This document shows, one piece after another, positions 1 through 32,000 of a stretch of 32,000 nucleotides of DNA. Origin of the DNA: Chryseobacterium ginsenosidimutans (GTDB lineage Bacteria; Bacteroidota; Bacteroidia; Flavobacteriales; Weeksellaceae); the NCBI RefSeq assembly GCF_024807225.1, contig NZ_JANUCO010000001.1, positions 1,471,276 through 1,503,275 on the forward strand, written 5' to 3'. Within the stretch, counting starts at the first letter, position 1; each line of letters begins with the position of its first letter. The notes beneath the pieces were generated by a model. That model did not search any database, had not been told where the DNA came from, and saw nothing but the letters and a program-made list of their open reading frames with translations. A program made the position numbers and the translations under genes.

Positions 1-174
1 GGGCAGATTGGCGGCGGTTTCGAGTATATATTTGCCAAAAATGTCGGCATCAGAGCTTCTTCACAATATGATCTTGGTTTTAAAGACAAATGGGAAGGAT
101 TGATAAATGGTCAAAGAAAAGATCAGGCATTACGATTCGCAATAGGTCTCAATTTTTACATTGGTAACAAATAA
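1..174 (+). CDS. 3' end of an upstream gene (C-terminal 57 aa, ...RFAIGLNFYIGNK*); outer-membrane beta-barrel-like tail
   Basis: Frame 1 is open from base 1 to TAA at 172-174. Alternating hydrophobic/aromatic C-terminal strand. Shorter than the ORF-track cutoff. Confidence 0.4.
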   Translation, partial: GQIGGGFEYIFAKNVGIRASSQYDLGFKDKWEGLINGQRKDQALRFAIGLNFYIGNK

Positions 175-184
175 AACATGAACT

Positions 185-1696
185 ATGAAAACTTTACTAA
201 AAATTCTCAGCATATTCATCTTTTCTCTGTTTTTGTTTTCCTGTAATGAAGAGCTTGTAGATCAGGCTCAGACAGGAAGTCTGAAAGGGAAAGTAGTAAA
301 AAGAGGAACCAACCAGCCAATTGCCAATGTGAAAGTCTTTACTTCACCAAGCACGCAAACAGTTTTTACGGGAGCAGACGGTTCTTTTGAAATCGCAGGA
401 ATGCCGATCGGAAATTATTCTGTAAAAGCAGAACTTACGGGGTATGTCACCAATTATCAGGCGGTGAATATTCAGACGCAAAATCAGGCGGTGAGCGTGG
501 TTTTTGAAATGGATGATGATGAATCATTAAATTCTCCTCCGACTGCACCATTATTATTAAGTCCGGTAGATAATGCCGTCAATCAGCCTTTGAGTGTAGA
601 ATTAACTTGGAGTTCCACAGATCCTGATGCAACGGATGTTTTAAAATATAATTTAACTGTAAAAAATAATGTCAACACGAATATCATTCAGATTAATGAT
701 CTTACGGCGACGCATTATACTTTGTCAAATTTAAATTATGGAGTAAGCTACTTTTGGCAGGTTTCCGTTTCGGATGAAATTCATTCTCCGGTTCTGAGTG
801 CGATCAGTAAATTTACGACCAATACAGTTCCTACCAATCGTTATCATTATGTTCAGAAACAAAGCGGAAACCTCGTTATTATTTCGAGTGATGCTTCGGG
901 AACCAATTTTCAGTTTACAAATCCGTCTTACAATAGTTGGAGACCGAGAAAAAATAACAATTCGGGATTGGTCGCTTTTTTAAGAACAGAAGGGGGAAGC
1001 AACCATATTTATACGGCAAATCCGGATGGTTCGAATCCTTTTAAAGTAACCACAGTTCCGGTTGCAGGATTTAGAAATGATGAGCTCGATTTTTCTTGGA
1101 GTACAAACGGACAGGAAATTCTTTATGCCAATTTTAATAAATTATACAGAATCAATAAAGATGGAAGTGGATTAAACTTAGTCTACACAACTCCCGACGG
1201 AAGCATGATTTCCGAATGTGACTGGAGCTACGACGGAAGTAAGATTGCTTTAAAAACAAACGACTTCAACGGTTACAATACCAAAATATACGTCATAGAC
1301 ATGATGGGAAATGTTCTGAAAACAGTTCTCACCGGTACTCTTGGAGCAAGTGGCGGACTTAACTTCTCTGTCGACGGACAAATGTTGGTGTATACACGCG
1401 ATATGTCCGGTTATCAGGACAGTTCGGGAAATTACAGACAGCTTGATTCTCATATTTTTGTTTATAATTTAACAACAAATACGAACTACGATATTTCGTT
1501 AGAAAGCGAAAAAGTACTAGGGACGAATGATCTAGATCCAAGATTTTCTCCGAATAATGCACAGGTAATTTTCATGAATACTTCTAATGATAACATCTCC
1601 CAGCGGAATGTTATGGTTGTTGATTTGAACAGTTCGATGACGGATCTCACTAGAGCTGCTCTTTTCAGCAATGCGGAAATGCCGGATTATGAGTAA
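185..1696 (+). CDS. Exported lipoprotein: carboxypeptidase-regulatory-like domain + FN3-like domain + TolB/PD40-like beta-propeller
   Basis: 503-aa ORF. Signal peptide with lipobox (LFLFSC). GSLKGKVV...G.PIANVKVF...TGADGSFEI motif typical of CarboxypepD_reg. Repeated 'DGS...IY/LY' PD40-like blades in the C-terminal half. Confidence 0.8.
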   Translation: MKTLLKILSIFIFSLFLFSCNEELVDQAQTGSLKGKVVKRGTNQPIANVKVFTSPSTQTVFTGADGSFEIAGMPIGNYSVKAELTGYVTNYQAVNIQTQNQAVSVVFEMDDDESLNSPPTAPLLLSPVDNAVNQPLSVELTWSSTDPDATDVLKYNLTVKNNVNTNIIQINDLTATHYTLSNLNYGVSYFWQVSVSDEIHSPVLSAISKFTTNTVPTNRYHYVQKQSGNLVIISSDASGTNFQFTNPSYNSWRPRKNNNSGLVAFLRTEGGSNHIYTANPDGSNPFKVTTVPVAGFRNDELDFSWSTNGQEILYANFNKLYRINKDGSGLNLVYTTPDGSMISECDWSYDGSKIALKTNDFNGYNTKIYVIDMMGNVLKTVLTGTLGASGGLNFSVDGQMLVYTRDMSGYQDSSGNYRQLDSHIFVYNLTTNTNYDISLESEKVLGTNDLDPRFSPNNAQVIFMNTSNDNISQRNVMVVDLNSSMTDLTRAALFSNAEMPDYE

Positions 1697-1718
1697 TCGG
1701 ATATTTTATCTGCAAAAG

Positions 1719-1774
1719 TGGTCAATCATGGCAAGTGAATCGCGAATTTTATTATTTGCGATTCACAATTGACC
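1719..1774. repeat. Nested inverted repeat, possible terminator or structured element after the 185..1696 gene
   Basis: Outer arms tggtcaat (1719-1726) / attgacca (1767-1774). Inner perfect 9-bp arms gtgaatcgc (1735-1743) / gcgattcac (1758-1766). No clean T-run follows. Confidence 0.35.
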
Positions 1775-1826
1775 ATCGACTTCAATTTTAAAAATCAGAT
1801 TTTGATTTTTTTCATGGTAATTAAAA

Positions 1827-1856
1827 GAAATTCCAAACCCGTAGGTTTGGAATTTC
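1827..1856 (-). terminator. Rho-independent terminator of the LuxR-type gene (minus strand)
   Basis: Perfect 13-bp stem gaaattccaaacc / ggtttggaatttc with loop cgta. On the minus strand it is followed by TTTT. Lies 26 nt past the stop at 1882. Confidence 0.65.
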
Positions 1857-1881
1857 TCAGCTAATTAAGGATGGTTATATA

Positions 1882-2532
1882 TCAGTCTATGATATGATTT
1901 TCTAATGCGTATTTTACAACTCCTACCGAGTTTTTTACGTTGAGTTTTAAAAGGATTCTTTTTCTGTGCGTTTCCACCGTATTGATGCTTATGAACAGCT
2001 TTTCTGAGATGTCTTTGCTGCTGAATCCGTCACAGATAAGTCTTAGGATTTCCATTTCACGTTTCGTGAGCGGATCTTTGATGTGTATCTTACTGTTGTC
2101 GTTTTCGTTGCTGATGAAATTAATCATTCTGTCTTTGGCATGGTTGCAAACATAAACCTCGTTGAGAAGCAGCGCCTGGATTGATTTTATAAATTCGTCG
2201 TAGCTGCTGTTTTTGTCCAGATAGCTTTTGATTCCTTTGTTGAATAGTTTTCGGATATCAATAATATCATAATCATTTCCGATAATAATGATCTTTATTG
2301 ATTTGTTTTCTGAGGTAATATTTTCTATTGATTTGTAAAGATCCGTAAAGATCAACATATTTGAGCTTATCATAAGAAACTCCGGAGGATCATCTCTTAG
2401 AAGTATTTTAAGGGCTTCAGGACAATTGCAAATATCAATTGTAGTGAAAATACCACTTTGGTCGAGAAGTCTTGAAAGTCCTTCTGTGTACAATAGAGGC
2501 TCGTCAAAGATGGTTAATCTGGGTCTCATCAT
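1882..2532 (-). CDS. Orphan NarL/LuxR-family response-regulator-like protein with degenerate receiver (phosphoacceptor Asp replaced by Ser)
   Basis: 216 aa. C-terminal LuxR HTH (LTKREMEILRLICDGFSSKDISEKLFISINTVETHRKRILLKLNV). N-terminal receiver-like fold, but the position aligned to NarL LLDLNMP reads MISSNML. No histidine kinase nearby. Confidence 0.85.
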   Translation of the reverse strand: MMRPRLTIFDEPLLYTEGLSRLLDQSGIFTTIDICNCPEALKILLRDDPPEFLMISSNMLIFTDLYKSIENITSENKSIKIIIIGNDYDIIDIRKLFNKGIKSYLDKNSSYDEFIKSIQALLLNEVYVCNHAKDRMINFISNENDNSKIHIKDPLTKREMEILRLICDGFSSKDISEKLFISINTVETHRKRILLKLNVKNSVGVVKYALENHIID

Positions 2533-2582
2533 GATTAGTTTTGTTTATATAAAAATAAGAAAAATAATTGAACTTTTGCATT

Positions 2583-2631
2583 AAATAATTAAAATAATCG
2601 CATTATTTGTGTTGAAATAATTAAAATAATC
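2583..2631. repeat. Two perfect 17-bp direct repeats (aaataattaaaataatc) 32 bp apart in the regulator's upstream region
   Basis: Copies at 2583-2599 and 2615-2631, read directly from the sequence. Confidence 0.5.
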
Positions 2632-2756
2632 TAAAAATTAATGCTGATTTCATAAATAATTCCCTTTGAGTGGAGTTTTGATGCCGAAAAATAGAATTAT
2701 TGCCTTAAAAAGTCAGTATTAATCGTTATTTTGAATAGGTAAAAATTTAATTAAAT

Positions 2757-3227
2757 TTACTTAACTAACACTTTTGGGATATGTTTTACAATGAAGTTTA
2801 CAGAATTGGCGATGAAACAAAATTCATTTGCTTTATGATGAAGTTCCGTTGCTTTTTCAATCATCGATTCTTCTGAAACGGTAACAGTCGGATGTAAGGT
2901 AATTTCAGTGAAACGACCGCTTCCATTTTCTGTTTCTTCCATAATTCCGGTGGCGCGATCGGTATAATCTGTCACTATAATTCCTGCTTCCGAGCAAAAA
3001 TGCAAATACCACAACATATGACAAGAGGAAAGCGAAGACAAAAACAGTTCTTCAGGATTGTATTTCGTTTTGTCACCACGAAAAGCCGGATCAGAAGAAC
3101 CTTCAATAACAGGTTTGTTTTCTACAGAAATCGTATGACTTCTTTCGTAATCACGATAATTGCTGGTTCCTGTTCCTTTATTGCCCGTCCATTCGATGAT
3201 GGTTTTGTAATGGTGCTCTTTGCTCAT
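2757..3227 (-). CDS. OsmC/Ohr-family peroxiredoxin-like protein
   Basis: 156 aa. Family-typical layout: (W.G..G.G...Y....H.I......I.GS.DP.F.GD....NPEELF..SLSSCHML.Y), with the paired Cys-containing helix. Confidence 0.85.
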   Translation of the reverse strand: MSKEHHYKTIIEWTGNKGTGTSNYRDYERSHTISVENKPVIEGSSDPAFRGDKTKYNPEELFLSSLSSCHMLWYLHFCSEAGIIVTDYTDRATGIMEETENGSGRFTEITLHPTVTVSEESMIEKATELHHKANEFCFIANSVNFIVKHIPKVLVK

Positions 3228-4153
3228 TTTTTTATTTTAAATGAAGTTTTATAGATTTTGCTTAATCCATTTTCGCCTTCATTAATGTATTGCTGAAAAT
3301 CTGAAATCGTATTGAATTTTCTGGGATTCAGGTTATTTCTTTTGCTTGTAAAATACAGGATTTCATTTTTCTCATCGTAAAAAGGGCAATATTCCATGTA
3401 TTTTGTGTTGATGGGAATTCCCAGATTTTGTGCTTTTTGCCATTTTCCGGTAGTATCTTTCTTTGAAATATAAAGATCACCACTTCCAAATCCTCCTTTT
3501 TCATTGTATTTCGTGAAAAGGATAAAGTCCTCTTTTTTAGAAATAAAGGCATTAAATTCATAACCGGAACTGTTGATGTTTTCATCTAAAAGCTGAGGTT
3601 CCGTATATTTTCCGTTTTCCCATTTGCTGAAATAGAGGTCGTCTTTTCCTATTCCTTTTGGAGGTTCCATCGTGGAATATAGATTTCCGTTGTCGGAAAG
3701 GGTAGGGTAAAATTCATTTAAATCAGAATTAACAGGTTTTCCCATATTGATTGGTTCAGACCAAGAAGAGTTTTTATTTTTCCTTTCAATAAACCAGATG
3801 TCGAAATCTTTTTTGTCGGTCTTTGTTTTGTCTAAAGGCTGATCCGATACAAAATAAAGGCGATTTCCGTTTTGTGCTAAAAAGGGTTCTAAATAGGAAT
3901 AAGCTCCGTTAAATGACATCAATTGCGGCTCAAGCCAAGTGTTGTTGCTCTTTTTTATATAAGCAATCTGCGAAATATCCTGATTCGGACTTTGAATCGT
4001 AAAAAATGCCTCACTTCCGTCTTCAGAAATCGAAAAATCTCTCACATTTAAAAACTGATTCAGCTTTTGATCAAACAAGGTAATCTCACCTGAATCCTGA
4101 GCGGAGATAAAAACCGTACAAAAAATAAAGAGGGAAGTGAATATATTTTTCAT
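3224..4153 (-). CDS. Exported TolB/PD40-like beta-propeller repeat protein
   Basis: 309 aa. Signal peptide (FCTVFISAQD). Repeated 'E..P.LS.DG..LYF' PD40-like motifs. Its stop overlaps the downstream OsmC start by 4 nt (ATGA). Confidence 0.75.
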   Translation of the reverse strand: MKNIFTSLFIFCTVFISAQDSGEITLFDQKLNQFLNVRDFSISEDGSEAFFTIQSPNQDISQIAYIKKSNNTWLEPQLMSFNGAYSYLEPFLAQNGNRLYFVSDQPLDKTKTDKKDFDIWFIERKNKNSSWSEPINMGKPVNSDLNEFYPTLSDNGNLYSTMEPPKGIGKDDLYFSKWENGKYTEPQLLDENINSSGYEFNAFISKKEDFILFTKYNEKGGFGSGDLYISKKDTTGKWQKAQNLGIPINTKYMEYCPFYDEKNEILYFTSKRNNLNPRKFNTISDFQQYINEGENGLSKIYKTSFKIKK

Positions 4154-4163
4154 GGTTTGTGTT

Positions 4164-4346
4164 TTATTTGGATAAGAGGGCGTAGAATTTTAAGGAATTG
4201 AGGATTTCCTTCTGAACGCGAATGAAATTTTTAGAATTTAAAGAATCCTCAATTGCAGATATTTTACTAAAAGCAATAGAATCTTTCTTTTGTCCAAAAA
4301 CAGAAAAAGAAACCATAAATAGAATAAAAGAAAATATAATTTTCAT
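4164..4346 (-). CDS. Small hypothetical exported protein (60 aa)
   Basis: ORF with an N-terminal hydrophobic signal-like segment, located 10 nt upstream of the next gene. No recognisable domain. Confidence 0.3.
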   Translation of the reverse strand: MKIIFSFILFMVSFSVFGQKKDSIAFSKISAIEDSLNSKNFIRVQKEILNSLKFYALLSK

Positions 4347-4465
4347 CTCGGTACATTAGTTTTATAAGAAAGATAAAATTATGAAAATCATATTACGTGT
4401 GAAAACGAAAAACCCCCGTATTTTTACGGAGATTTTGAATTTCAATATATTAGAATATTCTATTG

Positions 4466-4621
4466 CTAATTTTTTATTATCTTTTTTGTTACAGCTTTTC
4501 CATTTTCAAATTTTACGTTTAAGATGTACATACTTTTTGAAAGTTCAGAAAGATTCGTGTTGTTTTCTTTAATTGTTTTCACAAGCTTTCCATCAACAGA
4601 ATACATTTCTATGCTGCTTAC
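4466..4621 (-). pseudogene. Detached T9SS type-A C-terminal sorting domain (out of frame with 4618..5886)
   Basis: The -1 frame after the A9 tract reads VSSIEMYSVDGKLVKTIKENNTNLSELSKSMYILNVKFENGKAVTKKIIKN*. Joined to the preceding ...FENPVKQNLVFSTKKK this makes a textbook Por_Secre_tail. Confidence 0.7.
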
Positions 4622-5886
4622 TTTTTTTTTGTGCTGAAAACTAAGTTTTGCTTTACAGGATTCTCAAATTCAATAGAAGAGGTATTTGTTTTTACTTCAT
4701 TGGAAACAGATAATGTAGAAGTATTCAACATGAATTTTAAAATCTTATTTACGCCTTTTGTAGCAATAATACTGTTGTCGTTAATGATCATTTCGCCAAT
4801 AAAATCAACTGTTCCTGTTGTCTCAGAATAATAATTAAAGATAGGGTCAATAGCTCCGGTTGAGGTAATTTTAGATATAAAGAAGGTTTCGCCTAATGAT
4901 CCGGTTAATCCTGAAATATAATAATTTCCGTTTTTTTCGGTAATTGCGGCTAATGCCATTATATTGAAGGGGAAAGAATTACTGTCGAAGACAAAAGTAG
5001 TATCGTGATCTCCGTTGGGTTTTATTCTAAAGATTTCATTATTAATATTCGAACATACAATATTGTTATTGCTATCCATAAAAGTAGAACCAACGGCTCC
5101 CGGATTTGAGGTAAAAGCTAAAACACCGTTATTTCCAAAACCTGTAAGAGGTTGCCCGTTATTGTTGTATTTTTCTAAAGCACCGTATGGATATATATTG
5201 GTGTTATTTTGATTGCTGATAAAGCTAGTAATGTTGGATTGATTATCTAAGAATATAAAATTTCCCGGAGTGTTGAAAGAACCATTATTTCCGAAAGTTG
5301 TATCAATGCTTCCATTGCTGTTTAATCTGTAAATACTTTTATAATGAATATATGGACCAGGATCGGATGTTGCTTGTCCGTAAACTATTATTTTATTGTT
5401 TTGAAGGTAGAAACCATAGCCTACGCTGTTGTAATCTGTTCCGATGTTGTCAATTTTAGCAATTCCATTTATTCCAAAAGTCGTATCGAGCAGTCCGTTT
5501 GGAAGTAATCTCACAATTGCAGATCCGTTAGAATAAAAACACATGACGAGAATTTTGCCGTCTGTTTGTTTTTTTAGCTCACTTTGTACAGCGCTGAAAT
5601 AATTATTAATTATGGTTTCTCCGTTATTTCCGAAAGAGGTGTCAACTGTTCCGTTCGCATTAAGTTTAGATACAACACATTCGGAACCTCCTAATGAAGG
5701 ATTATCTTTTGCGTAAGTAAAATAAATGCTGTTGTCTGAATTTTGAATAATTCTGTTCTCATAATAATTATTAGAACCGGTGACAGTATATTTCCCGTTT
5801 GAAGCAAAAGAATTGTCGTAGGATAGAATTTGTGCAAAAGCAGAATGTACTACAGTAAGTAGCACAAGAAATAGGAGTTTTCTCAT
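4618..5886 (-). CDS. Secreted delta-60-repeat (D.sFG.NG) beta-propeller protein, T9SS cargo truncated by a homopolymer frameshift
   Basis: 422 aa. Signal peptide (HSAFAQ). About seven D(T/N)(S/T)FG(N)NG motifs spaced roughly 50-60 residues apart. The ORF ends inside the start of a T9SS CTD at an A9 run (4622-4630). Confidence 0.8.
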   Translation of the reverse strand: MRKLLFLVLLTVVHSAFAQILSYDNSFASNGKYTVTGSNNYYENRIIQNSDNSIYFTYAKDNPSLGGSECVVSKLNANGTVDTSFGNNGETIINNYFSAVQSELKKQTDGKILVMCFYSNGSAIVRLLPNGLLDTTFGINGIAKIDNIGTDYNSVGYGFYLQNNKIIVYGQATSDPGPYIHYKSIYRLNSNGSIDTTFGNNGSFNTPGNFIFLDNQSNITSFISNQNNTNIYPYGALEKYNNNGQPLTGFGNNGVLAFTSNPGAVGSTFMDSNNNIVCSNINNEIFRIKPNGDHDTTFVFDSNSFPFNIMALAAITEKNGNYYISGLTGSLGETFFISKITSTGAIDPIFNYYSETTGTVDFIGEMIINDNSIIATKGVNKILKFMLNTSTLSVSNEVKTNTSSIEFENPVKQNLVFSTKKK

Positions 5887-5932
5887 TTGTGTTTAAAGTT
5901 TTTTTGTGTATTTTGGTGCAAATATATAAAAA

Positions 5933-5956
5933 AACCTCTAGTAAAAACTAGAGGTT
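5933..5956 (-). terminator. Rho-independent terminator after RNase G
   Basis: 9-bp stem aacctctag / ctagaggtt with loop taaaaa. A T-run follows on the minus strand (complement of ataaaaa at 5926-5932). Confidence 0.6.
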
Positions 5957-5968
5957 TAAAATTTTGTA

Positions 5969-7528
5969 TTAATTAGAATATCCAATCAATTCTTCTTTTT
6001 TAGAATTATAAATTTTGTATTCTAAGTACTTAAAAGAATCCCGCGGAATAATGTTTACCCATTTTTTGTATTTGATGAACCATTTCATCTGGATGCTTTT
6101 GATACCTTTCGTAAGGTAAGCTTCCACAAATGGATGTACATGCAGGTAAAGCTTTCCTTTTTCCTTTTGCATGATGGTTCTTAGGTTTTCTTCCATTCTT
6201 TCAACAATGACGATTGGAGCTACAATTTCTCCGTCTTTGTTGGGGTTTTCTTCTTTGGTGTCGATCTGTTTTTCCGGGCGGTTTCTTTGTCTGGTGATTT
6301 GTATTAATCCAAACTTGCTCGGTGGAAGGATTTTGTGGCGTGCTTTATCGCGGCCCATTTCTGCCTTCAGATGTTCGTACAGATCTCTTCTGTGTTCGGG
6401 GTTGGTCATATCGATGAAGTCGATCACGATGATGCCACCCATATCACGGAGACGCAATTGTCTTGCGATCTCGGTTGCTGCCATTTTGTTCACATTTAGT
6501 GCGTGTTCTTTATTGACAGCGGCTCCGGTTGTGATATTATTTCCGGAATTTACGTCGACTACGTGCAGTGCTTCTGTATGTTCTATGACAAGATAGGCAC
6601 CTTTTGAGCTTGGGATATTGACGTGTTTTCCAAAGCTTTGCTTGAGCTGTTTTTCAACATTGTAATATTCCAGAAGAGGAATATGAGAATTATAAAAGTG
6701 GACAATATTCTTTCTTTCCGGAGCAATAACCTCCAGATAGTTTTTCATTTCTTCAACCATTTGTTCGTCATCACAAGTAATGCTCACAAAATCCTGGTTA
6801 AAATTGTCTCTTAAAATAGCTGAAGCTTTATCATCTTCGCTTAAGATTCTAGACGGAACTTTATTTTTCTGTATATTTTTAAAAGCAGTTTCCCATTTCT
6901 GAATCAGCTGATTCATGTCGTTGTGCAGGTCGGCTACTTTTTTACCTTCGGCTACGGTTCTTATAATGACTCCGAATCCTTCAGGTTTAATACTTTCGAT
7001 CAACGTTCTCAGTCTTTCTTTTTCCTCAAAGCTTCTTACTTTTTTGGAAATCGAAACTTTGTTGTCGAAAGGTATTAACACCAAGAAACGCCCCGTTAAA
7101 GAAACCTGAGTAGAAATTCTCGGTCCTTTTGTAGAGATCGGCTCTTTGGTGATTTGTAATAAAACAAGGTCATCTTTTACGATTACTTTGTCTACGGTTC
7201 CGTTTTTATCTATTTCGGGTTGTATTTCGAAATTTTTTAAGCTTGAAGTGCTCTGTTTTTTGGAAATAGTGTCTCTTAGAAACTTTCTGTAAGTAAGATA
7301 CTGTGGTCCCAGATCCTGATAATGAAGGAATGCATCCTTGTCATATCCGATGTTTACGAATGCGGCATTCAGGTTGGGTGCCAGTTTTTTTACTTTTCCA
7401 ACGAACAGATCTCCAACTATAAAATCGCTTTTGTCCTCTTGCTCATGAAGTTCACATAGTCTTCCGTCTTCCAGCAGTACAATCTTTGTAAGATCGTCTT
7501 CATGCGAAACTATTAGTTCTTTCTTCAT
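5969..7528 (-). CDS. rng: Ribonuclease E/G family endoribonuclease (RNase G)
   Basis: 519 aa. N-terminal S1 domain (GDLFVGKVKKLAPNLNAAFVNIGYDKDAFLH). Catalytic core motifs (GAYLVIEHTEALHVVDVNSG, GGIIVIDFIDM, FGLIQITRQR). Confidence 0.9.
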   Translation of the reverse strand: MKKELIVSHEDDLTKIVLLEDGRLCELHEQEDKSDFIVGDLFVGKVKKLAPNLNAAFVNIGYDKDAFLHYQDLGPQYLTYRKFLRDTISKKQSTSSLKNFEIQPEIDKNGTVDKVIVKDDLVLLQITKEPISTKGPRISTQVSLTGRFLVLIPFDNKVSISKKVRSFEEKERLRTLIESIKPEGFGVIIRTVAEGKKVADLHNDMNQLIQKWETAFKNIQKNKVPSRILSEDDKASAILRDNFNQDFVSITCDDEQMVEEMKNYLEVIAPERKNIVHFYNSHIPLLEYYNVEKQLKQSFGKHVNIPSSKGAYLVIEHTEALHVVDVNSGNNITTGAAVNKEHALNVNKMAATEIARQLRLRDMGGIIVIDFIDMTNPEHRRDLYEHLKAEMGRDKARHKILPPSKFGLIQITRQRNRPEKQIDTKEENPNKDGEIVAPIVIVERMEENLRTIMQKEKGKLYLHVHPFVEAYLTKGIKSIQMKWFIKYKKWVNIIPRDSFKYLEYKIYNSKKEELIGYSN

Positions 7529-7756
7529 TTTGTTGTAAGATAAAATTGTTAAGATGGTGGGAAATTGATGTCTTTTTCATCAATATAAATTTCTCCTTAA
7601 GATAAGAAATACTCTTGAAAGAATAAACTTTTTTGATAAAAAATAAATTCATCTTTTCCTTCGACATCTCATAGTTGCAAAACAAAATATAGTCGGTGAG
7701 TTTTTAAAACTAAAATCACCAACTATATTGTATATTGTAAATCTCAAAAAAAGAGA

Positions 7757-7846
7757 TTATTTTTTCTTATGTCTGTTCGCTCTTCTTCTTTTCTTTCTTT
7801 TGTGAGTTGCAACCTTGTGTCTTTTTCTTTTCTTTCCGCTTGGCAT
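7757..7846 (-). CDS. 29-aa highly basic protein MPSGKKRKRHKVATHKRKKRRRANRHKKK (bS22 / AURKAIP1-COX24-like small ribosomal-type protein)
   Basis: ATG at 7846-7844, TAA at 7759-7757, between hup and the rng upstream region on the same strand. Absent from the ORF track because it is under 60 aa. The family assignment is from memory of Bacteroidota annotations. Confidence 0.6.
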   Translation of the reverse strand: MPSGKKRKRHKVATHKRKKRRRANRHKKK

Positions 7847-7888
7847 AATTATAATTTTTTAGTAACTAGTTAATATTCAGTTAATGTC

Positions 7889-8179
7889 TTATTTTACTGT
7901 AACTTTCGTTTTTACTTTCTCCACAAAAGATTTTGAGGGCTTGAAAGCAGGAATGTTATGAGCAGGGATTTCAATTGCAGTATTCTTAGAAATGTTTCTT
8001 CCCGTTTTAGCTGCCCTTGTTTTAATGATAAAAGATCCAAAACCTCTTAGATAAACGTTATCTCCATTATACATAGAAGTCCTGATTTCTTGCATAAAAG
8101 CCTCTACAACTTTCTGTGTTTCATTCTTTTCGGTTCCCAACTTATTTGAGATGGTGTTTACCAATTCTGCCTTTGTCAT
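7889..8179 (-). CDS. hup: HU/IHF-family DNA-binding protein
   Basis: 96 aa. Family signature (MTKAELV..I........V..F...I......G..V.LRGFGSF......A..GRN..T...I.IPA...P.FKP). Confidence 0.9.
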   Translation of the reverse strand: MTKAELVNTISNKLGTEKNETQKVVEAFMQEIRTSMYNGDNVYLRGFGSFIIKTRAAKTGRNISKNTAIEIPAHNIPAFKPSKSFVEKVKTKVTVK

Positions 8180-8209
8180 TTCCTTTTTAAATTTTAAATT
8201 TTAGGTGTG

Positions 8210-8217
8210 CAAATTTA
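8210..8217 (-). promoter_or_regulatory. Candidate Bacteroidota -7 promoter box for hup (TAAATTTG on the minus strand)
   Basis: Plus-strand caaattta matches TAnnTTTG on the minus strand, 31 nt upstream of the hup ATG. Confidence 0.35.
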
Positions 8218-8318
8218 GTTAAAAAAATTGAATATTAGCAAATTAGTGATAAAATATTTTTCGATAAGAGGTTGAAAATTTAATGTTTACTTTATATTAA
8301 AACAATATTAACTCACCT

Positions 8319-8990
8319 TTACATGCTGGAATTGTAATATCCGTTCTCTACGCAGAAGCGGATAAGGTGGAGTTTTGTCTTCAGTCCGAGCTTTTCTGTA
8401 AGTCGGTTGATATAGGTATCAATTGTTCTTGTACTGAGGTTCAGTTTTTCTCCGATTTCCTTGTTGCTGAAGCCTTCATAGCAGAATTTCATCAGTTGGA
8501 TCTCGGTGGAAGAAAGCTCTTCCTGGCTCTTTTTTTGTCTGTCCATATAGTCCTGAACTGCCAAAGGCTGCTGTTCCCATTCTTTGGTATAAGCTGCATA
8601 ATCGAAACTGTCTGAAGTTATTTTTCCCTTAATAACATCTTTGATGATATTGCTTTTTTTCTCGCAATAAAATATATTCGGGATTTTCGAAAGAATTTCT
8701 GCCATATCTTCCTGATAAGTTCCGGAATAAGTGATTATGGGGGTTTCCGTATTGCTTTTTCGGATGTATTTGATGGCTTCAAGACCACTTAATACCGGCA
8801 TGAAAAGTTCTACGATGAACACGTCTTCCTGTCTTCTGTAATTTCTGCTAATAAGCTCGTGGCCGTTGTTGCAGTCATTAAGAAGCATGTAAAACGGATT
8901 TTCGGTAAGCGTCTTAATCATTATTTTTTTAAAATAAAAATCACTGTCTGCTATAGAGAATCGCACAGTATTAGTTAGTATTTTGCTCAC
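8319..8990 (-). CDS. Orphan NarL/LuxR-family response-regulator-like protein with Asp->Glu at the phosphoacceptor position; divergent from the T6SS membrane-complex operon
   Basis: 223 aa with a GTG start. C-terminal LuxR HTH (STEIQLMKFCYEGFSNKEIGEKLNLSTRTIDTYINRLTEKLGL). The receiver segment QEDVFIVELFMPVLSGLEAIKYIR aligns residue-for-residue with NarL [24 protein letters not shown], except D->E. Confidence 0.8.
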   Translation of the reverse strand: MSKILTNTVRFSIADSDFYFKKIMIKTLTENPFYMLLNDCNNGHELISRNYRRQEDVFIVELFMPVLSGLEAIKYIRKSNTETPIITYSGTYQEDMAEILSKIPNIFYCEKKSNIIKDVIKGKITSDSFDYAAYTKEWEQQPLAVQDYMDRQKKSQEELSSTEIQLMKFCYEGFSNKEIGEKLNLSTRTIDTYINRLTEKLGLKTKLHLIRFCVENGYYNSSM

Positions 8991-9168
8991 TTTAATATCG
9001 ATTTGGTGTAGAATAATTAGAATTCCGGGACTAAATTATGAAAATATAGCGAAAGTGAAAATTAATCTTAAATTAATTAAAAGTATGGTGTTATTTCCTT
9101 AAAAATCGTAAATTTTGTGCATAAATTATTTTTTTATAATTTCACAGACCCAAACAAATCACAAACAT

Positions 9169-9705
9169 ATGTCTTCGAACAGGGAGAAAAAACTAAACAA
9201 AACGGACGTCAGAGTAGGCATTTGGAAATTTATTCTATCGTTTATCGCATTATCAGGTGTTGCTTTCATCTGTGTGTTCTTCTTTTTCAAAAGTTATGAT
9301 ATACAGAGAGAAGGAATTAAAAAACAAGCAGATGACTACCGCGAACTGCTTACCAGAAGCGACTTACTGAGAACTCATGTAGACAGCATCATGTACCGGA
9401 TGGATCAGCTTGATATCAGCAAGGTGGACAATGATATTTTTCTTAGGAATTATATCATGGATAACGTGCGGGATGCCAAAAATATCATGGGAAAAGATAG
9501 TGCAGATAATTTTAAACATTATTCGATCTTAATGAAACAGATTGAGCCGATGCTGGCTTTAAAAAATCAAATTATTAATATTTCTTACAAAGAACAGACT
9601 GCTCTGAGGAATTTGAGCGAGTGCAGAGGAAGAGTAGGAGTGGCAAACGACGAATTGAGGGTAGATCCTACAAGAAAATTCTCAGGAAGCAGACGTAGAA
9701 GATAA
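9169..9705 (+). CDS. Single-pass inner-membrane protein, candidate T6SS-iii membrane-complex subunit (TssN/O/P/Q class, not resolved)
   Basis: The track ORF starts at TTG 9115; the first ATG (9169, MSSNREKK...) is preferred. One TM helix (WKFILSFIALSGVAFICVFFFF) followed by a coiled-coil-like region. First gene of an operon ending in a TssR-like gene. Confidence 0.6.
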   Translation: MSSNREKKLNKTDVRVGIWKFILSFIALSGVAFICVFFFFKSYDIQREGIKKQADDYRELLTRSDLLRTHVDSIMYRMDQLDISKVDNDIFLRNYIMDNVRDAKNIMGKDSADNFKHYSILMKQIEPMLALKNQIINISYKEQTALRNLSECRGRVGVANDELRVDPTRKFSGSRRRR

Positions 9706-9716
9706 AAACGAAAATT

Positions 9717-10244
9717 ATGCAGGAACAAATCACACTATCAAAAAAAGAAAGGCATTATCAGTTTTTATATTTGATTTTAATGCTTTTGGCGGCACTTCTA
9801 TTTTTAGGAATTATATTTTTAAAAGGATTTGAATCACCGTTTTCCGATGAAGACATGATTTCTGTTCAGAATCTTGAAGAAAAAGCAAAATTCGATCAGA
9901 AACAGAGATATTCTTACAAAACGTTAGACAGTACATTTTCAATGATTAATAAGCTTACGGACGAAACACCGGAGCCTTTTGTGGAAAACAATATCATGTA
10001 CGGAATCAACGATGTCGCTAATTATTTCCAAAACGGAGACAATATTTCCGACATCAGAAAAGATGCTTATCCGCAGATCGCGAAATTTTACAAAATGTAC
10101 TTCAACGACAAGAAAATTATTTCAAGCAAAACAGAAAATATTAAAAGTTTTACAAAACAGTTTGAAGAATGCTCAATCGGTTTTAAAGAAAAGAAAAGCC
10201 AGCTTTTCCAGCGTGAAACAGCGTTGAAATCTAGAACCCAGTAA
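9717..10244 (+). CDS. Single-pass membrane protein, candidate T6SS-iii membrane-complex subunit
   Basis: 175 aa. One TM helix (FLYLILMLLAALLFLGIIFL). Starts 11 nt after the previous stop. Confidence 0.6.
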   Translation: MQEQITLSKKERHYQFLYLILMLLAALLFLGIIFLKGFESPFSDEDMISVQNLEEKAKFDQKQRYSYKTLDSTFSMINKLTDETPEPFVENNIMYGINDVANYFQNGDNISDIRKDAYPQIAKFYKMYFNDKKIISSKTENIKSFTKQFEECSIGFKEKKSQLFQRETALKSRTQ

Positions 10245-10295
10245 AACTGAAAATTTTACGCTAAGGAAAAATTACCCATCACACAATTATTAACT

Positions 10296-10736
10296 ATGAA
10301 TTACTTTCAAAAAAACAAAAAGAACATTATTATTGGTGTTATTGCAACTTTGCTCATCGCAGCGCTGGTTGCATTATGGTTGCAGAAGAAGGTGATACAC
10401 TCCGCAGACGATATTGTAGGAGTTGTAAACCCATCTTCCATTGCCGTAGGAGATACCCTTTTGTTTGAAGACATGACCCAATTTGCAAAAACCAGAAGAT
10501 GGAACTTTGGAGACGGACAATCATCGGATAAAAACAGAGGTATCCACTTTTACAATAGACCGGGATATTATCAGGTGACATTGATTATCGATAACAAATA
10601 TTCCAAATCTTTTCCGGTAATGGTCTCCGCCAGAAGCGTTCCAAAGCCGCAAGATTCAACAAAATCTAAAACTTTAATCGATGCACAGACACAGGCAATG
10701 CAGTTTGAAAACGTGCAGTTTCCGTGCGATTTCTGA
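10296..10736 (+). CDS. N-terminal part of a frameshifted membrane-anchored two-PKD-domain protein (candidate T6SS-iii membrane-complex subunit)
   Basis: TM helix (IIIGVIATLLIAALVALWL) followed by a PKD-like domain (GDTLLFED...WNFGDGQSS....HFYNRPGYYQVTLII). Ends in the first strand of a second PKD domain. Confidence 0.65.
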   Translation: MNYFQKNKKNIIIGVIATLLIAALVALWLQKKVIHSADDIVGVVNPSSIAVGDTLLFEDMTQFAKTRRWNFGDGQSSDKNRGIHFYNRPGYYQVTLIIDNKYSKSFPVMVSARSVPKPQDSTKSKTLIDAQTQAMQFENVQFPCDF

Positions 10737-11205
10737 AGGAAAACAGTTCACATGGAAATTTGGGGAAACCGGAAATATCGATTCCAAAGACAAAATGGCG
10801 ATTTATTCTTACAAAAAACCGGGAGATTACATCGTAACACTTTATACAGACGAAAGCGAAGAGCCGATTTTGCATCAGATCAAGATTCTTCCTGCTTACG
10901 ACGCTTTGGAAGAAGAAGTGAGTGTAGAAGATTCTTATGCTAAAATTGATAACGATTTTAAATATCACTTGCAGCAAATTGCCAACGGAAACAGCTTCAA
11001 TATGCATTACAATTATCTGTTGAAAACATATCTGTGCAACAACGAAAATACTGTGGTAAAGGTAAACGACAGCAAAGTAAATAACTTTTACATGTATTGT
11101 GCAGGTCTTCAGTTTGATAAAAATATGGTTATCCAGACCGTAAAAGTGAACTTCGATGATACGCAAAACTGTGTAACCAAAGTTGATATAAACCAAAGTA
11201 AATAA
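10681..11205 (+). CDS. C-terminal part of the same frameshifted PKD protein (+1 frame); real sequence probably resumes near 10723
   Basis: The +1 frame reads RAISEGKQFTWKFGETGNIDSKDKMAIYSYKKPGDYIVTLY, the rest of a PKD domain whose first strand (ENVQF) is in the previous frame. Confidence 0.6.
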   Translation: MHRHRQCSLKTCSFRAISEGKQFTWKFGETGNIDSKDKMAIYSYKKPGDYIVTLYTDESEEPILHQIKILPAYDALEEEVSVEDSYAKIDNDFKYHLQQIANGNSFNMHYNYLLKTYLCNNENTVVKVNDSKVNNFYMYCAGLQFDKNMVIQTVKVNFDDTQNCVTKVDINQSK

Positions 11206-11256
11206 TTTCTCGTTCAGAATTTTTTTTGAACGCACCAAATCATTAAATAAATTAGG

Positions 11257-13656
11257 ATGAAAAATAAATTTCCTCTAGCAGCATATTACGTAGGAGTTTC
11301 GGTTTTATTGGTAAGTTGCCAAGTAAAACTGCCGTCGAAAAAAACTCCGGAGCCATCGCAGTACGGTCAGGTTGATACCTCACCTGTCGTGAATGGTTTT
11401 CCTAAAAAATCAGCTCCATGGATCGCTATTTCAGACAGATCCAGAAATACGGCTTATCTAGATAAAAATGACGAAAAATCTTACAAAGAAGTTAAGTTTT
11501 TAGAGCCTTTAATGGTCATAAAAAACAGAGACGGAATGGTAAAAGTAGCAGAATATATTCCTGATGCTTTAATGAAAAAAGTTTCGTCGAAACAGATCAA
11601 AACATACGGCTGGATCCCAGAATCTGAACTTCTTCTCTGGAGCAATTCTCTGAAAAGCGAAAAAACAGGTTTTCCCGTGAGAGTAGCAGTTTTACCGAGT
11701 AACAGCGAAGTCATCAGAAGCTCAGAAAGATATTATAAAAACGATTCGATCATGGTGTTTAATTCACCGAGTCTTATCGAGCAGGCCAACGTGAAAATCC
11801 CGAACGGACAAGTCGTTTACGTTTACAAACAAGCCGAAAACAACAAAAGATTCTTGGTCGGAAAGAAACCGACCATCGATATGGACAGCATCAGTACGAG
11901 TTTGTACGGTTGGGTAAGTTCCAATGTAGTTTCAGCTTGGGGAGAGCGTTCTGCGGTTAAAATGAAAAATACAACAGGCGTTACAGAAACAGCTTTAGGG
12001 CTTCACGAAGGTTCTCCGGGGAAAAACGAAACGGGAGACAGAACCTCAATTCTTTTGACAGATGTGAATAAAAGAACGCCTCTTGAAAATATTTACCCTG
12101 TAACTTTACCGTTAAATGAAGCTCCGACTCCGGATTCAAAAACAAAATATTTTACGAATGTTTTAGATTACAGTAAAAATTATGTTTTCAATGTATTGGG
12201 AGAACAGATTTATTTTGACCGTTACAGAGAGATTACGGAGAGAAATAAGAGAATTAATATCGTTTTCGCTTTAGACATCAGTGCTCCGAATGCGCCTTAT
12301 GCTCCGATTGTGAAGTCTTTATTACAGGATTTGCAATTGAGATTCGAAAAACCGTCTTATTTTAATCAGGTGAAATATGGAGTTGTTTTGTATAAAAATA
12401 ATTCTTGTGGAGACAATGTAGCAGTTTCAAATTTAAGTACAGATTACAGCAAGATCACCAAATTCATTGATGATAAAACTAATGAGATGAACTGTCCGAG
12501 CAACAGCGGTTATCAACCTGTAAATGAAGGTTTAATGGCAGCCGGAAATCTTTTGTCAAATGTTCCTGATGAAACCAATATCGTTGTAACGGTAGGAACT
12601 TCGGCGAACCAAAGCGGAAACATGTATGGTGTGATTAATTCTCTGACGCAAGCTCAGGCAAGAGTAATTATGTTTCAGACAAGTGCAAGAACATCAGATA
12701 CGTATAACGATTTTGTCTTAATGGCTGAAAATGTAGTGACGAATACTGCAAAAAATATCGCTGAATTAAAGAAACAGAAAATCATTAACCAAAATGATGT
12801 TTTAACTAAAAATAATTTCAGTCTGGTTGAAGGCGACGAAGGTTTCTTCTCATTAAATTATCCGAAACAAAGTATGTCTCAAGGTTTTGTGATCTTCCCT
12901 AAAAAAGGCGACATCGCAACTCCCGGTTATCTTAAAAAATCTGTAGACAGCTTAATTTCTCAGGTTACGTTGGATAATACCACGTTGGATAAATCTTTAA
13001 ATGATTATTTCCATTCATCAGTAGGAGCGGGAAGAACGGATGTTGATGTGAAGTATAAATATCTTTATCCGGGGCTTACAAACCCAGTTCCTGCTGGAAT
13101 TGCAGCACAGTTGATCAATTATGGAAGTCCGTTTTTAGCGAAAGGTTATATCCCGAAAGAACTGAAAGATTACAAACCGGGATTAGAAAAAGGGATCTTA
13201 ATTTCTGAAGCTGAATACGATAATTTAAAAATGTTCTATACCGAAGTTTACAAAAATACGGGAGCAGAAAGATCAGATTTCAAACAGTCAAGCGCCATCA
13301 ATGAATACGTAAGATTGTTGAAAAAATATAATCCGACCATAAAATTCCTTGACAAAAGCGAGCTTTACAAACAGCCAATGTCTTATGCAGTGGGAATCAG
13401 CACTGGTTTTGATAATTCTGAAGAAGAATTAATGACAAAATATATGCTGAAAGGCTGGAAAAAATCGAAAATTGTGACGAATGAAACCGTAAGGTCATAC
13501 TTCCGTCATTACAAAGATTTGGTAGAAAGAATGTTGACACACAGAAACGATCCTGCCGTGAAAATTCAGCAGAACGGACAGACTTTCTATTGGTTGAATG
13601 AGTATTTCATGCCGACAATGGCACCAACAGAAGAACCTGAATATACTAAGCATTAA
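11257..13656 (+). CDS. tssR: Large TssR-like T6SS-iii lipoprotein with vWA-like domain
   Basis: 799 aa. Lipobox (SVLLVSC). vWA/MIDAS-like segment (INIVFALDISAPNAPY...). Size, lipoprotein nature and position at the end of the membrane-protein operon match TssR. The family call is from memory, not a search. Confidence 0.6.
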   Translation: MKNKFPLAAYYVGVSVLLVSCQVKLPSKKTPEPSQYGQVDTSPVVNGFPKKSAPWIAISDRSRNTAYLDKNDEKSYKEVKFLEPLMVIKNRDGMVKVAEYIPDALMKKVSSKQIKTYGWIPESELLLWSNSLKSEKTGFPVRVAVLPSNSEVIRSSERYYKNDSIMVFNSPSLIEQANVKIPNGQVVYVYKQAENNKRFLVGKKPTIDMDSISTSLYGWVSSNVVSAWGERSAVKMKNTTGVTETALGLHEGSPGKNETGDRTSILLTDVNKRTPLENIYPVTLPLNEAPTPDSKTKYFTNVLDYSKNYVFNVLGEQIYFDRYREITERNKRINIVFALDISAPNAPYAPIVKSLLQDLQLRFEKPSYFNQVKYGVVLYKNNSCGDNVAVSNLSTDYSKITKFIDDKTNEMNCPSNSGYQPVNEGLMAAGNLLSNVPDETNIVVTVGTSANQSGNMYGVINSLTQAQARVIMFQTSARTSDTYNDFVLMAENVVTNTAKNIAELKKQKIINQNDVLTKNNFSLVEGDEGFFSLNYPKQSMSQGFVIFPKKGDIATPGYLKKSVDSLISQVTLDNTTLDKSLNDYFHSSVGAGRTDVDVKYKYLYPGLTNPVPAGIAAQLINYGSPFLAKGYIPKELKDYKPGLEKGILISEAEYDNLKMFYTEVYKNTGAERSDFKQSSAINEYVRLLKKYNPTIKFLDKSELYKQPMSYAVGISTGFDNSEEELMTKYMLKGWKKSKIVTNETVRSYFRHYKDLVERMLTHRNDPAVKIQQNGQTFYWLNEYFMPTMAPTEEPEYTKH

Positions 13657-13670
13657 TAACTTATAATACG

Positions 13671-13698
13671 AAAAAGCGGAAATTTATTTCCGCTTTTT
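13671..13698 (+). terminator. Rho-independent terminator after the tssR-like gene
   Basis: aaaaagcggaaa-ttta-tttccgcttttt: perfect 12-bp stem, 4-nt loop, followed by a T-rich tail. Confidence 0.75.
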
Positions 13699-13720
13699 CT
13701 ATTTTTTAGTGTAAATTTTT

Positions 13721-13728
13721 TATCTTTG
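13721..13728 (+). promoter_or_regulatory. Candidate -7 promoter box (TATCTTTG) for the PAAR-like/effector operon
   Basis: Exact TAnnTTTG match 23 nt upstream of the ATG at 13751, just after a terminator. Confidence 0.45.
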
Positions 13729-13750
13729 ATATTACCCAAATTACAGTATT

Positions 13751-14254
13751 ATGTCACAGCAATCATCACCTCATGATGGCAAATATTTTGTTATCCAGAA
13801 AGGTAAAGCCCAGTGCAATCAGGGTGATAAATTCCCACAATATAAAGTTACTTCACATCAGAAACATTTTTGGAATGATTCTGATGGAAACGCAGATTTT
13901 CTTGGTGTCACCGAAGACGACCTTCAGTTTACTCCTCCCGGTCCAAGTTTCGGACAATGCAAATTGAAGCCTACTTCCGGCGGATATTTACCATGTTCTT
14001 ACGCTCCTGCCGGAAAATGGCAGAAAACCTATGACAAAGTAAAGATCATGGGTAAAAAGATTGTAACAGAGCTTTCTGAACTGCAATGTACCATCGGTGG
14101 AAAAATTACGATCAATGATCACGGACAGCGCGGACAAATGAGCAAAAAAAACGTGAAGAATGCCGACAATAAAACGGTACAGCACATCAATCCGCTGGTG
14201 AAAATGCAGGACTTCAAAGAGACGGTCTTGGAAAGTGAATTAGACGCTTATTAA
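13751..14254 (+). CDS. PAAR-like DUF4280-domain protein (T6SS spike tip/adaptor)
   Basis: 167 aa. DUF4280 pattern present: KGKAQCNQG ... SFGQCKLKP...YLPCSYAPAGKWQ...VKIMGKKIVTELSELQCTIGGKITINDHGQ. Confidence 0.75.
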   Translation: MSQQSSPHDGKYFVIQKGKAQCNQGDKFPQYKVTSHQKHFWNDSDGNADFLGVTEDDLQFTPPGPSFGQCKLKPTSGGYLPCSYAPAGKWQKTYDKVKIMGKKIVTELSELQCTIGGKITINDHGQRGQMSKKNVKNADNKTVQHINPLVKMQDFKETVLESELDAY

Positions 14255-14272
14255 CTGTAAACGCTTTCGATT

Positions 14273-16648
14273 ATGTCAAAAATAGGAGTTGCAAAAATTG
14301 CCGGGAATCCTTCACCAAAAATAGGAGAGAAAACGGTATACGCTGTTACAGATTGGTATCCTTCAACTCCTGCGAGTGAAAGAAATCCGGCTTTGGTTAC
14401 TTGGGAATTGTTTAAAAAACGTTCCAACGGAAGTTTTACCACCACCAATATCAAAAAAATAGGTGACGGAAATTTTACGTTCGGAGAAGTGGCTCTTAAA
14501 AATACCTACCGTTTGGAAGCTTACCTTCATGAGCCGGAAGGAAAAGGTTCTACAACAATTGATATCACTCCGCAATCAATAGAAATTCCAAAAATTAATA
14601 AGGTTGAATTACGCTATGTTGATGATTCTCCGGGAACGGTTTTCAGTTATACCGAAAAAATGATTGCTAAAGCTCAGTGCGTAAATCTTACAGGCGAAAA
14701 ATTGACTTTTACACTTTGGGAAGATGATGCAAAAGGCGAAGATCATAATGCCAATAATTTATTTGTCGACAGTAAAGAAGGCATTGTAGACAGAACCGGA
14801 AATGCAACCGCTGAATTTGTTTTAACAAAAGCTTTAATGCAGAAAGCGGCAAAAGGAGAAAGAGATCCTAAAGAACTGGAATTTTACGTAACAGTAGAAT
14901 ATTATAAAAATAAAAAACATGCTACAGCTAATGTAGATGTTAAAAATCCGGATTATAAAGAGCCTGTACAGCAACCGAAACCTGCTGCAACACCGCCCAA
15001 AAGCAGTACTCCTGCTCAACCTTCCAAAACTCCCCCTAAAGCAAACGGTTCCCCCGCTGCTTCTAAACCTGCCTCCCAAAAAGAAGAAAAAGGGATTATG
15101 GATAAAGCTGCAGAATGGTGGGATGAGCTTTGGGATTGGGGAGAATCTAAGGGTACCGTAAAGCCTGAGAAAAAACCGACGGTGCAGAAACCGGAGGGGA
15201 AGACTGTAAGTCAGGTTGGCGGAACAAAAAAAGAAATATTCGAAAAAGTAGTAGGCTTAGGAAAAGAAGCTGTTATCTATATTTCAAGTGAAATTGCAAC
15301 TGAAATAAAGGTTGATAAAGCTGGCAAAATAACTTCTCATCCTGACTACGGTGGATATAATGGAATGACCGAATATAAAGAAGGAGATAAATTATATGCC
15401 AAGAAGCTTCCAAACGGGAAAAGTGCCTTTCCTCTTTATAAAATGTATATTTATAGAGGGAATAAAGTAGGAGAAGCAGTAAAAAAATTAAAACAGGATC
15501 TTGAATTTAAAACTCACGAAAATGCAGAATCTACAGTTTTAACGGTTGCAAGACACGCGCAAACCAATAATAAAGATTATGGTAAAAGTGGTCCACTACC
15601 GCCAAATACTATGACCACATTATATCGTGTAAGGTATATGCAAGCTTGGAATCATGCGAACAAAGAAAGTTTCAGATATAGGATTGTAAGTGATAATACT
15701 TCCAATTTAAAACCTGTAAAAGAATTGGCAAAAGAAGTTTCCAGTGGTGCAATGGCACTCGGCAGTAGAGGCTCAATTTCTCTTGACCCTTGGAGATCTT
15801 CTGGTTTGATAGGTTGTGTGGGAATAAGAAACTCTGATGGTGAAACACATTCAAGTTGTGCAAAAGAATATCCTAACCAAGATAAAGTAAACTATAAATT
15901 CATCTACCATGCTCTAAATAATTATTTAGAAACCGTAATTCCAGAACTTACAGGAGTGTATGGCAGAAGAGGTTATTCTAGTAGTGGAACAGTTGATGTA
16001 GCAGCTTCGGAGTTTAAGGAAGAGGTGAAAGTCTTTGTTTTAGTAGATCCACTTCCAGAATTGAGTGCTTGTAAATTAAACCTTAAAAAAGATGGCAGAG
16101 AAGAGTTTTACAATGAGTTTGGAAAAGCTGCAATAGATCTTGTAGGAAGTAAAGGAAAATCGAATAAATTCAAAGGACTTTATATGGTTGCACAAAGAAG
16201 ACAGGAAAATGGCTTCAAATTAGCTGTACCCAATAATAACCCAATGAATATAAAAGGTAAAGGTGACCTTGGTTCATCTCCTTTAAAAACGCATGAATAT
16301 GAAGATGGAAAAAAAATTAATATTACAGATGGTTTTGCTAATTTCTCTACTGTAGAAAAAGGATTTGAAGGATATTTGGGGCTTTTGAATAAAAATTATA
16401 ATGAGGCTTACAATGCAATTCTGGATGATTCAAAAACTATTGATGACTTTTTAGTAGGTATGCAGGATAAAGGGAAATTAGGAGCTTATGCCACAGATCC
16501 CAATTATAAAACATTAATTAAGGGTATTTTCAATGGAGTAATTAAAGATTATAAGGAGATTTTAAATTATAAACTATGTCGCGAAAAGAAAGAAGAAGAA
16601 AAAAATAAGATTAAAAAAGATATTGAACTTCTTAATAAACTTAAATAA
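14273..16648 (+). CDS. Multidomain T6SS effector candidate: N-terminal delivery region, Pro-rich linker, unassigned central domain, C-terminal glucosaminidase (PF01832-like) peptidoglycan hydrolase domain
   Basis: 791 aa, starting 18 nt after the PAAR-like gene. Linker PVQQPKPAATPPKSSTPAQPSKTPPKANGSPAASKPAS. The C-terminus (VAQRRQENGF...NNNPMNIKGKG...FANFSTVEKGFEGYLGLL...GAYATDPNYKTLIKGI) tracks the glucosaminidase consensus (AQ..lESGwG...NlFGIKG...F..Y.s...s..dY..LL...gYATDp.Y...l..ii). Confidence 0.75.
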   Translation: MSKIGVAKIAGNPSPKIGEKTVYAVTDWYPSTPASERNPALVTWELFKKRSNGSFTTTNIKKIGDGNFTFGEVALKNTYRLEAYLHEPEGKGSTTIDITPQSIEIPKINKVELRYVDDSPGTVFSYTEKMIAKAQCVNLTGEKLTFTLWEDDAKGEDHNANNLFVDSKEGIVDRTGNATAEFVLTKALMQKAAKGERDPKELEFYVTVEYYKNKKHATANVDVKNPDYKEPVQQPKPAATPPKSSTPAQPSKTPPKANGSPAASKPASQKEEKGIMDKAAEWWDELWDWGESKGTVKPEKKPTVQKPEGKTVSQVGGTKKEIFEKVVGLGKEAVIYISSEIATEIKVDKAGKITSHPDYGGYNGMTEYKEGDKLYAKKLPNGKSAFPLYKMYIYRGNKVGEAVKKLKQDLEFKTHENAESTVLTVARHAQTNNKDYGKSGPLPPNTMTTLYRVRYMQAWNHANKESFRYRIVSDNTSNLKPVKELAKEVSSGAMALGSRGSISLDPWRSSGLIGCVGIRNSDGETHSSCAKEYPNQDKVNYKFIYHALNNYLETVIPELTGVYGRRGYSSSGTVDVAASEFKEEVKVFVLVDPLPELSACKLNLKKDGREEFYNEFGKAAIDLVGSKGKSNKFKGLYMVAQRRQENGFKLAVPNNNPMNIKGKGDLGSSPLKTHEYEDGKKINITDGFANFSTVEKGFEGYLGLLNKNYNEAYNAILDDSKTIDDFLVGMQDKGKLGAYATDPNYKTLIKGIFNGVIKDYKEILNYKLCREKKEEEKNKIKKDIELLNKLK

Positions 16649-16656
16649 ATCATAAT

Positions 16657-17322
16657 ATGTACTTTAAAAATAAATTGCTCTTTTCTTTACTCATCATACT
16701 TTTCTATTGTTGTGAAGGACAAAAATCTAATACCAAAAATTGCAATATCAACGAAGCTATGAAGACTATAAATACTCTTCCAGAAGTAAAAAAACAGAGT
16801 AAATATGTAGATTCATTATCTTCTAATAAGAAACATTTATCGTTTATGATCGATTCTTTGGATATTAAAAAACAACCGTATTATAGAATTAAAACCGGGT
16901 ATGACGGAGCCACTCATTGGGAGACATACACCATTTTTTATGTTGATAAGAACAACTGCGGCAAAATATTGATTGATGAGGTGATTTCAGGAGAAATCAT
17001 TTCTTTGGAAAAGTGGAGAACATTAAATAAAAAAAAAACTAAAATGAGTGAAAATACCACGGATACTAAAAATATCACATTCTCAGATTTATTCGATGAA
17101 GGCAGTAATATAGAATTTACGCCAACGGATCTCAATAAAACAGAACCCGAAATTCAAGCATTTAAGTCAAAATTGTCAAGCTTTGAATCGTCAAAACCAG
17201 AAGCAAGCGATTTCAATATTGATGACTTGTCATTATTGATTAATAATGAAACATTCAGTAATAATGAAAGATTTATAAACAGTTTCTTGGCTGGAATATT
17301 TTATCGGAAAATATTCATTTAA
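16657..17322 (+). CDS. Exported or lipoprotein of unknown function; primary immunity candidate for the glucosaminidase effector
   Basis: 221 aa, starting 8 nt after the effector stop. N-terminal signal (LLFSLLIILFYCCEGQ). May continue into 17345..17743 via a frameshift. Confidence 0.55.
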   Translation: MYFKNKLLFSLLIILFYCCEGQKSNTKNCNINEAMKTINTLPEVKKQSKYVDSLSSNKKHLSFMIDSLDIKKQPYYRIKTGYDGATHWETYTIFYVDKNNCGKILIDEVISGEIISLEKWRTLNKKKTKMSENTTDTKNITFSDLFDEGSNIEFTPTDLNKTEPEIQAFKSKLSSFESSKPEASDFNIDDLSLLINNETFSNNERFINSFLAGIFYRKIFI

Positions 17323-17344
17323 ACAAAATATCATTGATAAATTA

Positions 17345-17743
17345 ATGAATTCCGCTCTGGAACAGGAAGACTTTGCAGCAGTAAAAATATTAAGTAAATA
17401 TTATATCTTTTCTCAAAAACAAATCGATCAGGCAAAAGCCAAGCAAGCTTATAAAAACTCTTTACATGGGAAGTTGGATATCGAAGAGTATTATGATCCA
17501 GAGTTTTCTAAAATTGATAATATTTTGACATTTATTACCGCTTTATGTTCAAAAAATTATATTCAGGATCCTGATGGATATACAAATCTTAGAAAAGATA
17601 AAACAACAACATCAGAAGTTTTACAAAAAATAAATTCTGGACAGCATATTGATATCTTAGATAATTCAGGAGACTGGTTTTTAATAAAAACTAAAGAGGG
17701 AAAGACAGGATATGTGCATAAAAGCAGAATAAAATCGAGTTAA
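17345..17743 (+). CDS. SH3b-domain protein (possibly the C-terminal part of the preceding gene)
   Basis: 132 aa, no signal peptide. C-terminal bacterial SH3 pattern (GYTNLRKDKTTTSEVLQKINSGQHIDILDNSGDWFLIKTKEGKTGYVHKSRI). Confidence 0.55.
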   Translation: MNSALEQEDFAAVKILSKYYIFSQKQIDQAKAKQAYKNSLHGKLDIEEYYDPEFSKIDNILTFITALCSKNYIQDPDGYTNLRKDKTTTSEVLQKINSGQHIDILDNSGDWFLIKTKEGKTGYVHKSRIKSS

Positions 17744-17746
17744 GAT

Positions 17747-18613
17747 ATGAAGTCATTATTGTGTTTTTTCATTCTTTCCATTAATATATTTCTTATAGGA
17801 TGTAAGAAAGGAGAAATTAGTGCACAAATTAACAATTCTAAAAAAACACCAGATAGTGTACAAAGTAAAATACAAGAAGAGGAGAATAAAACGGTAACTA
17901 ATGATTCTCAATCATTTGTATTAAGCTGCGGCTCGGGATGCGCAATGACGTATGTGTCAGAAAACATAACAGGTAATCTTCCTGAACTAAAAGTTAAATT
18001 CAAAGTAGAAATGTATGTTGACGAAAAATTATCGGATACTTATAACGAAGTTTATATATTTTCCTATGATCAATCAAATCAAATAGAGGATGTACATCTT
18101 GAAGGGAAAAATGAGAACGTTCTCAAAACATTACTACCCACTGCACAAATATCGTTCAGGGATTTTGCAAAAGAGTTGGTGAAAAAAAATAGTAATAAAG
18201 AATCATCAACAGCATTAAAAATTATTTATAACAAAAAAAATGATCCCAAAACAGCTTCATACGAGACCATAGAAACATCTTCTGTTAAAGGATTGGAAAA
18301 ATATAGTTGTAACGAACAGAAAACAAGATACATATCGATTCCTAGTAAATCGGATATAAAGCTTTTTTTAATCCCTCAGGACTGCGGAGATTTTCAGTAC
18401 AGATATTATTTGATTGCTATTAAAGATAATAAGGTAACTGGTAATCTATATGTTGATGGCGAATGGTATGAACCAGATAACGAAGAAGATAAAGAATTGC
18501 GATCTTTTTCAATAGACAGTCAATACAATATATTGGTGAAAATTCAAACAGCCGATTCTTCGAAATCAGAAAATTACAGTATTAAAGATAACGGTAGCTT
18601 TATTAAAAATTAA
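17747..18613 (+). CDS. Lipoprotein of unknown function (immunity-array candidate)
   Basis: 288 aa. Lipobox (IFLIGC). Starts 3 nt after the previous stop. Confidence 0.6.
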   Translation: MKSLLCFFILSINIFLIGCKKGEISAQINNSKKTPDSVQSKIQEEENKTVTNDSQSFVLSCGSGCAMTYVSENITGNLPELKVKFKVEMYVDEKLSDTYNEVYIFSYDQSNQIEDVHLEGKNENVLKTLLPTAQISFRDFAKELVKKNSNKESSTALKIIYNKKNDPKTASYETIETSSVKGLEKYSCNEQKTRYISIPSKSDIKLFLIPQDCGDFQYRYYLIAIKDNKVTGNLYVDGEWYEPDNEEDKELRSFSIDSQYNILVKIQTADSSKSENYSIKDNGSFIKN

Positions 18614-18680
18614 ATTTGTAAAAAATGTAACCTATTTTGCCAGCCTACAAAGCAAAAACAAGCTAATTATTTTATCAAGA

Positions 18681-19622
18681 ATGAATAGAATCTCTTTATT
18701 AATATTAATTACTATTTTATTTTCTTGTAAGGCTTTATCACAGGAAAAGACAGGAAATACGTTTGAAACATACGTAAACAACAAAGCCTACTTCATCAAA
18801 ACTTTTGACATCAATAAAGATGGAATTCCAGATAAAATTGTGAGCAGTGTGGCTTATCAAGGGGAAGATTTATTTGTGTTTTTCAGCGAAAAATCTGGTG
18901 GTTATCATCTTTCTTTGGAAGCGACGAACTTTTCTGAAGATGGAGGGAATATAATTAAAGATATTTATGAAATTCCTAATAGTAAAGGTTTTACTGTAAA
19001 AACGTATTTTCCGGATCGTGGATATTCCGAAAAAGAATTCAATATTATCCCTGAAAATAATACGTGGGTTCTTAAAAATATTATTTATAAAACAATGTCT
19101 GATGTTTCAGAGAATGCCGTGAAATATATTTGTGATGTTACTCAGAATATTAATATTACAAAATCCGGATGGTCAGGTAAACTTAATTCCATTCCTGAAG
19201 AAAACGAAAGAAGTAAAAAATGTCGCACAGAAAATGTTTCCAGCGCTGCAATAGTGAACAGTGTACGAAATAATGTGGCAATAACTGCAAAAATAGCTCA
19301 GTCGGACAAGGAGTGGATTGGCAACTACACAGGTCGTTTTCTTAGAATGAAAGAAGAATCCGGTGATCCTCGGGGTTGGGGGCAGATTTCGGTTAAAATT
19401 GATGGTAATTCGGCTAAGTTTCAGTTAGACAGTTATATAGAAAATATCAAAAAAGATTTAATAGTAATAAATACAACGGCAGATGAGATAACACTTGCTG
19501 AAAAAGATAATAAAAAATCGACATTTACAATTTCCAAAAAACAAAATAAATATATACTAAAAAGCGCTTTTATCGATCAAACCGTAGGGGAAAAAAGCGC
19601 ATATGAGCTGGAAAAGAAATAA
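18681..19622 (+). CDS. Lipoprotein of unknown function (immunity-array candidate)
   Basis: 313 aa. Lipobox (ILFSC). FG-GAP/VCBS-like DINKDGIPDKIV motif. Confidence 0.6.
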   Translation: MNRISLLILITILFSCKALSQEKTGNTFETYVNNKAYFIKTFDINKDGIPDKIVSSVAYQGEDLFVFFSEKSGGYHLSLEATNFSEDGGNIIKDIYEIPNSKGFTVKTYFPDRGYSEKEFNIIPENNTWVLKNIIYKTMSDVSENAVKYICDVTQNINITKSGWSGKLNSIPEENERSKKCRTENVSSAAIVNSVRNNVAITAKIAQSDKEWIGNYTGRFLRMKEESGDPRGWGQISVKIDGNSAKFQLDSYIENIKKDLIVINTTADEITLAEKDNKKSTFTISKKQNKYILKSAFIDQTVGEKSAYELEKK

Positions 19623-19743
19623 AATAAAGCGAACAAGAAAATAACAAAAAGAGGTTGTGCTTGCTGCATGATCTCTTTTTAGCTTTCAGAATTATTTTTT
19701 TGAATTAAATTAAAATAAAAATATTTTAGATTAAAATTTATGG

Positions 19744-19751
19744 TATTTTTG
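19744..19751 (+). promoter_or_regulatory. Candidate -7 promoter box (TATTTTTG)
   Basis: TAnnTTTG match 31 nt upstream of the ATG at 19783, within a 160-bp AT-rich spacer. Confidence 0.35.
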
Positions 19752-19782
19752 ATCAAATAATCACATTAAAAAGTAACCCTTT

Positions 19783-20313
19783 ATGATTAGAAAAAACTTT
19801 ATTGGTCTTTGTCTTTTGGCAGGACTTTCTGTGATCTCATGTAATAAAAACGAATCAAAGCATGGAAAAAACAAAGCCGATTCGTCTATTGTTTCTCAAT
19901 CTGAAAATCATACTTCAGAGGCTGTTAAGAAACAGGATTCTGCCGAAAACGATCCTGAAAAGATTGAAAATGCAGAAGAAAAAGATCCGAAATCCACAGT
20001 TTCCAAAACGCTGGTTGAAGGGAAATTTGTTGCAAATACCTGTGATGGCGGAAGATTTTCTATGGAATTTAAAAATGTAGACGGGAAACCGACTTTTAAA
20101 ATTTTCGATAAGACAAAAATAATTGCTGCAGGCAATGTTTCCTCCGAAAGTGATGAAAAAACAGGCGAAATAACTGCCGTTACCATGGGAGAAATCGGTG
20201 GTTTGTATGAAGGAGATAAAATTGTGGTTCAGAATTCAGGAAATTCAATGAACGAATTTGAGCATTTTTCGCAATGTGGCGACAAATATCTCGAATTTAT
20301 TAAACAGAAATAA
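19783..20313 (+). CDS. Lipoprotein with an acidic low-complexity linker, unknown function
   Basis: 176 aa. Lipobox (LSVISC), then a Ser/Glu/Lys-rich linker and a ~100-aa globular part. Confidence 0.6.
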   Translation: MIRKNFIGLCLLAGLSVISCNKNESKHGKNKADSSIVSQSENHTSEAVKKQDSAENDPEKIENAEEKDPKSTVSKTLVEGKFVANTCDGGRFSMEFKNVDGKPTFKIFDKTKIIAAGNVSSESDEKTGEITAVTMGEIGGLYEGDKIVVQNSGNSMNEFEHFSQCGDKYLEFIKQK

Positions 20314-20335
20314 TTAGTAATGGTTTATAAGTAAG

Positions 20336-20366
20336 CAGCATGCGGTTTTGTGTGCTGTTTTTTTTT
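20336..20366 (+). terminator. Rho-independent terminator
   Basis: Stem cagcatg / tgtgctg (7 bp including 2 G-U pairs), then a T9 run (20358-20366). Lies 23 nt after the stop at 20313. Confidence 0.55.
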
Positions 20367-20426
20367 GCTTAAAAATAATTAACAGAAAACTTTATTAGAA
20401 GCTATTTCCCGCTTTCCGCACTCGCT

Positions 20427-20479
20427 ATTTTGTTTGTTTCGTTGCGGCGGCTTTGCCGCCGCAACGAAACAAACAAAAT
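20427..20479. repeat. Perfect 24-25-bp GC-cored inverted repeat (hairpin)
   Basis: attttgtttgtttcgttgcggcgg(c)-ttt-(g)ccgccgcaacgaaacaaacaaaat. Sits in a 477-bp non-coding gap. Confidence 0.8.
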
Positions 20480-20790
20480 GAGCTCAAACAATTGCTCCAA
20501 TCGGGGCTAGGAATTTTGTTGTTCTTTCAACAGTTGGAAATAAACCCGTAGTTTGTCATTCGATAGGAATCCAGGCGCGAATCTTCCATAATTATTTTCT
20601 AAAGCAACCGAAGCCTTGACAAGGCTCATTCAACACCCTGTTTGTCATTCTTAAATAACTTTACACCAAATCTAAAAGAAAAAAAGAGCTAAAACTAATT
20701 TTAAAAAAGCTTAAAATTAAATCCCTAAAAACTATTTTGTAAAATAGAATTTTTAGCCTAAATTAGGTAGAGCCAAAAAAACAAAAATAT

Positions 20791-21753
20791 ATGATTGTTC
20801 ATTTTATCCTTTCCGGAGAAACGCTGGAAAGTATATCTGAAGAAATTAATCTCGAAAACCCACAATATCTTAAAGAATTTCACAATACACATTGTGCAAG
20901 AGAAGATCTTATATCCGATCAGTTAATTCCGCGTAGAAAACTTTTGATTCCCGATCTCAATAAAATAAAGGAGTATAACAGTAAAAATGATGCGCCCTTC
21001 AAAAATCCCAGATTAAATCCCGAAATCCCTTTCAATCCTGAAAATTTCAGCAAAATATATTCAGTTATAAACACAGAAATTACAGAGAACGAACTGGAAA
21101 AAAGAAGCAATATTCTTTCGTACACGGTTTCTGTAAAATGGATCAAAAAAGAAGGATCTTTCCATATTTTTCACTTATTTAAAAACAATTTTTCCGACGA
21201 ACATGGAAGTATGATGGCAGATCTTGCGTCACAATCCATCCGTTCTCTCCATCCGATTGAGGTAAAAACAGATGATAAAGGTGAAATTGTAAGTGTTACA
21301 TTAACTCAGGAAACGATCAGTAATTTTGGGAAGATCAAGGAACGATTATACGATCTTTTCTCCGATAAATACGCGAAAATTTATCTTGAGGAGTTTGAAT
21401 TTGCTGTTTTAGATAAAGACTTATTTAATGACAGAATGAAAGAAGATGTTTTTATTAAAACCTATTTTGCATCTTTGAGAAATAAGTTTACCAATGGAAA
21501 ATCTTACTTTACACAAACGATCGGAGAAGAAAATATTCCTATTGTTATTCATCAAAAAGTTGAAAATCCGGAATATGATGAGGAAATTGTTCTCCAACAA
21601 AACATAATTTTCCCTGAAAAAGATAAAAGCTTCACAGGAAAATATACGCTTTACATAGAAACAGGAATGGTAAAAGAATTTGAAATTCAGTACAATATTT
21701 CTCAGTTTGGTGCGAAAAATTCTAGCTTTTTTATTGTTAAAGAATTGTCTTAG
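20791..21753 (+). CDS. LysM-like N-terminal domain protein, unknown function, T6SS-associated by position
   Basis: 320 aa, no signal peptide. The N-terminus (HFILSGETLESISEEINLENPQYLKEFHN...LIPRRKLLIPD) loosely fits LysM. Confidence 0.6.
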   Translation: MIVHFILSGETLESISEEINLENPQYLKEFHNTHCAREDLISDQLIPRRKLLIPDLNKIKEYNSKNDAPFKNPRLNPEIPFNPENFSKIYSVINTEITENELEKRSNILSYTVSVKWIKKEGSFHIFHLFKNNFSDEHGSMMADLASQSIRSLHPIEVKTDDKGEIVSVTLTQETISNFGKIKERLYDLFSDKYAKIYLEEFEFAVLDKDLFNDRMKEDVFIKTYFASLRNKFTNGKSYFTQTIGEENIPIVIHQKVENPEYDEEIVLQQNIIFPEKDKSFTGKYTLYIETGMVKEFEIQYNISQFGAKNSSFFIVKELS

Positions 21754-21798
21754 ACTCCTTTAAACAAAAGAAATATTACATAAATGTTAAATCTATTG

Positions 21799-21835
21799 TC
21801 GTAGAATTACTACATCAAATCGTAGAAATACTACA
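21799..21835 (+). promoter_or_regulatory. Tandem operator-like sites upstream of hcp-1: two GTAG-N5-CTAC units, 21 bp centre to centre
   Basis: tcGTAGaattaCTACa (21799-21814) and tcGTAGaaataCTACa (21820-21835). The same block recurs upstream of hcp-2 at the same distance from the -7 box. Confidence 0.6.
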
Positions 21836-21883
21836 AAAATTAAGATTGAGGTTGAAAAGCTTTCAGAAAGAAATTCCCTGTCC

Positions 21884-21891
21884 TATCTTTG
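21884..21891 (+). promoter_or_regulatory. Candidate -7 promoter box (TATCTTTG) of hcp-1
   Basis: Exact TAnnTTTG. A TTTC (-33-like) lies 19 nt upstream. 52 nt separate the box from the ATG at 21944. Confidence 0.5.
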
Positions 21892-21943
21892 TTAAACAAT
21901 CACCGAATCACAAAATATTATTAACGATTAAAATTTACCAATC

Positions 21944-22348
21944 ATGGCAGCAAATTCAAGAGGAATCTTAAAATTCAACGGAGGCGAAGGTCAAAAATTA
22001 TTAAAGCTAAACTACAGTGTATCAAGATCTACGGATGTATCTGGTAGAGTGGCTTCAGACCCATCAAACGCATTGATCAAACTTACAGTAGAAGCTACTG
22101 AAAAATCAGACATCTTAGAAAGTTTACTAAACGGAAAGTATAAACCTACAACAGGAGAAATTACTTTCAACAAATCTCACGAAGAAGGTACTTTAATTAC
22201 TCTGAAGTGGACAAACGGATACGTTATTCAGCATGAAGTAGACTTCGACGCAGTAGACGAAAACAGTATGTTGATCAGCTTTATCGTAAGCGCCGAAACA
22301 ATTGACTACGGAAATTCTAATTTCGACGGTTTTTGGCCAACAGCTTAG
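21944..22348 (+). CDS. hcp: T6SS-iii tube protein Hcp (TssD), copy 1
   Basis: 134 aa. Size and sequence style match Bacteroidota Hcp. Sits directly upstream of clpV. A near-identical paralog starts at 31846. Confidence 0.8.
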   Translation: MAANSRGILKFNGGEGQKLLKLNYSVSRSTDVSGRVASDPSNALIKLTVEATEKSDILESLLNGKYKPTTGEITFNKSHEEGTLITLKWTNGYVIQHEVDFDAVDENSMLISFIVSAETIDYGNSNFDGFWPTA

Positions 22349-22381
22349 AAAAATTTTACAAGTTAACATTCATAAAAAGAA

Positions 22382-22410
22382 AGACTGTCCCTTTAAGACG
22401 GTCTTTTTTT
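22382..22410 (+). terminator. Rho-independent terminator after hcp-1
   Basis: Stem agactgtc / gacggtct (8 bp, one G-U), loop cctttaa, then T7. Confidence 0.7.
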
Positions 22411-22612
22411 ACCACCAACATATGGTATATCTGATGGTAATTTGTTATGCTAAGAATAAAATTGGTTTGTCACATTATCAAGACATATTATTATGTTCTG
22501 AAAAAAAACTAATATCTTAGTAAACAATAAAAGTTCAGACGATTATGGATTAATTTTTGCTGATATTTAGCCAAAACATAATCGATGAAGCCACCAAAAT
22601 CAGAGATAATAT

Positions 22613-22620
22613 TAATTTTG
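22613..22620 (+). promoter_or_regulatory. Candidate -7 promoter box (TAATTTTG) for the clpV-slt-vgrG-effector operon
   Basis: Exact TAnnTTTG 13 nt upstream of the ATG at 22634. Confidence 0.4.
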
Positions 22621-22633
22621 AGAAAAAATACAC

Positions 22634-25129
22634 ATGGGAGTACTAGTAACCAATGAGACTGTAAAACAGCTTTTTCATATTGCACAATCCATCGCGAGGG
22701 AAAATTATAACGGAACTTACGGCGGACCGCATATTTTGCAGGCTTTAATGCATAAAGATATTGGTCTTAATGAGTTTTTGAAAAGTATTGATAAAGATCC
22801 GGGATATTTCTACGAATGGGCAGATGTACGAATCGAAGATTATCCCAAAACAACACATCTTCCCAACGATATTGGTGAGGATGAATTTGTTGATAATATC
22901 GTTGAAGAAGCAGATGATATCCGTTTAAAATTAGGATTGGATGAGATTACTCCGGTTTGTATTTTAACGGCTATTGTAAAACCTCAGGTTGCTTTTACAC
23001 TGCAACAGCTTAAATCTCTGCCGCTTAGAGAGCATGAGATTTTCAATTTATACAGAAAAGATACACCCTACGAAACTTCGGATAACGGAGAATTTTCTTC
23101 AATTTTTTCAAACGGATCAGAGTATTCGGATAATTCTTTTCCGTCTATTAAAAGTTATTGTGTCGACAGAACGGCTCAGGCAAGAAAGGGCGAGTTGGAA
23201 AACATTATCGGAAGAGATAAAGAACTCAGAATGTTGGTTGAAATTCTTTGCCGAAGAACCAAACCGAATGTCATCATCATCGGAGAACCGGGAGTTGGAA
23301 AAACGGCTTTAGTAGAAGGTTTCGCTACCGAAATTATTAAAGGAAACGTGCCTGAAATGTTGAAAAACGGAACGCTTTTAGAGCTTGACACAGGAGCCTT
23401 ATTAGCCGGAACTTCTTATAAAGGCGAAATTGAAGATCGTCTTAAAAAAGTAATTAATGAATGTAAAAAGATCGAAAAAGCCATTCTTTTTATTGATGAA
23501 ATTCACACGCTTTTAGATCCGAAAGGAAGCATCGGAAATGTTGCTAATTTGTTGAAGCCTGAATTGGCAAGAGGTGAAATCACCGTAATCGGAGCAACAA
23601 CTCAGGAAGAATATAGAAAAATTATAGAGCCGGAACAGGCTTTCAATCGTCGTTTTGAAGTTTTAACAGTGAATGAGCCGGATGAAAAAACCTGCGTTAA
23701 AATGATCGACGTTTTATTAGACGGCTACAAAAAACACCACGGAATTGAAGTGGAGAAAAACGCTATTCCGGAATGTGTTCGTTTGGCAAAAAGGTATGCA
23801 AAAGGTAAAAAATTGCCTGATGCAGCAATCGACTTGCTAGACAGAACAATGGCGGCGATCAAAATGCTTGATGAACTTTCAGAAAAAGAACTGGAAAGCT
23901 GGAAAGTAACCTATGAAGCGCTTCAAAACGAAGAATATTTCGACGAAAAAGATAAAGCCGACGAATTGGTCTGGAATTATAATTTGTTGAGAGATAAGAT
24001 CAGCCCGATTTTGTGGGGATCTTTGAGTGAACAGCCGCAAATTGACAATTCAATGCCGGTTGATCAGATTCAAAAAATTATTGAAGACAGCTACGCAGAA
24101 CTATTACAGCATGCATCAAAAAAGAGAGAAAAGGTTGACCGTTTGGAATTAGCGGCTGTAATGGCGGCAAAAACAAACATTCCGATCGGTAAAATCCAAG
24201 CTCAGGAAAAAGAAAAGCTTCTGAATATGGAAGGGCTTTTACTAAACAGAGTTGTCGGTCAGGATCACGCATTAAAAATTCTTTCTGATGCCATCGTTGA
24301 AAATCGAAGCGGATTGAATAAACCGGGACAGCCAATCGGTTCGTTCTTCCTTTTAGGACCGACAGGAACAGGAAAAACGGAACTGGCAAAATCTATGGCA
24401 GAGTTGCTTTTTAATGATGAAAAAGCGATGGTTCGTTTCGATATGTCAGAATTTAAAGAAGAACATTCAGCGGCGCTTTTATACGGTGCTCCTCCGGGAT
24501 ATGTCGGTTATGAGGAAGGAGGAATGTTGGTGAATAAAATCCGTCAGCAGCCTTATACGGTTGTTTTATTTGATGAAATTGAAAAAGCGCATCATTCTGT
24601 TTTTGATGTCTTTTTACAGATCATGGATGAAGGGAAAGTGCATGATAAGCTTGGAAAAGAAGGTGATTTCAGCAATGCAATTATTTTATTTACGTCAAAT
24701 ATCGGAAGCGAGGAAATTGTAAAGCAGTTTGAAGAAGGTAAAATCCCGGAATCAAAATCATTAATGCAGATTATGTCTAATTCAGGGCGTTTTAGACCGG
24801 AATTTTTGGCAAGAATTACAGAAATTATTCCTTTTGCACCAATTACAGAATCTATTGCGGAGAGAATTTTTAATATTCAGTTAAAATCACTTCATACTTC
24901 ATTGATGAGATTAGGAATGAGCTTAAAAATCAGTGATGAAGCAGTGAAAAACTTAGCTTTAGGAGGATTTAGCAGTAAATATGGAGCAAGACAAATTTCC
25001 GGAGTGATAAGATCTCAACTGGCAAGACCGATCTCCAAAATGATTGTAAGAGAAGAAGTAAAATCCGGACAGACCCTTCATGTAGACTGGAATTCGGAAG
25101 AGGAAAAACTTAACTGGAAAGTAGATTAA
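22634..25129 (+). CDS. tssH: T6SS AAA+ ATPase ClpV (TssH)
   Basis: 831 aa. Clp N-domain, two AAA+ modules with Walker A motifs GEPGVGKT and GPTGTGKT, Walker B motifs ILFIDEIH and VVLFDEIEKA. Confidence 0.9.
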   Translation: MGVLVTNETVKQLFHIAQSIARENYNGTYGGPHILQALMHKDIGLNEFLKSIDKDPGYFYEWADVRIEDYPKTTHLPNDIGEDEFVDNIVEEADDIRLKLGLDEITPVCILTAIVKPQVAFTLQQLKSLPLREHEIFNLYRKDTPYETSDNGEFSSIFSNGSEYSDNSFPSIKSYCVDRTAQARKGELENIIGRDKELRMLVEILCRRTKPNVIIIGEPGVGKTALVEGFATEIIKGNVPEMLKNGTLLELDTGALLAGTSYKGEIEDRLKKVINECKKIEKAILFIDEIHTLLDPKGSIGNVANLLKPELARGEITVIGATTQEEYRKIIEPEQAFNRRFEVLTVNEPDEKTCVKMIDVLLDGYKKHHGIEVEKNAIPECVRLAKRYAKGKKLPDAAIDLLDRTMAAIKMLDELSEKELESWKVTYEALQNEEYFDEKDKADELVWNYNLLRDKISPILWGSLSEQPQIDNSMPVDQIQKIIEDSYAELLQHASKKREKVDRLELAAVMAAKTNIPIGKIQAQEKEKLLNMEGLLLNRVVGQDHALKILSDAIVENRSGLNKPGQPIGSFFLLGPTGTGKTELAKSMAELLFNDEKAMVRFDMSEFKEEHSAALLYGAPPGYVGYEEGGMLVNKIRQQPYTVVLFDEIEKAHHSVFDVFLQIMDEGKVHDKLGKEGDFSNAIILFTSNIGSEEIVKQFEEGKIPESKSLMQIMSNSGRFRPEFLARITEIIPFAPITESIAERIFNIQLKSLHTSLMRLGMSLKISDEAVKNLALGGFSSKYGARQISGVIRSQLARPISKMIVREEVKSGQTLHVDWNSEEEKLNWKVD

Positions 25130-25197
25130 AGTAAAAAAAATTAAGATAAACAGGTAAAGAAAGCAAGAATTAACCTTCTTTGCCAAAACTAAAAATA

Positions 25198-26067
25198 ATG
25201 AAACCAAATCTCAAAAATATCTTATTAACAGCAGTTTTACTGATGGGTTCACAACTCGTGAATGCACAGTTTCTTTCGGCTTCTGATACTTCGGAAAGCA
25301 GTGTTAAAAGATATAAGAATATCATTAATGCCAATAAAGATATTGTAGATTTTATAGAATATTCTTTGGTGGAAAAAGGTTTGCCGAGACATCTGAGAAA
25401 TCTAGCTTTAATTGAATCTCATTTTGACAGGAAAATCACTTCCGGAGCCGGAGCAGTCGGAGTGTGGCAGTTTATGACCTCTCATGCCAATCATTATGGA
25501 TTAACGGAACAAAACAGAACCGATCTTTATAAAAGTACCAAAACAGCAGCAATTTCCCTGACCAATTTGTATAAAAAATATAACAATTGGGTAACGGTAG
25601 TTGCAGCTTACAATTGTGGTGAAGGAAATATCGCCAAAGCAATGGCAGCGGCAAATTCTACTCAATATCATATTTTTTATAAATATCTTCCTGAAGAAAC
25701 CATTAATCATGTTAAAAAATACCTGAACGCGTGTTACGCAACCGGAGAATTACAAAGCGTTTTGAGTGATTACAATTCGTCCAGAATGAATACGGTTTTC
25801 TTTGTAAATGGAGGAAGCAATAAAGATCTGGGAGGGTTTTCTGAAACTGAAATTAATGCAGGTTTTAGTTTAAATATCATTGCAGACGAACTGGATGTGG
25901 AAGTAAACAAACTCCTTTCATGGAATCCTGGAATTCAGGAAGAACTGCAACAGACAGGCGAAAGTACATTGCATCTGCCAATAGATCTGATGCCTGATTT
26001 TTTATTAAGAAAGACAAAAATACTTTCAAGATCAATGAAAGAAGGAAATACAACAAACACCAAATAA
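25198..26067 (+). CDS. Exported SLT-domain lytic transglycosylase with C-terminal LysM-like segment
   Basis: The track ORF starts at TTG 25180; ATG 25198 (MKPNLKNILL...) is preferred. Signal peptide (SQLVNAQ). SLT motifs LALIESHF, GAVGVWQF, AAYNCGEGN. Confidence 0.8.
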   Translation: MKPNLKNILLTAVLLMGSQLVNAQFLSASDTSESSVKRYKNIINANKDIVDFIEYSLVEKGLPRHLRNLALIESHFDRKITSGAGAVGVWQFMTSHANHYGLTEQNRTDLYKSTKTAAISLTNLYKKYNNWVTVVAAYNCGEGNIAKAMAAANSTQYHIFYKYLPEETINHVKKYLNACYATGELQSVLSDYNSSRMNTVFFVNGGSNKDLGGFSETEINAGFSLNIIADELDVEVNKLLSWNPGIQEELQQTGESTLHLPIDLMPDFLLRKTKILSRSMKEGNTTNTK

Positions 26068-26114
26068 TACGAACACTAAGCGATAATGTTTAACCTATCC
26101 AAATCACAGGTAAT

Positions 26115-28052
26115 ATGAAAACAGAATCACAAAATATACTAAAAAGCCCTTCATTCCGTCCATCTCAGAATGCCGACGGAATCTCGGAAAATCAACATGC
26201 CGGAATCAACAGATTGGTAAAACTTTCTTTGGTTATTGAAGGAAAAGTAATCAAGTATTACAAACATTTTAAACTGACTCAAAGCTCAAGGCGACACCAT
26301 GAATTCAGTCTTGCGTTGGCTCATGATGCTTTGGGAGACCGACAAACTCACACGTTGGAGGAAGCGAATAAATTCCTTGGAAAACGTCTGACTGTCGTAA
26401 TTTCTTATAAAGATATTGAAAGCAGTCCCGAAAGAACTTTTGTGGGAGTCATCACCGGAGTAGGATTCAGTCAGGAAAAAATGAGTCTCGGAAATATTGT
26501 TTTAACAGGATACAGTCCTACTATTTTGCTGGATGGAGCTCCTCATATTCAAAGTTTTGGAGGCGGATCGCCTGTCAATATGGGAATTATTGCCAATGAA
26601 GTCATTAAACAAGGTCTTGATTCCAGTCGTTTCGACGTGAGAGTTGATACGAATGATTATTCTCAGATTATTTACAGCAGCCAATACGACGAAACACATT
26701 ACAATTATCTGGCGAGAATGGCTGAAGCGTATGGCGAACAGTTTTATTATGATGGTGAAGTGCTGCATTTCGGAAAGCTTCCGCAACAGAATAAACCTAT
26801 TAAATTAACCTACGGAAGCAGCGCAAACGATATTAAAGTTGAATTAAAAGCTGTCCATACAAAACCACAATTTTACGGCTACAACAGCAATAAAAATGAA
26901 AAACTAACATCGGCGGAAACTCCTGTTCAGCATGTGGGAGACTTAGCAAAAACGGCGTATGCCCACAATGATAAAATTTATAAAACTCCGGCTTTACAAG
27001 TCGCACCGATAAAAGCATCTACGCATCTTGATGTAGAATATTCTCAAAAAAGCACATCTGGAAGTGAAGCGGTGAATGTATTTTTATTATCAGGAAATAC
27101 AACAGTTCCGTTTTTGCATCCGGGTTGTGTGGTAGATGTTCAGATGCGAAAAGTAGATACCAACGAATCTTCTTATTTTACAAGAATCATGGTGACGGAA
27201 GTTACTCATGAGATCGATACGATTGGTCATTACACCGGAAGTTTTGAAGGGATTGCTTCAGACACCGGATTTTTACCGAAACCGGAATTTAAAACTCCCA
27301 AAGCGGAACCACAGATTGCAACGGTAATTTCCAATGCAGATCCGGAAGGTCAGGGAAGAATTCAGGTAAGATTTGACTGGCAGACCAATGATACGACACA
27401 TTTTATCAGAATGATGAGTCCTGATGCGGGAGGAACAGATCAGGTGAACCAAAACAGAGGATACGTCGCGATTCCAGAAATCGGAGATCAGGTGATGGTG
27501 AATTTCGTTCACAGTCATCCCGACAGACCTTTCGTGATGGGCGGAATGTTCCACGGAGGAATCGGTCTTGGCGGCGGAATGGATAACAGAGTAAAATCTA
27601 TCCAAACAAGAAGCGGTCACAGAGTGATTTTTACGGAAGATGAAAGTATCATTATCACCGATAAATCAGGAAACGAAATACATTTAGATACAACAGGAAG
27701 CAACATTACTATTACCGCTCCGGAAACTATGACCTTGAATTGTAGGAATATGAATATCAATGTTGGAGAAAATATGACAACCAACGTTGGTGTAAATAAA
27801 TCTGATACTATTCTGGCAAATCATACTGAAAGTGTGGGTGCAATGAAAATGACTTCTGTTCTAGGTGATACAAGTATGTTTATTACAGGAAAACTGACTG
27901 AAATGATTGAAGGAGATGTGCATAGTGAAACGAAAAAAGAGAGAGTAGAGCTATCACATGATGATATTCAGTTTTCATCAAATAAAAGTATTAACAAAAA
28001 TGCTCAATTGGAGATAAAGAATAATAGCGGAGAAATTAGTAAAAACCATTAA
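26115..28052 (+). CDS. vgrG: T6SS spike protein VgrG (TssI)
   Basis: 645 aa. gp27-like N-terminal half, gp5 OB-fold motif (EGQGRIQVRFDWQ...YVAIPEIGDQVMVNFVHSHPDRPFVMG), C-terminal beta-helix repeats. Confidence 0.9.
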   Translation: MKTESQNILKSPSFRPSQNADGISENQHAGINRLVKLSLVIEGKVIKYYKHFKLTQSSRRHHEFSLALAHDALGDRQTHTLEEANKFLGKRLTVVISYKDIESSPERTFVGVITGVGFSQEKMSLGNIVLTGYSPTILLDGAPHIQSFGGGSPVNMGIIANEVIKQGLDSSRFDVRVDTNDYSQIIYSSQYDETHYNYLARMAEAYGEQFYYDGEVLHFGKLPQQNKPIKLTYGSSANDIKVELKAVHTKPQFYGYNSNKNEKLTSAETPVQHVGDLAKTAYAHNDKIYKTPALQVAPIKASTHLDVEYSQKSTSGSEAVNVFLLSGNTTVPFLHPGCVVDVQMRKVDTNESSYFTRIMVTEVTHEIDTIGHYTGSFEGIASDTGFLPKPEFKTPKAEPQIATVISNADPEGQGRIQVRFDWQTNDTTHFIRMMSPDAGGTDQVNQNRGYVAIPEIGDQVMVNFVHSHPDRPFVMGGMFHGGIGLGGGMDNRVKSIQTRSGHRVIFTEDESIIITDKSGNEIHLDTTGSNITITAPETMTLNCRNMNINVGENMTTNVGVNKSDTILANHTESVGAMKMTSVLGDTSMFITGKLTEMIEGDVHSETKKERVELSHDDIQFSSNKSINKNAQLEIKNNSGEISKNH

Positions 28053-28054
28053 TT

Positions 28055-29551
28055 ATGTCGCGAACAAGAATTATTAAAGGTAAGTACATTAAAACAGTTG
28101 GTGAAAATTATAATATAACATCAGAAGGAAATATTTTTTCTACTGCAGGATCTCAAGTGCAGGAAAAAGGTGTTGATAATGGTGTTCAGTATGGGAATTT
28201 TGAAAGATTGGGAAGTAATATAAATGATGATTTTGAAATTTCATTTTCACTTAAGAAAGATGGAATGTATTCAACAGTAGTACCTTTCGGAATACTTGAT
28301 TTTGAAGGGAATTATGAAAATGCCAATTTTGCTTTTAATTATTCTTTATCATTAAGTAATATAGACACTTTAGAATTTAAGATATTAAATGAAGATGGCA
28401 GTACACTTTATGCCATTACCAATTTGCCGGAATTCGTTGTAACGGCTAGAAGGCTTCCATTATTAGCAGAAGATATTATAAAACAAAAACTACAATATAA
28501 TCCTTTAAAACCCGTAAATGTATGGGACTGGAAAAGCGTTTTTGATCCTTACAACATTACATCGGGTGATTATACTAAGATTGGTTCTTATATTATTTTT
28601 TGGGATGGTTTCGATAATAATGGTATATATGACAGCACAAAATTTAATGATAAGAAATTAAAAGCAGTTATCATTGCTAAAAAGAATGGCAAAGAAAAAA
28701 CAAAAGAAGTTGAGTTTTCTACAAATTATGAAAAGGTTGATTGGGTAGATGTAAAGATTGATAAAAATAATAAAAGAATTGATACAACATTACGTGTTAA
28801 CTTAAAAGATGGTGGAGCGGAAGGGTTGGAGTGTTCTTCATATTTAACAGGAGCTAGAGATGAAACACATTGGGAAGAAAGATGTCCTTGGGATAAGATA
28901 CCTAAAAAAGATATTATAGCAGGTAAATCACCTATTAAAGAAAGAACAAGAAGCTTTGGAGACTTGGAAAAGTTAGCTCTTGATGGTCTTAATTATCATT
29001 GGGGACGAAATAAAAATCACGCAGCTGCTAAAGATGTTAAAATTATTGGAGAAGGGTATGAAGTGTACGTGAGTACAATAAATACTCAAGAAAAGTCTAT
29101 GGATGATGTGAGCTTAATTTATAATACTAATGGAGCTTGGAAGAGATCGGGTAATCCTGGTTCTTTTACGTTGAATCCTATTACTTGGATAGGAAATTTA
29201 ATATCTCGAGAAGCTATTTGTTATAATGTGGGCTATTTAAAAGGAAATACATGGAGATATAGAGAAGAAATGAATGAGGATATTGACTTTAAATTTACAT
29301 CTGCTCACGAAATTGGTCACGAAATATTAAAATCTTTTGGAGGAACGGGTTACTCTTATGGTCATAAGGGAAGTGTTAATGTTGTTACTCAATCCATGAA
29401 AGATAATGCACCGGAATATCCTTCTTCTGGGGAAATAGATATTATGCCATATTATCCGAGTGATCCACCTATTTCTATTTATAATAGATATGCTGCAGCA
29501 GAAAAAGATGTTTTAAGTTTAATATGGTTAACTAAAATAAAAATTAATTAA
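28055..29551 (+). CDS. VgrG-linked effector candidate with C-terminal HExxH zinc-metallopeptidase-like domain
   Basis: 498 aa. ATG lies 2 nt after the vgrG stop. N-terminus (IKGKYIKTVGENYNITSEGNIFSTAG) resembles VgrG beta-helix repeats. HEIGH is encoded at 29306-29320 (FTSAHEIGHEILKSFGG), followed by GEIDIMPYY. Confidence 0.7.
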   Translation: MSRTRIIKGKYIKTVGENYNITSEGNIFSTAGSQVQEKGVDNGVQYGNFERLGSNINDDFEISFSLKKDGMYSTVVPFGILDFEGNYENANFAFNYSLSLSNIDTLEFKILNEDGSTLYAITNLPEFVVTARRLPLLAEDIIKQKLQYNPLKPVNVWDWKSVFDPYNITSGDYTKIGSYIIFWDGFDNNGIYDSTKFNDKKLKAVIIAKKNGKEKTKEVEFSTNYEKVDWVDVKIDKNNKRIDTTLRVNLKDGGAEGLECSSYLTGARDETHWEERCPWDKIPKKDIIAGKSPIKERTRSFGDLEKLALDGLNYHWGRNKNHAAAKDVKIIGEGYEVYVSTINTQEKSMDDVSLIYNTNGAWKRSGNPGSFTLNPITWIGNLISREAICYNVGYLKGNTWRYREEMNEDIDFKFTSAHEIGHEILKSFGGTGYSYGHKGSVNVVTQSMKDNAPEYPSSGEIDIMPYYPSDPPISIYNRYAAAEKDVLSLIWLTKIKIN

Positions 29552-29555
29552 AATC

Positions 29556-29888
29556 ATGAAAATTCTTTTAATATTATTTGTAACATTCATTAGTTCATGT
29601 ACTAAAACTACACCAAAATACATGCATGGTTATATATATAATTCACAAAAAAAACCCTTAAAAGGAATCAAAATCGAAGATCCTTATAACATCAGTTTAT
29701 CCACATTTACTAATTCTAAAGGATATTTCAAAATCAATGCTTTATCAAAAGGAGAATTTTTATATGTGAAAAAAAATAATATAAAATTAGACTCAATTTA
29801 TATAGTAAGAACCCATCCAGAACGAGGAGTTAGTTATGCTTTCGTTGAAGGAAGAAATGACACATTGTTTATTGACTTAAAAAAATAA
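29556..29888 (+). CDS. Small lipoprotein with carboxypeptidase-regulatory-like fold; immunity candidate for the zincin effector
   Basis: 110 aa, starting 4 nt after the effector stop. Lipobox (FISSC). GYIYNSQKKPLKGIKIE...TNSKGYFKI motif. Confidence 0.65.
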   Translation: MKILLILFVTFISSCTKTTPKYMHGYIYNSQKKPLKGIKIEDPYNISLSTFTNSKGYFKINALSKGEFLYVKKNNIKLDSIYIVRTHPERGVSYAFVEGRNDTLFIDLKK

Positions 29889-29917
29889 AAATTATTCAAG
29901 AGAGATTTAATTTTTTT

Positions 29918-30252
29918 ATGCAGAATCTGAAAAATATTAAAAAAATAGTTTTTGTAGCCTTATTGTATTCTTGTACAACACCAAAATTTTATCAAGGCTA
30001 TATTTATAGTAATGAAAAACAACCTTTATCTGATGTCAAAGTCTGTGAAATAAATAAAAACAACTGTGCAATTACAGATAGCAAAGGTTTTTTTTAATGC
30101 AGAAAGATAAAAATTCAATTAATGATCTTCTTGTGTTTTTTTAAAATAAGCCTATAGATACAATAAAAACAGTTTGGAGCCAACATGGAGAAAAGCTGAA
30201 CTATTCATTTCTTGAAGGTAAAAAAGATACATTATTTATTGATTTAAAATAA
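29918..30252 (+). pseudogene. Decayed paralog of the 29556..29888 lipoprotein gene
   Basis: MQNLKNIKKIVFVALLYSCTTPKFYQGYIYSNEKQPLSDVKV...TDSKGFF* stops at a T8 run (30088-30095). The frame shifts, an in-frame TAA follows at 30142-30144, then ...HGEKLNYSFLEGKKDTLFIDLK* parallels ...RGVSYAFVEGRNDTLFIDLKK* of the intact copy. Confidence 0.7.
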
Positions 30253-30332
30253 CTAGAATTGATATCTTGAGGTTACTATCTTTCTAAAATAATGGATGTT
30301 AGAGTTTAGATAAGGCAAAAGAAATATACAAG

Positions 30333-31412
30333 ATGGATAAATCCCTAATTAAAATAATAATCTATTTTTTATTCATAACCCAAAACCTCAGCTGCCAAGA
30401 TATGAAACAAAAAAACCTGCCTGAATTTCAAGTAGAGATTTGTTCTCCTACTAATGATTACTTAATAGAATTTGTAAGCGATAAAATTTTTACATTAGAA
30501 GGCAATGGCGCAAGTTTACCTTATGGAGGTACTTCGGGAGAATGGGGCTATTCTGGATCTGGTTGGACTGAGCAACATGGGACACCAATAGGTGCAGATA
30601 TTACCTATTACGCAGGTTATGAAGATACTTTTTATCATTTGAAAGTTGATTTTCCGTTAGATAAGATCAAAGATTATATGGAACGAGCCTACGCACAAGA
30701 TGGAGGAACAACAGAGGATAAAGCCCCTTTGGAAGAATACAAGCGACTGGGTAGAAATGAACGTTTCAGTGCAAATTATAATTCTTATAATAGTTTTTCT
30801 AACTTGGTTTTTGGTTTTGCTCCCAAAGGAATGGTTGTCGTATGGTTGCGTTATGGGATGGGTGTTCGGATAGAATTGGGTCGTTATCAAGCCGAAGTTA
30901 TTAAAGAGGATAAAGAATTGGAGAAAAAACTATTTGCTAATTGGAGTATGAATCGTCAGGAAGTTAGAGCGAGAGATTTTAATCCAGAAGCATCACCTCA
31001 AGAATGGGACAATTATCGGATAAGATATGCTTACAAACCAGCAATTACCGGTGAAAATAAATCACTTCGATTATTTGAAATGAATTTCCACTACTATAAT
31101 GCAGAGTTAGAAATTATGCTTCGCCCTTGGATTAATAATATTCCGGTAAAAGAAAGAGCTATTCCGAAAGAAATTAGCTTCGTTTGGGAAACGGGAAAAG
31201 ATCAGCAATTTGTGGGGAGAGCTTATTTCAGTTGGGAAAAGACCAATGAAGCATTTAAGAAAGCAGGGAAAAATGCAAAATTAGAATTCAAAATAGCATC
31301 GGATAACAGCAATTTTGAAATATTATTAAACAATCAACCTTTAGAATCTGACAGTACAAGAGTTTTCAAAACTGAGAATGAATATAAAGATTCTTATAAT
31401 GATTATAATTAA
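30333..31412 (+). CDS. Lipoprotein of unknown function (second or orphan immunity candidate)
   Basis: 359 aa. Signal with Cys (ITQNLSC). Aromatic-rich globular sequence, no domain recognised with confidence. Confidence 0.6.
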   Translation: MDKSLIKIIIYFLFITQNLSCQDMKQKNLPEFQVEICSPTNDYLIEFVSDKIFTLEGNGASLPYGGTSGEWGYSGSGWTEQHGTPIGADITYYAGYEDTFYHLKVDFPLDKIKDYMERAYAQDGGTTEDKAPLEEYKRLGRNERFSANYNSYNSFSNLVFGFAPKGMVVVWLRYGMGVRIELGRYQAEVIKEDKELEKKLFANWSMNRQEVRARDFNPEASPQEWDNYRIRYAYKPAITGENKSLRLFEMNFHYYNAELEIMLRPWINNIPVKERAIPKEISFVWETGKDQQFVGRAYFSWEKTNEAFKKAGKNAKLEFKIASDNSNFEILLNNQPLESDSTRVFKTENEYKDSYNDYN

Positions 31413-31494
31413 GAATAAAACTTACTCCAATAATAGAATGGATTTGAGATTATAAAGAATTGTACAAGTGATTCCACAAGTTTTATAAAAAAAG

Positions 31495-31530
31495 ATTCCG
31501 GAAGATTTTAAATTTCCCGGAATTTTTTTT
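31495..31530 (+). terminator. Rho-independent terminator
   Basis: Stem attccgg / ccggaat (7 bp), 15-nt loop, then T8 (31523-31530). Confidence 0.5.
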
Positions 31531-31690
31531 GCCTGAAAATCAATTTAAGATATGTTAACAATTATTAAAAATATCTTAAATAAATCTTAATATTTCCCTA
31601 TTAAGTGTGAAAATAAAGTAGAATTATTTCAAAAATTATCAATTTAATTATTTGATTTTTAAATAAATATAAAATTAATTATTTCTATTG

Positions 31691-31727
31691 TCGTAGAATT
31701 ACTACACCGAATCGTAGAACTACTACA
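31691..31727 (+). promoter_or_regulatory. Tandem GTAG-N5-CTAC sites upstream of hcp-2 (second copy of the 21799-21835 block)
   Basis: tcGTAGaattaCTACa (31691-31706) and tcGTAGaactaCTACa (31712-31727), again 21 bp apart. Confidence 0.6.
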
Positions 31728-31775
31728 AAAAATAAAATTGCCATTTAAAAACTTTCAGATTAAAAAAAGGTGATC

Positions 31776-31783
31776 TATCTTTG
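31776..31783 (+). promoter_or_regulatory. Candidate -7 promoter box (TATCTTTG) of hcp-2
   Basis: Exact TAnnTTTG. TTTC lies 19 nt upstream. 48 nt separate it from the operator block, as for hcp-1. Confidence 0.5.
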
Positions 31784-31845
31784 ACTCAACAAATCACACA
31801 CACCACATCAAATCACAAAATATTAACGATTAAAATTTACAAATC

Positions 31846-32000
31846 ATGGCAGCAAATTCAAGAGGAATCTTAAAATTCAACGGAGGAGAAGGTCAAAAAT
31901 TATTAAAACTGAACTACAGTGTATCAAGATCTACAGACGTTTCTGGTAGAGTAGCTTCAGATCCTTCCAATGCATTGATCAAGGTTACCGTAGAAGCTAC
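31846..32000 (+). CDS. hcp: T6SS-iii tube protein Hcp (TssD), copy 2, 5' part only (runs off the window)
   Basis: The first 51 codons differ from hcp-1 at 14 nucleotides: 13 synonymous third positions and 1 replacement (L->V). Confidence 0.8.
   Translation, partial: MAANSRGILKFNGGEGQKLLKLNYSVSRSTDVSGRVASDPSNALIKVTVEA

Follow-up and report, generated by a model that had tools for sequence, protein, structure and literature searches.

Essentially every hcp gene of Chryseobacterium is preceded by a pair of 16-base words that most likely forms the docking site of a transcriptional activator. The pair was recognized in a 32-kb window (the whole stretch of DNA analyzed, 32,000 nucleotides), which comes from a Chryseobacterium and which Pfam assignments on its ORFs identify as a Bacteroidota T6SS-iii locus. 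From its placement, sequence, and pattern of conservation, we consider it quite probable that the block holding the two words is an upstream activator site of a sigma-A-type hcp promoter, occupied cooperatively by a sequence-specific protein in a layout similar to that of BvgA. As a kind of element, a tandem upstream activator site is ordinary; what is new is the sequence, its strict restriction to hcp, and its genus-wide rigidity.

The element and the core promoter in the window

The genes of the window that matter here are the following.

1882-2532, minus strand: LuxR/GerE-type regulator with a degenerate receiver domain
8319..8990, minus strand: LuxR/GerE-type regulator with a degenerate receiver domain, of NarL/FixJ type, divergent from tssO; putative binder of the element
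9115-10244: TssO, two genes (Pfam)
11257-13656: TssR (Pfam)
21944..22348, plus strand: hcp1, encoding TssD, the T6SS-iii tube protein (Pfam PF17642, E = 2.3e-31; 100% identical to a Chryseobacterium ginsenosidimutans protein)
22634-25129: ClpV (Pfam)
26115-28052: VgrG (Pfam)
31846..32000, plus strand: hcp2, cut by the end of the window
Within the window: PAAR-like protein (Pfam)

In relatives, vgrG and genes for a TPR protein and an Rhs effector come after the hcp2 copy, and beyond hcp2 in one relative only these and immunity-like genes were found. Searches of all window ORFs with Pfam and NCBIfam, with small ORFs listed too, returned no DNA-binding proteins besides the two LuxR-type regulators and HU.

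The initial annotation had described a 44-nt block upstream of hcp1 that recurs upstream of hcp2 between flanks that do not align, and this description stands. Positions 21792-21835 and 31684-31727 differ by three substitutions. Further upstream their resemblance falls to the level of random sequence (1-5 matches per 10 nt), and downstream of the block the similarity between hcp1 and hcp2 is limited to the TTTC and TATCTTTG regions. Within the window, the motif GTAG-N5-CTAC is confined to 21801-21813, 21822-21834, 31693-31705, and 31714-31726, four matches against 0.07 expected, with four or more obtained in none of 100 shuffles. The remaining geometry was likewise reproduced from the sequence in both copies: unit centers 21 bp apart, 48 nt from the end of the block to TATCTTTG, and a TTTC 19 nt upstream of TATCTTTG. 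The 13-bp units proposed at the outset needed revision, as they do contain GTAG-N5-CTAC but fall short of the true repeat, TCGTAGAAnTACTACA, which is 16 nt long, lies in direct orientation, and occurs twice per hcp promoter with 21 bp from start to start. The resulting features of the two promoters are given below.

21799..21814, plus strand: distal operator unit of hcp1, TCGTAGAATTACTACA, centered at about -89 (PWM score 29.2)
21820..21835, plus strand: proximal operator unit of hcp1, TCGTAGAAATACTACA, centered at about -68
21861..21864, plus strand: -33-like element TTTC of hcp1, 19 nt upstream of the -7 box
21884..21891, plus strand: -7 box TATCTTTG of hcp1, with the predicted start at A 21896
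21896..21943, plus strand: predicted 48-nt 5' leader of hcp1 with the conserved stretch TATTAACGATTAAAATTTAC (upstream alignment and profile)
31691..31706, plus strand: distal operator unit of hcp2, TCGTAGAATTACTACA (PWM score 28.8)
31712..31727, plus strand: proximal operator unit of hcp2, TCGTAGAACTACTACA (PWM score 29.5)
31753..31783, plus strand: core promoter of hcp2, with TTTC at 31753-31756, a 19-nt spacer, and TATCTTTG at 31776-31783, in the same geometry as hcp1; predicted start at A 31788

A PWM built from sites of other species scored 25-30 bits at the four units and, apart from palindromic echoes of these known sites, found no other site of 8 bits or more in the 32-kb window. An additional near-match at 9008-9020, between the 8319-8990 regulator and tssO, had been put forward as a weak further site; none of the 12 orthologous intergenic regions between regulator and tssO contains it, and it is therefore dismissed as a chance occurrence.

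Judged by their sequence, the hcp promoters appear to be of the Bacteroidota sigma-A type (-33/-7), with a -7 box of the flavobacterial form TAnnTTTG (TAHHTTTG), which spans -12 to -5 (PMC9723704, PMC6847099). This span sets the inferred start sites at A21896 for hcp1 and A31788 for hcp2, and the unit centers thereby fall at -68 and -89. The Bacteroidota consensus is TTTG/TANNTTTG, TTTG being the -33 element, and the -33 motif of Flavobacterium johnsoniae is weak (PMC6847099). In a profile of 106 hcp promoters (described below), the A at the predicted +1 is conserved to 87%, and the -7 box, whose mean pairwise identity is 0.92, lies 35-95 nt upstream of the ATG in all but one (105/106). The -33-like TTT is 87-94% conserved with the canonical 19-nt spacer, and its fourth base is G in only three of the 106, so that it looks like a weak -33 element in need of help. 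Neither the block nor the 5' leader has a match in Rfam. A scan for sigma-70-type promoters and terminators is uninformative for Bacteroidota.

Conservation across the genus and restriction to hcp

To sample the genus, 72 hcp loci were collected from genomes of different Chryseobacterium (GTDB) species, with the Hcp protein rather than the motif as the query. Phylogenetic footprinting upstream of hcp, which the initial annotation had proposed as a check, found that some 100 independent hcp promoters of Chryseobacterium keep both the sequence and the position of the block. Alignment of the 230 nt upstream of hcp contains four conserved islands, namely, the block, TTT, TAtcTTTG, and the 5' leader, between which the sequence diverges. 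The information profile of 106 non-redundant promoters outlines a 41-nt footprint, [G/A]TCGTAGAATTAC[T/G]ACAtcAAATCGTAGAA[T/C]TAC[T]ACAAAA. Since this profile was anchored on the motif itself, it was redone with the -7 box as the only anchor (105 promoters), whereupon the center of the proximal unit fell at -68 in 103 promoters and that of the distal unit at -89 in 91. The spacing between units is 21 bp in 209/209 pairs. Among 224 unique promoters, the proximal unit lies at the same distance from the -7 box in 195, and in 10 more the distance is off by exactly one further 21-bp step; a promoter carries one to three units, in register.

Mean pairwise identity is 0.84 within the block, compared with 0.39 in the 36 nt upstream of it, 0.40 in the -33 to -7 interval, and 0.52 at four-fold degenerate sites of hcp. 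The block is thus an island of purifying selection rather than a by-product of recent duplication, and these comparisons support its reading as a selected cis-element of hcp promoters. A block devoid of function, copied along with the upstream DNA when hcp paralogs recently duplicated or underwent gene conversion, or else a transcribed hairpin in which the GUAG/CUAC arms of the distal and proximal units pair, is in our estimate highly improbable. It is true that hcp is multi-copy, with coding sequence 83% identical at the nucleotide level between copies and species, but the conservation drops on either side of the block, including in the 20 nt between -33 and -7, and exceeds that of the four-fold degenerate sites. 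As for the hairpin, the 49-nt block folds at -8.3 kcal/mol (z = -3.0), but, being situated upstream of the conserved promoter, it probably escapes transcription from there, and Rfam holds no match to it. A T/G polymorphism in the distal unit (T 55, G 49) would moreover break the pairing in about half of the promoters while the partner base stays invariant; for want of this compensation, the hairpin reading was rejected.

Specificity was assessed in 1.28 Mb of Chryseobacterium DNA, made up of T6SS neighborhoods fetched through Hcp. Directly after 103 of the 120 unit arrays in this sample comes an hcp ORF, and the remaining arrays include hcp genes masked by a spurious first-picked ORF as well as reverse-strand echoes of the near-palindrome. 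Also in this remainder are decayed hcp remnants that precede clpV in four loci and keep one unit and the promoter, and, in one locus, a single unit before a 715-aa protein. For GTAG-N5-CTAC itself, 108 hcp promoters contain 142 occurrences, and the rest of the 1.28 Mb contains 10, where 14 are expected from composition. The motif is therefore at or below chance outside hcp promoters, and together with its positional fixity this led us to reject a restriction-modification target as its explanation. When a metagenome collection was scanned with the motif pair alone, at least 130 matches were obtained; among the 130 matches listed, 124 precede an Hcp 86-100% identical to that of the window, four are cut by contig ends, and two are unrelated GC-rich tandem repeats. 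These surveys support the view that the element is found essentially only at hcp promoters.

The phylogenetic range of the element appears narrow. The Hcp type of the window forms a single 50%-identity cluster whose next relatives are at most 43% identical, and hcp genes of marine Flavobacteriaceae (Flavivirga, Aquimarina, and Tenacibaculum; about 40% identical) carry neither the motif nor a comparable repeat pair upstream, which together confine the element to Chryseobacterium and very close relatives. The 41-bp element may serve as a marker of hcp-headed effector modules in genomes and metagenomes.

A looser unit scan found, outside the 120 arrays, a lone core in inverted orientation that lies between hcp and a vgrG-like gene in three related species.

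Unit architecture and likely mode of action

The operator unit has the 16-nt consensus TCGTAGAAnTAC[T/G]ACA and contains the near-palindrome GTAGwA-N-TwCTAC. Five of the seven pairs tested in the 16-mer, whose 13-nt core is GTAGAATTACTAC, are complementary, and a frequent variant, GTAGTATTACTAC, is a perfect 6-1-6 palindrome. At the polymorphic position, 49 of 106 promoters (about 46%) have a G in the distal unit, so that CTAC becomes CGAC; the base is never C and almost never A, and its symmetric partner is an invariant A. The flanks TC...A do not vary and recur in the same direction in each unit, which makes the unit an asymmetric 16-mer. The initial description of 4-bp inverted arms bound by a dimer of dimers is for this reason only partly right: the near-palindrome is present, but the conserved unit is a 16-nt direct repeat with asymmetric flanks, and the distal copy often has CGAC. 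The 21-bp period amounts to two helical turns, so that both units face the same side of the DNA.

Binding of the direct-repeat kind, of AraC/XylS type or LytTR type, would fit the 21-bp period equally well, and the imperfect symmetry leaves room for a monomer-per-unit binder or a LytTR-type dimer on direct repeats. The block would in that case still be an upstream activator site, and its protein, an AraC/XylS-type regulator or a LytTR-type response regulator, would be encoded outside the window, with one monomer on each 16-nt unit and dimers spanning the 21-bp period. In the AraC/XylS version, the two HTH motifs of a monomer would read TCGTAG and TACnACA, about 10 bp apart. In araI1-I2 and in the XylS sites at Pm, asymmetric half-sites of 15-17 bp recur directly every 21 bp and have a fixed orientation towards the promoter. 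The hcp units share the asymmetry, the direct orientation with invariant flanks, the exact period in every pair, and the fixed orientation to the promoter with one to three units in register. The proximal half-site of such proteins, however, normally overlaps or touches the -35 element, whereas the proximal hcp unit ends 25 nt upstream of -33, and the hcp locus contains no AraC-type gene.

LytTR regulators of the AgrA, ComE, and PlnC type also bind as dimers upstream of a promoter, to paired direct repeats whose period is about 21 bp. These repeats are 9 bp long and separated by 12-13 bp, so that their period is 21-22 bp and includes the 21 bp found at hcp, and the proximal repeat of AgrA is centered near -60. 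The hcp units differ in being 16 nt long with an internal palindrome; neither block matches the LytTR consensus [TA][AC][CA]GTTN[AG][TG] on either strand; and no LytTR gene is nearby. Neither an AraC-type nor a LytTR-type gene was found in the window or beside hcp2-type loci, and the near-palindrome, perfect in GTAGTATTACTAC, would be superfluous for a monomeric binder. We therefore regard a direct-repeat binder encoded elsewhere as unlikely, if far from negligible.

The preferred reading, a cooperatively bound activator, has its closest counterpart in BvgA, a member of the NarL family that binds imperfect 14-bp palindromes 22 bp apart, centered at -88.5, -66.5, and -44.5 at PfhaB (PMC9708447). 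The short imperfect palindromes of BvgA (14 bp) have a possible counterpart in the 13-bp near-palindromes at hcp, whose symmetry is not clean. Both systems repeat their sites every two helical turns on the same DNA face, with two or more sites per promoter, and the far-upstream centers are similar (-88.5/-66.5 at PfhaB and about -89/-68 at hcp). A GerE-type HTH is present in BvgA and in the candidate binder encoded at 8319-8990. The period differs (22 bp in BvgA, 21 bp at hcp), as does the strength of the sites: both hcp units are near-consensus, whereas BvgA uses one strong primary site and weaker ones. Further differences are the Bacteroidota sigma-A type (-33/-7) of the hcp promoter and, in the 8319-8990 candidate, a Glu in place of the phosphorylated Asp. 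No counterpart of the third BvgA site was found near -47 or adjoining -33; the stretch from +17 to +38 after the proximal unit is A/T-rich, with an identity of 0.55, does not resemble the unit, and has no PWM match.

The far-upstream sites, their mutual phase, their rigid distance to the promoter, and their fixed orientation together argue for a stereospecific upstream activator site, and we infer activation rather than repression. The activator-site reading of the initial annotation thus survives as far as a selected hcp cis-element at the activator-type positions -68/-89 is concerned, and the detail of a dimer of dimers is not established. Tandem in-phase operators also serve repressors, tight repression of T6SS genes is common in other phyla, and conservation attests to selection while being silent on the sign of regulation. 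The units could on these grounds be operators of a repressor or silencer that loops to the core promoter or nucleates a repressive complex, keeping hcp off until a signal arrives. Against this reading, the sites lie at least 25 nt upstream of -33 and overlap neither -33, -7, nor +1, no conserved partner operator lies downstream, and the distance to the promoter is rigid; the avoidance of the consensus G in the -33 element is, moreover, as expected for an activator-dependent promoter. Repression through the block accordingly appears quite improbable to us.

Under the activator reading, events at the promoter may be pictured as follows. At the head of an operon stands hcp, with clpV or with vgrG and effector genes after it. 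The units, at about -89 and -68 on one DNA face, stand at a rigid distance from a weak -33 and a strong -7 element (TAtcTTTG). A sequence-specific protein would bind both units cooperatively and, from this upstream position, recruit or stabilize RNA polymerase in the manner of a class I activator, and the outcome would be high, coordinated expression of all hcp paralogs.

A candidate regulator and its possible circuit

The protein encoded at 8319-8990 has a GerE HTH (E = 9e-15) and a receiver domain (33.6 bits) by Pfam, and in structure it comes closest to NarL-family regulators, among them EvgA, DesR, VraR, and NarL. Alignment to PDB 4zmr pairs IVELFMP of this protein with ILDVEMP, which puts a Glu at the position of the phospho-acceptor Asp; given this replacement, the protein may act without phosphorylation. 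Across 112 orthologs, this Glu and most of the HTH do not vary. By its family fold and domain order, it is probably an atypical NarL/FixJ member that works independently of phosphorylation.

The gene is flanked by the T6SS island on one side and the HU-RNase G genes on the other. Its orthologs, 83-95% identical across the genus, are divergent from tssO in all 12 fetched loci and on two further contigs, including the most divergent orthologs examined. [quoted passage not shown] Co-occurrence of the regulator with the motif holds at the genus level only and, as such, does not discriminate between candidates. We tentatively take this regulator as the leading and sole locus-linked candidate for the protein that binds the hcp block, an identification to which we give somewhat less than an even chance. 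If it were the binder, it would occupy the two units as two dimers, like BvgA.

The second LuxR-type regulator, encoded at 1882-2532 and likewise named at the outset for binding assays, is a poor candidate without synteny in relatives. Among the fetched loci, one partial copy is found at the edge of L062 and one other match, in L058, is 28% identical; L198 and L199 lack the gene at the equivalent position.

A more specific proposal, which we hold to be possible but doubtful, is that the NarL-type regulator with the Asp-to-Glu replacement, located at the island edge, binds the two units as a tetramer and acts as a dedicated, genus-wide switch for hcp-headed operons only, including the scattered orphan hcp-vgrG-effector modules. 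If this is true, the supply of tube and effectors would be set separately from the membrane-complex operon. The fact that the latter operon is without a site suggests that hcp-vgrG-effector operons are controlled apart from it.

A division of this kind recalls Vibrio cholerae VasH, which we take to be a main-cluster regulator acting specifically on hcp-headed satellite operons; the same description would apply to the 8319-8990 protein if it is the binder, and the system would then be a functional counterpart of VasH that relies on sigma-A. VasH itself belongs to the sigma-54 enhancer-binding ATPases. The hcp core differs in having a sigma-A -7 box, and this conserved core promoter excludes an arrangement of the sigma-54/VasH type. 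The -24/-12 sigma-54 signature GG-N10-GC is absent upstream of hcp1 and occurs once upstream of hcp2, at 31518, about 260 nt upstream of the -7 box and beyond the conserved promoter. An enhancer-binding protein architecture was not found in the window either, the sole Sigma54_activat Pfam match being a secondary one within the AAA domain of ClpV.

The initial annotation knew of no named T6SS-iii element of this kind, and none was found in the literature, full-text searches of which returned neither this motif nor any description of a T6SS-iii transcriptional regulator in Flavobacteriia. A 2026 review of T6SS accessory factors gives no transcriptional regulator for T6SS-iii, so that the regulation of this subtype appears largely uncharted. 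The circuit outlined above would, if true, be the first transcriptional circuit defined for T6SS-iii outside Bacteroidales. The 41-bp element offers a genus-wide handle on this regulation, both as bait for the regulator and as a reporter for the signals by which Chryseobacterium from plants and soil activates the weapon. The half-sites of EvgA, presumably TTCYTACA / TGTARGAA, resemble the halves of the unit in swapped order, a likeness to which we attach no weight in the argument.

Operator units and effector modules

In relatives, a second copy of hcp stands at the head of an hcp-vgrG-TPR-Rhs effector-immunity module (10647-19938 in the Chryseobacterium locus L022), so the upstream element of hcp probably governs effector modules in addition to the tube protein. 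The three species whose hcp promoters carry three operator units also possess a single inverted core unit, located in the stretch that separates hcp from the following vgrG-like gene:

L042:10532, minus strand, core unit GTAGAATTACTAC
L052:10588, minus strand, core unit GTAGAATTACTAC
L049, matching site, minus strand, core unit GTAGAATTACTAC

hcp leaders and remnants of hcp

Downstream of the predicted start sites, the hcp transcripts would begin with the following leaders:

21896-21943, 5′ leader of hcp1
31788-31845, 5′ leader of hcp2

Across approximately 100 promoters, the leader stretch TAtTAACgaTTAAAATTTAc..AtcATG is >90% conserved. It includes an A at −3 and an A-run at approximately −13 to −10, both of which are reported to boost translation in Bacteroidota, a group lacking Shine-Dalgarno sequences (PMC6847099). 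The conservation extends past these positions, and this additional constraint may reflect a further post-transcriptional signal; a comparison of the leader with Rfam returned 0 matches.

Decayed remnants of hcp, with early stops after the start codon, lie upstream of clpV in four related loci:

L020:5618, hcp remnant
L039:5626, hcp remnant
L064:5649, hcp remnant
L072:5626, hcp remnant

All four retain one intact proximal operator unit, the leader, and the −7 box at its canonical distance. The promoter of the decayed hcp may have been kept to drive clpV.

The regulator-tssO intergenic region and the LuxR-type proteins

The intergenic region between the regulator gene and tssO (8991-9114) and its orthologous counterparts display conserved blocks of their own:

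CGATTTGG
T-run followed by TATATTTTCAC
CCAAACAAATC, ahead of the tssO start

When compared with the hcp motif, none of these blocks showed any relation to it, and the membrane-complex operon thus appears to be controlled differently from hcp.

The adjoining NarL/FixJ-type regulator (8319-8990, minus strand) has its phospho-acceptor Asp replaced by Glu, a substitution that is invariant among 112 orthologs. Its gene sits at the edge of the T6SS island, adjoining HU and RNase G, and is divergent from tssO in every case; the window contains no cognate histidine kinase. A second LuxR-type protein (1882-2532, minus strand) possesses a receiver domain scoring 24.1 bits, below the Pfam cutoff of 30.2 bits, and lacks an acidic residue at the presumed acceptor position (LMISSNM), as judged by eye from the translation. 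Synteny of this gene is not kept in relatives.

A split PKD-domain gene

Downstream of both tssO genes, a T6SS gene encoding a PKD domain (10296-11205) is interrupted by a frameshift near 10720, yielding two overlapping ORFs:

10296-10736, first ORF
10681-11205, second ORF

In relatives, the gene is a single ORF of approximately 302 aa (e.g., L064:2051-2959). The split would represent either a pseudogene or a sequencing error; if the former, the membrane complex of this strain could be inactive.

Follow-up and report, generated by a model that had tools for sequence, protein, structure and literature searches.

The 498-residue ORF that follows vgrG in the window (the whole stretch of 32,000 nucleotides of Chryseobacterium ginsenosidimutans DNA that was analysed) most likely encodes an antibacterial cargo effector that is delivered by the T6SS spike and is paired with a lipoprotein immunity partner. 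The protein ends in a putative zinc-enzyme domain, which most likely belongs to no described family, and it begins with some 50 residues that, judged from sequence comparison, form a reusable, modular, VgrG-linked delivery tag that has apparently not been described. Its sequence matches that of 'hypothetical protein J3D55_001508' of C. ginsenosidimutans at 100% identity. Taken as a whole, the explanation that we put forward, comprising spike loading, accessory domains, zinc-hydrolase toxicity and lipoprotein immunity as its four steps, appears probable to us.

The arrangement of the genes is directly observed. The vgrG stop codon (TAA, 28050-28052) is followed by 'tt' and by the effector ATG at 28055, which bears out the 2-nt distance given in an earlier note on this DNA (Table 1). 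VgrG matches Phage_base_V above the Pfam threshold, and its matches to Phage_GPD and Gp5_trimer_C (Pfam) and to TIGR03361/TIGR01646 (NCBIfam) all remain below the curated cut-offs. Its C-terminal ~45 residues end ...LSHDDIQFSSNKSINKNAQLEIKNNSGEISKNH and show subtype pairing with the N-terminal module of the effector. The host cluster is a complete T6SS-iii with two TssO genes, TssR, DUF4280 (13751-14254), Hcp/TssD, ClpV, and VgrG. The effector gene adjoins the spike gene inside this cluster, is not part of its conserved core gene set, and is likewise adjacent to vgrG in loci L001 and L002. Cell-wall glycosidases occur as neighbouring effector modules, both in the host cluster and in L002. A promoter and terminator scan of the locus, of a kind unsuited to Bacteroidota promoters, gave nothing above background.

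Table 1. Features of the effector locus, in coordinates of the window
Feature	Position	Strand	Basis
vgrG, spike protein, 645 aa	26115..28052	+	Pfam Phage_base_V 4.6e-17
2-nt spacer between vgrG stop codon and effector start codon	28053..28054	+	sequence read
Effector ORF	28055..29551	+	ATG start, 498 aa plus stop codon
N-terminal VgrG-linked module (predicted delivery tag), residues 1-55, MSRTRI[IV]KGxxxK...	28055..28219	+	pLDDT 44-56 (AF2 monomer), module swaps, vgrG linkage
First β-sandwich domain, residues ~58-130, DFxI...VPxGILDF...YEN	28226..28444	+	AF2 strands, conservation
Second β-sandwich domain, Ig-like/FlgD_ig-like, residues ~170-276, WDGFDxxxIYDS	28562..28882	+	AF2, Foldseek, sub-threshold FlgD_ig
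Conserved toxin core, putative zinc-hydrolase domain, residues 277-498	28883..29548	+	AF2, common to all 582 family clusters
HEIGH (H418 E419 I420 G421 H422), putative zinc-binding/catalytic motif	29306..29320	+	H, E, G, H invariant 112/112
GHKG, residues 436-439	29360..29371	+	sequence read
H437, candidate third zinc ligand, 15 residues past H422	29363..29365	+	invariant 112/112
GEIDIMPYY, residues 459-467; E460/D462 alternative third ligands, M464-x-Y466 Met-turn-like	29429..29455	+	conservation
110-aa lipoprotein, predicted cognate immunity protein	29556..29888	+	signal peptide plus Cys15
Degraded second lipoprotein gene copy	29918..30252	+	59-aa ORF = N-terminal half; C-terminal half in another frame

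The effector starts with MSRTRIIKGKYIKTVGENYNITSEGNIFSTAGSQVQEKG, a stretch with weak β-strand periodicity that is modelled with low confidence in the monomer (pLDDT 44-56). Its modularity is apparent from homologues in which DUF4280, PAAR, or Hcp stands where the first ~55 residues would be, and from the bodies to which it is attached. When module-bearing ORFs were located by a degenerate DNA pattern scan, 131 matches and 103 module-like ORFs were obtained, with the present toxin body in only 15 of the 131. The 87 complete module-bearing ORFs grouped into 14 body clusters, including a Tle1-like phospholipase and Ntox44; at least 14 unrelated effector bodies begin with the module. A conserved Met-Ser/Thr-Arg always opens it, and it is distributed mainly among Flavobacteriia and relatives. 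Most of the module-like ORFs (72/103) start 2 to 53 nt after a VgrG-like ORF. The commonest spacing in other genomes is again 2 nt (28/72), and the spacings as a set (2, 3, 5, 10, 11, 12, and up to 53 nt) cover all three relative reading frames.

Divergence of the module followed that of the C-terminal 110 aa of VgrG (Spearman 0.55; partial 0.55 when controlling for the VgrG core) and did not track that of the VgrG core (Spearman 0.23; partial -0.24), a co-variation signal that close linkage alone could yield since the module and the VgrG C terminus are adjacent DNA. Family members that lack the module also directly follow vgrG, and the module is thus not required for adjacency. The earlier note had read the first ~40 residues as a continuation of the VgrG β-helix repeats that might dock on the spike by strand complementation. 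Such a continuation was not detectable: BLASTP with residues 1-55 detected no similarity to VgrG (E >= 56), and profile-profile comparison of the module with VgrG C termini by hhalign gave a probability of only 29%. The functional idea of docking was strengthened, with strand complementation as a hypothetical mode, in that the module is genuinely VgrG linked by its occurrence on 14 bodies, by its position after vgrG, and by the co-variation. A profile search with the module in a set of 5.8 billion proteins returned only 15 short fragments and was uninformative, and a literature search found no description of it.

The toxin body is widespread. A search gave 492 matches at E <= 0.001 in a collection of 90%-identity clusters, and the toxin family amounts to 582 clusters at 50% identity, all of which share residues 277-498. 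Homologous bodies carry PAAR, DUF4280, or Hcp (PF17642) N termini, and no VgrG-fused member is present among the 270 family proteins listed. One PAAR-fused member is encoded between TssE and TssF in a canonical (TssB/TssC-type) T6SS cluster, and the order VgrG, toxin, small lipoprotein is kept both in Pedobacter and in a T6SS-iii locus assembled from a metagenome. Outside the T6SS, homologue P0177 has OmpA-like and PG_binding_1 domains fused to the toxin domain. The initial designation of the ORF as a VgrG-coupled effector candidate of unassigned family agrees with the PAAR, DUF4280, and Hcp fusions and with searches that gave nothing above the Pfam, NCBIfam, and PDB sequence thresholds.

AF2 modelled residues 277-498 (112 sequences) with a pLDDT of 93.8 and a pTM of 0.90. 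The model runs from a helix (301-315) through β-strands, a second helix (375-383), and further strands up to residue 403 into the long HExxH helix (405-435), which is followed by an irregular but confidently modelled C-terminal subdomain with helices at 473-478 and 483-491. HEIGHE, GHKG, and GEIDIMPYY, the three segments singled out in the earlier note, all proved present, and their key positions are strongly conserved. H418, E419, G421, H422, H437, and Y466 are found in 112 of 112 aligned members, down to ~30% identity, and M464 (110/112), D485 (110/112), D462 (109/112), and E460 (107/112) are near-invariant. HExxH (HExGH, 112/112) and the Met-turn-like M464/Y466 are essentially invariant. 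By a rough estimate, an HExxH would occur by chance in ~1% of proteins of this size; at the level of sequence, the motifs in the effector are more than chance.

Both the full-length and the domain model place HExGH inside a helix (405-429/435). In the domain model this helix is unbroken to residue 435, whereas in the full-length model it breaks at residue 430 (G429/G430). An unbroken helix would put H437 ~20 Å from H422, as estimated from helix rise, and the disagreement between the models over this break leaves the role of H437 uncertain. In gluzincins, the third ligand is a Glu on a 'glutamate helix' past HExxH; here E460, 38 residues past H422 and near-invariant, lies in a non-helical segment in both models.

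Upstream of the core, the strands of the first β-sandwich (61-67, 92-99, 105-111, 117-121, and 127-130) are modelled at a pLDDT of ~90, and F60, V76, N89, and F94 are invariant in this domain. Distant family members do without it; their matches begin near residue 170 or 280. The second β-sandwich has sub-threshold FlgD_ig matches in 6 of 59 members and in P0212, and a Cys260/Cys277 pair that follows it is kept among close relatives (46/59 and 48/59). Foldseek with the full-length model retrieved only generic Ig-like sandwiches (best E 1.1e-3), for which reason the C-terminal domain was modelled alone.

Searches for relatives of the putative enzyme gave no significant match. A Pfam scan of the 498-aa protein returned no family at E <= 10, the NCBIfam and PHROGs scans returned nothing usable, and searching PDB by sequence and by profile (E <= 10) gave a single insignificant match, of AHExGH to CapP (E 1.5-2), and no peptidase. 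Among 59 members, no Pfam peptidase model (Tox-MPTase included) scored better than E 0.0059; the recurrent sub-threshold matches in the catalytic region, which speak for the main explanation, were to the zincin peptidase families Peptidase_M78 (6/59), Reprolysin_3 (4/59), and Peptidase_M10 (1/59). The canonical HExxHxxGxxH spacing is absent, as had been remarked: in HEIGHEILKSF, compared with HExxHxxGxx(H/D), L425 takes the Gly position and F428 the His/Asp position. Nor was there evidence of homology to metzincin-motif effectors: in an hhalign comparison of the catalytic domain with 39 effectors that bear the module, HExxHxxGxxH carriers among them, the probability was 4.9%. The Foldseek check proposed for the C-terminal domain found no structural relative of the 277-498 model; the best E values were 1.5 in PDB and 1.4 in BFVD. 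Its best TM-score was 0.22, to a poxvirus 'putative metalloprotease' (E 7.4), and metallopeptidases were absent from the PDB list. In the zincin fold, a backing helix and a mixed β-sheet with an edge strand precede the active-site helix with HExxH. The model has HExxH in the middle of a long helix and a helix/β-sheet unit before it, an order of elements that is compatible with zincins, but a model of this pLDDT with no structural neighbour does not demonstrate a zincin fold. A literature search found no experiment on any member of the toxin family.

The gene that follows the toxin at a distance of 4 nt encodes, as had been claimed, a lipoprotein: its N terminus, MKILLILFVTFISSC, comprises a signal peptide and a lipobox Cys, and the remainder forms a small β-domain weakly similar to CarboxypepD_reg (PF13715 E 4.6e-4, below the cut-off). 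The degraded copy next to it resembles L001a, the cognate lipoprotein from Pedobacter. This linkage is recurrent. Each of the five kinds of T6SS locus that were examined (L001, L002/L003, L004/L005, L006/L007, and L008) has lipoprotein genes directly downstream of the toxin, both in Bacteroidota and in one canonical (TssB/TssC-type) T6SS cluster. Among 12 small downstream proteins that were inspected, 11 have a signal peptide and a lipobox Cys, and they often occur as arrays of paralogues. The periplasmic target that the earlier note had proposed gains from this recurrence, and we infer a periplasmic site of action from these predicted lipoproteins. Five clusters have toxin and lipoprotein in a single reading frame, with the toxin ORF running directly into the signal peptide of the lipoprotein. 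Such an in-frame fusion is unusual for a toxin/immunity pair.

In the mechanism that we propose, the first ~50 residues, unstructured alone, would fasten the effector to the C terminus of VgrG, whose gene lies immediately upstream, and with such an attachment the toxin would leave the cell on the spike and not inside the Hcp tube. The two Ig-like β-sandwich domains may be spacers or substrate-binding domains. The C-terminal 220 residues would constitute the toxin, a zinc-dependent hydrolase in which H418 and H422 bind the metal and E419 acts as general base. The metal site might be completed by H437 and/or E460/D462, with M464 and Y466 packed beneath or beside the metal. Most likely, the enzyme is a peptidase that acts in the target cell's periplasm, and its substrate could be either peptidoglycan peptides or envelope proteins. 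Finally, the 110-aa lipoprotein, facing the periplasm, would bind and block the toxin and thereby protect the producer and its kin. Of this picture, the gene arrangement, the modularity, the conservation, and the lipoprotein linkage are computed results, whereas secretion, zinc binding, catalysis, the compartment of action, and neutralisation are inferred.

Possibly, the toxin is specifically a peptidoglycan hydrolase, that is, a metallo-endopeptidase or amidase acting on stem peptides or cross-links, and not a protease of envelope proteins. We hold this refinement of the main explanation only tentatively. OmpA-like and PG_binding_1 domains precede the same core in the non-T6SS homologue P0177, the immunity candidates are periplasmic lipoproteins, and the glycosidases in the neighbouring effector modules of the host cluster and L002 are directed at the cell wall as well. 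To our knowledge, however, well-known peptidoglycan metallopeptidases of the M23 and LAS/M15 types make no use of HExxH. A 2026 preprint reports T6EC11, a peptidoglycan-degrading effector of another Chryseobacterium that acts only in the periplasm and has homologues 'mostly in Flavobacteria and Gammaproteobacteria'; the present family can be likened to it by description only (bioRxiv 10.64898/2026.09.28.754971). T6EC11, called 'moon toxin', comes from Chryseobacterium sp. OV279. The same preprint is silent on HExxH for T6EC11, though it stresses the motif for T6EC12, and VgrG2b, a periplasmic T6SS metallopeptidase, appears to act on lipoproteins and not on peptidoglycan (PMC6899460). Action in the bacterial cytoplasm or on eukaryotic cells, with the downstream lipoprotein unrelated to immunity, is improbable. 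The compartment of action is so far deduced from sequence, and T6EC12, likewise a newly reported HExxH effector of the T6SS, shows cytoplasmic toxicity in E. coli and yeast. Yet the lipoprotein linkage is kept across phyla and delivery modes, and the paralogue arrays and the apparent translational coupling to the toxin (4-nt gaps, overlaps, and in-frame fusions) speak against such a reading.

We also think it unlikely that the HExxH domain is not an enzyme, with the motif serving as a structural metal site and the protein acting either as a spike accessory (structural or adaptor) or as a toxin that works through binding or membrane insertion. Such a role would fit the failure of the 277-498 model to match any solved hydrolase, the third-ligand geometry that differs between the models, and the fact that half of the protein consists of two β-sandwich domains. 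In contrast, conservation of the HExxH Glu in every aligned member down to ~30% identity is typical of catalysis and not of a purely structural site. Moreover, when fused to PAAR, DUF4280, or Hcp, the core stands at the C terminus, in the place of the 'toxin', and lipoprotein genes always follow, in keeping with polymorphic-toxin grammar and not with a structural part. The effector gene also does not belong to the conserved core genes of the cluster. The tight junction with vgrG, of a kind common elsewhere, might be taken to mean that the ORF belongs to VgrG as its C-terminal extension, in an 'evolved VgrG' that has been split or recoded and is fused by frameshifting or readthrough across the 2-nt gap. 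The weak β-helix-like periodicity and the weak profile match to the VgrG end (29%) could be read in the same way, and VgrG-fused metallopeptidase domains do exist, as in VgrG2b (PMC6899460). This we consider very improbable: Met-Ser/Thr-Arg always starts the module, VgrG fusions are missing from the 270 family proteins listed, the same body travels on PAAR, DUF4280, or Hcp instead, and the gaps of 2 to 53 nt span all three relative frames, so that no single recoding event fits. A programmed frameshift fusion with VgrG was rejected on account of these variable gap lengths.

Bacteroidota T6SS-iii is far less understood than the proteobacterial systems, and in the searchable literature we found nothing on how cargo effectors are matched to VgrG in it. 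The family considered here is large and unnamed, occurs in Bacteroidota-type as well as canonical T6SS clusters, and combines an invariant, non-canonical putative catalytic signature with the lack of a solved relative; it would add an enzyme class to the envelope-targeting antibacterial weapons. Conceivably, residues 277-498 found a new zinc-hydrolase family and, at the same time, the N-terminal module is a T6SS-iii address tag, a joint reading that we offer as doubtful but worth stating. The family may have a new fold with the active site HExGH-x14-H...ExDxMxY, may act from the periplasm on the cell wall or envelope, and may be blocked by a transthyretin-like lipoprotein; the tag may match cargo to the VgrG C terminus, perhaps via strands added to the end of the spike. 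If true, the tag could be used as a sequence marker in cataloguing T6SS-iii effectors and as an engineering handle for loading foreign cargo. If the toxin proves to be a divergent but ordinary metzincin, what remains is one more effector/immunity pair.

Among known systems, the one proposed here is reminiscent of the Tpe/Tpi family, which comprises the C-terminal metallopeptidase of VgrG2b with PA0261 in P. aeruginosa and Tpe1/Tpi1 in A. baylyi (PMC6899460). These are HExxH-dependent, spike-delivered, periplasmic antibacterial toxins with immunity in the envelope, by a lipoprotein in Enterobacteriaceae (PMC6899460), and the present pair would be alike by analogy. Unlike them, the present toxin is a separate cargo protein that is not covalently fused to VgrG, and it has neither detectable sequence similarity (CapP, at E 1.5-2, being the only match in the PDB searches) nor structural similarity (no metallopeptidase in the Foldseek PDB list). 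The conserved residues after HExxH differ, and so does the immunity fold, which is CarboxypepD_reg-like here. The likeness to VgrG2b-type proteins drawn in the earlier note consequently stands as a functional one and does not extend to sequence or structure, as neither the sequence searches nor Foldseek against PDB returned a metallopeptidase.

In metzincins, a conserved Met-turn lies beneath the metal site, and in astacins and serralysins it is followed by a zinc-binding Tyr (SxMHY / SxMSY). The present domain agrees with metzincins in the order of its elements, with HExxH on a helix, a further invariant His, M464-P-Y466 (with the M-x-Y spacing of astacins and serralysins, and Met-turn-like) in an irregular C-terminal subdomain, and a C-terminal helix. 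It departs from them in that its sequence reads HEIGHEILKSFGGTGYSYGH, with the next His 15 and not 6 residues past the second His, and in that no Pfam metzincin model scored above threshold, Foldseek gave no match, and hhalign stayed at 4.9%. A comparable case is T6EC12, an HExxH T6SS effector with a 'novel two-domain scaffold' that is overall unlike known metalloprotease families and in which mutations of the motif lower toxicity (bioRxiv 10.64898/2026.09.28.754971). T6EC12 has HELSH together with D312 and E341, exerts its toxicity in the cytoplasm and also in yeast, should by prediction load into Hcp, and is found mostly in Betaproteobacteria (bioRxiv 10.64898/2026.09.28.754971). In contrast, the present family has HExGH...H...ExDxMxY and is linked to VgrG, PAAR, or DUF4280 and to lipoproteins.

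MIX and FIX are N-terminal marker motifs of effectors in proteobacterial T6SS. Together with prePAAR (PMC7773334), they resemble the present module in being short conserved N-terminal elements that occur on many unrelated toxin domains and predict T6SS effectors. The module described here differs from all three: it spans ~50 residues, occurs mainly in Flavobacteriia and relatives, lies at the start of a gene that begins 2 to 53 nt past vgrG, and varies together with the C-terminal ~110 residues of VgrG.

The picture that emerges is probably one of a VgrG-loaded T6SS zinc-hydrolase toxin with lipoprotein immunity, and it draws on what was computed: the order of the genes, the modular build of the toxin family, its conserved residues, its linkage to lipoprotein genes, and the sharing and co-variation of the N-terminal module. 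The toxin would be loaded on VgrG via residues 1 to 50 and exported through the T6SS, act in the recipient's periplasm by zinc-dependent hydrolysis using H418, E419, and H422, and be neutralized by the lipoprotein. Its gene lies in a complete Bacteroidota-type T6SS (T6SS-iii) cluster with two TssO genes, a PKD protein, TssR, Hcp/TssD, ClpV, and an SLT transglycosylase, followed by vgrG. The TssO paralogues stand in tandem and open the cluster, which also holds a second effector module, in which the protein encoded 3' of the DUF4280 gene ends in a glucosaminidase domain. A like pairing, DUF4280 with a 787-aa GH108/PG_binding protein, is found 3' of the toxin/immunity pair in the metagenomic locus L002. 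VgrG (645 aa) passed the Pfam threshold for Phage_base_V (4.6e-17), while its matches to Phage_GPD, Gp5_trimer_C, and the NCBIfam VgrG models were all under the cutoffs. The toxin is 100% identical to the Chryseobacterium ginsenosidimutans "hypothetical protein J3D55_001508," and the window matches the same species. The gene order described in the earlier note held: the toxin ORF begins 2 nt past the vgrG stop (junction taa-tt-ATG), and the next gene, 4 nt past the toxin stop, encodes a lipoprotein with a signal peptide and lipobox (MKILLILFVTFISSC).

Coordinates of the toxin locus and of features discussed in the text
Feature	Sequence	Position	Strand	Description
TssO paralogues	window	9115-10244	+	196 and 175 aa
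Second effector module	window	13751-16648	+	DUF4280 (PAAR-like) gene, then 791-aa protein
vgrG	window	26115-28052
Toxin ORF	window	28055-29551	+	498 aa
N-terminal module of toxin	window	28055-28219
Immunity candidate	window	29556-29888	+	110-aa lipoprotein
Degraded second lipoprotein gene copy	window	29918-30252	+	frameshifted
C-terminal half of degraded copy	window	30151-30252		different frame
DUF2931 protein	window	30333-31412	+	359 aa
Orphan lipoprotein	L001	9230-9577		Pedobacter sp. UYP30
P0177	L129	6001-8547		non-T6SS homologue

The C-terminal core (residues 277 to 498) is an HExxH domain that resembles zinc hydrolases and is most likely a peptidase. HEIGH, GHKG, and GEIDIMPYY were found as previously described (418 to 422, 436 to 439, and 459 to 467), and the toxin indeed lacks the canonical HExxHxxGxx(H/D) motif. 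In 112 family members with identities as low as ~30%, H418, E419, G421, H422, H437, and Y466 were kept in every one, S365, M464, and D485 in 110, D462 in 109, and E460 and Q446 in 107. Both AlphaFold2 models are confident: that of the full-length toxin reached a pLDDT of 84.5, and that of residues 277 to 498 a pLDDT of 93.8 and a pTM of 0.90. The modeled core runs from a helix through β-strands, a helix, and further β-strands to the long HExxH helix, after which come a C-terminal subdomain that is irregular yet well defined and the terminal helices, an order compatible with the established zincin plan. The invariant H437 is a candidate third metal ligand, with E460 and D462 as alternative candidates: H437 would be far from H422 in the model of residues 277 to 498 because the HExxH helix is unbroken to residue 435, whereas in the full-length model this helix breaks at G429/G430.

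A Pfam scan of 59 members (E ≤ 10) gave no above-threshold match in the catalytic region; the recurrent subthreshold matches there were to zincin families (M78 in 6 of 59, Reprolysin_3 in 4, and M10 in 1). A Foldseek search with the model of residues 277 to 498 returned no neighbor: the best E values were 1.5 for the PDB and 1.4 for BFVD, and the top TM-score of 0.22 belonged to a poxvirus "putative metalloprotease" (E, 7.4). Aligned by hhalign with module-bearing effectors, including canonical HExxHxxGxxH...IM[SD]Y proteins, the core scored 4.9% probability, with HExxH and M-x-Y superposed. Given the lack of a Foldseek neighbor, the missing metzincin motif, and this low probability, we name the core a zinc-hydrolase-like HExxH domain of unassigned family. 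The earlier note had likewise left it unassigned, and the toxin matched no family in Pfam, NCBIfam, or PHROGs; sequence and profile searches of the PDB gave only an insignificant AHExGH alignment to CapP.

Homologues are nevertheless numerous, with 492 matches in a 90%-identity cluster collection and 582 family clusters, 210 of them below 1e-30, in a profile search of 50%-identity representatives. Named, if the source names them at all, "hypothetical protein" or after fused domains (DUF4280-containing, "carboxypeptidase family"), they form, as judged from sequence, a large unnamed toxin family. The common part spans residues ~170 to 498 (~280 to 498 in the most distant members), and the N terminus is exchanged in the classic manner of polymorphic toxins: a ~55-residue segment as in the window toxin, DUF4280 (P0056, P0070, P0113, P0120, P0149, P0190, and P0212), Hcp/TssD (P0114, P0128, and P0164), or canonical PAAR (P0220, P0234, P0240, P0254, P0261, and P0265). 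The P0261 gene is part of a canonical T6SS cluster (VipA/VipB, TssE/F/G), where TssE and TssF flank it. P0123 (723 aa) and P0098 (708 aa) carry an extra N-terminal domain of ~210 to 245 aa without a Pfam match, which may be a further delivery adaptor; in P0123, the VgrG-linked module follows it internally.

We read this N-terminal module as a putative VgrG-specific loading tag. Direct comparison lent no support at the sequence level to the suggestion that it continues the VgrG β-helix (BLASTP E ≥ 56; profile-profile probability, 29%). Its low-confidence pLDDT of 44 to 56 in the full-length monomer model is consistent with a segment that needs its partner to fold. When one genome per species was scanned with a degenerate DNA pattern encoding M-[ST]-R-T-R-I-V-[KQ]-G, at least 120 stretches, 128 loci, and 131 matches came up. 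The matches listed are nearly all from Chryseobacterium, Kaistella, Flavobacterium, Epilithonimonas, Niabella, and relatives, with a few obvious chance matches as well; among 131 listed, 103 are module-like and 15 carry this toxin's body. The 87 complete ORFs among them fall into 14 unrelated body clusters, a lower bound for the module as a whole; these include, above threshold, a Tle1-like phospholipase (PF09994) and Ntox44, and also canonical metzincin-motif (HExxHxxGxxH) proteins and GxSxG hydrolases. Several scan loci hold two module-bearing genes, 2 to 5 kb apart. Among the 103 module-like ORFs listed, 72 lie 2 to 53 nt 3' of a VgrG-like ORF (modes, 2 and 11 to 12 nt).

Discrete module subtypes are matched to discrete VgrG tails. 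Over 56 pairs, module divergence followed divergence in the 110 C-terminal residues of VgrG (Spearman, 0.55; partial, 0.55) and, to a much smaller degree, that of the VgrG core (0.23; partial, −0.24), although module and tail DNA are closely linked and linkage alone could yield the same co-variation. Moreover, family members without the module (L002/L003) still sit 3' of vgrG.

Lipoprotein genes follow the toxin in related loci as well. The order is VgrG, toxin, 112-aa lipoprotein, and more paralogues in Pedobacter (L001); VgrG, module-less toxin, and 118-aa lipoprotein in the metagenomic L002/L003; PAAR-toxin and a 179-aa lipoprotein in L004/L005; PAAR-toxin and two lipoproteins (129 and 128 aa) in L006/L007; and DUF4280-toxin and three lipoproteins in Flavobacterium pectinovorum (L008). 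Of the 12 downstream proteins translated, 11 have a signal peptide with a lipobox Cys at its end, and most show the motif YxGYIYD...KGYF, which marks a small β-domain of CarboxypepD_reg-like type. Such linkage is what one would expect if the toxin acts in the periplasm and is paired with an immunity protein, and from it we infer protection. In five independent clusters (P0047, P0065, P0068, P0091, and P0103), no stop codon separates the toxin ORF from the in-frame signal peptide and lipobox of a lipoprotein (e.g., ...WLSKIKILSIYCVFSLLLSCNSKK...), either an unusual toxin-immunity fusion or a sign of internal initiation.

The window's degraded second copy consists of a 59-aa ORF (MQNLKNIKKIVFVALLYSC...) for the N-terminal half and an out-of-frame C-terminal half (PIDTIKTVWSQHGEKLNYSFLEGKKDTLFIDLK, then a stop). 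Since it is nearer to the Pedobacter cognate lipoprotein (L001a) than to the intact copy, it may represent an orphan immunity gene in decay, or else reflect a sequencing frameshift in T-runs. An orphan lipoprotein is encoded four genes 3' of the Pedobacter toxin; it is much nearer than the cognate Pedobacter lipoprotein to the immunity protein of the window, which suggests that non-cognate immunity genes are being gathered. The DUF2931 protein (PF11153, 4.5e-14) 3' of the immunity genes has a lipoprotein-like N terminus (…ITQNLSC) and may be a further immunity or orphan gene.

As to the substrate, P0177 has OmpA-like and PG_binding_1 domains ahead of the toxin core, with CarboxypepD_reg also fused. 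The genes flanking it encode a CarboxypepD_reg-like protein of 211 aa and, in an overlapping frame, one of 158 aa, and P0177 may serve a housekeeping or secreted role and have an inhibitor of its own. The OmpA-like/PG_binding_1 fusion suggests that the toxin acts at the peptidoglycan layer; peptidoglycan as the substrate itself is possible, though less likely than not.

As a kind of system, T6SS cargo effectors paired with an immunity lipoprotein in the periplasm are well known, and since further families of T6SS toxins turn up regularly, the finding is no great surprise. The toxin domain, in turn, forms a family that has no name, carries a non-canonical signature, and lacks a solved or modeled neighbor (PDB, BFVD), and the N-terminal tag appears undescribed in the searchable literature, which leaves out many subscription papers. 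The locus, the tag above all, is useful and testable for T6SS specialists. Despite its M-x-Y likeness to metzincins, the core is not a demonstrable member of that group, nor of the gluzincins or the Tpe family. T6EC11 of Chryseobacterium sp. OV279, a periplasm-only, peptidoglycan-degrading effector (2026 preprint, bioRxiv 10.64898/2026.09.28.754971), has, by its description, a taxonomic spread compatible with that of our toxin family. The window pair follows the same toxin-immunity logic as the VgrG2b C-ter/PA0261 and Tpe1/Tpi1 pairs (PMC6899460).
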